Source: Basidiobolus meristosporus CBS 931.73
Taxonomy: Eukaryota; Fungi; Basidiobolomycota
Assembly (NCBI GenBank): GCA_002104905.1
Contig: MCFE01000159.1
Span: 1 to 64,000, forward strand
Length of the DNA stretch: 64,000 nucleotides
Direction of reading: 5' to 3'
In this document: in pieces, positions 1-64,000 of the stretch
How the letters are laid out: each line of letters starts with the position of its first letter
Position numbering within the stretch: position 1 is the stretch's first letter
Translations under genes and position numbers: made by a program
The notes under the pieces: model-generated
Seen by the model: only the letters and a program-made list of their open reading frames with translations
Told to the model about the DNA's origin: nothing
The model's database searches: none

Positions 1-185
1 GCTGTTGCACCTCAGACTTGCCATCAAGAAGCTTTTCAGGGCAGTGCACAAGGCACACATAGGCATTTGGAGACACTTGGAGCGCCTAGGAAGCTAGAGA
101 AGCAGGAGCTTTTACTCAAGTGACAAATTGACAAAGACACTAGCAGCTTATATTCAGAGGTTATTAGACTTGCTCCACTGGATAG

Positions 186-535
186 TGTTGTAAAAGTTTG
201 TAATTCCACCTAAATATTCACCTAACCTAGTCACTTAGATCATCACCTTCAAATCCTAGAGAATACTGACCAAATTCCTTGTTGAGATTTACTTAGAATA
301 TTTTCACCAAAATACCAGGTACCTAGAACATGAAAGTTCTTAAAGTTGTTCAAACAGCCCCAAGCTTTGCACACATGTTCTTGGGACCTTCCTTAACCTA
401 TTCTACGTGTTTGTAATACCAAGAACAGGTAAAAGTATAAATACTACTTTTACATTCAATAAATCATTAAGTGAAAACTACAAAATCTACTTGTCCTCCC
501 AAATCACTTCCAATATCTCCAAGACTCTTACAACA
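186..535 (+). repeat. copia LTR1 (350 bp)
   Basis: TG...CA ends with 8-bp inverted termini; TATAAAT and AATAAA inside; followed by PBS. Confidence 0.97.
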
Positions 536-626
536 GGTTATGAGCCCCAAGCTGTCACTCTCTGCAATGTCTACTACTGCTATTACTGGAATTTTTCCCT
601 CTGCTGAAAAGTTGGATGGATCTAAC

Positions 627-975
627 TGTTGTAAAAATTTGTATTTCCACCTAAATATTCACCTAACTTAGTCACTTAGATCATCACCTTCAAATCCTAG
701 AGAATACTGACCAAATTCCTTGTTGGGATTTACTTAGAATATTTTCACCAATATACCAGGTACCCAGAACATGAAAATTCTCAAAGTTGTCCAAGCAGCC
801 CCAAACTTTGCACACATGTTCTTGGGACCTTCCTTAACCTATTCTGTGTGTTTGTAATGCCAAGACCAGGTAAAAGTATAAATACTACTTTTACATTCAA
901 TAAATCATTAAGTGAAAACCACATAATCTACTTGTTCTCCCAATCACTTCCAATATCTCCAAGACTCTTACAACA
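627..975 (+). repeat. copia LTR2 (349 bp)
   Basis: Direct repeat of LTR1; followed by PBS and the full internal region. Confidence 0.97.
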
Positions 976-987
976 GGTTATGAGCCC
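976..987 (+). promoter_or_regulatory. primer binding site complementary to the tRNA-iMet anticodon arm (second copy at 536-547)
   Basis: GGTTATGAGCCC abuts the LTR; it is the reverse complement of GGGCUCAUAACC, the half-tRNA priming mode known from copia and Ty5. Confidence 0.85.
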
Positions 988-3900
988 CAAGCTGTCACTC
1001 TCTGCCATGTCTACTACTGCTATTACTGGAATTTCTCCCTCTGCTGAAAAGCTGGATGGATCTAACTACCAAGTGTGGAAGGTGAAGATGAAGATGCTGC
1101 TACAAGAAAGAGGCCTTTGGGATATTGTCATGGGAGAAGAATGCCCTCCTAAAAACGTGGGAGAGGGAGCCTCAAAGTACCAGAAGAAAGAACAAAGTGC
1201 CTTTAACTGCATTTGCCTTAATGTCAAGGACAAATTGCTAATTCAATGCTCAAGAGCAAAAACAGCAAAGAATGCCTGGAAAGCATTAGAGGACACCTAC
1301 CAGTCATGTTCAGCTGCCAAGAAATGTATCTGAGACAAAAATTCTTTACTACAAAGATGCTGCCAGGAGAAGAAATGAAAAATCTAATTAACAGAATTAC
1401 CCTGCTGGTAGATGAGATGGAATCTGTGGGCATACCAACTACTGATGAGGATGTGATAGTAACCATCCTGAATAGCCTGGCAGACAAGTTTCAGGGCCTT
1501 GTATCAGCCCTAGAGTCCAGAACTGAAGATTTGACCTTAATTACGTATATGGAAGGCTCCTGGATGAAGAATTAAGAAAATCAAGCGCCAATAAGAAGGA
1601 AGAAGGAAATGCTTTAATAAGCAATGATAGCCAACAAAGGAGGTACCCAAGACCCTACAAAGGTAATAGCAACCTATTTTGCAACTACTGCAAAAGGAAA
1701 GGACACACATCAGACCGGTGTCTCAAAAAGAGAGATTATCAGCAAAAGAAGCCTGAATATGGAAATGCTGCAACAACTGAAGATAGACTATTCATATCTG
1801 CACTAAATATGACCACAAGCAAGGATTCTCAGATGTGGTATATTGACCCTGGAGCTTCTCAACACTTTACACACCAAAAAGAACTTTCTACCAAATATCA
1901 AAAAATTCCAATTAAGAAGGATTTCATGGGTGACAATAGAACACTTGATGCAGTGGGAGAAGGAACTATCAAAGTAAACCTTAGTAGCAGTGAAGGATGC
2001 TATACACTGACCTTTAAAGAAGTACTCTATGTACCAGAAATAGCCAAGAACCTACTCTCTGTAAGCAAGGCCACAGCAGAAGGACTCAGTTTCAGCTTTG
2101 ATAATTCTGGATGCAGGATTGCTGATCAAAATGGTGCACATATTGCTTTGGGCATCAGAGATCAGAATCTATACAAGTTGACTTATATTCCATCATACTT
2201 GGAAGCCAATATAAGTAACTTAAATGAAGAAACACCAATACTTTGGCACAGGAGATTTGGGCACATCAATTTTGATTATTTGCGCATAATGATCAAAGAT
2301 CAGCTAATTTCTGGAGTGGGAATTGATCCCCCAGCTAATTTGGAGCACTGTGAAGCCTGTATACATGGGAGACAAGCCAGACAACCGTTTAAGAGCTCTG
2401 GGTTAACCAAAACTAAGAAAAATTTAGATCTAATTCACTCAGATCCATGTGGACCTATGCAAAATTTATCCTTAGGTGGGATAAAGTATTTAATCACTTT
2501 TGTTGATGATTATACAAGATACACATGGGTCTACCTCATAGAGAGAAAGTAAGAAGCTCTGTTTAAGCTCAGGGAGTTTAAAGCCATAGTGGAGAGAGAA
2601 ACTGGTGAAAAAGTCAAGAAAATATGCTCTGACAATGGTGGAGAATATACCTCAAAATTCATCATCCACTTCTGCAAAATTCATGGGATAAAGCAAGAGA
2701 CTACTGAACCATACTCCCCACAGCAAAATGGAGTAGTAGAACCAGCTGACAGATCAATAATTGATATGGCAAGATCTATGATCCATGATCAAAAATTATC
2801 CTATGATTTTTGGGCGGAATCAGTTGCCACTGCTGTATACCTTAAAAATAGGAGTTATAACAGAATACTTTGTAATCCTACTCCATGTGAAGCATGGTAT
2901 GGATACAGACCAAGTGCAGAACATCTAAGAATATTTGGGTGTACAGCATATGCCAAAAAACTGGCTGGAAATCAGTCAAAATTTGAGCCAAAAAGTGTAA
3001 AATGCATATTTTTGGGCTACTGCAATGAGAGTAAGGCATACAGACTCTACAATCCCAAAGCAAAGAAGCTGATCAAGTCCAGGGAAGTGTAGTTTGATGA
3101 AAATTCAAAATTTTCACAAAAAATGACATCAGTTGATGATAAAAATTTGATCTCAAGTCCACCAATTGTCAGGATTGAATCAGAGCAAAACAGTGAAAAT
3201 TCTTTCACTCCAGAGGACTCTACAACCATGGTTCAGCCAGAATCAGTGCCCAGGAATATCCCAGAAGTGATCATTCCAGTATCAAATGCCCGGAGATCCA
3301 ATCGGACAAGAAATAGCCCAAATTACTATATCAATGAGGGTACAAACTTAGCCTATGCCTATTCAGTCCATATTGATGAGCCCCAGACTGTAGGAGAGGC
3401 CCTAAATAGCCCTCAGACAAAGTTTGGAGATCTGCAATGACTGAGGACTATCAGGCCCTGATGGGAAATCAAACTTGGGACTTAGTCAAATTACCAATCA
3501 ACCAAAAATCAATTGGATGCAGATGGGTCTTCAAGACAAAGTACAAGGCTGATGGTACAATTGAAAGATACAAAGCAAGACTTGTAGCCAAAGGATACTC
3601 TCAAACAAAAGGACTTGACTATACTGAGACCTTTGCACCGGTAGCCAAGTTTAATTCCATCAGATTAATATTGGCTATTGCAGCAAAATATAAGTTTTTT
3701 ATTCATCAAATGGATGTAAAAACTGCATTTTTGAATGGAGAACTTGATGAGGACTTGTATATGGACCAGCCTGATGGGTTTGTTGACCAAGATAGCCCCC
3801 ATTTGGTCTGCATGCTTAAAAAGTCACTATATGGTCTCAAACAATCACCAAGAGCCTGGAATTGCCGCCAATAACTTAGAAACATTGGAAGAGACTAAAT

Positions 3901-4823
3901 CCTGCCTATCTAAGAAGTTCAAGATGTCTGATCTAGGAGAACTTAGTTACTACTTAGGGATTAAGTTCTCCATAGACAGAAGTACCCAGACTATCACCCT
4001 AAGCCAATCCAAGTATATCCAAGATATAATAAAGAAGTGCCAAATGGAAGACTGTAAACCAACAGCTACCCCAATGGAGACAAACCTTAACTTGGTCAAA
4101 ACTCAACCCAATCAAGAGAGCTTTGTGCCATCTGAAAGCCCTGACTTTCCTTATCAATCTATGGTCGGCAGTCTGATGTATATCATGCTTGGAACATGTC
4201 CAGATATCTCATATTCAGTGGGAGTTGTCAGCCAACATAATCAGAACTATGGATCTCATCATATTGCTGCAGTTAAGCGGATTTTTAGATACCTGAAAGG
4301 AACTGCTGATATCTGCTTAAGATATACTTATAAGGATTCAGAACAGGATCTTGTGAGATACTCTGATGCTGATTGGGGACAAAATTTAGAAGACAGAAGA
4401 TCCACCACAGGATACACCTTTATTTACTGTAAAGGAGCAATATCATGGAATTCAAGAAAGCAACCAACCATAGCACTTTCCACCACAGAGGCAGAGTATA
4501 TGGCAGCCTGTAGAGCTACAAAAGAAGCAATGTGGTTAAGAAAGCTGTTTACAGATTTAGGCCTATGTCAAAAAACACCTATTACTTTATTTCAAGATAA
4601 TCAAGGATGTAAACAATTAGGTAGATATCCAACTTTTCATGCTAGAACCAAGCACATAGATATTAGACATCATTTCATATGTGAAGCTATAGAGAATAAC
4701 TTAGTAAGCTTAGTTTACTGTCCTAAAGATGAAATGATTGCAGACATATTTACCAAACCTTTAGCTAGAGACAAGTTTGAATATCTTAGGTCAAAATTAG
4801 GACTAGTCAGTATGAATATTTAG
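980..4823 (+). pseudogene. copia gag-pol polyprotein with frameshifts and stops
   Basis: Gag EKLDGSNYQVWKVKM; protease WYIDPGASQH; integrase HRRFGH..CEAC, DDYTRY, SDNGGEY; RT QMDVKTAFLNG, LYGLKQSPRAW; RNase H SDADW, TKHIDIRHHF. Spread over several ORF fragments. Confidence 0.95.
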
Positions 4824-4833
4824 CTGAGTGGAG

Positions 4834-5183
4834 TGTTGTAAAAATTTGTGATTCCACCTAAATATTCACCTAACTTAGTCACTTAGATCATCACCATCAA
4901 ATCATAGAGAATACTGACCAAATTCCTTGTCGGGATTTACTTAGAATATTTTCACCAAATTACCAGGCACCCAGAACATGAAAATTCTCAAAGTTGTTCA
5001 AACAGCCCCAAACTTTGCACACATGTTCTTGGGACCTGCTTTAACCTATTCTATGTGCTTGTAATGCCAAGACCAGGTAAAAGTATGAATACTACTTTTA
5101 CATTCAATAAATCATTAAGTGAAAACCACATAATCTACTTGTCCTCCCAAATCACTTCCAATATCTCCAAGACTCTTACAACA
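4834..5183 (+). repeat. copia LTR3 (350 bp, 3' LTR)
   Basis: Direct repeat of LTR1/2; preceded by PPT and followed by TSD GATAG. Confidence 0.97.
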
Positions 5184-5974
5184 GATAGTGCCACAATGAG
5201 CCATGAGTACAAAATGATGCCATAGTGTGCCTGGGAGGCCAAGTGAACCTGGAAATGGCCACAGAGTGTGAAATATAGTTATACATTGGCATGCAATGCA
5301 GCCCCTCTGTTTCACCCATTATGCGGGTGGAAATCCATTCTTTGACCTTTTTTTTGGGATGAATGTTGTTCATGATGTATAGAAGGACAGAAGGACCAAA
5401 GACAAATATCTGGTATGCAATACCAATTGCACTCTGAGTCTAGCTCCTGTGGCTTGCAACATGTCACCAAATGCATTGCACCATCTAGGTCCACTGGAGC
5501 TATCTGGCACTATATGTCAGTATTAGCCTTAAAGTAAGACCTATACAAAGCACTTATAGTATCCAATAGTTCCAGTGGACTATGATAGTGCCATGCATTG
5601 ATGACATGTTGCAAGCCATAGGAGCTGATTCAGAGTACCATTGGTATTGTGTACCAGATGCATGTCTTCAGTCCATCTTTCCTCTTGCACATCCTGCACA
5701 ATATTCATCCCAAAAATAAGGTCAAAGAATGGATTTCTTCCTGTTTAATGCATGACACACCAGGGCTGCTTTGCATGACAATGTATAACTATGTTTTGCA
5801 CTCTGTGGCCAAGTCTAGGTTCACTTGGCCTCCCTGGTACATTGTGGCATCATTTGGCACTCATGGCTCATTGTGGCACTATCCAATGGAGCAAGTCTAT
5901 TAACCCATCAGACACCCTACACACCCTGAGCTGTGTAGCTTCTCCCAGGAGTGCCTTTACACTACCACAGTGCA

Positions 5975-6199
5975 TGCACTTGCCTGATGTAGAAGCAGTT
6001 ACATCTAGTAATTTTACATAAAGTGAGAGATTAATTATACAATAAATAAGCAGATATCATAGTTAGCTGGCTTATGGGATTGTACTGATCAGATTAGACA
6101 AGTGCGATAAATCTAAAATAAGGGAAGTAGAGAAATAGTGTAATGAAAAATATGGGAATGGGCACATCTGTCAGCAGGTGTCAATGTGACACCACTACA
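5975..6199. repeat. dispersed repeat, inverted homolog at about 14805-15030
   Basis: Shared blocks such as GCTTATGGGAT(T/A)GTACTG, GTAGAGAAATAG and CACATCTGTCAG; boundaries and class unclear. Confidence 0.55.
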
Positions 6200-6560
6200 A
6201 TGCCATGTTCTTTGATGTTTGGAAGAAAATTCAACCACTTTGCAGAATATCAGAATACGGTGCCAGCAAGTTTAAATACACACAAGCTACAGAACCAGCT
6301 TGAGTACCTTCCCAACATTGTCCACCCAGCTAGCAGTGTCACTAGTAAAGCCTCACTGTAAGACAAAGGAACAGCAGCTTCCCTGATTGGTCATTTGACA
6401 TGATACTAAATCCAATCTGACAGTATAAACTTGATCCTAAATATGATGGCCCATCCAAAGTTGTCAGAACACTACTGGAGAATCTTATGTACTTCAAGAC
6501 AACAACAGAGAATGGCCTTCTAAGAACTTCTCACCTAATTCACTCAAAACTAAATCTGAA
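6200..6560 (+). pseudogene. Ty3/gypsy integrase C-terminal relic
   Basis: SLMFGRKFNHFAEY followed by YKLDPKYDGPSKVVR (GPY/F-type motif), degenerate. Confidence 0.55.
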
Positions 6561-6699
6561 GACCCAGTAACTTCAAATCTTTTAAAGTCAAATCTAATGT
6601 GGACCATGATGGACAAGAACCAGATTATCTTTATTTAGAGTACCTCTACAACACCACAACAGCTCCTTTAATATTAGCCCACTTTACATCATTTCACTC

Positions 6700-6920
6700 A
6701 CCAGCCTTGCATATCTTCAGTGTCTTTTGATTGTTAGGATTGGATTTCAAGATCTCAGTCTCTATGTTGCATGCTGTAATAGATTTTCTGTGGGCTTTGT
6801 ATTTGGGCACTATTGTTGTGCTTCAAAGACTGTAGAGTGTTCCACTGCTGTTATATTGGGAAATGAGTCAAGTTATGACATTGAGTTACCTGAGGTTCTT
6901 CTTTGCAGCCTAGATGCTGT
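6700..6920 (-). mobile_element. fragment homologous to the interior (about 23455-23600) of the Harbinger-like element
   Basis: The reverse complement contains CAGTCTTTGAAGCACAACAA.AGTGCCCAAA and CTCAGGT..CTCAATGTCATA, shared with 23455-23590. Confidence 0.65.
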
Positions 6921-7087
6921 ATTCTCAACCCTTTTTCTTGATTACACTACACATTTATTACATTCCTCCTGTCTCTGGACTATTACCTGCTTTTTTGGGT
7001 CATCTCATCTGATTAGTTAGCCACTACCCTTAATTGTCTCATTAATGGTTTGGTATGGGCTGAAAATATACTGTCAAACACTGGTGA

Positions 7088-7455
7088 TGTTGAAATATTG
7101 AACCATCTGGCATCATTAAGCAGCTAAATATTTACTGATCAATTCTAGACTAGTCTTGGTCTCTGTAAGACTAATTTGAAGCCCTAATTTTCCACTTTTT
7201 TCAGATCTATGATCCTATAATTATTCTCCTATAGTCAATATCAAATGAACACTTTTACCAAACATTATGTACTAGCCCTGAAGCTGTTACAGAATACTCC
7301 TGAATGCTGAGAAGCCCTGCTTACTTAGTGTTACAGCTGTATTACTTCTACAAGTGTATAAATACTGAGCTTCTTTATGAATAAACAACAGCTCAACTAT
7401 TACCAGTATTTCTTGATAAGTTCCTTATATGCAAATCAATTTGTAAATTGCAGCA
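7088..7455 (+). repeat. LTR of a further family (368 bp), probable solo LTR
   Basis: TGTTG...CAGCA ends, TATAAAT and AATAAA inside; homolog at 13706-14074 on minus. Flanks GGTGA/GGTAG match only partly. Confidence 0.65.
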
Positions 7456-7649
7456 GGTAGTTGTGATGTTAAGATGGTCATTTGCTGGCCTTGTACTAGA
7501 GATAATAGACTGGATGCAACCTCATTTGTCTGAGCATAATGGTCAGCTTGCAGCTTCATAGAGATTCCAGCTGTACTTGTCAACATGAACATATCAATTT
7601 AGAGGAATTTGTGAGACCCTTTGGCCCACTTAAGCCTTTTAGATATGGC

Positions 7650-8230
7650 CTGTGGAAAGATAGCTCTGAAGAGAAGGCTTGCTGATGAATTGTCAGCCTA
7701 TCTCTCCTCACAACAGTAACCTGCACTGGACCAGCAAAAACACAATATGAAATGGAGACAGCTCCTGTGGCCAAAAATGACAAGATTACTTTATAGAGCC
7801 AAGCAGTCTCAGTAGTCTATTTACTGGTCTAAGAAGTGGTGTTGTGGATGGAGTAGTACCATACTTCCACCAATACTAGAAATAGGCACTTGGATAATTC
7901 ACTGCTATTTCTGGTCAAAATCATTCTGGGATGCAACTTGCCATGTACTCGGTATAAATGTAAAACCCTCATATGTATTGTAACAAATGACCCAAAGATT
8001 GTTCTGGTGCCAGCATGTGTCAACAGTTATATGGCACTCACATCTGAAAATGTCAACATTTTATGGTGTCCAACTTGACAGGAATCTGCTATCACAGTAA
8101 AAAAACATTGGTCACACTCCAGATGTGCTCCAGTAATATCCCATCTAGCAAAGCTCATGCAGTCCAAAAGTATTGTGAGGCAATAAAGTACAGCACTCAG
8201 TGTCAATCATGTGTATACATTTCTTATATA
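7650..8230 (+). mobile_element. EnSpm/CACTA-like transposase relic, N-terminal part
   Basis: Alignable by eye to 27240-27800 (e.g. LLVKIILGCNLPC, ACVNSYMALTSEN). Confidence 0.7.
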
Positions 8231-8234
8231 TTCA

Positions 8235-9768
8235 ATGCCTATGGAAGTTAACTTGGTCCCACAGGTGGATCCAATCCAGATCATCCATCAAGATCCTATC
8301 AGAAGACTACAATAATACCAGCAGCTTGGAATTAATGACCATCTGCACAATCTTACAACAGGTTCACAACAGCATTTGGCTAATTTTACTGCCAAATAAA
8401 GTTATATAACATAACAGTGTTTGTATTGTGCTCTGCCAAATGGTGGCATGATATTGTCATGGTCTTAGTGCGCTCTACAACTACTTCAATGGATCTTGCT
8501 GGCCTGTACATCCAATTTCCTTATATGGCAAATAACTTGACAGTGTCTTGATGGCCTCATTGCAAGCCTCTGATGGTATTAATGTGGCAGTATGGTGGCC
8601 TACAGCTAGTTCTGTATAATGCTGCTGTACCAATTTACCAAATGGTGTTTCCTTTTTGTACCTCCCCTTGCCCAATTCATAAGTTCCACTGCAGAATCAC
8701 CCCTCTTTTTTTTCTTACCCACTACTAACTTAGGTATTCCACATATAGTTTGAATCAAAAAAAATATGGCACTTGGGTTACTAACCTCTACAAGCATGCA
8801 CACCTGCTACAATTGACATACTTCTATCACCTCAACTTTATGGCTTCTGGTGTGATACTTACAAAGTTGCCATATACCTTGTATTGCAGGTAACATATAT
8901 ATCTTGTCAACATATGCTTGGTTGCCTTAGCTTCTGCCATGAATACCTTGTGAATATCCACAAAGGGCTTTTTGGTATTTAGCCAATATATTCCTTCTCC
9001 CTGCTGGACTCTGGTCCCTGTTATAGGTGCGCTCTGGCTCTTGTTTGCATGAACTCTATATTAAATGATGTAGAAACTGGCTTGCAACCAATAAAGATCC
9101 TGCATACCTTGGTGGAGTATTTCCTAATAAATTTAGTCACTTGTTGCACCCAACCTGTTATGAATAGACACAAGGCAGGAGAGTAGGGCTAGGCAAGGCA
9201 GGGCCAGGAAAGGACTTTGGTGTGGATGAACAAGGCAAGGTGGATTTCCAAGGCAAGGCTGTTTATTCAAGACCTGTGTTTAACAGACTGAGGAATACTT
9301 AAGGGGGGATAGGACTATATATACTGTTTGGCTATACTGATGCCAAGAGATATTAGCTAATACTAATGGGGTTGTGGGGTGAGGCACAGCAGCAGTGCTG
9401 GGGATAATGATATAAAGGGCAAGGCACTGAGACAGGATGGGGAAATGGATTGGGTCACCTGACCATGTGACTAAGTCATGTGACCTGGTATTTCCATATA
9501 TGGTACTGGGCTATGATAAATACAATGGGAAGCTTCCATGGAATGTTCCATTGTGTAACAATGGTTTGGAATGGTCAGGAACTTTCTGGAAGATGGTAGA
9601 ATGTTCCAGAAGGAATCTCTTAGAAATTGAGCTAGGAAGCTGAAACTTGGCATGAGTGTTCATGGTTGTCATGTGATCATGACACAACCCAACTCTGCAT
9701 TACATTACTGATACCCACACACTGGAGCTGCTTAGCTCCTAGATGCCACAGGCATAGGCATCTTCATG
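8235..9768 (-). mobile_element. EnSpm/CACTA-like relic, C-terminal part, inverted; carries a solo LTR and is cut off by gypsy G1
   Basis: Reverse complement aligns with 29100-30450, e.g. CCAATTTACCAAATGGT, TTCCTTTTTGTACCTCCCC, GGTCCCACAGGTGGATCCAATCC. Confidence 0.75.
9156..9684 (-). repeat. solo LTR (529 bp) of a family with no internal region in the window
   Basis: TGTTATGA...TCATGACA ends; perfect 5-bp TSD CAACC (9151-9155, 9685-9689); host sequence is continuous across it. Orientation inferred from TTTATT and TATATATA. Confidence 0.9.
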
Positions 9769-12700
9769 TGTTATGATCTGCCAGTTGAATGTTTAAGTTA
9801 GATCAGTTTTAAGTCAATTCAATTATTTATATTTTAGGTTGTCAGTATATAAGTATTATCTATCAGATCAGTACCATTAGTTAGTAAATGAATCATCAGA
9901 TCCTTATCAGACAGAAAAAGTTGTATTAAGTAGGATCTTATTAGGTAGTGATGATGCAATAATATGTATCATCAGCCACAACCTACATTAGGAAATACAA
10001 TGAGTCAGCAATTGATCTGGCAAAAGTGTATATAAGGAGCTGCTGGAACCTCAGTAAAATTCAGTTCAAGCTTTAGTAAATTCAATACTAGCTAAACTCC
10101 CTACTCCTCTACAACTCTTATATCAGGACATGTAACATTGGTAGCAGCAAAAATCAGAAACCGCCCTCAAGATGTCCAAAAATCAAGAATGAAAGAATTT
10201 TATGTGGCAAATCCTGGCCCAGCAGCAACAGTTACTCCAGATCCTTAGCCAGCAGCAACAAGGAATGACTACCATGGCTTAAAGCCAGTAAAACTGTGTC
10301 AAGAGCAACTTTAGTGTGAAGGTCAACTGTAACCATGGTAGAGTCAGTGCCAACATGGGAATTTGGCTCTTCCAGATTGAAGATGCTTTCAATGCTAAGG
10401 GAAATGCTCCAGAAAGCAAGTTACATTACGCAGCCTCCTACCTGGCATATGCAGCTTTACATTGGTACCACAACAAGATCAGGTCAGCTACTATTATGGG
10501 AAGCTCTACAATCTCTACTGGGGATGAGTTCATGTTGGAAATTCAGGATGATTTTGAGCCTCCACACCAGCAGACACTGCTAAGAAGAAAGTAGAAGATA
10601 CTTGGACAGGAAGGAATAGTTCAAGAGTAGATCTATGAATATAAATGTCTACTTAGACCAATTGAAACAATGGACTTTCTGAATCAAGTGGAATGCTTTA
10701 TTGATGGGCTGAAAGAATGAACTTGCAAGGAAGTGAATTATTGAAGACCTCAGACTATTGAAGAAGCCATCAAGATTGCCATTGACTATGACTCAGCTAA
10801 GCTTAGAGTTGGGAAGCCCTAATGACTAATCAGAGAGGCTATAATCACCATGAAAGAAGACAATCAGAAGCAGTGCCAATGGAAATAGAGGCTATGCAGA
10901 AGAATCCTACCTTGGAAGAATGTAAGAAGAAAGGACTTTGCTTTAATTGTCACCAGCAGGGACATATTGCAAAGTACTGCCCTCAGAGAAGAAATGGACA
11001 CCAGCCATCAAGAACCTTCAGCCATATTGAAGCCCTTGAGCATAGTACCATGGAGAATGAACTTGAAGAAGACACAGAACTTGCCTTCCATATGATAAAA
11101 CAATACTTATCCCAGATGACCTCAAACTCAGGAAAGCTATTTTAATTGAATGGAGTAATCAATGGAGTATCTGTTATGATCATGATTGATGCAGGAGCAT
11201 TGCATGAGTACATGTCCGAGCAATTTGCTATGTAGGCTGGAATCAACTGGGAACCCACCAAATCAACTTTGGTCTCAACAGCAGATGGGAACTCTGACAT
11301 AATCAACCTCATCACTCAGCCAGTAAGGATGAAGATCAATGACTGCAAAGAAGACCTACTGGCCTATATATTTGGGAACTGCAAGTTTGACCTTATACTT
11401 GTAAAAACCTGGCTATTTTGTTGTAATCCTTCATTTAACTGGAGAACGCATGCTACTCAGATCCAGAAGGACAACAAGACCTGTGAGCTATCACCTGCCA
11501 GACTAGATCTCAACTTGGTCAATTCTAGTGTATGTGAAATAAGTGAACTTGGCAAGACACAGTTCTGTAGAGCACTTAGGAAAGGCACCCAAATGTTCCT
11601 TGTGGCTGTATTACAGGAGGATCCCCCCACTCCAGCACCCCAGAAGGTCCAGACTCTCTTAAAGGAATATTCAGATGTACTTCCAGATGAACTTGTAACC
11701 TACCACCAGTCCAAGATGTGGATCATGCCATTGACACAGGAGATAGGCCCCAAGTGAGTAAGACACCTTATAGAATGAGTCCATAAGAGTTGGAAGAAAT
11801 GAAGAGACAAATAGTTCAGTTATTGGAGCAAGGATATTAGACCCAGCAAGTCCCCTTGGGAGGCAACAGTATGATTTGTGAAAAAGAAGGATGGAACACT
11901 TAATAAATGCATTGACTACATATCCCTCAGCTTGGTTACCATCAAGAATAAGTACCCTATACCTTGGATTGATGAGCTTGTGGACCAACTCAATGGTGCC
12001 ACCATATTCAGCAAGACTGACCTTATGTCAGGATACTACCAGATCAGGGTGAAACCAGAGGACACCCCTAAGACAGCATTCAGGATCAGATATGGACAGT
12101 ACAAGTACGTAGTTATGAGTTTTGGCCTTGCCAATGCCCCTGCAACATTCATGACCCTGATGCAGACTGTCTTCTGGCAGTACTTAGACAAGTTTGTGAT
12201 AATCTACATAGATGATATATTGATACACAGCAAGACAGAAGAAGATCACTTAGTGCACATTGAAAAGGACCTGAAGAAGCCAAGAGAGAACAAGCTATAT
12301 GGCAAGCTAGCCATGTTTGAGTTCTTCAAGTAACATGCTGAATATCTGGGACACATAGTGACTAGCACAGGAGTGACCTTAGACCCCAGGAAGGTTGAAG
12401 TTATCAAAAATCTGAAGGAGCCCCACAGAATATCAGAACACAGCTCATTCCATGGAATGGTTTCCTGTTATTGGAGATTTGTCAAGTCCTTTGCAACTAT
12501 TGAAGCCCCTTTAACTGATATCCTTAAGAAAGACAATACCTATAAGTGGCACATGGCCTTTGAGACTGCCTTTCAGATGCTAAAGAATGAACTTGCTAAG
12601 CTGCCAAGCTTAAGAATACCTGACTTCAGAAAAGAGTTTACTCTGTGCATAGATGCTTCAGATTATGCAATTAGCAAAGTGCTGAGCAAAGAACAATAGG

Positions 12701-13705
12701 AAAAGGACTACCAAGTTGCCTTTGAGAATATGAGGGAAAGGACTAGCCAGTTGCTTTTAAGTCCAAAAAACAATGCTATGCAGTGCATGAGAAGGAGATG
12801 CTTGCTATGATAAACTGCTTGGAGATATGGAGATGCTATATTGGAAGAGTCAAATGCACTGTGAAGACTGATCATGTGTGAATTTAGTACATAAGCTACA
12901 CAATGGATGTGGACATCTTGGAATTGAAGGAACCTATAGTCTTGTGAAAGCCAGAGCATGGTGGCCCAGAATGAAAGAAGATATGGAAAAGCTAGTGAAA
13001 ACATGCCTAAATTGCCAAATCAACCAAGGCCAACCACAGAGAATTGCTGAATTCTTTCCCTTGAAGCCTGTAAGGCCATTTGAAAGATGGGGAATTGACT
13101 TTATTGGAAGACTGCCATTAACTGTTGGAGCTGTTGGATCCTAGTAGCAATTGACCATGCCACTAAATGGCCAATGGATTAAGCACTACCTGTAGCCAGT
13201 GAACAAGAAGTTGCAAGTTTCATCTACCATGAGATCATTATGAAGTTTGGATGCCCTGTAGAGATTTTATCCAACTGAGGAGCAAACTTTATGGCAAAGA
13301 GATTGAAAGCCTAACTGGAAATGCAGTACATTAGACACTTGAAAACCTTTGCATTTTTCCCTAGAAATACTGGAGTCACTGGGTGGTTTAATGGATATTT
13401 TGAAAAATGCTGGCCAAGTATGCAAATAGAGCTGTCAGAAGAAGGGATGAGTATATAGACCAAGTACTTTTTGCATGCAGAGTTAGAGTACACAACACCA
13501 CCCAACAACTGCCATTTTACTTGGTGTATGGATGTGAACCAAGGATTCCAGGAGATCTCACACAACAATAGCTTACAGATGCCTTAGAAGATGAACTCAG
13601 TTGGCCAAATAGACACCAGCAGCTGGAACAAAGACATCAAGAGGTACAGGCCAAAGTATCTCAAAGTGCAGAAAAGATGAAGCAGAGATTTGAAAAGACT
13701 ATATC
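9769..13705 (+). mobile_element. Ty3/gypsy element G1, 3'-truncated, decayed
   Basis: 5' LTR 9769-10137 (TGTTA...TAACA); PBS TGGTAGCAG; gag, CFNCHQQGHIAKYC knuckle, PR, RT (YIDD), RNase H and IN fragments. Internal deletion of about 350 bp versus G2; ends at a foreign LTR at 13706. Confidence 0.93.
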
Positions 13706-14074
13706 TGTTGCAATTTAAGAAGTGATTTGGATATAAGGAACTTATCAAGAAATAGTGATAATTGTTGAGCTATTGTTTATTAATAAAAAAAGCTCAGCAT
13801 GTATACCTTTGTAGAAGTAATATAGGTGTAACACTAAGTAAGGAGGGTTTCTCAATATTCAGGAGCATTCTGTAACAGTTTCAGGGATAGTACATAATGT
13901 TTGGTAAAAGTGCAAATTTGTTCTTGGCTATAAGGGAATAATCATAGTATTGTAGATCTGGAGAAAGTGCAAAGTTGGGGCTTTAGGCTATTCCTACAGT
14001 GACCAAGACTAGTCCAGAATTGCTAAATTAACTTTTAGCTGCTGAATAATAACAAAGAGTCCAACATTTCAACA
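13706..14074 (-). repeat. LTR of the 7088-7455 family, truncating G1
   Basis: Reverse complement reads TGTTGAAATGTTG...AAATTGCAACA and aligns along its whole length with 7088-7455; flanks ATATC/GAATT do not match. Confidence 0.8.
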
Positions 14075-14323
14075 GAATTCTCCTGTAATACTGCTATGAA
14101 GAGCATTCAGGTACCTTCTCCATAGTGCTCTAAAGAACTGTGACTAGCTGAGTTCATTTGTGTCCAAAAGACTGGAATTAGTCAAGTTAGCATCCAGTCA
14201 AGCAGGTAGGTGCTTATAAGTCTGGTTGTCCAAGTAGCATGAGTTCTCAAAGTGATTGATGGATTGCAGATGAATAGTCATGCTTTTTCAGGTACCAGGT
14301 GAAATTTGCAGTTTACAAACATA

Positions 14324-14692
14324 TGTTACAAGTCTTGGTATAAGATTTGTAGAGGAATAGGGAGTTTAGATAGTATTGTATCCACTAAGACTTGTACTGA
14401 TTTTTATTGAGGTTCCAGCAGCTCCTTTTATACACTTTTGCCAGAAAATTGCTGACTAACTCTATTATTCAATGTATGTTGTGGCTGATGACACATTTGA
14501 TTGCATCATTATCACCTAATTAGATCTTGCCTAATATATCTATTTCTGTTTGATAAATATCTGCTGATTCATCAGCAAACTAATACAACTGAATTGATAG
14601 ACAACACTAATATACTGATAGGCTAAGCATAAAACTAATCAAATTGAATAAAAAGTGATCTAACTTAATCATTCAGGTGGTGGATAATAACG
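14324..14692 (-). repeat. gypsy G-family LTR, inverted, isolated
   Basis: Reverse complement aligns with the G1/G2 LTRs (GGAGCTGCTGGAACCTCAATAAA, CTAAACTCCCTATTCCTCTACA); no clear TSD. Confidence 0.85.
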
Positions 14693-17600
14693 CAATCAAT
14701 GTCCCTGATATAGAAAGCAATAGACTTGTTCCATTGTATTGTGCCAGGGTGTGCAGTATAATCTACGGTTGTTGAATATAATTGGGCATGATATTGAAGC
14801 TACTGGTGCAGTGGGGTCACAGTGACACCCACTGACAGATGTGTTCTTTTGCTTACTTTCTACTTCCCTATTTCTCTACTACACTTATTCAAGTTTTATC
14901 CCATTTGGCTTACTTGACCAGTACTATCCCATAAGCTGGCTGACAATCACACCTGCTTACCTTATTGCATAAGTTATCCCTCAATATATGTAAGATTACT
15001 AGCTGTAAGTGCTTCTGATAGGCAAGTAAATCTCAAAGGATGCTGAAACCAGCACACACTTTTATTAAATGCCAACCAAGTTGGGGATTTTAGCTCAATA
15101 GTTCTCACTTGAAGAGCTTGTGGCTTTATTCCCCATCACATTAAATTAGAGAAAGAACCCAAGTATTCTTAGCCAGCTTTTGCCAGAGGTTATTGTACCT
15201 AGTGAACACCCCATACACAATACACTTGAGAAGTGTTGGATGTATCTCTCCCTTGGACTTAAACACCACCACACCAATAGGCAGGACTACTCTTGGACAA
15301 TTTTGCACTACATTGAACCATCAGGCACACTATGGCTCAATCAGACATGATGAGATAGGCATGGATGATTGCGCTAACCTGTAATGTATGCATCACAAGC
15401 ACAATTTGATACCTCAATTGTGGTTGGTAAAATTTTGTATTTGGATATGTTTCTTTAATATAATTAGCAATAAATCTGTATCAGACTATTAACTACACTG
15501 ATATTTACCATGTTGGTTACCATCATTCTAACTGGATAGTGAGTCTATGGTTGACTGGTCTAAAAGTATCATGAAGCTGTGTGCCCCTAATTGGCTCATT
15601 GAGTGATACATAAGCTAACTGACTTGGTATCAAATATTTTATTCTGCCCATTGAGCAAGCAAGCTCCTGATCTTAGTGATTGGATGAGGTGTCATAGCTA
15701 TCACACAAAGGATTGTGTAGGTGTGAATCAAATCAAATAGCACAGGTGGTGTTGCAGATGATATATATATGTAGGGTGTTTAATTTTATAGGCCCTATCT
15801 CACATGTGAGACAACCTTGATAATACTTAAATCAGAAGTCTGGTGCTCAATGATTTGTAATAGCTCAACTCAGATTGCCAAAAAAATGTGCTCTTTGGAT
15901 AATGCTAAATGATAGCAATTCAGTACAACTGCATTTTCTTATCAGTTTTTTCTTACAGGCATTACCGCTTAAGCATTTGGTAGTGATCCACTTTGCACAC
16001 CTACACTACCTCCTTATTGACAATGATCTTTGCAACTTGTGTTTGTGTAGCCAGTTTTCTGCTTCCTATTTGATCCATATAATGCTGCAGCTTGGTCATG
16101 CTGAATTGCTTCAAATGAAGTAATGGAAGCAGCTCAATGTGGCATGTGCTGATGCATTCTTTTACTTGCCAAAGCCTCTTGTGGTGCAGGCACTTCATGT
16201 TGGACATTGTCAGTCAGTTAACCAGAAGTAACTTGTGGATTGTTAGGTATAATTGCACATGCAAGCACAACATGTTGCATTGTCATGGCTCTTGGCAGAG
16301 TTTGATGTGTTGTCACATGTTGCTGCAACTTAGCCTGCTCCATTGGACTTATGTCTAAATGAGCAGATTGGCAAGCTTAGGTAATTTTGCTCTGAAGCAT
16401 ATGTGTTGATCTGATGCACATTAACTCAATGCGAGGCACTCTGGTGTAGGGTGCTGTCATAAAATGGACTGACATGTGCTGGCATGCTGGTATTACAAGG
16501 GATGGAAAGGAATTCAGCAAGGCAAGCTGGTGCAATCTTGATGTAGTTGCTTGCAGTCGGTATTCTTCCTCTTGAAGCTCAAATTCTAACTTCTCAAGGT
16601 ATTCACCTACCTTTTGATTGATATTTTGGAACTGCTGCCTGATGATGATGATGTGTCCTATGTATATTGCTCTCAGAAGCCACTTTACTCTACTAATTTA
16701 TCATGCAGTACATCAATCATTAGAAGCAGAAACACAATCCAAATCTCATTGGTTCCCTAGTCTGAGGTCAAAATGGACACATCTGGCCACTACTGTGCAT
16801 ATTGCATATAGATTGCTCCTACACAGCTTCCTTATTGAATTCCCTCACTCTCAGCGCATACTTAATTTCAATGCTTGTCTTGTTATATATTCTTCTTACA
16901 TATGTCTGCTGGCATCTTCATGTACAGCTCATGCCACAGCTTTCTACTCATATTCATCCATCTCTGTTGACTCTCTGAGGTTTCTAGTTCTGATAGATTA
17001 ATAGTAGTGCCAAAATATCTGAATGAAGGCTCCTCACAGACACTTGGGCTGTTCTAAATCATTAGGCAAGAACTCAGACAGGATCTGACATTAGTTTTTA
17101 GATCCAGACCATGCTTGTGAGCTGAGGGATTAGTCTTGTCTGGGTTGCACTGAAGATGAGGCAAGACTTGGTATGGAGACCATAGTGACGGATTTGCCTA
17201 CTGACACAGTAGTATATTGGCATCAGCTGGAGCTTATACAAAGCATATGTGATAATTAATGTGATTATTGAGTTTTCTATATGCTGTAGATGATGGATCT
17301 TGGATTGCATTGATATGGATCAGACCACATCAATTGCATATTTCTATATCATTATAGATTTTGAGTAAATCTGCAATAAAATCACCAAGTCATTGTTTGA
17401 GGATGATTTTTGCAACATAATGAGGGGATACATGGCAATTGATGGAGATTTCATCACAATGCAGGGGAAATCAGATAAACTAAGCAGATTATGCCAGATT
17501 CAAAGCACATCAGTTTTAATTTGACTTACTCATCTGAATAACTGTTTCTCAGTAATCCCATGACTACAACTAGATTGTCTCTTGACACATTAGAGGAGAT

Positions 17601-17879
17601 ATATACAAAGTACTGTGGACCATCTGCCCCAATCTACTCAAGAACATCCCTTGTTAAGCGTTGCTGATAATACAAGAACTATTGCCCTATAAGGTTTCAT
17701 TACACAATTCATGCCAGGAAGAGTTCTAGATGCAATCATTCCCAGCTGACAGCAATGGAGAAGCACCTTGCAGAGGGTATGAATTACTTGCAGCATGCTG
17801 GGAATACAAAAGTCAGAAGCTCCAATAGGCTTCTGTATCACAGAGTGTTCAGCTACCAGTTCCATATCAGAAGCATTTT

Positions 17880-20800
17880 GGATACCTTCCGGTCATGATT
17901 AATAGAACTTCTGGAGGGCAGAGGCACTTTTATTCTGGTAAATGCAAGGCACACTGGGTGAAGTTTCAGGCACTCTCTGACATGAGGGTAATATCATTTG
18001 ATATAGTGGGCCATTTGCTGGAAGTAAGCATGACAAAGCACTCTGGGTAGTGAATCATCAAGAATTCAGTGAAGTGGAGAAGTGTATGGCATACTTAGGT
18101 TACATAGGAAGGGATGGCCATAGATTAGGATATATCACAGCTTAGAGTGTTGTGATCTGCCGCTTGAATGTTTAAGCTAGATCAGTCTTTAGTCATATCA
18201 ATTAGTGTATATTTAGGTTATCAGTATAACAGTATTATCTACCAAATCAGTAGCATCAGTCAGCAAATGAATCAGCAGATCATTATCAGACACAAATAGA
18301 TATACCAGGTAGGATCTTATCCGGTAATGATGATGCAATCAAATGAGTCATCAGCCACAACCTACATTAGGAAGTACAATTAGTTAGCAATTGATCTGGC
18401 AAAATGTCTATAAGGAGCTGCTGGAACCTCAATAAAGATCAGTTCAAGTTTTAGTGAATACAATACTAGCTAAACTCCCTATTCCTCCACAACTCTTGTA
18501 CCAAGACTTGTAACATTGTTAGCAGCAATAACCAGAGACCTCCCTCCCGAAGAAAGACAAAGCCTCCCTCAAGATGTCCAAAAATCAAGAACAGAAGAAA
18601 GCTCTGCAGCAAGTCCTGGCCCAGCATAACAGTTACTCAAGATCCTTAGCCAGCAACAACAAGGAATGACTACTATGGCCCAAAGCCAGCCAAACCCTGT
18701 CAAGAGCAAGTTTAGTGCAAAAGTCAACCAGTACCATGGCAGAGTCAATGAAAACCTGGGAACTTGGCTCTTCCAGATTGAAGAAGCTTACAAGGCTATG
18801 GGAATTGCGCCAGAAAGCAAGTTACATTATGCAGCCTCTTACCTGGCAGATGCAGCTTTACAGTGGTACCCCAACAAGATCAGGTCATCCACCACAATAG
18901 GATGCTCTACAATCTCTACCTGGGATGAGTTTGTGTTGGAAATTCAGGATGCCTTTGAACCCCCACACCAACAGACACTACTAAGAAGAAAGCAGAAGAT
19001 ACTCAGACAGAAAGGAATGGTCCAGGAGTACACCTATGAATATAGGTGTCTACTTGGACAAATTGAAAGAATGGACCCTCTGGATCAAGTTGAGTACTTT
19101 ATTGATGGGTTAAAAGAACTTGTAAGGAAGTGACTTATCAGAGACCTCAGACTATTGAAAAGCCATCAAGATTGCCAATGACTATGACTTAGCTATGTTT
19201 GAAGTTGGGAAGCCCACAATGACTAATCAGAGAAGCCACAATCACTATGAAAGAAGACAGTCAGAAGCAGTGCCTATGTAAATAGATGCTATAGAGAAGA
19301 ATCCTACCTCAGAAGAATGTAAGAAGAAAGAACTTTGCTTTAATTGTCACCAGCAGGGACATATTGCAAAGTACTGCCCTCAGAGAAGAAATGGACACCT
19401 GCCATCATGAACCTTCAACTCTATTGATGCCCAGGAGCAAAGTAACATGAAGGATGAATTTGAAGAAGACGCAGGACTCACCTTCCATATGACAGAAGAA
19501 TACCTTTCCCTGATGACCGCAAGCTCAGGAAAGCTATTATACATGAATGGAGTAATCAATGGAGTATCTGCCAAAATCATGATTGACTCAGGAGCATTGC
19601 ACATGTACATGTCAGAGCAATTTGCTTTGAAAGCTGGAATCAACTTGGAACCAACCAAATCAACTTTGGTCTCAACAGCTGATGGGAACTCTCACATAAT
19701 CAACCCTATTGCTCAGCCAGTAAGGATGAAGATCAATGACTATGAAGAAGATCTACAGGCCCATATATTTGGGAGCTGTAAGTTTGACCTTGTACTTGGG
19801 AAAACCTGGCTATTTTGTTGTAATCCATCAATCAAATGGAGAACCCATGCAACACAGATACAGAAGGACAACAAGACCTACAAGCTATTACCAGCCAGAC
19901 TGGATCTTAACTTGGTCAATTCCAGTGTGTGTGAAACAAGTGAACTTAGCAAGACACAGTTCTCTAGAGTACTAAGAAAAGGCACCCAGATGTTCCTCAT
20001 GGCAGTATTACAGGAGGATTCCTGTACACCAATACCCCAAAAGGTCCAGACTCTTTTCAAGGAATATTCAGACTTATTTCCAGATGAAATTGTAAGCCTA
20101 CCACCAGTCAAAGACATAGATCATGCCATTGACACAGGAGATAGCCCCCCAGTGAGTAAGACACCTTACAAAATGAGTTCATTGGAGTTGGAAGAGATGA
20201 AGAGACAAATAGATCAGTTATTGGAGCACAAATATATCAGGCCCAGCAAGTCACCTTGGGAAGCACCAGTTCTTTTTGTGAAGAAGAAGGATGGAACTCT
20301 TAGGACATGTATTGACTACAGAGCCCTCAACTCAGTTACTGTGAAGAAGAAGTACCCCATATCTTGGATTGATGAGCTTTTGGACCAACTCAATGGAGCA
20401 ACTTTATTCAGCAAGATTGACCTCATGTCAGGATACAACCAGATCAGGGTGAAGCCAGAAGATATCCTTAAGACAGCGTTCAGGACCAGATATGGACATC
20501 AAAAGTACTTAGTCAGGAGTTTTGGCCTCACCAATACCCCTGCAACATTCATGACACTGATGCAGACTGTCTTCCAGGAGTACTTAGACAGGTTTGTGAT
20601 AATCTACCTGGATGACAGATGGATATACAGCAAAACAGAAAAGGGTCATGTGGTGCACACTGAAAAGGTCTTGAAGAAGCTAAGAGAGAACAAGCTATAT
20701 GGCAAGCTAGCCAAGTGTGAATTCTTCAAGGAACACGTTGAATACCAGGGACACATAGTGACTAGCACAGGAGTAATCTTAAACCCTAAGAAGGTTGAAG

Positions 20801-23190
20801 TTATAAAGAACCTGAAGCAGCCCCACAGCATATCAGAACTCAGATCATTCCTTGGAATGGTTTCCTATTATTGGAGATTTGTCAAGTCCTTTGCAAGTAT
20901 TGTAGCCCACTTGAATGATATCCTCAAGAAAGACAACGCCTATAAGTGGGACATAGCTTGTGAGACTGCCTTTCAGATGCTCAAGAATGAACTTGCCAAA
21001 CTACCAAGCTTAAGAATACCTGACTTCAGAAAAGAGTTTAATCTGTGCATGGATGCTTCAGATTATGCAATTGGTGGAGAGTTGAGTGAAGTACACAAGG
21101 GAAAGAACTACCCTGTTGCCTTTGAATCCAAGAAACTGAACTCAGCAGAACAAATCTATCCAGTGCATGAGAAGGATATGCTTGCTATTATACACTGTTT
21201 GAAGACATGGAGATGCTATATTGAAGGAGTCAAATGCACTGTGAAGACTGATCATGCCTCCCTCAAGTATACATTTACTCAGAAGGTACTCTCCAGAAGA
21301 ATGAAAAGATGGAGTGAATACATTCAGCAATTTGACTTAGAGATTGTCTACTGCCCTGGAAAAATCAACACGGTTGCTGCTGCCTTATCAAGATTAGAAC
21401 AAGTTGCACAACTCCACTTGGTGCATGAATCAGATTGGCCTAGCCTATTACCAAAGTAATTTGAGGACCAAGCCATTCCTAATCAGGTGGATGAAGATAT
21501 CAAGAAGATAATCCAGGATGAAGCCAGAAAATTAATAGTACAGGATGAAACACTCCTCCAGATTGTTGATGGAAGCCCTGTTGCCTATAACCCTTATGTT
21601 TCTTGCCTGGATTTAATACATACGCTACACAATGGATAAGGACATCTTGGAATTGAAGGAACATATAGCCTTGTGAAAGCCAGAGCATGGTGGCCCAGAC
21701 TGAAACAAGACATTGAGAAGCCAGTAAAGAAATTCTCAAATTGCCAAATCAACCAAGGCCAACCACAGAGAATTGGTGAACTCTTTCCCTTGGAGCCTGT
21801 AAGATCCTTTGAAAGATGGGGAATTGACATTACTGGAAGACTGCCAACTACCAGGAAATGCAACCATTGGATCATAGTAGCAATTGATCATGCCACCAAA
21901 TTTCCAGTTGCTAAAGCTGTATCTATAGCCAGTGAACAAGAAGTTGCAAGTTTCATTTACCATGAGATCCTGATGAAGTTTGGATGCCCTGTGGAGATCT
22001 TATATGATAGAGGAGCAAGCTTTATGGCAAAGACATTGCAAGCTTACCTGGAAAAGCAGCAGATCAAACACTTGAAAACCTTCGCATATCACCCCAGAAC
22101 TAATGGAGTCACTGAACGGTTTAATGGATTATTTGAAAAAATGCTGACCAAGTATGCAAATGGAGTTGTCAGTAGATGGGATGAGTATAAAGACCAAGCA
22201 CTCATTGCATGCAGAGTCAGAGTACACAATACCACCCAGCAATTGCCATTTGACTTAGTGTATGGATGTGAACCTAGGATTCCAGGATATCTCACATAAC
22301 CAAAGCTCACAGACACCTTAGAAGATTAACTCAGTCAGCCAAATAGACATCAGCAACTGGAACAAAGATGTCAAGAGGCACAGACCAAAGTATCTCAAAG
22401 TGCAGAAAAGATGAAGCAGAGATTTGATAAGACTATAGCACCAGAAGCATTGACAGTTGGGAACTTTGTATTGCTAAGAATCAATACTCAGAAGAAGTTT
22501 GAGCCACAATGGACAGGACCATTCAAGATCATCAGGGAATGTCCATTTGTAACTTACCAACTAGTGGACAAACAAGGCAATATCCGGAAAGACTTAATGC
22601 ATAGGGACAGACTCAAGCTTGCAAGACTTGCTGTTAATACTGAAACATCAAGATATTGGTATCACAAGAAAAGGGATTCAGAAGAACCCTCTCAATCTTA
22701 GTAGGGGAGAATGCTATGATCTGCTGCTTGAATGTTTAAGTTAGATCAGTTTTTAGTCAAATCAATTAGTATATTTTAGGTTATCAGTATATTAGTATTA
22801 TCTATCAAATCAGTAGCATTAGTCAGCAAATGAATCAGCAGATCCTTATCAGACAGAAATAGATATACTAGGTAGGATCTTATTGAGTGATGATGATGCA
22901 ATCAAATGAGTCATCAGCCACAGCCTACATAAGAAAATACAATTAGTCAGCAATTGATCTGGCAAAATGTATATAAAGAGCTGCTGGTACCTCAATCAAG
23001 ATCAGTTCAAGTTTTAGTGAATACAATACTAGCTAAATTCCCTATTCCTCTACAACTCTTATAGTAACACTTGTAACAATAGGAAGCCTAGGAATGGAAT
23101 ACCTAGTAGAGAGCAGAAGCTCTGTACTGTGATATTTAGCCATTTCAGAGTGAGAGTGGAGTATACATTTGGATATCTAAGAGATTAAGT
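17880..23190 (+). pseudogene. DDE_Tnp_4 (IS5/PIF-Harbinger-like) transposase split by gypsy G2
   Basis: Left of G2: QRHFYSGKCKAHWVKFQ, GPFAGSKHD, CMAYLGYIG (ADxGY motif decayed). Right of G2: RKPRNGIPSREQKL...FSHFRVRVEYTFGYL. These motifs are consecutive in the family consensus. Confidence 0.78.
18148..23078 (+). mobile_element. Ty3/gypsy element G2, full length, decayed
   Basis: LTRs 18148-18515 and 22712-23078 (roughly 88% identical by eye); PBS-like TTGTTAGCAGC; PPT AGTAGGGGAGAA; gag 18666-19133; pol 19447-21459 (IDSGA, YLDD, DAS); IN 21673-22701 with WTGPFKI. Flanks TAGAG/ATAGG do not form a clean TSD. Confidence 0.96.
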
Positions 23191-23539
23191 AAAATAGTCA
23201 AAATACGTATTAATGCACAGTGTTGTCATACAAGAAGACATCCATGGAGAGAAATGCTTCTGGAGCATTATGAAGAGTAAATAAAGCATGAAAAGCAGTG
23301 CTCTTAGCAATATAAGTAGGATTCAGCTCAACTACTGGTAACTGAGTCCTACTACTGGCATTTTGGTAGATGTTAGAGTGCCAGATTGATCCTGCACTAT
23401 TAACAAGCTGACTTTATGTTGCACTATCTATTGGAACCAGAATAATTTCTTTGCTGCTGAACTCAGGTGGCTCAATGTCATAGCCAAGAATTAAGCCACT
23501 TTCTAATGTAATAGCAGTGAACCACCATACAGTCTTTGA

Positions 23540-24827
23540 AGCACAACAACAGTGCCCAAAGATATAGCCCACAGAAAAATCTATCACAACATTAGAGGGT
23601 GAGGTTGCAGTGCTGATACCAAAGCCTAAAAATCAAAGGACATTGAAGATCTGTGAAGCTGTAGAGTGCAATGATGAGCAGTAGGCTAATAGTTGAGAGG
23701 CCATTAGAAGTCTGGCATGCTATCACCTAAAGGCTGGCATATCATGGGACCATCAGGAACTGAAGGCCAAGCAGATTGTGCTTGACTTGTTCCATGAACA
23801 TTATCCTGTATTTGAACAAGCAAACAGATTTCAGGCCAGCATTGGTATATCAAGAAGGCACCTTGAGAATAGCAGAAGCTAACAAAGGCTAAAGATCAAG
23901 GATGCTATTGCTAAAAACCAGTGGCTTCCTCAAGATCCTGGTAAAAGCAGGGCCAGAAGCTCTAAATAGGCATCAAAGAGACATCAGATAGCTTGAAGAG
24001 TGCCAATAAGAGACAAGCAGGCAGACACAGATGCACCAGCACAACATTTGTTAAGAAAAATGTGTAATTTGGCTTGAGAAGCTCACAGTGAAAGTAGCAG
24101 TGGAGGACCTGGCGTAATAAAATCTGGCAGCTACATACAGAGCCCATCATAACATGGACTGAGAGCTCAAAACAAGTGGGAAAAAATGTTAGGTTACCTG
24201 CAAAGTGTCAGCAAAGTACAAGCAGCCCAAAGCAGATGCATGAGAGCAGTATTAACAAGGAGAAAACACACTTCAATACAAGAAGCACTTAGACAAAGCA
24301 GTAGTTAAAGACCTGGCAGTAATAAAGAAAAGGTGAAGGGAAAAAAGTCTACCAAAGCCAGAGAGGTAAGCATGAGGAAAATGCTGCAGTTCTTGCCAAT
24401 TAATGCTGTAAGCCCAGAACAGACTGAATTTCCACATAGCCAAGAAGAATTACCAACAAGAAAGCCGCAGTTTTCACAAGAGTTGGAAGCGCAGCCAGTT
24501 GAGCTACACTCCAGCAAGGTAGATGAGCTTGCTGAAAAAAGCAATTTGTCTACCATGGCATCCACAGCCTCCACAGCCTCCATTGTTGAGATAGTGGGGA
24601 TCCCACTGACAGACAAAGCTACAACATCAAGAGCTCAAAAGACTATCACAATGCCTTCAGCGGAGTTTTGGAACATTAATAGGCACACCAGGAGGTTGCA
24701 GCACTTCTTCAAGAGCAGTGCTCAAAAAAACATACTGGAATATTGCAAGGATTTATTGCAAAGACTGGCAGATGAGGAGCTAGACCTTACAGTGCTGGCT
24801 GAAACCAGGACGTGTGGGAACCAGTGA
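23540..24827 (+). pseudogene. degenerate second ORF of the Harbinger-like element (putative DNA-binding accessory protein)
   Basis: Long frame with few stops (EAIRSLACYHLKAGISWDHQELKAKQIVLDLFHEHYPVFEQ...), plus ORF 24333-24827. It lies between the transposase and the right TIR; function is inferred only from position. Confidence 0.4.
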
Positions 24828-25539
24828 ATGAACAATGGCATAAAGCCATTGGGTTCCTGCCAAAGTTGTGGAACCAGAGTGTTACAGCAGAAATACTTAT
24901 TGGACTTGTTTCATCATTCCAGCTGATCATAGTGCCCAATAGTGCCATAGCATGCCAGATGGTACCTGATCATGCCACAGAGTGCCAGATAGTGCCATAT
25001 AGTGCCAATTTGGGATCAAAATTGACATGCATATGACCCTAAAATACCAAATTAATAACAAAATATACAGCACTTTCTGGCACTATGATCAATGGCACAA
25101 TGGAACAAGTCTATTGAGTGGTGGATTTTAATGGAGTTACTTGTTGAGTGTGGGGTTGGGCTTAATGTTAGTGTAGGGTATAGAGACTTGTATAGGTCAA
25201 TACAATTGGCAATTGAGGTACAACTTCAATTTGTATGCATGAAAAGTAAGAGAAACAGTTGAGTCAGGAAGTAAGGAGTGTGAAAAAGAGACAATAGCAA
25301 ATCAATTTACACAAACATAGGAGGCAATAGAGTGTCCAGGATCAGAAAGTGAGCAAATTGGCAGGGAAGCAATCAAAAGCCACTTATACATTGTTGTGAT
25401 GAAAAATTTTGACAAGGTTTTTTGTGAAATCTGGGGTGCAATTGTTTTTCAATGGTCTCTGAACGGTGTCCTGACAGGATCAGTATCTCTTAGTCATGGG
25501 ACATTAACTTTGTGATGGCCTTTTGACGGGATCATCTCA

Positions 25540-26960
25540 ATAATTTCTCATAGGGTGTACAATTTGATCATCAGTATAGAGATATTATTGAAAAGCAAAT
25601 GCATTGCTCCCAGTGGAAAGCTTTTGCTCCAACAGATACCCTCTATCTTAAGTTTCTCAGGTTTCCAATTGATTCTATATTTCAGCTAATGGCTTATAAC
25701 TTGCCAACTTTGCTGCAATTGCATGCTTACTTGTATACATTATCTCTGTTGGAAGATAATGTTCATAGTGTTGGTGTTTGGGTAATACTAATATATGTGA
25801 GTTAAGGTGCAAATCATCTGGATCTCACAAATTTAACAGCAATACAATCCATTGTGCCCAGAAAAGCTGGCTATCTTACTGATGGCTGGGGTATCTTAAA
25901 TGCAGGTAATAATATGCACTTTGCTCAAAAGTCATTAACTGTCATCCCACTGGAAAGCATATAAAATTCATCCAGAAATGGATATAGGTAGCTATCCAGA
26001 TTGGATGGTGATTTAGTCCCAGATACCAGTGGGACTTCAATTGGATTTTTGCCCTGATACCATAAGAGAGGTGGCAGATTCAGGTTGACGCAAATCAGTG
26101 GCCAGCAGTATTTGCTGATAGAGTACTTGTTTGATGAGAATCAATCAAGTGCTAAGGCAAAGGCATGATCACACATACCTTCAAGGTAGCCATGGTTTTT
26201 TAGCTGTTTGTGTGTTTGCCATCAAACTGTTGTAAGAGTCTTGGAGATATTGGAAGTGATTGGGAGAACAAGTAGATTATGTGGTTTTCACTTAATGATT
26301 TATTGAATGTAAAAGTAGTATTTATACTTTTACATGGTCTTGGCATTACAAACACGTAGAATAGGTTAAGGAAGGTCCCAAGAACATGTGTGCAAAGTTT
26401 GGGGCTGTTTGGACAACTTTGAGAATTTTCATGTTCTGGGTACCTGGTATTTTGGTGAAAATATTCTAAGTAAATCCCGACAAGGAATTTGGTCAGTATT
26501 CTCTAGGATTTGAAGATGATGATCTAAGTGACTAAGTTAGGTGAATATTTAGGTGGAAAATACGAATTTTTACAACACAAACATATTGGATATGTTGGCA
26601 CTTGATTGATACTGAGTATGATACTATATAGCTCTGCAATATTTGCTAGACTGCATGAGCTTCTTTAGGTGGGGTATTACCAGAATATATCCAGTGTGTG
26701 AACAATGTTTTCCCTCAATGGTGGTGGATTCCTGACAATTTGGACACATTGAATGGTGGCATTTTGAATGCCATGCAACTGTTGACACATGCTGAAGTCA
26801 GGACAGTCTCTGGGTAATATGTTGCCAGCTACATGATGGTTGTCCATTTTTACCATGAACATGGTAAGTTGCATCCTGGAATGATTTTGACAAGAAGTTG
26901 TAATAAATCCTCAAAGCCCCCATTACTGATATTAGTGGAAACATGGCACTTCTCTAGACA
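25540..26960 (-). mobile_element. inverted duplicate of the EnSpm-like transposase segment at about 27425-28500
   Basis: Plus-strand ORF 26833 and minus-strand ORF 27323-27646 share MMVVHFYHEHGKLHPGMILTRS; ORF 25599 (+) matches ORF 28034-28498 (-). Confidence 0.85.
26228..26577 (-). repeat. copia-family solo LTR
   Basis: Reverse complement of the 627-975 LTR; perfect TSD CAAAC (26223-26227, 26578-26582). Confidence 0.96.
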
Positions 26961-26966
26961 TAATAT

Positions 26967-29900
26967 TGTTAGGAAGAGAAAAAGGCTATGTGGCTATTGT
27001 GGCAAGCCTCTCAGCCATGAAGCATGCAGACAGCATAGGAAGCAATACAAGGATCAAGGCCAGTGTTTTGCCACGGAAGTTGTATTGACCATTCATTGGT
27101 CACTATTTTACCAACATTATCTTGCTGGCCAGTTGGTACTTCTATTTTGGCACCTGGCTGTCTTTGTCACCTTGTGCAAACTGAGTCAGGTGAGTTTGTG
27201 ATGCCTTAAGGCTCACCTCAGCCTTCTGAATATGGCATGCAGGGTGCCAGCTCTGACAAAGAAGGCTCACTGATAGATTGTAAGCCTATCTCCCCTAACA
27301 ACAGTACCACACATGAGCCCAGTCAAACCCTAGTATGCAATGAGACAGCACCCATTGAAACAAATGCCAAGGATACTTTGTGGAGCCAAGTGAGCACAGT
27401 GATCCATCTACTGGTTAATGATGTAATGTTGTGGCTAGAGAAGTGGTGCATTTCCACTAATATCAGTAATGGGGGCTTTGAGGATTTATTACCACTTCTT
27501 GTCAAAATCATTCCAGGATGCAACTTACCATGTTCATGGTAAAAATGGACAACCATCATGCAGCTGGCAACATATGAACCAGAGATGGTCCTGACTCCAG
27601 CATGTGTCAACAGGTGCATGGCATTCACATCCAAAAATGCCACCATTGCAATGTGTCCAAATTGTCAGGAATCCACCACCATTGAGGGAAAACATTGTTC
27701 ACACACTGGATATATTCTGGTAATACCCCACCTAAAGAAGCTCATGCAGTCTAGCAAATATTGCAGAGCTATATAGTATCATACTCAGTATCAATCAAGT
27801 GCCAACATATCCAATATGTTTGATGGCAAACACACAAACAGCTAAAAAACCATGGCTACCTTGAAGGTATGTATGACCATGCCTTTGCTTTAGCACTTGA
27901 TGGATTCTCATTAAACAAGTACTGTACCAGCAAATCCTGCTGGTCACCAATTCTCATCTTCCTCAATCTGCCATCTATCTTACAGTATCAGAGCCAAAAT
28001 CTGATGGTAGTCTTACTGGTATCTGGGCCTAATTTACCATCCAGCCTGGATAACTACCTGTATCAATTGCTGGATGAGTTTTGTATGCTTTCCAGCAGGA
28101 TAACAGTTAATGGCTTTCATGTAAAAGTGCATATTATTATCTGCATTTGAGATACTCCAGCCATTAGCAAGATAGCCAGCATTTCTGGGAAAAATGGATG
28201 GTATTGTTGTCAAATGTGTGAGATCCAGGGAATTTACACCATAACACACACACATTATTATTACCCAGGCACCAACACTAAGAACATCATCTTGCCACAG
28301 AGAAAACATACAGAAGTCAGCATGCAATTGCAGCAAAGTTTGCAAGTTATGAGCCATTGGCTGCAATGTGGAGTCAATTAGAAGCCAGATATACTTTAGA
28401 TAGAAGGTATCCATTGGAGCAAAAGCTTTCCACTGGGAGCAATGTATGTGCTTTTCCACAATATCCCTATACTGATGACCAAGTTGTACATAGGGCATTT
28501 CAAACTAAATGAGCCCTTTGAGATACTGGAGAAATTTGTAAGAATTGGCGAGATATTACAGAGTATCCACTATTCCAAGTACTTCTCACAGGCTCCAATA
28601 AATATTCTTATGCATATGCAACAATACAAATGCAAAGATTGGATGAACTGTATATGTACTTATTCAAGTGGCAATCTGAAGCTGTTCCTATGAACAGTAC
28701 ATTGGAAGCATTGGGAGTCATATGTGGACATTGTAGGAATATTGATTCAGAAGCAGATCACCAATACCAACTTGACACATCTACAGCTGTTGTGTGAGGA
28801 GTTTATGATGGGATTTGAGCAGCTATACTACAAATATAAAGCTGAACACATCATCTCTGCTTCTATTGTATCCATTCTCTACTCCATCTTGCTTGGTGTG
28901 TGGAGAATATTGGGCTTGCTTCACCTTTTGGGAGCTTCCTATGGAGCAGATGTGTGGGTAGATAGGTAGACAAGTCAAGTTGCATGTACTACCATATCCT
29001 AATCTCATCAAGAATATTACCTTGAAGTCTGTGATGGGTATGATGAGTTGATATATGGCGGACAGCTAGTAAGAGTTGGTAAACACTGAGGACAGATGTG
29101 CACATGGAGACACCTATGCCTATGGAATTAAGAAGCTAAGCAGCCCCAATGTGTGGGTAATCAGTTAGGTAATGCAAAGTTGGGTTGGATGAAACAAGCA
29201 ACCAATTTTTGTAAGGAAAGCTCTACCAAACTATGTTGGGTTCCTCATGGTCACAAGCCAACATCTACACCATTCACTATGGAATTCACACAAACAAGAG
29301 CCGGAGCACACCTATAAGGGGGACTAGAATCCAGCAGGGAGAAGGAATATATTGGCTAAATACTGAAAAGTTCTTTGCAGATATTAAGGAGATATTCATG
29401 GCAGAAGTGGTGGCAACATAGCATATGTTAGCAAGATGTGTATGTTACCAGCAGTACAAGGTATATGGCAATTTTGCAAGTAACACATTAAAGGCTGTAA
29501 AGTTGAGGTAATAGTGTTGTAAGAGTCTTGGAGATATTGGAAGTGATTGGGAGAACAAGTAGATTATGTGGTTTTCACTTGATGATTTATTGAATGTAAA
29601 AGTAGTATTTAGACTTTTACATGGTCTTGGCATTACAAACATGTAGAATAGGTTAAGGAAGGTCCCAAGAACATGTGTGCAAAGTTTGGGGCTGTTTGGA
29701 CAACTTTGAGAATTTTCATGTTCTGGGTACCTGGTTTTTTGGTGAAAATATTCTCAGTAAATCCCAACAAGGAATTTGGTCAGTATTCTCTAGGATTTAA
29801 GAGTAATGATCTAAGCGACTAAGTTAGGTGAATATTTAGGTGGAATTACAAACTTTTACAACAAATAGTTGTATGTCATTTGCAGCAGGTGAGTGCATTT

Positions 29901-30540
29901 GTAGAGGTTAGTAGGCAGGAGGCCATAGTATTTGTTGGTTGAAACTACATGTGGAATACCCAAGGTAGTAGTGGGTAAGCAAATAAAGAGGGGTAATTCT
30001 TCAGTGGAATATATGAATTACTTAAGGGGAGGTACAAAAAGGAAATACCATTTGGTAAATTGGTATGGTAGTATTGTACAGAACTAGCTGTAGGTGGCTA
30101 TACTGTTGTGATAATGCCATTGGAGACTTGCAAAAAGGCCATCAAAATGCCATCAAGTTTTTGTCATATAAGGCAATTGGATGTATTGGCTGTTCAGATT
30201 CATTTAAAATAGTTGTAGAGCGTATTAAGACTGCTACAATGCCATGCAATTATTGTCACAGCACTAATCAAACCCCATCAAGTTTTTGAACTTTATTGGG
30301 CGGTAAATTTAGCTAAACACCATTGTGATCTTGTCATAAGATTGTTAAGAGGATCAATAATTCCAAGCTGCTGGTATTATGATGGTCTCCAAATGGGAAC
30401 CTGGCGGCTGATATGGATTGGATCCACCTGTGGGACCAAATTATTTTTCATAGGGAATATGTGTAGAACAATCAATATCCCAGGTAGAGAAAGCAGTATT
30501 GTTGCTGCAAAGAATATTTGTATGACCCTGACAGCTGATC
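26967..30540 (+). mobile_element. EnSpm/CACTA (Transposase_21-like) element relic
   Basis: CGYCGKPLSHEACRQH; ALDGFSLNK...SCWSPILIFLNLP...VSGPNLPSSLDNYL; DTPAISKIASISGKNGWYCCQMCEIQG; FEQLYYKY, HSLLHL, FPMEQMCG. Many stops and frameshifts; ends not found. Confidence 0.8.
29515..29863 (-). repeat. copia-family solo LTR
   Basis: Reverse complement of the copia LTR; perfect TSD AATAG (29510-29514, 29864-29868). Confidence 0.96.
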
Positions 30541-30559
30541 CGGATTGGATCTACCTGCA

Positions 30560-31390
30560 GGACAAGTTTTTCATAGAGTTATATTGTGTGTTACAGCTAA
30601 ATATGGGTTTTTTATTAACCAAATGAGTGTAAAAGCTGCATTTTTGAAAGAGGAACTTGATGAGGACTTATGTATCAACCAGCCAGATGGGTTTGCTGAC
30701 CAAGGTAGCCCCCATTTGTCTTCAAGCTCAAAAGTCCTTATAATGGCTCAAACAATCACCAAGAGCCTGGGATTGCATGATAGAAACATATTTGGAGTCT
30801 CTAAGTTTCTAAGGAAATATTGCTGACTATAAAGCTTTTTATAAGCCACATAGAGTAGGTGCAGCTCTGTTAGCTTTATATATGTATGACTTTACTATAG
30901 CTACCAATAGCCAATATCATTGGAAGTGACTAAATCCAGCATATCAAACATGTTGAAAATGTCCAACCTAGCAGAGCTTAGTGATTACTTAGGAATACAG
31001 TATCCCATAGACAGAAATACCCAGACCATCACCCTAAGCCTGTCCAATTATACTCAGGATATACTCAAGAAGTACCAAATGGAAGAACATAAGTCTGCAG
31101 CTACCCCATTGGAGGAAAACCCTGACTTGATCAAAACTTATCCAAATCCAGATAGCCTAAAGGCAACAAAAGCCCAAACTTCCCTTATAATCTATGGTTG
31201 GTGGCTTGATGTGTTTCATGCTAGGAACATATCCAGATATCCCACATTCAGTGGGAATTGTCAGCTAGCATTAATAGAACTATGGATCTGATCATAGAGC
31301 AGCATTTAAGCAGATTTTTGGATACTTTAAAGTAGCTGTGGATATTGGCTTAAGGTTCACTTGCATGGACTCACAACAGGCTTGTTGTGG
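30560..31390 (+). pseudogene. older, diverged copia RT fragment
   Basis: NQMSVKAAFLKEELDEDLCINQPDGF and LKMSNLAELSDYLGIQYPIDRNTQTITLS parallel the RT at 3680-4350. Confidence 0.85.
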
Positions 31391-31397
31391 AAACTCT

Positions 31398-31746
31398 TGT
31401 TGTGAAAATTTGTAATTCCACCTAAATATTCACCTAACTTAGTCACTTAGATCATTACCTCCAAATCCTAGAGAATACTAACCAAAATCCTTGTTGGGAT
31501 TTACTTGTCTAATTCTCATTTTTGGGGTACCTGATACTTTGGTGAAAATATTCAAAGTTGTTCAAACAGCCCCAAACTTTGCACACATGCTCTTGGGACC
31601 TTCCTAAACCTATTCTACATGCTTGTTATGCCAAGACCATGTAAAAGTCTAAATACTACTTTTACATTCAATAAATCATTAAGTGAAAACCACATAATCT
31701 ACTTGTTCTCCCAATCACTTCCAATATCTCCAAGACTCTTACAACA
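31398..31746 (+). repeat. copia-family LTR with an internal micro-inversion
   Basis: TGTTGTG...TTACAACA; aligns with LTR2 except at about 31506-31553, which is inverted; flanks ACTCT/CAAAC. Confidence 0.9.
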
Positions 31747-32065
31747 CAAACAGCCCCAAACTTTGCGCACATGTTCTTGGGGCCTTCTTCAGTATAATTT
31801 ATGTGCTTGTTTTGCCAAGATCATGTCAAAGTATCAATACTACTTTTACATTAAATAAGTCATAAATGAAAGCCACATATTCTACTTGTTCTCCCAATCT
31901 CTTCCAGTATCTCTGAAACTCTCACAATGTGCATTACCCTATAAAAATAACTTTGTCCTGTGGGTGGAAAATATTCAAAGTAAATCCCTACCAGGAATTT
32001 GGTTGGAATTCTCTAAGATTTGTAGGTAATGACGTAGGTGATCAAGTTAGATGAATATTTAGATG
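31747..32065. repeat. diverged copia LTR fragments (3' half on plus 31747-31930; 5' half on minus about 31965-32065)
   Basis: CAGCCCCAAACTTTGCGCACATGTTCTTGGG... on plus and GAATATTTAGATGTAATTACAAA on minus. Confidence 0.75.
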
Positions 32066-33333
32066 TAATTACAAAATTTACAAGAGGTATACCCTTAAGA
32101 TTGGTCGTCAACTATAAGGGACTCAGGTTATGAAAGTATTCAAGGCATATTTTGATAAGCTCTATGCATTGACCAGTTTTATGAGTGGTTTTGGTCTTGA
32201 CTAAATATTTACATCAATATTGGACCTGGATTTTTGAGCCAGTATCTAGTAGGAGTTGCTTATACATCAACCTGAGTCCAGTACTAGTCATAGCATTTGG
32301 TTGTGTTGCCAATTTCTCATCAGTATGCAAACTGAAGAGTTGTAGAGCACAGTAATTTTTCTCTATATAAATAGTAGCTGTTTTGCACAATCAGAATGCA
32401 TTTTCCTAATCTTGTCATTTTTTTCAACTAATTTTGCACTTGCTAATCCGAAGTTTAGCAGCTATTAGTTAGGTACATCTGTAGCTCACTTGACTGCGAA
32501 CGGCAGGAATTTCAATCCATATTTTCAGATCTCTAACCCTGGCCCTCGGAGTATCCTGTCAAACTTCTATATCTGTAAATCACTGCTGGTATCCCACTAA
32601 AAAAGACTACTTGGCAACGGTTATCACCAAGCCCTTCCGAGCATGAATATTCTACCTTGGCTCACTCCGCAGGCTAAATGTATGACACATTATGACTGGC
32701 TTATCCATCACGTCACTTTGAGGTGTAAATCTACCTAGCACGGTACCAATTGAATGATTCCATCAGGTGGTACAAGCATCTGTAGGCAACATAGGATCAA
32801 TCCAATAATGCCATAACACCAACCGGCCAAATATAACCGCCAGTATCTTGGAAGGTAACTCGTTTAACGGTGAACTTAAGACTGCGTACAACGCCTTCGG
32901 GCCGTCCTTGCGCCGACCTCCGCGGGATAGAATGTCGCTGAGAGGTAAGCCACGGTATCATCGCTATTCAATCTGAATTCCCCAATCTGTACATATTTGT
33001 ATCACATTGACAATACCACTGCGGATTGCTACAATTCAAACCAGCCCACCACGAGGGCCAACGGAGGTCCAGTATTAGAGGGGGTTTACATATTGCTAAT
33101 AGGGAACGAGTGGGCAAAATTCCACCCCAAGTGGTCAATATCATCCCATAACTGTTCCCATACTACAACTATGTATTTACTAGTTCGCCCTAGACGAAGA
33201 AAAGGGTTCGTCCGTTGTGGGACTTCAGGATTTGTCAGTTGAAGTTTGAGGTCTACACACCGCCCCCAGCTATCCTAAACAACCAAATACCCACGGGTCG
33301 TGCGATGGCGGGGTCGGGGGTTCATTTATTCGA

Positions 33334-34596
33334 TTAATTTACATGCTCTCGGCTTTCTTTATCCTCCTTCTTGATCTCGTCATTCAGCTCCTGGAGCTCT
33401 TTAACGTACTGTTTAGTGAACACATCGAAGTAGTAGGTGCTTCCGTTCCACAAACTGATCAACGAGATTCCTAGTAGAAACACCGTATGAAGCCAGAAGT
33501 ACCGGTACAGCAGGACGGTTGGTAACATGGTGATGAGTGCATAGATCAGCTGCATCCCCATGAACGTGTAGACCTTGTACTTCTCCCCGAACACCGACGC
33601 CGTCTGGCTGATCTTCGATTTCCTATCCTCGAGCAACCACGTGATCGAGGTTGCCCTCTTCCCTTGGAAGACCTTCTCCTTTCGCCCAACCAATATGAAG
33701 ATATAGTATAGCATCTGCCATATGATATAGATCAGTAACGAGAATAGCATGGCGTCAACAAATCCAACCGGGTCTTCGATGCCATGGTTTCTCTGTTGAT
33801 TCGCGTAGGAGCCGTAGCGTTCCATCCGTTGCGCCGAGAGGGGTATTAGCCAGCGGATGGTGTAAAGGGTGAACGGAGGCGCGATGTGAATAAAGGTGGA
33901 GGTGGCTTTGTCCAGGGAGTGGAACACCAGGGAGTTCCTCCATGCCACTACAGCCCACAATATTGGCCCGTGAGACAGGCAAAAGGCCGCACTAAAGAAG
34001 TAGGCATTCTTTGGGAACACCCACAAATAAAGGATCACCAAGACATTCACAAAGTAGCACAGATCGAACACGAAGTAATGCCATGCTTTTGACTTGTAGA
34101 TCATAAACCGAACAAACACCAGGCCAACCGCCCAAAAGGTGTACCATTCCGGCAGCCAGGCAGGTATCCTTCCGACCAGATAGGCCACGGAGAAGATGTT
34201 GCTGACACCCAGGACAAAGGAGATCTTGTCCCGCAACCTGACCACGTTTTTCTCCTGCCATTTACGGGCCATCTTTTCCCGCTGCTCCACCAGCTTGATC
34301 TTTTTCTGGAGGCGCTCGCGGGATTCCTTGTCTAGCTTGGCCTTCTTCAGGAGGTTGTTGTAGGTAACGTCGAGTTTTTTACTCCAGTCATTCCGCTTTG
34401 CCTGCATGACCTGTTTCGTGTGAAGCGGGATCTGGTTTACCAAGGCCAGAAGGAAATTGTCGAATAAAGAGAACTGCTCATCATCACACCAAATATCCTC
34501 CAGGTCCGCGTCTGATATGGAACTGATCGTTGGTGAGGGAGGGAACTGGCGGAGTTCCGTAACAGGCTTGTCTGGAAGGGGAGCTTTGTTTGGCAT
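33334..34596 (-). CDS. GPC1: glycerophosphocholine acyltransferase (DUF2838 family), multi-pass membrane protein, 420 aa
   Basis: Uninterrupted ORF with DLCYFVN, WRNSLVFHSLDK, FIHIAPP and WNGSTYYFDVF motifs and several TM segments. Confidence 0.88.
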   Translation of the reverse strand: MPNKAPLPDKPVTELRQFPPSPTISSISDADLEDIWCDDEQFSLFDNFLLALVNQIPLHTKQVMQAKRNDWSKKLDVTYNNLLKKAKLDKESRERLQKKIKLVEQREKMARKWQEKNVVRLRDKISFVLGVSNIFSVAYLVGRIPAWLPEWYTFWAVGLVFVRFMIYKSKAWHYFVFDLCYFVNVLVILYLWVFPKNAYFFSAAFCLSHGPILWAVVAWRNSLVFHSLDKATSTFIHIAPPFTLYTIRWLIPLSAQRMERYGSYANQQRNHGIEDPVGFVDAMLFSLLIYIIWQMLYYIFILVGRKEKVFQGKRATSITWLLEDRKSKISQTASVFGEKYKVYTFMGMQLIYALITMLPTVLLYRYFWLHTVFLLGISLISLWNGSTYYFDVFTKQYVKELQELNDEIKKEDKESREHVN

Positions 34597-34871
34597 TGTG
34601 TGATGGCAGCCTGTTGGTAAGCCATGGTGCCAAATGTAACGATCCCAGCCTCATGCAACCCCCTCCTTTAGAATCGGCCAATTAGCTTCCATGAGCCCAG
34701 AATCCATCTGAATTACGTGTTACCATGTGTAGCACTCACCATGGTAACTGGATTAGGATATCGGGCAATCTCGGCTAGGCAGTAGAGGGATGTTCGGTCA
34801 AAAGCGATAACCTCGAAATTATAAAAACAAGCATCGCCGCTCTCGAAATACAACATCCGATTCCCTGCAGC

Positions 34872-35585
34872 ATGTTCCGTAGAAAACTGTTTACCATCCC
34901 GCTTTATGCCGCCTCGGCGGTAGGCGTCGGTGCCGTATCTGCCGGCGTATATTATCACCAGAGTGCCCTTAAGAAAGTCGAGGAATTCCCGGGGGTGCCA
35001 TCCTGGAGTTCACTGCGCTCCCTGAAAGGCCCACTGAATAGCAAGACGGCTGAAGAGCAAATCTATCTCGATTCATTCAGTATCCAGGTCCCCCAATCGC
35101 AGCTATCCATCCCTCGTTCAGCCGCCGATAGAGACGCATTGCTGAACAGCTATGCTCGCGCATTTTACACGTCCCCAGTGTTCAAATTGGAAAGGCTTCT
35201 TCTTGGTTGGTTCAAATCCTCCACCCAGACCCCGCCAGAGACGGACAAAGATATCCTCGCCAAGAAATTCCAGGTTGGCGATGTCGTTGCGGTGGAGACC
35301 TACACGGTTGTCAAGCGTGATTCCAACCAGGTGGAGTTCAAGTTTAGCTTACAGAAAGACGTGATTGACGGGACCAGTTGGTTAGCTGTCCAGGAGCCGG
35401 AGACAGAAGACGGGGCCTACACCTTTTGGTTCGGCACGGCCATCTATCCGGCGGCCGAGGAGCTGGCAGAATTCGAAAGTCGATTCAAATCGGATAATTT
35501 CGAAGCCCGTTTCCACAAATTGTACTCCCGTGTATTGATCGATATGGCAGTCAAAAAGCTTGCCTCCATGTATCCATCCGCCTAA
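34872..35585 (+). CDS. hypothetical protein, 237 aa, N-terminal basic presequence plus TM segment (mitochondrial-type)
   Basis: Clean ORF with gene-like composition, AATAAA just after the stop, divergent from GPC1 across 275 bp. Confidence 0.75.
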   Translation: MFRRKLFTIPLYAASAVGVGAVSAGVYYHQSALKKVEEFPGVPSWSSLRSLKGPLNSKTAEEQIYLDSFSIQVPQSQLSIPRSAADRDALLNSYARAFYTSPVFKLERLLLGWFKSSTQTPPETDKDILAKKFQVGDVVAVETYTVVKRDSNQVEFKFSLQKDVIDGTSWLAVQEPETEDGAYTFWFGTAIYPAAEELAEFESRFKSDNFEARFHKLYSRVLIDMAVKKLASMYPSA

Positions 35586-36128
35586 TGCTCAATAAAATCC
35601 ATTCGGCTCGCACCCACATCATAGTTGCTCCTCTCGTGTTTCCCCACCAGTACCATGGGAATATGATGGCAGCGATACATGTGGCCGACCAGATTCAAAG
35701 ATGTGTATATAGGTACATATAGTTAGTAGTGATGTGATATTCCCACCCGAGATACATGAGGCAAGAGTCGGGATCAGTTCGGAGATGATCAACGCCTGAG
35801 AATAAGGATAGTGCCCAGTGCGAATAGATCATGCTTATGGGTTATCCACGCATGCTGTGTTAGTATGAATGTTTATCTGGAATGCACCACACCGCACTAC
35901 ACCAAGCCACCTATCCGCATACTTTGACTAGTGTCTATGGGTTTGTTTGCTCAGGCTGATCATGATGTCAATGGGTGCGTAGCAATCGGATTTTTCCCGC
36001 AACAATATGCATACTGGGGGACCATCTGCATGCAAAGCTCGCATGGAGAGTTGGTTAACAATGCCAAAGAGTGTCTATAAATTAGAGTGTCTCTGGTGCT
36101 ATCCGGCATCCATCCATAACACAACCAA

Positions 36129-36845
36129 ATGAAATCACAAGTAACACTCGCTCTCCTTGCTTTCGCCACTGCGCTCGCTCAAAACAACGGACAAGCCATG
36201 CAAGGTAAGTGTTTCCGGGAAACGCGCTGCGCTTCGGTGGGTTGGTGACAGATTTGCTAAATTTAAACGACAGGTTGCATGTCGAAGTGTGATGAGGAGA
36301 GCTCTACGTGGGTCAACTGTGCCGCAGAGTGTATGGGGGTTCCACATCCCACCACCAGAGATGGTAGGTTCTGTTCTCTTACTGGCCAATTGCGCCGGAT
36401 GCCCTGCAGAAACACTCACTAATGTAATCTCAATCCAACACTCGTGATTGTAGTCCAAGATACTAGAGATTGTTTCAATAATTGTGACCAGAATGATGGC
36501 GGGTGTCAGAGTGAGTGCATTAAAACGCACTTCGTTGGGGATGCTAATGCAAAGAATGATTCTTCTGCCCAGTCGACTAGCACAAGTGGCGCTACTCCTA
36601 CCACCGGTGTGGAGGATCCGGACGCTACTACAACCTCCCTCTCGGTAGCCAGTACCAATAAATCGGTTACGAACACTGCGAACCAGAGTTCGACGGGTTT
36701 ATCCACCAAGCCATCGAGCACAGTGACACCTACTGGAATAAGTAGATCCGCCTCAAATACCCTGTCAAGTGGAACAGCGCTAAACAAGATGATCATAGTT
36801 AGTGCGGGATTACTCCTAAGTGGTCTGATACAAATGCAGTGGTAA
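36129..36845 (+). CDS. secreted 8-Cys, Ser/Thr-rich, GPI-like protein, paralog A
   Basis: Exons 36129-36204, 36274-36363, 36454-36845 with GT-AG introns. MKSQVTLALLAFATALAQ signal peptide; CMSKC..CAAEC..CFNNC..CQSEC; hydrophobic C-terminus. Confidence 0.9.
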
Positions 36846-37316
36846 ATAGTATCGAGAAGGTAACAAGAGAAACAAAGTAGATGTGCCAGAATATACCACT
36901 TTCAAGGAAGAGTAGACAGAAGGATATACTTAGTACCAGAATGAACCTCCCCATTTCTATAGCTAACCCGAAGTGTTGCTTCTACTTCACTGCAGAATCA
37001 AACTCACTGATCTATATATATATACCACCATGTGATACCCATTTTAATTTTTAAACAATGGAGCAAGTAGTAAGCGCTGTTATGGAATTTAGTACAGACA
37101 GCCAACACGACCCATACTCCCAGTGCTGATCACTTTATTTGGAATAAATATGGCACGAGAAATCTGACGTACTCGCCTTCAGATTCAATATCCAAGCCAA
37201 TGTGATGCGCGATGCCACCTTACGGGATCTCCAGGTACACCGAGTTTCTATACAATGGATGAATATCAGGTTAGCTATAAATACAGTTTTCTGGGCATCA
37301 CCAGAAATTCAACACC

Positions 37317-39482
37317 ATGTCTCTAGCTATGTTCAATGAAAAAGGCCATTTCTGTTTTCCCAAGGAAGTAGCCCCTCAGCTCAGCGATGAAGAATGGTCG
37401 ACATTCCGAGTCCTCCTGGACACCTTTACTCCCGGGCTAACTTTAAACCAATGCAAAACTGTAGTCAAGAGCCACCCGCAGCTTCCTAAAGATAAGGCCC
37501 AATGCTTTCTTAGGGCTCCGGTCAGCAGTTGGGTGACTAGGGAGTTTGTGGATTTAAAGCTATCCACCAGGAGTAAAGCAAAGTCAAACAACCTGAAGCA
37601 GACTCTACACTTGTTGAGCTCCTCAACCACCGCATTACCGATGACTGGTCATATCACGCCATTTACAAAACGCTCCTGAGAGCAACGCGAGGTAGCAGTA
37701 CAGAAATGGGCTCTTAGCAGCATTAATACTTTCAAGACCATGTATAATTTATTAGGAGGCCTGTGCATCAATCTTACCTACTCTCAGCCAGCCTTTGGTA
37801 AAGAGTTTATTTATTGGTCAGCCAGTGGTTACCCTGGCCCCGATCCTCTCAGAGACACTAAGAGATTGTCGCTGAGTCTGAACGAGTACCAGTTCTTGGA
37901 AGTCCCCGCTCAAGGGGCCACTCTGGAGTACGACGTGGTGGTTGTGGGAACCGGGGCTGGAGGTGGGGTTGTGGCCGGAAGACTCGCTTCTGCCGGCTTG
38001 AAGGTGCTGGTACTGGAGAAAGGGCAGTTCTACAGCATGGACCAGCTTCCCTTGACCGAGGCTGAGTCCTATCACTATCTGTTTGAGGGCAATGGCTCAG
38101 TAGTCAGTGAGGATGGTGGGCTGACATTACTGGCCGGCTCTACGTTTGGCGGTGGTACGCAGGTAAATTGGTCGGCTTCTCTAGCACCACCCCACTATGT
38201 GAGAGAAGAATGGTCTCGTGAATACGGCCTATCCTTCTTCGAGAGCGCACAATTTCAACGCAATATCGAAGCCGTAAGCAAGAGACTTGGTGTTTCGGAA
38301 GCACATATCCAACACAACTTGGCCAATGAAGCGCTGCTGATTGGAGCCAAGCGACTTGGATATCCTACTGGCAACATTCCTCAGAACACAGCCAATAGAC
38401 ATCATGATTGTGGCTGGTGCACGTTTGGCTGCTCGAACGGGGGCAAACAGAGCACGACGGTAACGTGGCTACAAGATGCTCAGCAGCATGGAGCTCACTT
38501 TGCGGTGAACTGCCAGGTGAAGCAAGTGATAATCAAGGACGGAAGGGCCGAAGGAGTCATTGCGCATGTGAATGGATCCCCTCTTGTGGTCAAAGCCAAG
38601 CGAGTAGTGGTTTCAGCAGGTGCACTGAACAGCCCTTTGATCCTTGAGCGATCCGGACTCAGGAACAAGAATATCGGACGTCATCTGCGTGTTCATCCCG
38701 TGTACATAGCCAGCGGTTACTTCCCCGATATCACGATTGACCAGTTTAGTGGAAGTATCATGACTGCGATCACAGGTGTTGCCGACCGTCGAAAAGGCAC
38801 CGGGTACGGAACAAAGATTGAGATCCTCGCAGGGCATCCAGTTCTGGGATGCTTCTTGAGATCTTGGAGGTCTGGGTAGAGCCACAAAATAAGCATGCTG
38901 ACATTGAGGAACCAAATAACTGTGGCCATTTTGATCCGAGACAAAGATAACGTGGCCCGGGTGTTTGCCGACAAAGAAGCACAAAAGCCGTGTGTCGAGT
39001 TTTCCCTGGGCAAGTTCGATGCAGAATCGGGGGTAGAAGGTGTTCAGGCGGCCACTAAGATCTTGGTTGCTCTTGGAGCCCAGGAGGTGGAGGTCCCGTT
39101 CCCTGGGATGAAGCCATTTGTTGCTGAGTATACAGAGGTCCCATCGGGAGATGATTCCGTTTTCCCCAACGTTGAGCTCAAGGATTCTGCGAAATTGGCC
39201 CAATTCCTCGACAAGATGAGTCGTACCAATTTCAAACAGCTGTCACCCATGTCAGCTACTGCTCATATCATGGGCTCATGTCGCATGGGAACCTCGCCTA
39301 AGGTATCGGTTGTGAATCCCAAGGGTGAGACATGGGAAACAAAAGGACTATATGTCGCGGATGCAAGTGTGTTCCCAACGTCAAGTGGGGTCAATCCCAT
39401 GATCACCATACAATCGGTTGCGTACTCGATTGCTGAGTTCATTAAGGAAGATTTATTTCAATCTCATGAGTCCAAGCTCTAA
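37317..39482 (+). pseudogene. long-chain fatty alcohol oxidase (GMC oxidoreductase) copy 1, two in-frame stops
   Basis: Collinear with 39817-41982 without indels. TGA at 37677-37679 (TCA in copy 2) and TAG at 38877-38879 (GAG in copy 2). Confidence 0.9.
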
Positions 39483-39816
39483 TTGATGGCTGATTTACCA
39501 CTCTACTCGAGATGAGAAGCTGAGGCTTATGATCCAATATATATAAATTGCCTTTATGAATCATACGTATATATACCGATTATGTCCATTAAACCAACCA
39601 CCTATTGACCATCCTGATCAATCCAGTCAAAGCACCATCGTCAGCCAACTCATGTTTCATTTACCGCACGACCATGATACAGCCTTAGATAAGCTGATAT
39701 ACTTTCCTATGGTTTTGGGACGGGCTATTGAGGTGCGGGGATCTATGCCGTTTACGATTGATTTTTGGTGATCACTATAAATTGAAGGATTCCCATCAAA
39801 GTCAGAGATATTCGCC

Positions 39817-41982
39817 ATGGCTTTGGTCACTTATGATGAGAAAGGCAGATTCGCATTTCCAAGTGAAGTCACCCCCCTGTTGACCGATGAAGAGTGGTCA
39901 ACATTCCAAGTCCTTCTGGACACTTTCACTCCAGAATTAACTATGAAGCAGTGCGACAGGATACTTGAGAACCACCCGCAATTTCGTAACGATAACGCTC
40001 AACGCTTCCTCAGGACCCCAGCCAGTATTTGGGTTACCCGGCAGTATGCGGACCTGAAACTATCCAGCTTGAGTAAACAGAAAGTGAAGGATTTAAAAAA
40101 TATCCTGCACTATCTGAACTCCTCGGCTGCCTCGCTGTTTCTAACCGGCCATATTTCGCCATTTACGAAGCTCTCCTCAGAGCAACGTGAGCTGACCATC
40201 CAAAAATGGGCCGTCAGCAGCCTTGGAACTTTTCGAACTCTGTATAATACGTTGGGGTGTCTGTGCATCAATCTTACCTACTCTCAGCCAGCCTTTGGTA
40301 AAGAGTTTATTTATTGGTCAGCCAGTGGTTACCCTGGCCCCGATCCTCTCAGAGACACTAAGAGATTGTCGCTGAGTCTGAACGAGTACCAGTTCTTGGA
40401 AGTCCCCGCTCAAGGGGCCACTCTGGAGTACGACGTGGTGGTTGTGGGAACCGGGGCTGGAGGTGGGGTTGTGGCCGGAAGACTCGCTTCTGCCGGCTTG
40501 AAGGTGCTGGTACTGGAGAAAGGGCAGTTCTACAGCATGGACCAGCTCCCCTTGACCGAGGCTGAGTCCTATCACTATCTGTTTGAGGGCAATGGCTCAG
40601 TAGTCAGTGAGGATGGTGGGCTGACATTACTGGCCGGCTCTACGTTTGGCGGTGGTACGCAGGTAAATTGGTCGGCTTCTCTAGCACCACCCCACTATGT
40701 GAGAGAAGAATGGTCTCGTGAATACGGCCTATCCTTCTTCGAGAGCGCACAATTTCAACGCAATATCGAAGCCGTAAGCAAGAGACTTGGTGTTTCGGAA
40801 GCACATATCCAACACAACTTGGCCAATGAAGCGCTGCTGATTGGAGCCAAGCGACTTGGATATCCTACTGGCAACATTCCTCAGAACACAGCCAATAGAC
40901 ATCATGATTGTGGCTGGTGCACGTTTGGCTGCTCGAACGGGGGCAAACAGAGCACGACGGTAACGTGGCTACAAGATGCTCAGCAGCATGGAGCCCACTT
41001 TGCGGTGAACTGCCAGGTGAAGCAAGTGATAATCAAGGACGGAAGGGCCGAAGGAGTCATTGCGCATGTGAATGGATCCCCTCTTGTGGTCAAAGCCAAG
41101 CGAGTAGTGGTTTCAGCAGGTGCACTGAACAGCCCTTTGATCCTTGAGCGATCCGGACTCAGGAACAAGAATATCGGACGTCATCTGCGTGTTCATCCCG
41201 TGTACATAGCCAGCGGTTACTTCCCCGATATCACGATTGACCAGTTTAGTGGAAGTATCATGACTGCGATCACAGGTGTTGCCGACCGTCGAAAAGGCAC
41301 CGGGTATGGAGCCAAGCTTGAGATCCCCACAGGGCATCCAGTCCTGGGATGCTTCCTGAAATCCTGGAGGTCTGGGGAGAGCCACAAGACGAACATGTTG
41401 ACATTGCGAAACCAAGTCTCGGTGATCACACTGATCCGGGATAAGGATAGCGTGGCCCGAGTGTTTGCCGACAAAGAAACACAAAAGCCGTGTGTCGAGT
41501 TTTCCCTGGGCAAGTTCGACGCGGAGTCCGGAGTAGATGGTATCGAGGCAGTAGTGAAAATTCTGATCGCTGCTGGGGCCAAGAAAGTGGAGGTCCCGTT
41601 CCCTGGGATGAAGCCATTTGTTGCTGAGCATACAGAGGTCCCATCGGGAGATGATTCCGTTTTCCCCAACGTTGAGCTCAAGGATCCTGCGAAATTGACC
41701 CAATTCCTTGATGAGATACGTCGCACGAAGGCTAAGCAGCTATCCCCTATGGTTGGCTCTGCTCATCAAATGGGCACTTGTCGCATGGGAACCTCGTCTA
41801 AGGTATCGGTTGTGAATCCCAAGGGTGAGACATGGGAAACAAAAGGACTATATGTCGCGGATGCAAGCGTATTCCCTACACCAAGTGGGGTCAATCCCAT
41901 GATCACCATACAATCGGTTGCGTACTCGATTGCTGAATTCATCAAAGAGGACGTATTCCATATCAAAGGCTCCAAGCTCTAA
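39817..41982 (+). CDS. long-chain fatty alcohol oxidase/dehydrogenase (GMC family), 721 aa, intronless
   Basis: VVVGTGAGGGV FAD motif, LAGSTFGGGTQVNW, CGWCTFGC, SAHQMGTCRMG, GVNPMIT; N-terminal extension typical of FAO. Confidence 0.95.
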   Translation: MALVTYDEKGRFAFPSEVTPLLTDEEWSTFQVLLDTFTPELTMKQCDRILENHPQFRNDNAQRFLRTPASIWVTRQYADLKLSSLSKQKVKDLKNILHYLNSSAASLFLTGHISPFTKLSSEQRELTIQKWAVSSLGTFRTLYNTLGCLCINLTYSQPAFGKEFIYWSASGYPGPDPLRDTKRLSLSLNEYQFLEVPAQGATLEYDVVVVGTGAGGGVVAGRLASAGLKVLVLEKGQFYSMDQLPLTEAESYHYLFEGNGSVVSEDGGLTLLAGSTFGGGTQVNWSASLAPPHYVREEWSREYGLSFFESAQFQRNIEAVSKRLGVSEAHIQHNLANEALLIGAKRLGYPTGNIPQNTANRHHDCGWCTFGCSNGGKQSTTVTWLQDAQQHGAHFAVNCQVKQVIIKDGRAEGVIAHVNGSPLVVKAKRVVVSAGALNSPLILERSGLRNKNIGRHLRVHPVYIASGYFPDITIDQFSGSIMTAITGVADRRKGTGYGAKLEIPTGHPVLGCFLKSWRSGESHKTNMLTLRNQVSVITLIRDKDSVARVFADKETQKPCVEFSLGKFDAESGVDGIEAVVKILIAAGAKKVEVPFPGMKPFVAEHTEVPSGDDSVFPNVELKDPAKLTQFLDEIRRTKAKQLSPMVGSAHQMGTCRMGTSSKVSVVNPKGETWETKGLYVADASVFPTPSGVNPMITIQSVAYSIAEFIKEDVFHIKGSKL

Positions 41983-42674
41983 CTAATTTATTTATGCCCC
42001 CAACTGTACCCCCCCCCCCTGAACTAACTAAATACTCGCCGATACATAGTCAATGAATAGTAAATTGTGTTTATACTGAAGGGGAAACGCCAAGAATGTG
42101 ACCTGAAAAGATGGGTATCGAGGGTTTTCAGCAAGGCTAATCGTAAGCTAAGGTTTTTGGTGCTCATCCAGCATATATTTTCCAGAATAGTTAGAGATTC
42201 TGAGCAACCAAAGCTGAAGCAGTGAGGTGATTTGGTGATCTTACTATTACCCACCACATTTGGTAGTAAATAGAGTCCGCAACAGTAACAACATGGGCTC
42301 GGTGGTCCCCCACATATGATGACAGTGTTTGACGAGGGTACATCATATATATGCAGTCTCAAACTTCAAGCAGTAAGGCTACAATCTAGAAACAAGCCCA
42401 ACTAGTTGTATGTTGCCCCCTCAAAGACCGACTTGGTATGCTTCGAAAAAGACCCCAACCCGTGCCGCATGCCTATTGATGTAGAGCTAACGATGGATCA
42501 ACTAAGCACATAGTTCGTATAATTTAACAAGCCAATGCACAAAGCAACACTGTAAACCATAGCATGTATCGGTCCGACGAATCCTTAGCTCGTGCTATAT
42601 AAACTTTAGGACTAGTGAATGAACATCACCAAGGAACTCGAGTTCACAGGAATACTTCTATTGAAAAGTTCAAT

Positions 42675-43368
42675 ATGAAAAGTTGTCTTATCATTGTTTC
42701 GGTCGTTCTCTCCTCCGTTGTGGCTCAGGCAAATGGGAAAGCTGTTCAAGGTATGTGGATTGGGGGTGGACGAAGATGCTTCGGTATCATCCTTGGTTGC
42801 TCACCAGAATCAAATACTAGGATGTATCTTAATGTGTGATCAGGGAAGCCCAACATGGGTCAGCTGTGCTGCGGAGTGTATGAGAGCTCCACACCCTACC
42901 ACCAGAGATGGTGAGCGCTATTCATCTACACTTGCCCATTGTGGTAGGTAATTTGCTGGAGCACCTACTCATTAACCCTTCAATCCGACTCGCATGATTG
43001 CAGTGCAAGATACCAAAGACTGCTTCAATGAGTGTGATCAGAATGATGGAGGGTGTCAGAGTGACTGTATCAAGACACATTTTGTTGGCGGAGAAAATTC
43101 AATGAGCAAATCCACTGTTCAGCCGACCGACACAAATATTCCTACTTCTAAAAGTACCGAAGATTCTGTAGCTACCAACACCTCGCTCTCTACTAGCATC
43201 TCTAGCCAAAGTATGACTAGCGGAGCCACTAGGGCTTCGAATCCACCAACAACCACTGGACCAAGTCGGTCAGCCTCAGTCAATATATCAAGCGGAGAGA
43301 CAAGGAATCAGGTGGCTATGGTAACCACAGGATTACTATTAAGTGGCCTATTGTGGATGCAACATTAG
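42675..43368 (+). CDS. secreted 8-Cys GPI-like protein, paralog B
   Basis: Exons 42675-42750, 42821-42910, 43004-43368; CILMC..CAAEC..CFNEC..CQSDC; ends GLLLSGLLWMQH. Confidence 0.9.
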
Positions 43369-43663
43369 ACAAGCATGGAGAAAAGATCGACGTTCTAAAA
43401 TAGTTCAGCTTTGAAAATGCAGAATATATACCAATAAACACATATCTTTCTTCATGCACAACAGTGTAGGAATACATGGTAAAGGTGTCAAAATGGAGCA
43501 TTGCTTATAGAATATGCATAGTCTGCTCAGTTTTCGTGTCTATCTCTGGCATATCCAGAGCTCAGATTACGTGAAATTCCTACTACACCCCGTGCTTGGG
43601 CACCCCACCCCAAGCTTAAGGTGCTACTTACATAATCGGTGCAGCACTCCATCCCTCGTATCT

Positions 43664-43882
43664 GTGATAATTCCCCTCGCTTGGCATTGTGGCATCAACT
43701 GCGGTGAGTGTGGAGATTCACACCTCAACTTGTTGGTTCCCGCCTCCTGTTTCTACCTTCAGTCTGGCTCCACCGCTGCTACCGAATATAAACCCCAAGG
43801 GGACTCAATTCAATCACCATCACGACAGCAACAATACTGCTCCTGCTACTTTACCAAGACTCTCCGTACATCCTAACCCAAG
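43664..43882 (+). promoter_or_regulatory. conserved promoter/5' leader of paralog C, inverted copy at 46439-46667 upstream of paralog D
   Basis: Shared blocks GTGATAATTCCCCTCGCTTG, GAGTGTGGAGATTCACACC, CAGTCTGGCTCCACCG, TATAAA and CCAAGGGGACTCA. Confidence 0.75.
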
Positions 43883-44793
43883 ATGAGATCTGCCTTGATA
43901 ATTGCCCTTATTTCCCTCTCAATGGTAGCTTCCCAAAACGACGATCAAGATATGCAAGGTAAATAATTAGGAGGATACATGCCCGGTGCTAAATGGGTTA
44001 CTGAGGATGACTTGAATCCTAGGATGTTTGTCTCTTTGTGACCAGGACAGTCCACAATGGGTGGTCTGTGCAGCCGACTGTGTTGGTGTATCCCATCCGA
44101 TAATGGAAGATGGTAATTGAAAGATTTCCATTAATTGATGGCGATACTTACTGTTGTCTACCTACAGTGCAAGACACGCAGGACTGCGTTGATGGATGCG
44201 ATTCTGACGATGGCCAATGCCACAATCAATGCATCAAGGCTCATTTCGACCGGCACGTATCCCAGACCGAGCTCGTCGACACCACTTTTGGGGAAGAGAG
44301 TAATGATGGTTTCCCAGTTCCTGATAATACCCCAGTCCAAACTCCAGAGCCCAGAGCAAGCGCCAGTAATCACCCCTCCAGCCAACCCACTGGTCATGCA
44401 AATGGAGACACATTCTCGGGTGAGAATGCTGGGATGACTATGCCACTCCCGGCTGCTGGGAATGGGAACTCAAGATCCGACCACAACAGCAATGGCAACA
44501 ACCATCGGCTCAACCCAGCTGGAAATCCTGTTGGTGGACCAGCCTCCGGATTATCGAACACCCATACCTCAGCAGTAGCCAGAGGCACCATCCCAAGCAC
44601 TCTCGCTGGGAGAATTATGAACAAGGGCGTAGCTTCACATAGCACTCCTACATCATCCGCATTTGTTGGCGTAAGTCGCACCTCTACCAGAGTTGTATCC
44701 ACTTCCATCCTACCTGGTAGTCAATCATCCAGCATTAGGGTCACCTCAGCTCTGCTGGTATCAGGAATTTTGGTCACCTTGAGCCAACATTAG
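43883..44793 (+). CDS. secreted 8-Cys GPI-like protein, paralog C
   Basis: Exons 43883-43958, 44023-44112, 44168-44793; CLSLC..CAADC..CVDGC..CHNQC; long S/T/N/G/P tail. Confidence 0.9.
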
Positions 44794-45663
44794 TGAGGAA
44801 TCGCATATAGTCATATCAATAAATGCATTCATTACCGGAAATACCACCACATTAACTACGGCATCATCTATGGCATCAAGCGTGCTAGCAGTTTCTGAGA
44901 CAGTACAGTACTTGTATCAGCATGATGAGCGACTCCTTCCAACAAGATGGGCGTTGGTTTTAGCAATTCCGGCATTCCCTAAGCAAATCAGCCCAATCGA
45001 GTATACGAATCTTCGGCAGAGCTCTTTTTAAAGATCTGAAAATTGGCTTCAAGATACTGGCTTATAGTGCAAGTGCTGTATTTAAGGTTAGGAAATGGGT
45101 TAGGCTGTGGGGCCATACTCATTGTAACAGTCCTTGGTATCTGCACGACAACCATGTGAGTTGGATTGTAGGGTTGGTGAGTGGGCGAATGGATACTTCT
45201 GCAGAATACCCAGGACGCATAGCGTAGGCGAATGATATCCAACACCTTTTCACTGTTAGGTATAGAACTTCCATACACACTCCACGACTCAGCTGACTCG
45301 CCCGAGGCCTTCCCAGTTGCATACTGAGAAGCAGTCAAGTGCTTGAATCCCACGAGTACCCAGCAGCTCTTCCTATCGAACGCAATCGGTATCCAACTAA
45401 TCGACAACACGGAAAACAAGTGAAGAATAAAATACAGTCAAGGAGCCTTTTGATAAGGAATATCTTCGGTAATTCCATGGCAAACTTTATTGACTATATT
45501 CAGGACAGGAAGATGAGCTGCTTCGAAGAAGGTCTGGCTCTAACTAGCGACTCAAGTGACAAATGTGGCAGTTATGCATGAATGGAAGTCATGTCCCCCC
45601 CTAAGGATTTCTGGAGATATGTGATATATGCAACGCAAAAGGATTCTCATCTTGATGTATCCG

Positions 45664-46438
45664 TTAAAGGTTCCAACAGTATAGCGCGGCGGTAGCCAAA
45701 ATCCCTACATTGAATGAGGCCTTGCTTTCGGATGCGTCGTTCATTTGTGGCACGAAGGCAATCGGCGTGCGTGCAACTCTGGCTGAAGTCACGCTCGGGG
45801 AACTTGTAGTGAATGAGTTCATACTATGACTTAGTCTGGACATGACAGACTGGCCAGTAGGCATACTTGTATGTGTAGTCAGTTGTGTGCCACGATGTGT
45901 GGCCAGATGCGAGGGTGGATTTGTGGCTAGATGCGAGGATGGGGTTGTGGCTGGGTGTGTGGCTTGTTCCGGAGCGATAGATTGCGTAGTGGAAAATGGA
46001 CCCTCCTCACTAGGATCTGCATTGCTAGTTGCGATTGAGTTACTACTTTCACCGGTAACATTTTCCGAATGACTCTCTTGGCACCAACTAGGGCAGCTGC
46101 CCCCATCGTTGCATTCGTTTGCACATTCCATCCATTCATGATCTAGGTCTAGTGTGTCGAGGCATAGTTAGTCGTGAGAGAATAGACGACCAGGAAACCA
46201 TGAGGACAAACCATCGTCGATCTCAGTAGGAGGTAATCCAACGCAATCAGATGCACAGTTAACCCATTCGGGATCATCTTGATCGCACTGTGCTAGGCAA
46301 TCTACGATTCATGGGTTAGCCATATCAGTTCCACAGTTCTCTTCGTATACACAGCCTCTTACTTTGGATTTCGTGATGATCCTCCTGGGCTGCAACGAGT
46401 ATGAAGGAAATCAGGGGAAGAATCAAAGTCAGTCTCAT
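45664..46438 (-). CDS. secreted 8-Cys GPI-like protein, paralog D
   Basis: Exons 46438-46363, 46301-46212, 46142-45664; MRLTLILPLISFILVAAQ; CLAQC..CASDC..CANEC..CPSWC; T/H/P repeat tail. Confidence 0.88.
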
Positions 46439-46999
46439 CTTAGGTAAGTCAATTGGTTTGAAGAGCCTTGGTGAAGAAGCAGTAGTAGCTATGGTTGTTG
46501 CAGTTGTGATGATGATTGAGCCGTGAGTCCCCTTGGCATTTATACTTGGCAGCAACGGTGGAGCCAGACTGGAGGTGGAAACAGGAGACGGAAATCAACA
46601 AGCTGGGGTGTGAATCTCCACACTCGCCCCGGTTGATCCCACAATGTCAAGCGAGGGGAATTATCACGTATGTGGGGGACGGTGAGCAATCCCGCTTATG
46701 TAGAGATACCACCTTTCCTGAGCACGAGCTGCGATGGATGACGGAGTCAAAACAAATACGCCGGGACCCATCTAACATGCGAACGGAAGAGGATGCGCCA
46801 GGCCTTCACATGCATGCATACTTGTGGGCGTGTGTTAATAACAACACTTGAAGCATCAAGAATTGCATCATCCACTCAACCATATTAATACAAATTTATT
46901 GCTACAGTATGTTCATCGGTACACTAAGAAATCAACGGTATCATGAAACAAAACGCTGTACAGATTTACAATCAGCTAGCCCTCCCCTGGCCTTCTAAT

Positions 47000-47619
47000 C
47001 TATTTCTGAACCCAAATCAGGCCACACATAAGCATCCCTACACTAAACAATGTCGCATCTGTCATGCTTGCTCCACTGGATGGTGTGACCGAGGGTGGTC
47101 TATTGGAACTAGATGCAGTGGTGGCAGCAGAGGCACCTGTGGCCATTGTGCCGCCTGCTCGGCCTGCAGTTTTGGTTGCCGAACCAAGCATGCCAGTCGG
47201 AGTTGCTGATCCAGAGCCCAAAGGTTGGTGGGATTGTGATCCATCGCCGCTAACGAAGTGGGTTTTGATACAGTTATCCTGACAGCCACCATCGTTCTTT
47301 TCGCACTGGTTAAAGCAATCTTTCGTGTCCTGGACTACATGTGGGTTAGATGAGTATGGACGGAACTTTTCTGGTCATAGCCATGCCACATACCATCCTT
47401 GTTGGTTGGGTGCGGTACACCCACACATTCCGCCGCGCAAGTGACCCATAAAGCGCTACTCTGATCGCACTTTGCCAAGCACTCTTCGGAAAGGTTTGGT
47501 TAAACTGCATAAGTAACGACCGATCGGATCGGGAGACCCTTACCTTTTGCCGGCATGGAGGTATTCTGCGCCAATACAGAGGACATCGCGACAAGCCCAC
47601 AGACAACGAGGAATTTCAT
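47000..47619 (-). CDS. secreted 8-Cys GPI-like protein, paralog E
   Basis: Exons 47619-47544, 47483-47394, 47334-47000; MKFLVVCGLVAMSSVLAQ; CLAKC..CAAEC..CFNQC..CQDNC; ends GMLMCGLIWVQK. Confidence 0.9.
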
Positions 47620-48798
47620 GATATTTTTCAAGGCAGAGAATCTACAACTGTTGGATCGGTTGGACGAGGTGAGGAACTTATATAGGCGCTGGTCCCAGGA
47701 ATGGTTGGTTTGATGACGATGCACCTCAAACGCGTGCGCAACACCCATCAACAAAACAAAAACACCCATGGTGGTTGGGGACATACATGAGGCCGGATGG
47801 TACGGCGCCTTTGCATTAGTGGATGGTAGAGATGTGTAGTCGGTTAATGACCTCCGATCCCATTGTTCCAGCCGTTAAATTAAAAATCATTTGCACTAGG
47901 GGCAGTGGGTGTTGGCCTTCTCTCCTCTCTGGCGTAGAGATGTCTTTATCCTACCGAGTACAGCACCACAGCTACCGGGTTGGTAATGCCTGGCAACAAT
48001 CTCATTACGAGATTGTGCAGCAGCCAACTACCATTTGGATTTGGTGCAATGGCAGGTCCGCTAGCTGTCACCTGATCAGTACTACTTGACACCAGAATCG
48101 ATCACGCCAACACTAAGCTTACAAGGAGAAGGTGGGGCAAGGAGACCCTCGAAAACAAACCTGTCGATTCACGGACCTTCCTTTCCCTCACACACACTAA
48201 AGCCTGCGTCGCACTCCACTTCCTCACTGGAGATAGGTTGACCAGAAGCTATTGAGGAGCAACTGCATGCAAAAAACCTTGATACGACGTACGAGAACCA
48301 TTGCTTCGGCCGGACCCTTAGTATCATTAAGACTAGGTTACCTCTATTCAATCCTGCCCGCCAGCGACGCTCTACCGACGTCTCACCTAGAGACCTGTGG
48401 AACGAAGATTGGACTGGAGACCCCCTCCTCTCAACCCGTTGATCGCACATGTTTACCGAGCAGACCTACGGGATTCCCTGAGGTACTGATAAACAAAGAC
48501 TTCCCGTAACCAAGGGAATTTCCGAATCAGGCAATCGACACACAACCATGTTTGGTCAATGTTGAAGTCACTTTATCCACCAAGCTCTACTCAATAATAA
48601 AATTGCCCATTCGATACCGTGGGAATTAGGGATACAACTATAACTGAGGCCGAGGCTGGAAAAATACGGGGCATCGGGGTTTAATCGCGGTAGGAAGCGC
48701 TACAGGTTACACTGAAATGAACAGTAGTGGACTAGTGCTTGGATTATTAGGTTGAGGCGGGGAGAAGGAAGCAAAATTAAAATGGATCATAAACTAGA

Positions 48799-51700
48799 CT
48801 ATACTACATCTGAAAGTGCGAGGTCAGCTTTCCCCTCGGTGCTGGTGTTGGTCGGTGGTTGCAACCGTGTCGGCATTCGCAGCTGGAATATGTATTGATG
48901 GTGACTCTGGAAGGGCTCCATGACACAGTAAATCCCGGTCTTGTTTCTGCCATTGTTCAGGCATCTCAGCCCGGTGGTCTCTATCACCTGCTCCAGCGCC
49001 CCGGTTTCGACATTTCGGATCTCGATGAAGGACGGGCTGAATCCAATCAAGTATGGATAGTGGAAGGCGAGGTTTGTCGGCTGGCCCTCCCATTCCATGA
49101 AGAACTCGGGTCTCGAACGATGCCCAGCATTATCGATGTAGAACACAAATTCGTCATAGCATAGCAGCAGCTCCTCCGTCCCGATCCGATACATGGCCAA
49201 CGGCTTGTAGTGCTCATACTTCACGAAGAAGGTGAATTGCCGCTCGTTCTTGGGGTCGGGGATGGCTTTGTGTGCCTCCTTCTCCAGATCAAGAACCTCG
49301 AATCCCTTGCTGGACACGAGATACAACTTCTTCTTTAGGAAGCATATCGAGTTGGAATCGGTCGAGATGCAAAGCTGCTTGTTCAACTTCAGGGCATAGC
49401 CGTTTTTCTGGCAGAGCAACTTCGGCTTCCCCTTGACTTGGCTGACCTTGACTGGCTCCAGGATTTTGCAAAACGACTTCAGCCCCTTGAGCTTCATGAC
49501 TGCAACGTACTTTTGGTCGTTCAGTGTGCCTGCACAGAAATAGGTGACATGCGAAGCAAGCTTTTGTCCGTGGCGATTCACGAATCTCTTGGGGTTGTCC
49601 AGCAAGTCGATGCTATAGCAGATCAGTAACCTGTCCTGCAACACGAGCATCATCTCAAACTCCTCCAGAATCTCGATGTGCCGGATCTTTTCCAGGCTCA
49701 GCACTTTACTAAAGCTGGTAGAATTCCCTTCGATACCGACATACACTCCATCATCTGCACCAATCACGATCTTGCGCGATTTGTTGGAGGCGGTGTAGTG
49801 TGTGGAGCAAGTGATCCTACACACAAGGCCGAACGTAGAATCTGAGATGGTGATGATATCAAACGCATGGGGTCTTTCCATCATCCTGCGGGCACGCTGA
49901 TCCTGTATTCTATTGATCCACTGCTTGCGCTCAGCTGGAGACGTGGCCAGCAAGGTGTAAGTCGACCCGCGTTTACTGATGTGGGTGAAGCAGAAGGGAA
50001 ACCCTAGTTTGGCAGAATCAGGCACGGCGGGTGAAACCGAATCAGGCACATTGAAGGTGAACAACTCCAGCGGGATTGGCTGAAAAAAGAGAGTCGGTTA
50101 GACAAAGGCATCGACAACAAATCGCGCGAACACTCACCCTTCCATAAACCCGGTAGAGTACGGTGCCGTTAGAGCGCTTTTTTTCCTTGGTGAGCAGGAA
50201 AACATGGTCAAAAAGGAACACGCGCAGAGAATGGCCCGTAGGTCGCTTGAACTCGCCTTCGCGGATTAGCTTACGGCTCGGGTCATTCAGTTGGAGATCC
50301 TGCATCAAATCGTAGGGTTAATCATTCGGAAGCCGTCTAAGACTGCCATGCAAGCCTACCTGATATTCGCCCGGCTTAAATACGATTTGGTCCATCAGAT
50401 CGTGAATGCGAATGACGGAATTGCGCTGCCCCGTCTCCTCGTTGATCTTCCTCAGAATTTCCCGAATCCCGTCCAAAGCCTTTCTCAGGACCTCCTTGTC
50501 CGGATTCGTGTCGGGGGTGTATTTGAGAATGCTTTCGAATAGGAGGTTGTATCTTCCCAGACGGGTGGTGGGCCGGCTCATGAAGCTCTTCAGATCGAGC
50601 TTCCTTGTTTCTGGGTTTCTCTCCTGTTCCTATTTGTCGTCGCAGCATATTAGAGTCGATCCTGATAGGGGTGATGTGTGAGTGCTACTCACTTGCAGGT
50701 ATTTGCCCAAGCTCGGGTTCTTTTTCAACTCCTTGTCCAGAACCCGCTGTGCAACCACCAAATTAGAGCCATATTCCAGATAAGCTTCCAGCGCTTTGAC
50801 CTCGCATAAATAAATATCCCCAATCTCTTGAACGACTGGATTCTGGTTCTGTCTAGCAACCAAGGCCTCGACAATTCTACTGTGCACCACCTCCAACTCC
50901 TTAAGGTTGGCAAAAAGATCATGGAGAAACGCGTCCACTCGCTCTTTCTCTATGATCTCCTTTTCTTTCAGCGGGGTCACGAATACCTAGGAATAGACGT
51001 CAATAGGCATTCCAGCGAGTAGATGCTGCATTTCAGCTACCTTCTCGATCAACCTCAGGTCAGCCAGGTACTCCTCCTCAGTGTAGATGGTTTCGAATAT
51101 GATCTCCTGTCGCTTGATATCTTTTTCCGTCATGGTCTGTGTAACTTCTGGCGGGACCGTATTTACCCAACATCTCAGCTACTTTACATCAGTGACATGC
51201 ACATTCATCGCATAGTAAGCAAACAACATACCTTATCCCCTATCATCTCAGCACTCCTTCTGGACGGCTCTTTTTGTTGGTCTTGGTCTTGGTCTTTGAT
51301 CAGTGAATTGTGGCTCGTGTTTTTGGAATCGATGTCCAGGTCATCTGACAGTATCGATTCTTCCGAGATAGTGGAAACCTCATTTTGTTCGTTGTGGATC
51401 TCTTCCAATTGGAAGATTGTGCTGTCAGCGTGAAGGCTGGACATTCCATCAAGCTCCTTAAGCTCTTTATCACAGAATGAGGTGGATAAGCTAAACTCGT
51501 CGCTTGACAGATCGGACATCACCAAGGTTTCATCTAAACTGCTGGATTGTTTGGTGCATTCAGCCGAACTCGTATCAGAATCAGACCCCTTCTTGATGTC
51601 AGGCTCCTTTACACTTTCCGTGGGCGTTGACACCGCTGGCTGGACAGGTGAGCTCTCTGCTGATTCAAGAATTTCCTTAATCTTACTTAAGGCGGGCTGC

Positions 51701-52808
51701 AACTCAACACTGTGCCTGAAATCGATAATCTCCGCTAACGATGTCTCGTCATCAAGATGGTCTTTAATCTCCTTTTCGGTGTCTTTGTGGAATTGCTGGC
51801 CCAACTCGGGCAGTGAAGCTTTGCGTAACGTTGGTGAATCAGTTTGGGCGTTCAGACATGATTGGAGTAAGAGGGAATTGTGCCGTCGAGCGCTCATGTC
51901 CCGTCTTAGCACCGCAGAAGGCGACGCACCAAGTTCGACTTGCGGGCTTTGAATGCTGGACTCCGAAATTGCTTCCTTAAGATAATTGAACACGACAGCT
52001 GTCAATAAACTATTCTACCTCAAACAGACAAAACATCCGAGCACTATCCTCCTACCTGAATTGTATGATTCCTCTTGAAAAAACTGGGTTCAGGGGAACC
52101 TGGTGCCCCAGCATTAGTCCGATCGAAGTTCGCTGAGGGCGTCCGAAAACGAAATGAGCTACGTTCTGGAGAGGAAGCCTCTTGTTCTAAACCTGACGCC
52201 TGTGGACCATCGGTGGCAGTAGGCGAGGGGAGAGAGAATGACGACTTCCGGGGGATTTGTGGAAGGGGCTTGTTATGATTAGGCGCCTTACGGTATTCGT
52301 AAAAGGCACTGTTTTCTGGTTTGAGTGGTTTACATACAATTAAGGTTGGTTCTTCGTTGTTACATTGCGAAAAGGAGGGTTTTTGTTGGGGTGCGGGAAG
52401 TGGCCTTCTATTATTCATTACGGGTGAGTTACGTACTGGTGTAGAGCTTCTCTTCAAAGTTCTATTGCTCCCATCAGTGGAGAGGTTCGAAAAATTGGCG
52501 CTAGACAGTAATCTCGGACTGTCATTCAAGGATAAACATCGCTCTCTATGCAAAGGGGAATTTCCGGGACTTCTCTCTACGTACCAACTAGGTCGTGGTG
52601 GAAGTGGGGGACTATCGTATATGGTCCTAGGAGATTCCGAAACATTTCGGGTAAAAACGCTGATGGGAGGAGTGTTTTGCCTTTCTTGAGCGGAATCAAT
52701 AGGAGATAAAGGATAAGGAAATAAAGGGGATGGTGGGCGTTTAACTTTATCGCGGGATACTGACAAATGGATATATGGTGAGTTTGGCGGCGGCGAAGAA
52801 CTCCCCAT
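48799..52808 (-). CDS. Rho GEF with DH-PH-CNH domains (Rom1/Rom2/Rgf-like), multi-exon
   Basis: DH: RPTTRLGRYNLLFESILKYTP, DAFLHDLFANL; PH: LIREGEFKR..VFLFDHVFLLTK; CNH: IVIGADDGVY, LLCYDEFVFYID, LAFHYPYLIGF; disordered S/P-rich N-terminus. Internal exon limits not all fixed. Confidence 0.92.
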
Positions 52809-53407
52809 CGTTCACTTGTCTAGAGATAAAAAAGGGCAAGTGGAGTTGAGTAGACCTTCCACTGGAGCATATAACATTAGTCAGAAATCCACACCGATCC
52901 CCTTTGAAAATGGCTGCATCAAAATCTGATATTATTTAAAAAGTGAATGTATAACTTTAAGGTGATAATTATTGGAATGCTACACAACATCAATCCGGAA
53001 TAGTAAAGTTGATCATTAAACAATTCGCCCATATGTTTACTAAATAAACAACACTCTCTGATTTGACTTGAATATTGCAATTTCTATTATTTCTGTGATT
53101 TGCATCAGCAGGGTGAGCTCAATGGGGCTGTTTCTCAGCCAATGGAGTAGGTCTATGCGAAACTGTATATTTTCGCGAAATACGAAAATTATCACAGGAT
53201 CGGGCCATCCAATACCTACATGGTGCGTTCCAGATCATAATAAATATCGGCCTATCCTTTCGACCTGCAGCACTGTTGTATATAAGGTCAATAGATCTTT
53301 AATTAGCACTTGTTATTCTTCTGAATTATACGGAATATTACAAAGGTCCACAATCACGTGATCATGAGAAGGCATAACTCTCGCGGCGTTGGGAGATAAT
53401 CTGCGGC

Positions 53408-56400
53408 CTAAGCCAGGTAATTATAGATTTTCCTAACAGGGTGGAAGTGGTGAGTTGACTGATGGGTGAACTCATCCCGAAAACAAGCTGCTTACCGATC
53501 ATCTTCGGATCTTTCTAGATACTCGCGCTCAATCAGCGCTTCAATGCGTTTCTTGATATCCATCGGATTCGGCAAGAAGCGGGAGGATAGTTGACGGGTG
53601 ACCTCTGATATGAGGTTGTTGTGCTCCATCGTTTTACGGTCTTTCATGATACGTACCGCAGCCGCTTCAATCTGATGTTTACGATCTTCATCAACTCGTT
53701 CACGTGTTTCCCTTCTTTCCCCATCATTCTCTGCTTTGCTAGCAATCGTTTGTATCTTGATGCGAGCCAATGGGGCACTAAATTCCGAATTGAACATGAA
53801 CCGATCCGTCTCGTGAATCTCTCTTGATTTGGGCTCCTTCAGTAGAATCTTGTATTTGGCGCATGCAAGGGATTGCAGGTGACGCTTGAGCTCATTTTCA
53901 GGGATTTCCGTGTCACTTTTGATTTGCTAAGATGGCAGTTCATTAGTGTGATGACTGAATATCAGTGCTGCCTATTTGTTATACTTGATATGTTAAGTGC
54001 CCCCCTTCTTCCACATCGTTGAAAAGCATCAGGATAACCATCTGGTAGGTAGATACGTTCAGCTCGTGTTTCTTCGTTTTGAATTGGGCACGGATGTCTG
54101 CTGAGCCCTAAATAAAATGGAATAAGCCTTGGCGTGCTTCAGTGCTACACTATGGGTTTCATACAAGATTGGTTTGCCAGGTGAGGCGACGTCCGCTATG
54201 TCTTCCTAGATAAAAGTTTTCAAAGGTTTGGCAAGCGGCCATGACTTCAGGAGGGAGCATGCACGAAGCACTCGAGGTATTAACAGGCCAAAAGGTGGAT
54301 GTTAAGACAGATACATGGAGCTCAATAGGCATGCCCTGTTGAATGAGTTTTCGTTCATATAAGCACAGGATTCGCGTGTATCATTTGAAAATGGAGTACA
54401 CTACCTCATTCTCCGTCAGATTGTTGATATACTCTTTGAAATCTGACATGGTGTCAGTTGTTAGCCTCATGTCATTGAACATTCCTTCCAGTTTGGTGGT
54501 AAACTGGTAGCCACACTCAATCTAGAGATATCCGTGAGCTTAACCATTTGATAGTATTGGATCTATTTGAAGCGATGGCGTACCTTCAGTTTAGATATCA
54601 TTCCGCGTTCCGCATCATCGGAAACGCTTCTACCAGTCAAGAGACGCTTTGCTAGATGCTGTTTGTAGTATCTTTCGAAGACATCTTTCTCTTCTATGAA
54701 GCGAAATACCGATATCGTTTTATCCAGAAGTAAATCGATTTCTTCTTCGGATTTCTAAATGCCGGTAAGCTACGTGTGACAAACAGGTATACGCCATCCT
54801 CACACTTACCCCTTTAAGCCCTTTTTTGAGGTTTTCATCAATAAACAGTGACAAGTATTCGGGACTTTTTTGGTTGCTATTAATGAAGCTTTCAAAAGCC
54901 TAAACGAAAAATACTCGTTAGATGGGGGATTTGGCTAAAGGCAGAAGTCGGCCTACATTGTTGATCGCAATCTGGAATTGTTTGTCTTTGCCAGTTGCCT
55001 GTTCGAGTACTTCGTCGAATTTGTCTTTCAAATCCAGCACATCTTGGACCCACCTGAGTGCGGTACTTGTGGCAGCGTTACTTCCAGGGCCTTTTCCTGT
55101 AGAGCTGGGTGTCTCTACTGCTTCACAGTTTGAATTGATTGTATCTCCGAGTTTCTTGATATACTGGTTGATTGAGGTTTTCATTTCCACATGGCCTGAC
55201 TGGATGCGCGCCAGTAATTTGTACATCCGAAGAATATCTAACGAATGTTGGTTAAAAGGCCGTGTTTCTCAGCCAAGTCATCACACGCACCTTCATTCTT
55301 ATTGTTCATCAACATAGCAACGAGGCCGGAGTTTTCCATCTAAAGCGCAGCATAAATATCAGCATTGATGACCCATGTAAATAAAATGGTCTCTTACTTC
55401 GATGATGGTCTTGATATGATTCTCCAGCATTTCCTTTTCAATGATTGACCTAATCTTGGGCTCAGTGCCGGAATATAGATAGTGCTGGGAGCGTTGCTCT
55501 TCCTCGGTTAATCGCTTCTCAGCCTAAATTATAGTCAATACGTGCAGAAGCCGAAGCAAGGACATATCAATTGGTACACGACCTTTTTTAGATATTCCGG
55601 TGAATCGCATGTTCCAATAAGAGTCTGGCCTTCCACTCTGTAAAACTGAGTGCTTGATTCGAGAAATTTGCTCTCAAAGTCGACTTGATATACAGTAAGG
55701 AGGGAGTTACCATCATCAGCCAAATCCAATAACATATCAATAGTGGTTTTGATCACGCCTCTGTCGATCATTTCTCCCTCCCTTTCTCGCTGGATCTGCT
55801 GAAGCACTACCGTCACCAGTTGGGATTGAATGGAGAACTTTGGAGAGCGTAGCACCTCATCTCTAAAAAGATACAATCCCAAGTCATACACAGGTGGACA
55901 ATCCGGGGTCTTGGCCGAATAGATGCGATCCTATATTAAGTACGTCATTAAGCTACTTAGCTTCAGGCTGATCTGGCTCAAGGAGAATAAAAGTGAATTA
56001 CCATATATAAGAGAATATCCCTTATCATCCGCATACATGTAACGTGTTCTGCCCATACGGCATTCAGGGTTTTGAGAGAAGTGATGCCGCTAATGCCACT
56101 CGTGGAGATGCCTCCATTACTATTACCAGACGTACTAAATGCAGGCACGATTTTGTTGATAGTTTCGTCCTTTAGATGATCTGTGATGACGCCCTTGACG
56201 CCAGTATACAGTTTCTCCCCGCATTTATGCAAAACCATGTTATATGCAGTACGGTACAGCTCTTCGAAGCTTAAGGTTGATACATTTTTACAATAGATTT
56301 GCCGTATTGCTTGAGAGATTTTTTCCCAACTTTCCTCAGAATGTTTTTCTGTAACCGCCTAAATTGGTGAGAACGGGGGTTGCGTTGCAAATAGAGAAAA

Positions 56401-56664
56401 TAAGAGCTGGTCAGTGAATGGGTTTTGTCCAGATAAGCTAAGGAAAAATACGAAATTCAACAAAACGTATAGGTGGTGGGAAACTGCCAAGGATAGCACC
56501 CTATCAGCCTAGGTTGGCCGAGGGCTCCCCTTAGCACAGCCACACATTGCTTCAAACAAATCACAAGAGGCACCGAAAAGTCAAAAGGAAAGTGGAATAA
56601 ACGTTCATACTTTACGTGGTGGCGCTCTAATTCTAATTTTGGGTTTGGGACTAACGTACGACAT
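53408..56664 (-). CDS. CUL3: cullin-3, multi-exon
   Basis: Exon 1 [18 protein letters not shown] (56664-56611), [34 protein letters not shown], neddylation motif [14 protein letters not shown]-terminus YNYLA-stop at 53408. Confidence 0.96.
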
Positions 56665-57083
56665 GGGCAAAGTTAGTATAAAGAGTAGATACAGAGTATA
56701 CCAATAGAACGAGCTTCTGCCAAAGAATTAGTACACACGGTTGATTTAATAGGGGGCGCAGCTTGATTAACCATTAAAAATACGGACCATTTGAATGTAT
56801 AAAATAAGCGTGTGAGGCCAGGGGATTGAGCTTGTGGGAGTTCAATGCTAATTTTAGTGACGTTGATTGTGACCTGAATCAACTTATCCCGCCACGTGAT
56901 GCGATGGGAAATTCAGAATCAAGAAAAAAAACCTCGTGAAACTAGATTTCGATCAAATCGTCGGATGGGGTGGTGGGCATCAACCCTAAATCGGACCAAA
57001 TAGGCCAACTCATAAAAAAGGGAAACTTCGAAATCAGGACCTTCTCTTTTACGCACGTTCAACGGGCACTCTTTGCATCCAAT

Positions 57084-57957
57084 ATGAAGGTAATCAACGA
57101 TCCATCTACCTCAATATCCATCTATTGCATTAGTCATGCAACATCTCGCTAATCCTGTCTCTAGTTGAACATCGCCAACCCAGCTACTGGCTGCCAAAAG
57201 ACCATCGAAATTGATGATGAGCGCAAGGTGTAAGTAGAACCGCACCAACACGAACCAATTCCTGGAATGTATATTGATGTTTAATTCTTGTAGTCGTGCT
57301 TTCTACGACAAACGTATGTCTGCTGAAGTCCCAGGTGACTCCCTTGGTGACGAGTTCAAGGGATACGTTTTCCGTATCACCGGTGGCAACGATAAGCAAG
57401 GTTTCCCCATGAAGCAGGGTATCCTTCTTCCCCACCGTGTTCGCCTTCTTTTGTCCAAGGGTCACTCTTGCTACCGCCCCCGTCGTACCGGTGAGCGCAA
57501 GAGAAAGTCTGTCCGCGGTTGTATCGTCGGCTCTGATCTTTCCGTCCTCTCCTTGGTCATCGTCAAGCAAGGTGAACAAGAGCTCCCAGGATTGACCGAC
57601 ACCACCGTCCCCAAGCGTTTGGGTCCCAAGAGAGCTTCCAAGCTCAGAAAGATGTTCAATCTCACCAAGGATGATGATGTTCGCAAGTTCGTCATCCGCC
57701 GTGAGGTCCAACCCAAGAACGCTGAGAAGAAGCCCTACACCAAGGCCCCCAAGATTCAACGTCTTGTTACTCCCCTCACTCTCCAGCGTAAGAGACACAG
57801 AATTGCTCTCAAGCGCAAGAACTCCCAAGCTTCCAAGGAGGCTGCTGCCGAATACGCCAAGCTCCTTGCCCAACGTGTTAAGGAGCAACGCGAGAGAAAG
57901 GAGGAGATCAAGAAGAGAAGACTCAGTTCTCAACACGCTTCTGCTGCCAAGAACTAA
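57084..57957 (+). CDS. RPS6: 40S ribosomal protein S6 (eS6)
   Basis: Exons 57084-57089 (MK), about 57165-57229, 57294-57957; [31 protein letters not shown]; highly biased codons. Confidence 0.99.
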
Positions 57958-58150
57958 TTCTTTCAGTAAGGAAATCATTCTTCACAACACAAACCATGTT
58001 TATTTAAATAAAGCACAGTATTGTGGTCATATACATAGTGGGGATGTTTACAAGTGGTTTAATTGGTCGGTATATATCTAGGAATTTATTCAATCACTGA
58101 TAGCTGCAGAGATACGGGGAGAGAACATCAACACCGAAGCTGGCAGTCGG

Positions 58151-58570
58151 TTAATTACGGGTGGGCTTAAGAGAATCGAAGTGAGCACGCTCAGCAACCT
58201 CTCTTTCGACTTCGTCGATAATGGGTTGAAGGTAACGAATATCATCCTCGGGCTTGGTCCACTTCTCCTTGGGGAGCTCGGTATGGCTCAAACTGCATTG
58301 CATAGCAACACGCAAACGATATGCTCTATCGTAGGCCTCCTTTTCGGAAAGGCGTCTCAAGGCCTCTCTCACAACATCACTCTCCTCGGCAATAATGTCG
58401 TCGTAACGCAAACCTAAGCAAATCCATGCTCAGAAATCAGGCCAAGGGCTAGAAGAAAAACAGACTCTACCTAATTTACGATAGCCAGCAGCGTTGGCGT
58501 AGGCATTACCCAAGGGAACGAAGATCTTCTGCAAGAAAGAGCTGCTTTTAATGTAGTTGGCAAGGGACAT
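58151..58570 (-). CDS. QCR7: cytochrome bc1 complex subunit 7
   Basis: MSLANYIK...ANAAGYRKLG, intron, LRYDDIIAEESDVVREALRRL...RAYRLRVA...LPKEKWTKPEDD. Confidence 0.95.
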
Positions 58571-58889
58571 ATTGACGAAGAATAGCTAAGCGCGGTCAAG
58601 AGAGAATTGTTGCGGGGGAAAGGTTGGAAATTTTTCGAGTCAGGATAAGGGAGAAAAATTGATTCTACCAACACCCCAATCCTCCATACAGCAACAAATT
58701 ACATTGACTTGTAGTGTGGTGCATCACCAGCATTTGGAGCCCCAACAATGTCAACAGGATTGAATTTTGTTGGTCCATGGATGGTGCTAATCTGGGGCCA
58801 TCAAATTTAACCAGTATGCACACTTCATTCGTACCAGCTGTTACTTCTCCACAATAAATCGCTTTATTTCATATAACTACGCAGCCAAG

Positions 58890-59502
58890 TTACTGCTTCT
58901 TCTTGGTACCATTCACCAAATGGAAGCCAACAGCGTAGCGGTACACCAACAACAATGGTATGACAAAGTATGGGAGGTATATGGCCGCGGTCATAAGTCT
59001 CTGCTCTTGGGTCTGCTCGAAATAAGGGTTGAAGAACAGCTCAGCCAAGATAGGGATTAGGGTTGTGGCGACATGAGAGCCATAGATAATGGCAGGGATC
59101 CGGATGTTGATGTTTCCTACGATAATCGTACCTATGAGTTTTATGGTGGAGCGGGGTTACGGCCAGGGGATACTTACTTGTGAAATATGCATACAAATAC
59201 CAAAAGAAGAATGGGAGTTGGACAAACGCTTCAAACCACACCATAGATTGGAACCAAACCATGTTAGGGATTTTGGCGGGGGCCACTTCCGGGTATCCAA
59301 CAGTAGTCGCAAGAAAAGGGTCTTTGATGATGAGAATTACTTGACCCAGCAGTTCAACTGCGGGTTTCGGGAACCATTCGAGGGGGAAGATGCATTGAAC
59401 ATCTAAGAAAATAGTGAAGATGATGTGACTAACAAAGTAGCCAACAAAGAGAGTGTCCAAGGTAGACTCCTTAAAGGTGGGCTTTACAACTTTTCCAGCC
59501 AT
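58890..59502 (-). CDS. EXPERA-domain membrane protein (TMEM97/sigma-2 receptor, Ema19-like), with introns
   Basis: YFVSHIIFTIFLDVQ, KDPFL, WFQSMVWFEAFVQLPFFFW, YGSHVATT, YLPYFVIPL; C-terminal KKKQ ER-retrieval-like signal. Confidence 0.88.
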
Positions 59503-59846
59503 GTGTCGAAACTGATGACGAAGACGTTGAGTAGAATACTCTCCATACTGAGCTTAAGTAGTTGGGGGGGGGGGTTCGGAGATTTATTTTGTCAGTGACA
59601 CTAAATTGGTCCTTTCAGTCGGACGTTTCCCGAGAAATCAAGTAAATCGACCATGCGGTTACGTATAGATCGGCTCCCATGCTATTGGCTTACCCAACTC
59701 GTCGTAAATTCTTGGTTGGACTTGACGAATTTGACTAAGTCAATCGTAAACACTTCAGTGTAAACAATTTGAAGTTGATGGGGTGCAGAAATACTGGAAA
59801 CCTGTTTGTCTTTTTCGTTTCCTACGTTCCTTAGTTGGTCTGCGCG

Positions 59847-60730
59847 ATGGCATTACCACGCTCACTCAGCCATGGACTGACACCGGCTGAGATCGAATTC
59901 TTGGCGGAAAATGAGATGATCGAGATCTTACCCAACTTCCGTGTTGACACGCTGGATTTCATATCGGTAATTCGTGAGATATCGAAGAACAATCTTACAG
60001 AGGCCCAGTATTCACGCCAATCACCATTGTTGAATAGGGAAGCTGCGGCCCGTTTCGACCTCCCGGAAAAACAAAGACGCCTCTATGGTTAGCATTAGCG
60101 TTGAAGAAGCAGCAGAAATGCACCATTATCCCACCATCATGGCTGACTGTAGGTAGGAAATATGTCAGGATTATTGAGGGATGTTATGTTCCTATCGGTC
60201 TAATGGTTTCCAAAGAGAACCTCTCACAAAGGCTTGAAGAAGAGGAAAGCGAAGGCCAGTTCAGTGAGTTGCCTTATCGCTACATGGAGATAGCGCATCT
60301 GATATTAGAGAGGTATTGCTTCGGCCTTGTCGAAAATTCAACATGTTGCCCCTTAGTTCTAATGGTGCTTGATGACGACTAGTGCTTCCGAAGATGTACC
60401 GCGTTCAGAAAACGTTCGAAAGTTGCTGAAAGATCTGCGGGAAGTACGTCAAAGCAAAGCACGAGAGGGTCTAACCGCTTTAAATCCTGATTACCTACAG
60501 GTAAGCTTGCTTGTGTGATATATACATACCACAGCGGGAATACCATAGTAACCTCCCGACAGATGGATAATCTCGGCCTTATGGAGATCAACGAGATTCG
60601 ACCTTTCTTTGGACGAGCTTTTGATGAGTTGAGAAAACTAACCCCGGTTGAGGACCCATATGCTTCCCAGTCTCAAGACACTTACTCCAATACTGGCCGT
60701 TCTCGGTCGCGATCCAACTTTTCCCAGTGA
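59847..60730 (+). CDS. PSF2: GINS complex subunit 2, multi-exon
   Basis: MALP...TPAEIEFLAENEMIEILP, LKKQQKCTIIPPSWL, FSELPYRYMEIA, KDLREVRQSKAR, NLGLMEINEIRPFF. Confidence 0.96.
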
Positions 60731-61261
60731 ATGCTCGTCCATGGAATATGTATCAAAGTAAGGCCGCTCCATCGGTATTTGAGTGCTTCTTACAGCGGAT
60801 CTAGCGTACGGTGTATATATTTGTGCATGTAGCAGACAACTGGCCACTCCAAAGAAACCGCATTGCTGTTCAGTAAACTCTTTATTAAATCAAGAAATGA
60901 GGCACAGTCCTCCCAAAGATAGTAGACATAATGGAAATTAAAGAGAGGGGATTTACGGTTACTAAGATAGAGTCGACACAACATGGTATTATGGTAAGAG
61001 CGGAGGGTCTGAGAAATTACAAAGCATCCCTGCTCCTTGGTAATCAGATGGAATAAATCAATCGTCGCAAATAACTGGTAGAATTTAAGTCAACCAAAGA
61101 ATGTTTTAGAATGCCCAAAAGCTATGTATGAATTGCATCAAAACAAACTAGTGGAATTCGCTTTGGAACGAGTGAATCGACTGGTAATCTGACCTTCCGC
61201 CAGGGAATATATTACAAGCAACTCAACCATCCAAATGCAACACCCCACTGGGGCTGGAGAT

Positions 61262-63971
61262 TCAAGTAGGGACCTGAACAAGCTCGTCGTCTTGAGCAAG
61301 TGTTTGGAACCAATAGATCAAATATTCGAGTGGGCGGGTGCGAGGCTGCTGCTGTTCCTGTTGATTGGTAGTATGTTCCGGGTACCATACCACGGTTGTA
61401 CCGTTGGCGTTGCTAATCCGCTCAACCTTCTGGTCAAGCATAGGTTGTTGCAGAAACATTGTGGTTAGGATTCCAAGGATGTACACGACCAAGGTGTACA
61501 GAATCACCGTGACCGTGCCACTTCCACGAGTCTTCACCAAAGTGGTGTCACTGCTGTCGAGCCTATCGAGTCCTTTTGGGGACTTTGAAGTGGACGCCGG
61601 AGCGTCCAGTCGACGCCGAAGTGGATTCTCTCGAGGTGGTGAAACCCTTTGAAGAACCCCAGTTGAACTGCCAGATGCCTGGTCACGATTGTCAGAATGC
61701 GAGAGTAGCTCCTGGATAAGGAGTTCTTGAGCGTTGAACTTGCCAATAAGTTTCTGGTATTCCGTTTCCAAGTTCTGGTGGAATTCATCACTTTCTTCAT
61801 CGAGTACTCTATCGGCCTCTGACTCCAATTGCTTACCAGCCAATTGGCTCTTCGTGGATAAACCAACTTTGGATGGTAAGGCTTCATCAGTCTGAGCTTC
61901 AGATGGAATTTGACGCTCACATTGAACCCCGGCTTCCCGTGTAGCAGAAGTATTGGCATTGCTTCGTAAACGGTCAATCTCTTCCTGGAGCGACTGTCTT
62001 TCGAGTGCACTTGCTTTCTTGGCTTCCTGGAGTTGGTTCACAGCCTTTTGTAGTTTCTGAGAAGCATCCTTGGCCTCCGTTTTAAACAGAGTGTTCTGGC
62101 TCTCTAGAAACGCGATATAGCTACGGTTTGGTTCATGGTCAGACTCTAAAACAGGTAAAACTTGATCATCGTCTGCTGAGTTGGAGAATATACCACTAGC
62201 GGAATCATCGAGCAGTGAGGATAATTCAAAATGTAGGTTTTTCTCGCTTTCAACCGCAGAAACCTCTTCAAGCTCTTTGAACGATACATTTACCGGCTTG
62301 TTGACACCTTTGATAGCATCATCAAGATCGTGTCGCAAGCGGTCAACTACATCCCGAAGATGTTGGTTTTCGTCCTTTAGCTCTTCAACCTCTTGTTCAA
62401 GTGTCTGCGCGAATGCGACCTCCTGCTCCAATCTGGAGACATGGGTCTCAAATGCCGTACGTTCTTGTTGGTATTTCTTTTGCTCCATTGCAAGGCCTTC
62501 AAGCTCCAATTCGGATTTAAAAAGTTCCTCTTCTCGAAGCCTTAATAAATGTTGTATTTTTTCCGTTTCCTCTCGTTTTTCGTCATATTGTCGACGTAGA
62601 TCACTGTATAGGTTCTTGTGGTGTGAGAGCACTCTGGATATTGACACGATCTCGGATTCCAGCTATAATTGTTAAACAATAGGCTTAATATTTGAGAGGG
62701 GAAACCGATAGTCACTGTTGCCACAATACCATAACTATTTGCTGCAGATGAGCTTTTTCATTCCCCTTGTACTCCTGAATTTCTCGTTTTTTGACTGTCA
62801 ATTCTGTCTTCATATCATCAACGCGAGATTGAAGTTCAGAGATTCGCTCCTCATGCTGACGAACCGAAAGAGTAAGATTCTTCTCCGTTTGATGGAGCCT
62901 CTTGTTCAGTTCCAATGAAATACGACTTAGATGGCCAATCTGAGATACGGCGTCTTTAGACTATAAAACCCATGCACTAAGCGTAAGAAATAGATATGGA
63001 AAGCGCAATAGTATAGATACATACGTTAATACCAAAGTCGTCTCCACCAAATCCTTCGAAGCTTTTTTCGTCCCCAAGGAAAGAGTCGTCAAGGATATCA
63101 TTACCATACAATTCCATGAAGCTACGGCTATATCTCAGAGACTTGGGGGATTTTGTGGGCGATGCCTATTTGGGTGACCTAAATGAGTGAAACGTCTTGG
63201 ACAATCAAGCCTAGAAGCACAATACCTTGTCAAACTTTGATTTAGCAGAGTTGCGGTTAACAGAGCGTTCGAACAAATAAGAGTCTTCGCCTTCGAAGTC
63301 ACTAAGTGTAGGGACTGCTGCGTATGCATCCCGTCTCTTGTCAACCTCTGTTGAGGGAATGAAAAATGAGTCAGCCGTATGTTGAAACTTATATATCATA
63401 ACCAAGGAAAGACACATTACCGGCTGCAGCCTTGCGAGTTGAAAGTGTGCGCGTAACCGGTGTGGTTCTCTGTCTTGAAGAAAGCGGGGATAGGGGGTGT
63501 GCAAAACCTAAAGTAGTGTGGGGTCTTGGAATGGTAGAGGGGCGATTGTTTCTGACAGGAGTCTTAGGGCTTGATGAGGTATTGGGGGAAGGTGGGGGTG
63601 CAGAGAGTTGGGAGATTAGTCTATAGAGGTCTTGTGGGGAAAGTTCCAATTCAGCATTCTTTAGGCAAAATTTCTGCAATAGCTTTTTAGGTTCTGAATC
63701 TAGGAGCTCAACTCCCTGTTCGCGTTCAAAGATATCCAGTATAGGAAACAAATCTCGAGCCACTATAGAGCCGCGGTTATCTTGGTCGAACTTTGTGAAT
63801 ATTGCCTCAAGGTTCGAATGGAGGTTTGAAAGAGTGCTGGTAGGGTCCACCTAGGTTTAGTCCACTCTTGTTTAGAGAGGGAACAAATAGAACTACAGAT
63901 GAATAGGAAAGGCGGGCTGCTACCTTTTTTCTAATTTCTACTTCAGTGTTTTGAGTCCGAGTGGTTGACAT
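61262..63971 (-). CDS. tail-anchored coiled-coil protein with N-terminal EF-hand-like domain, probable fungal KASH-type outer nuclear membrane protein
   Basis: Exon 1 MSTTRTQNTEVEIRKK (63971-63924), intron to 63851, LEAIFTKFDQDNRGSIVARDLFPIL; long coiled coil; single TM near the end; short tail ending ..YWFQTLAQDDELVQVPT-stop. Confidence 0.7.
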
Positions 63972-64000
63972 TATTAGTATGGTTCTCAGCTTGGTACTGA

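What the first reader, a model, noticed from the sequence alone, without database searches (positions are those of the whole stretch)
36129..47619. Hidden five-gene array of secreted twin-CX3C-hairpin, GPI-like surface proteins wrapped around a fatty alcohol oxidase pair
Seen in sequence: five paralogs (A 36129+, B 42675+, C 43883+, D 46438-, E 47619-) are invisible as whole proteins in the ORF track. All have exon 1 of exactly 76 nt and exon 2 of exactly 90 nt with two phase-1 introns. They share a signal peptide, then C-x3-C-x9-C-x3-C-x16-C-x3-C-x5/6-C-x3-C with conserved W-V-x-C-A and (H)P, then a Ser/Thr-rich stalk that differs greatly in length and sequence, then a GPI-signal-like hydrophobic end. 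Established: this Cys spacing is neither the hydrophobin pattern (no CC pairs) nor CFEM. It resembles two tandem alpha-hairpinin-type CX3C-Xn-CX3C motifs. Inference: a diversified cell-surface adhesin/effector family physically clustered with long-chain alcohol oxidases, possibly a module for attaching to and using waxy or cuticular surfaces. It sits only about 4 kb from a transposon-rich block.
Basis: partly seen in the sequence, partly recalled or inferred. Interest (0 to 1): 0.78.

Follow-up and report, generated by a model that had tools for sequence, protein, structure and literature searches.

The report
Basidiobolus double-hairpin cysteine surface protein array
Five neighbouring three-exon genes of the fungus Basidiobolus meristosporus encode small exported, probably lipid-anchored surface proteins whose head is an eight-cysteine domain found only in this genus, and they sit beside a fatty-alcohol oxidase gene in two species; what they do is untested.

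Summary
Five paralogs (A-E) have exon 1 of 76 nt, exon 2 of 90 nt and two phase-1 GT-AG introns. Each encodes a 17-residue signal peptide, an eight-Cys head, a Ser/Thr-rich stalk and a GPI-signal-like tail. The Cys spacing is 3-9-3-16-3-6-3; gene D has 18 and 5, not 16 and 6. Synonymous sites are saturated while the heads stay conserved, so these are old, selected genes.

"Hidden" is only partly true. The window is Basidiobolus meristosporus CBS 931.73. D is public model K493DRAFT_301033, identical to my model. E is K493DRAFT_301034, with a wrong N-terminal extension. A is swallowed by a chimeric public model.

A profile search of 1.84 billion proteins found relatives only in B. meristosporus and B. 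ranarum. Pfam (including CFEM), PDB sequence and fold searches and the ESM Atlas gave nothing. AlphaFold predicts four helices, that is two helical hairpins.

Linkage to the long-chain alcohol oxidase (FAO) recurs: adjacent locus tags in B. ranarum, and a second contig in B. meristosporus. But FAO ends in -SKL (peroxisomal), and one of the two FAO copies here carries two premature stops.

Verdict: a genus-restricted new head domain on the familiar fungal GPI wall-protein layout. A functional tie to FAO is unproven. This scan had not reported this family before.

The parts
36129..36845 (+). Gene A, 185 aa: signal peptide, eight-Cys head, Ser/Thr stalk, GPI-like tail
   Evidence: Exons 36129-36204, 36274-36363, 36454-36845. 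Has no public model of its own: 23 aa of its stalk are built into the chimeric model P0013. Closest relative is K493DRAFT_298704 on another contig, 79% identical in the head.
37317..39482 (+). FAO1, a long-chain alcohol oxidase copy with two in-frame premature stops (probable young pseudogene)
   Evidence: Colinear with FAO2 over 721 codons with no indels. TGA at 37677-37679 (Ser in FAO2) and TAG at 38877-38879 (Glu in FAO2). GMC_oxred_N and GMC_oxred_C domains. Central tract of about 1.05 kb nearly identical to FAO2.
39817..41982 (+). FAO2, intact long-chain alcohol oxidase, 721 aa, ends in -SKL
   Evidence: GMC oxidoreductase domains, E 1e-58 and 8e-23. Homologues are named long-chain-alcohol oxidase; the B. 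ranarum orthologue is 73% identical. The public model P0011 starts at residue 43 of the ORF.
42675..43368 (+). Gene B, 176 aa, same architecture
   Evidence: Exons 42675-42750, 42821-42910, 43004-43368. Clade with A and K493DRAFT_298704, support 95/92.
43883..44793 (+). Gene C, 263 aa, same head with a long Ser/Thr-poorer stalk
   Evidence: Exons 43883-43958, 44023-44112, 44168-44793. Groups with B. ranarum K7432_017780, support 91/92.
45664..46438 (-). Gene D, 216 aa, the most divergent head (spacing 3-9-3-18-3-5-3)
   Evidence: Exons 46438-46363, 46301-46212, 46148-45664. Identical to public protein K493DRAFT_301033 / ORX96187.1. Groups with B. ranarum K7432_008355, support 86/88.
47000..47619 (-). 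Gene E, 166 aa, same architecture
   Evidence: Exons 47619-47544, 47483-47394, 47334-47000. Contained in public protein K493DRAFT_301034, which adds 50 upstream residues. Orthologue is B. ranarum K7432_008354, support 99/97.
43629..43882 (+). Upstream region of gene C, one arm of an inverted repeat shared with gene D's upstream region
   Evidence: Arms 43629-43807 and 46524-46702 are 83% complementary. The alignment is about 85-90% identical over about 230 nt up to the ATG and includes a TATAAA box.
46439..46702 (-). Upstream region of gene D, the other arm of that inverted repeat
   Evidence: Upstream identity between C and D is 0.79, against 0.56-0.61 for every other pair.

Best explanation
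The five genes are a tandemly duplicated family, known only from the genus Basidiobolus, of small surface glycoproteins.

Shown: the conserved three-exon structure; the 17-residue signal peptide with a small-x-small cleavage motif before an invariant Gln; the eight-Cys head under purifying selection; the fast-evolving Ser/Thr-rich stalk; and orthologues of the C, D and E lineages in B. ranarum, so the array predates the split of the two species.

Inferred: the protein enters the secretory pathway. The head folds into four short helices arranged as two helix-loop-helix hairpins. Each hairpin is stapled by two disulfides between its paired CX3C motifs, and exon 2 encodes exactly the first hairpin. 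The stalk is heavily O-glycosylated. The C-terminal hydrophobic tail is exchanged for a GPI anchor, so the acidic head (pI 4.1-6.1) is displayed above the plasma membrane or wall on a mucin-like spacer.

Most likely role, and the least certain step: a binding or contact head (ligand, cation or surface) rather than an enzyme, with paralogs differing mainly in stalk length. The adjacency to a peroxisomal long-chain alcohol oxidase is inherited microsynteny within the genus. Whether it reflects co-regulation is open.
For: Gene models and Cys spacing. Only five copies in the window. pN 0.07-0.41 against saturated pS. Public models agree with the splice junctions. The exon-2 profile search of 1.84e9 representative proteins gave 8 true hits, all from B. 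meristosporus or B. ranarum, plus one repeat-driven false positive (a VERL protein). All 12 members keep C-x3-C-x9-C-x3-C-x14-18-C-x3-C-x5-6-C-x3-C. AlphaFold with the family alignment gives helices 22-29, 38-46, 53-64 and 71-83 (P0002), and 38-46, 55-67, 74-87 with the first helix merged with the signal helix (gene D). Head pLDDT is about 60-90; the stalk is disordered; the C-terminus is helical. In both models each CX3C lies at the helix ends flanking a loop. Tree with cross-species pairs. D/E adjacency is conserved (K7432_008354/008355 on one 13.8-kb contig). FAO linkage. Acidic heads. TATA-like boxes 53-106 nt upstream of all five ATGs.
Against: No transcript, proteomic or anchor data were available here. 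No SignalP or GPI predictor could be run, so the signal peptide and the omega-site region were judged by rule of thumb only. The structure models rest on nine sequences, with mean pLDDT 53-55 overall, and I could not inspect Cys-Cys distances, so the disulfide pairing is inferred from the motif. Nothing shows what the head binds. A very short type I membrane anchor cannot be excluded.
Confidence: 0.6

Rival explanations
1. The first reader's module: the surface proteins and the alcohol oxidase work together. The family attaches the fungus to waxy or cuticular material or captures long-chain lipids, and FAO oxidises the alcohols taken up. The clustering would then reflect co-regulation.
For: FAO-family adjacency recurs. 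In B. ranarum K7432_007774 (family) and K7432_007775 (FAO, 73% identical) have consecutive tags on one 14,992-nt contig. In B. meristosporus K493DRAFT_298704 (A-like) and a third FAO (83% identical) both lie on a 181,022-nt contig. Basidiobolus is associated with insects and animal guts (general knowledge).
Against: All FAO copies end in -SKL, so they are peroxisomal and not at the surface. FAO1 here has two premature stops. The second B. meristosporus locus looks like a segmental duplicate (A 79% and FAO 83% identical to the window copies), so it is not independent evidence. The B. ranarum pairs 008354/008355 and 008249/008250 share no recorded contig with an FAO. Only A and B flank FAO; C, D and E simply follow. 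Microsynteny between congeners is expected by descent. There are no expression data.
Confidence: 0.15
2. The head is a very divergent CFEM domain, so these are haem- or iron-handling GPI proteins like Candida Rbt5/Pga7. That would push CFEM back before the Ascomycota-Basidiomycota ancestor.
For: The overall layout is the same: signal peptide, eight-Cys helical head, Ser/Thr stalk, GPI signal. The first spacings (C-x3-C-x9-C) fall inside the CFEM consensus quoted in PMC4530338. UniRef automatically names the B. ranarum C-orthologue 'Extracellular membrane protein CFEM domain-containing protein'.
Against: Pfam CFEM (PF05730) gives no hit at E up to 10 for any of seven full-length members, including the one so named. 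No member fits the strict or the loosened CFEM Cys pattern, and none has the C-x-C pair. The family profile finds no CFEM structure by sequence, and two models find none among the listed fold matches. Only one of nine public members carries the name, and another carries an equally automatic '4Fe-4S ferredoxin-type' name. CFEM was reported absent from zygomycete genomes (PMC4530338).
Confidence: 0.1
3. The heads are fungal counterparts of plant alpha-hairpinin defence peptides: tethered or proteolytically released antimicrobial or protease-inhibiting hairpins.
For: Each half fits the alpha-hairpinin motif C-X3-C-X4-20-C-X3-C (PMC11591084). The predicted helix-loop-helix of hairpin 2 superposes on vicilin-buried peptides and nigellin (6o3q Z 3.0, rmsd 4.1, 40 aligned; 6wqj Z 2.8, rmsd 2.2, 33 aligned; 2nb2 Z 2.7, rmsd 2.5, 33 aligned). 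The best, non-significant, PDB sequence hit of the hairpin-2 profile is EcAMP1 (E 0.095).
Against: Those Z scores tie with dozens of unrelated helical hairpins. The EcAMP1 alignment is out of register and covers only the CX3C motifs. The heads are acidic, pI 4.1-6.1, unlike the mostly basic plant peptides (general knowledge). They carry a stalk and an anchor signal rather than being free peptides. The motif is known to be widespread and non-specific (PMC11591084).
Confidence: 0.05
4. The C-terminal hydrophobic stretch is a true transmembrane anchor, giving a type I membrane protein with almost no cytoplasmic tail, and not a GPI signal.
For: No GPI predictor was run. The tails are predicted helical.
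Against: The hydrophobic stretch is only about 13-18 residues and ends 0-4 residues from the C-terminus. It is preceded by small residues (S/G/A/N/D) and a short polar spacer in all 12 members, which is the usual GPI-signal layout.
Confidence: 0.1

Closest known systems
CFEM-domain GPI proteins of Ascomycota and Basidiomycota (Pfam PF05730; e.g. Candida Rbt5/Pga7/Csa2)
   Same: A fungal protein with a signal peptide, a roughly 60-residue helical head with eight cysteines, a Ser/Thr-rich stalk and a GPI signal. Such genes often occur in tandem arrays. The first two Cys spacings (3, 9) lie within the CFEM ranges.
   Different: The rest of the Cys pattern differs and there is no C-x-C pair. There is no Pfam hit, no sequence hit to CFEM structures and no CFEM among the listed fold matches. 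The family is confined to Basidiobolus, a lineage where CFEM was reported absent.
Plant alpha-hairpinins (EcAMP1, vicilin-buried peptides, nigellin)
   Same: The C-X3-C-Xn-C-X3-C motif and a predicted helix-loop-helix presumably held by two disulfides. Here there are two such units in tandem.
   Different: No detectable sequence homology. The heads are acidic rather than basic. The units are part of an anchored glycoprotein rather than free peptides. They are fungal, not plant. The structural similarity is no better than to any helical hairpin.
Twin-CX3C small Tim proteins of the mitochondrial intermembrane space (Tim9/Tim10 family)
   Same: Paired CX3C motifs on two antiparallel helices. A TIM22-complex chain appears among the weak Foldseek rows (E 6.8).
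   Different: Small Tims have one hairpin, no signal peptide, no stalk and no anchor, and act inside mitochondria. The match is not significant.
Class I/II hydrophobins
   Same: Small secreted fungal proteins with eight cysteines.
   Different: Hydrophobins need two adjacent CC pairs and a beta-barrel core. No member here has a CC pair, and the head is predicted to be all-helical.
Long-chain alcohol oxidase (FAO; GMC oxidoreductase family). This applies to the two enzyme genes inside the array.
   Same: FAO2 has GMC_oxred_N and GMC_oxred_C domains and the roughly 200-residue N-terminal extension. It is 35-44% identical to proteins named long-chain-alcohol oxidase across fungi, oomycetes and plants.
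   Different: Nothing unusual in FAO2. FAO1 carries two premature stops.

Membership tests
CFEM (PF05730 / IPR008427) | Significant match to the Pfam CFEM profile | tested here: not met
   hmmscan of seven full-length members at E up to 10 gave no CFEM row. The exon pieces also gave none.
CFEM (PF05730 / IPR008427) | Eight-Cys consensus PxC[A/G]x2Cx8-12Cx1-3[x/T]Dx2-5CxCx9-14Cx3-4Cx15-16C (PMC4530338) | tested here: not met
   Strict and loosened regular expressions fail in all 12 members, and none has C-x-C. Only the first two spacings agree.
CFEM (PF05730 / IPR008427) | Helical-basket fold as in solved CFEM proteins | tested here: inconclusive
   No CFEM entry appears in Foldseek PDB or in two VIA-align wide searches. 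But the models are of moderate confidence and such searches can miss small domains.
CFEM (PF05730 / IPR008427) | Match to the PROSITE CFEM profile (the likely source of the UniRef name of P0004) | not testable with these tools
   No PROSITE library is on hand. Only the automatic name was seen.
Alpha-hairpinins | Cys motif C-X3-C-X4-20-C-X3-C (PMC11591084) | tested here: met
   Met twice per protein: hairpin 1 with X9, hairpin 2 with X5-6. The source paper warns that the motif is not specific.
Alpha-hairpinins | Helix-loop-helix stabilised by two disulfides | tested here: inconclusive
   AlphaFold predicts helix-loop-helix for both halves. Disulfide geometry could not be inspected. Structural matches reach only Z 2.7-3.0, tied with unrelated hairpins.
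Alpha-hairpinins | Sequence relationship to known members; a short free plant defence peptide | tested here: not met
   EcAMP1 scores only E 0.095 and is out of register. The heads are acidic and are part of anchored glycoproteins of a fungus.
Hydrophobins | Eight Cys with two CC pairs | tested here: not met
   No CC pair in any member. No Pfam hydrophobin hit.
Fungal GPI-anchored wall or membrane glycoproteins (an architectural class, not a homology family) | N-terminal signal peptide | tested here: met
   M-K/R, then a hydrophobic core of Kyte-Doolittle score 1.9-2.8, then a small-x-small motif before an invariant Gln at +1 in all members. Rule-based only; SignalP was not available.
Fungal GPI-anchored wall or membrane glycoproteins (an architectural class, not a homology family) | C-terminal GPI signal: small omega-region residues, polar spacer, terminal hydrophobic stretch | tested here: inconclusive
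   The layout is present in all 12 members. No GPI predictor and no biochemical data.
Fungal GPI-anchored wall or membrane glycoproteins (an architectural class, not a homology family) | Ser/Thr-rich, presumably O-glycosylated spacer | tested here: met
   Stalks are 51-160 aa with 21-48% Ser+Thr and are predicted disordered. Glycosylation itself was not tested.
Long-chain alcohol oxidase (for FAO2) | GMC oxidoreductase N and C domains plus full-length similarity to named FAOs | tested here: met
   PF00732 E 1e-58 and PF05199 E 8e-23. 640 homologues at E <= 1e-50, many named long-chain-alcohol oxidase. Enzyme activity was not tested.

The most novel reading that the evidence does not exclude
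The head is a previously undescribed fungal domain: two disulfide-stapled alpha-hairpins, possibly born by duplication of one hairpin, with exon 2 as a symmetric phase-1 module. It would have evolved independently of plant alpha-hairpinins and of CFEM. Displayed on a GPI-anchored mucin stalk, it would serve as the surface-capture part of a conserved lipid-use locus together with the peroxisomal alcohol oxidase.
Probability: 0.12. Interest if true: 0.65.

Novelty: new variant of a known kind. Interest (0 to 1): 0.42.

Why it matters
Basidiobolus is an early-diverging fungus and an occasional human and animal pathogen, and its cell surface is almost unstudied. A genus-specific, selected, multi-copy surface protein family is a reasonable candidate for contact with its substrates or hosts, and it could serve as a genus marker or antigen. 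It also gives a compact, apparently new cysteine-stapled helical domain whose structure could be solved. If a link to CFEM were ever shown, it would move the origin of that domain earlier than published. The practical gain now is better annotation: gene A is missing as a model of its own, gene E has a wrong start, and FAO1 is fused into a chimera.

Tried and rejected
- Word-index search with exon 3 of A (residues 1-40) was blank. It is uninformative, because public model P0001 shares several 5-mers with the query and was still not returned.
- Exact look-up of the FAO2 ORF and the upstream ORF was blank, because the public models differ in their starts.
I therefore could not fetch the B. ranarum contigs or the second B. 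meristosporus contig. Adjacency there rests on consecutive locus tags and equal contig lengths.

**Searches that found nothing**
- Pfam on exon pieces and on full-length public models: no family.
- PDB sequence searches with the exon-2, exon-3 and full-family profiles: nothing significant.
- Foldseek PDB: best E 5.3. VIA-align wide on both models: best Z 4.0 and 3.5, generic helical hairpins.
- ESM Atlas: no usable feature hits, only weak structural neighbours.
- JGI metagenome scan with the family alignment: 93 pattern matches, none confirmed.
- Literature: no paper joins Basidiobolus with CFEM, and none treats this family.

**Readings rejected**
- Hydrophobin, CFEM membership, and a pseudogene or chance-ORF reading for A-E.

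- The spliced models of A, B and C have no reference, so they were not sent to any search, family scan or fold.
- Searches used exon-wise references, and public protein ids for D, E and the relatives.
- Exons were joined only inside local scripts, to check frames, Cys spacing, dN/dS, the alignment and the tree.
- For the same reason I could not look up whether B and C exist as public models.

Full report
**What is there**

The region lies in the gene-rich, 45-50% GC part of the window. It sits to the right of a low-GC (about 39-41%) block that carries copia-type and gypsy-type retrotransposon fragments.

It found one consistent model per gene:
- A: 36129-36204 / 36274-36363 / 36454-36845, plus strand, 185 aa
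- B: 42675-42750 / 42821-42910 / 43004-43368, plus strand, 176 aa
- C: 43883-43958 / 44023-44112 / 44168-44793, plus strand, 263 aa
- D: 46438-46363 / 46301-46212 / 46148-45664, minus strand, 216 aa
- E: 47619-47544 / 47483-47394 / 47334-47000, minus strand, 166 aa

All ten introns are GT..AG, phase 1 and 55-93 nt long.

Every product has these parts:
- A 17-residue signal peptide ending in a small-x-small motif before an invariant Gln.
- An eight-Cys head. The spacing is 3-9-3-16-3-6-3 in A, B, C and E, and 3-9-3-18-3-5-3 in D.
- The invariant W-V-x-C-A motif.
- A stalk of 51-148 residues with 25-48% Ser+Thr.
- A terminal hydrophobic stretch preceded by small residues and a short polar spacer.

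**Is it more than chance?**

tblastn of the signal, exon-2 and exon-3 pieces against the whole window hits only these five loci (E 1e-13 to 1e-25). Nothing elsewhere is better than 0.02.

Between paralogs, the proportion of synonymous differences (pS) is saturated at 0.6-1.0. The proportion of nonsynonymous differences (pN) in the head is 0.07-0.41. Introns and flanks are at background identity. These are therefore old duplicates kept by purifying selection on the head, while the stalks are only 15-47% identical.

TATA-like boxes lie 53-106 nt upstream of each ATG.

**How the searches were run**

The spliced models have no reference. Exons were joined only inside local scripts, for frames, spacing, dN/dS, the alignment and the tree.

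Exon pieces gave no Pfam family. A leave-one-out test showed that exon 2 (hairpin 1) is the better-conserved half: 44-69 bits against 11-69 bits for the exon-3 half. I therefore used the five-sequence exon-2 alignment A1 for the single exhaustive HMMER search.

**Relatives and the public annotation**

Among 1.84 billion representative proteins, nine scored E <= 0.001. One is a repeat-driven false positive, an abalone VERL-type protein. The other eight are from Basidiobolus meristosporus CBS 931.73 or B. ranarum. A ninth true relative, P0010 of B. ranarum, came only from the later word-index search with alignment A4.

What these hits show:
- P0005 (K493DRAFT_301033) is identical to my model D.
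- P0001 (K493DRAFT_301034) contains model E entire, behind a 50-residue extension. That extension begins upstream of the TATA-like box.
- Two of the five genes are therefore already public models, with the same splice junctions.
- Gene A is not a model of its own. The 930-aa public model K493DRAFT_407314 fuses the upstream 237-aa gene, 23 residues of A's stalk, and FAO1.
- Whether B and C are public models could not be looked up without typing joined sequence.

The family also has a member on another B. meristosporus contig (K493DRAFT_298704, A-like) and at least six in B. ranarum. A metagenome scan found none.

**Evolution of the array**

A maximum-likelihood tree of the N-terminal 115 residues gives these groups:
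- E with B. ranarum K7432_008354 (support 99/97)
- C with K7432_017780 (91/92)
- D with K7432_008355 (86/88)
- A, K493DRAFT_298704 and B in one clade (95/92)

The C, D and E lineages thus predate the split of the two species. The E and D orthologues are still neighbours in B. ranarum: consecutive locus tags on one 13,803-nt contig.

C and D are convergent genes, yet they share about 230 nt of upstream sequence at 83-90% identity although their coding synonymous sites are saturated. This points to promoter conversion or to strong constraint on the promoter.

Profiles of hairpin 1 and hairpin 2 align weakly on a shared C-x3-C-D-Q motif (hhalign probability 42%). That hints that the head arose by duplication of one hairpin.

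**What the head is**

Full-length public members give no Pfam family at E up to 10. No member fits the hydrophobin pattern or the published CFEM pattern.

AlphaFold with the nine- or eight-sequence family alignment predicts four helices in the head. In P0002 they are 22-29, 38-46, 53-64 and 71-83. Head pLDDT is roughly 60-90, the stalk is disordered, and the C-terminus is helical. In both models each CX3C lies at the helix ends flanking a loop. This is the geometry expected for hairpins stapled C1-C4/C2-C3, but I could not inspect the coordinates.

No structural or sequence search placed the head in a known family:
- Foldseek against the PDB found nothing (best E 5.3).
- Two VIA-align wide searches gave only generic helical hairpins (best Z 4.0 and 3.5).
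- Plant alpha-hairpinins appear among these rows for hairpin 2 (6o3q Z 3.0, rmsd 4.1, 40 aligned; 6wqj Z 2.8, rmsd 2.2, 33 aligned; 2nb2 Z 2.7, rmsd 2.5, 33 aligned). They are tied with many unrelated chains.
- PDB sequence searches gave nothing. EcAMP1 scored E 0.095, out of register.
- The ESM Atlas gave no feature hits. Its only structural neighbours were weak: an unnamed Ascomycota cluster of 184-aa proteins and DUF7707 proteins.

One lead points to CFEM. UniRef automatically names the B. ranarum C-orthologue a CFEM-domain protein, while D carries an equally automatic "4Fe-4S ferredoxin-type" name. Given the negative Pfam, motif and fold tests, I treat CFEM as a low-probability rival, not as membership. 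CFEM was also reported absent from zygomycetes (PMC4530338).

The heads are acidic (pI 4.1-6.1). That speaks against a cationic antimicrobial role.

**The alcohol oxidases**

FAO2 (39817-41982) is an intact 721-aa GMC oxidoreductase with hundreds of homologues named long-chain-alcohol oxidase.

FAO1 (37317-39482) is colinear with FAO2, codon for codon. It has TGA at 37677-37679, where FAO2 has Ser, and TAG at 38877-38879, where FAO2 has Glu. A central tract of about 1.05 kb is almost identical to FAO2, which indicates gene conversion. So the "pair" is one gene plus a probable young pseudogene, unless these are assembly errors.

All Basidiobolus FAO copies end in -SKL, the classical peroxisomal signal.

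Linkage with the eight-Cys family recurs:
- In B. ranarum, K7432_007774 (family, P0010) and K7432_007775 (FAO, 73% identical) are consecutive on a 14,992-nt contig.
- In B. meristosporus, K493DRAFT_298704 and a third FAO (83% identical) both lie on a 181,022-nt contig.

But conservation between congeners, and in what looks like a segmental duplicate, is expected by descent. It does not show function.

**Verdict**

The sequence observation is confirmed, with small corrections: D's spacing, the public models of D and E, and the broken FAO1.

The best reading is a Basidiobolus-restricted family of secreted, probably GPI-anchored, mucin-stalked surface proteins. They carry a new eight-Cys double-hairpin head on the familiar fungal wall-protein layout.

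Noticed in passing
window 37317-39482: FAO1 is colinear with FAO2 (721 codons, no indels) but carries in-frame TGA at 37677-37679 and TAG at 38877-38879. A central tract of about 1.05 kb is almost identical to FAO2, so gene conversion is acting on a copy that is otherwise decaying, or the stops are assembly errors.
   Followed up: partly
window 34872-39482: Public gene model K493DRAFT_407314 (930 aa) is a chimera. It fuses the 237-aa upstream gene, 23 residues of gene A's stalk, and FAO1 with invented introns that skip the two stops. As a result gene A has no model of its own.
   Followed up: yes
window 47620-47769 (minus strand): The public model of gene E (K493DRAFT_301034) starts 50 codons upstream of the signal-peptide ATG. 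A TATA-like box at -65 lies inside that extension, so the public start is probably wrong and hides the signal peptide.
   Followed up: partly
window 43629-43882 and 46439-46702: The promoters of the convergent genes C and D form an inverted repeat of about 180-230 nt at 83-90% identity, although the coding sequences are saturated at synonymous sites. This suggests promoter-only conversion or a strongly constrained shared regulatory element. No other pair shares it.
   Followed up: partly
window 1-32000: Low-GC (37-42%) block with retrotransposon remains: copia-type gag-pre-integrase and RVT_2 at 1809-4823, and a gypsy-type protease-RT-RNaseH-integrase at 19447-22299. The GC content rises at about 32 kb where the genes begin.
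   Followed up: partly
exon 2 versus the start of exon 3 of all five genes (alignments A1, A2): The profiles of hairpin 1 and hairpin 2 align on C-x3-C-D-Q...C-x3-C (hhalign probability 42%, E 2.6e-4). The head may have arisen by duplication of a single hairpin, and exon 2 is a symmetric phase 1-1 exon encoding exactly one hairpin.
   Followed up: partly
P0002 and P0004 (B. ranarum relatives): The ESM Atlas structural neighbours include an unnamed Ascomycota cluster of 184-aa proteins (TM 0.46-0.51 over 41-47 residues) and DUF7707 (PF24808) proteins of 185 aa. Their size is similar to this family. Possible distant analogues, not followed up.
   Followed up: no
window 48799-50064 (minus strand): The ORF just downstream of the array encodes CNH and PH domains (CNH E 8e-55). 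The same gene probably continues upstream (minus-strand ORFs to about 52.8 kb). It appears unrelated to the array.
   Followed up: no
(tool behaviour): The word-index protein search with exon 3 of A returned no candidate, although public protein P0001 is within the length range and shares at least five 5-mers with the query region. A blank from that tool was therefore not taken as evidence of absence.
   Followed up: yes
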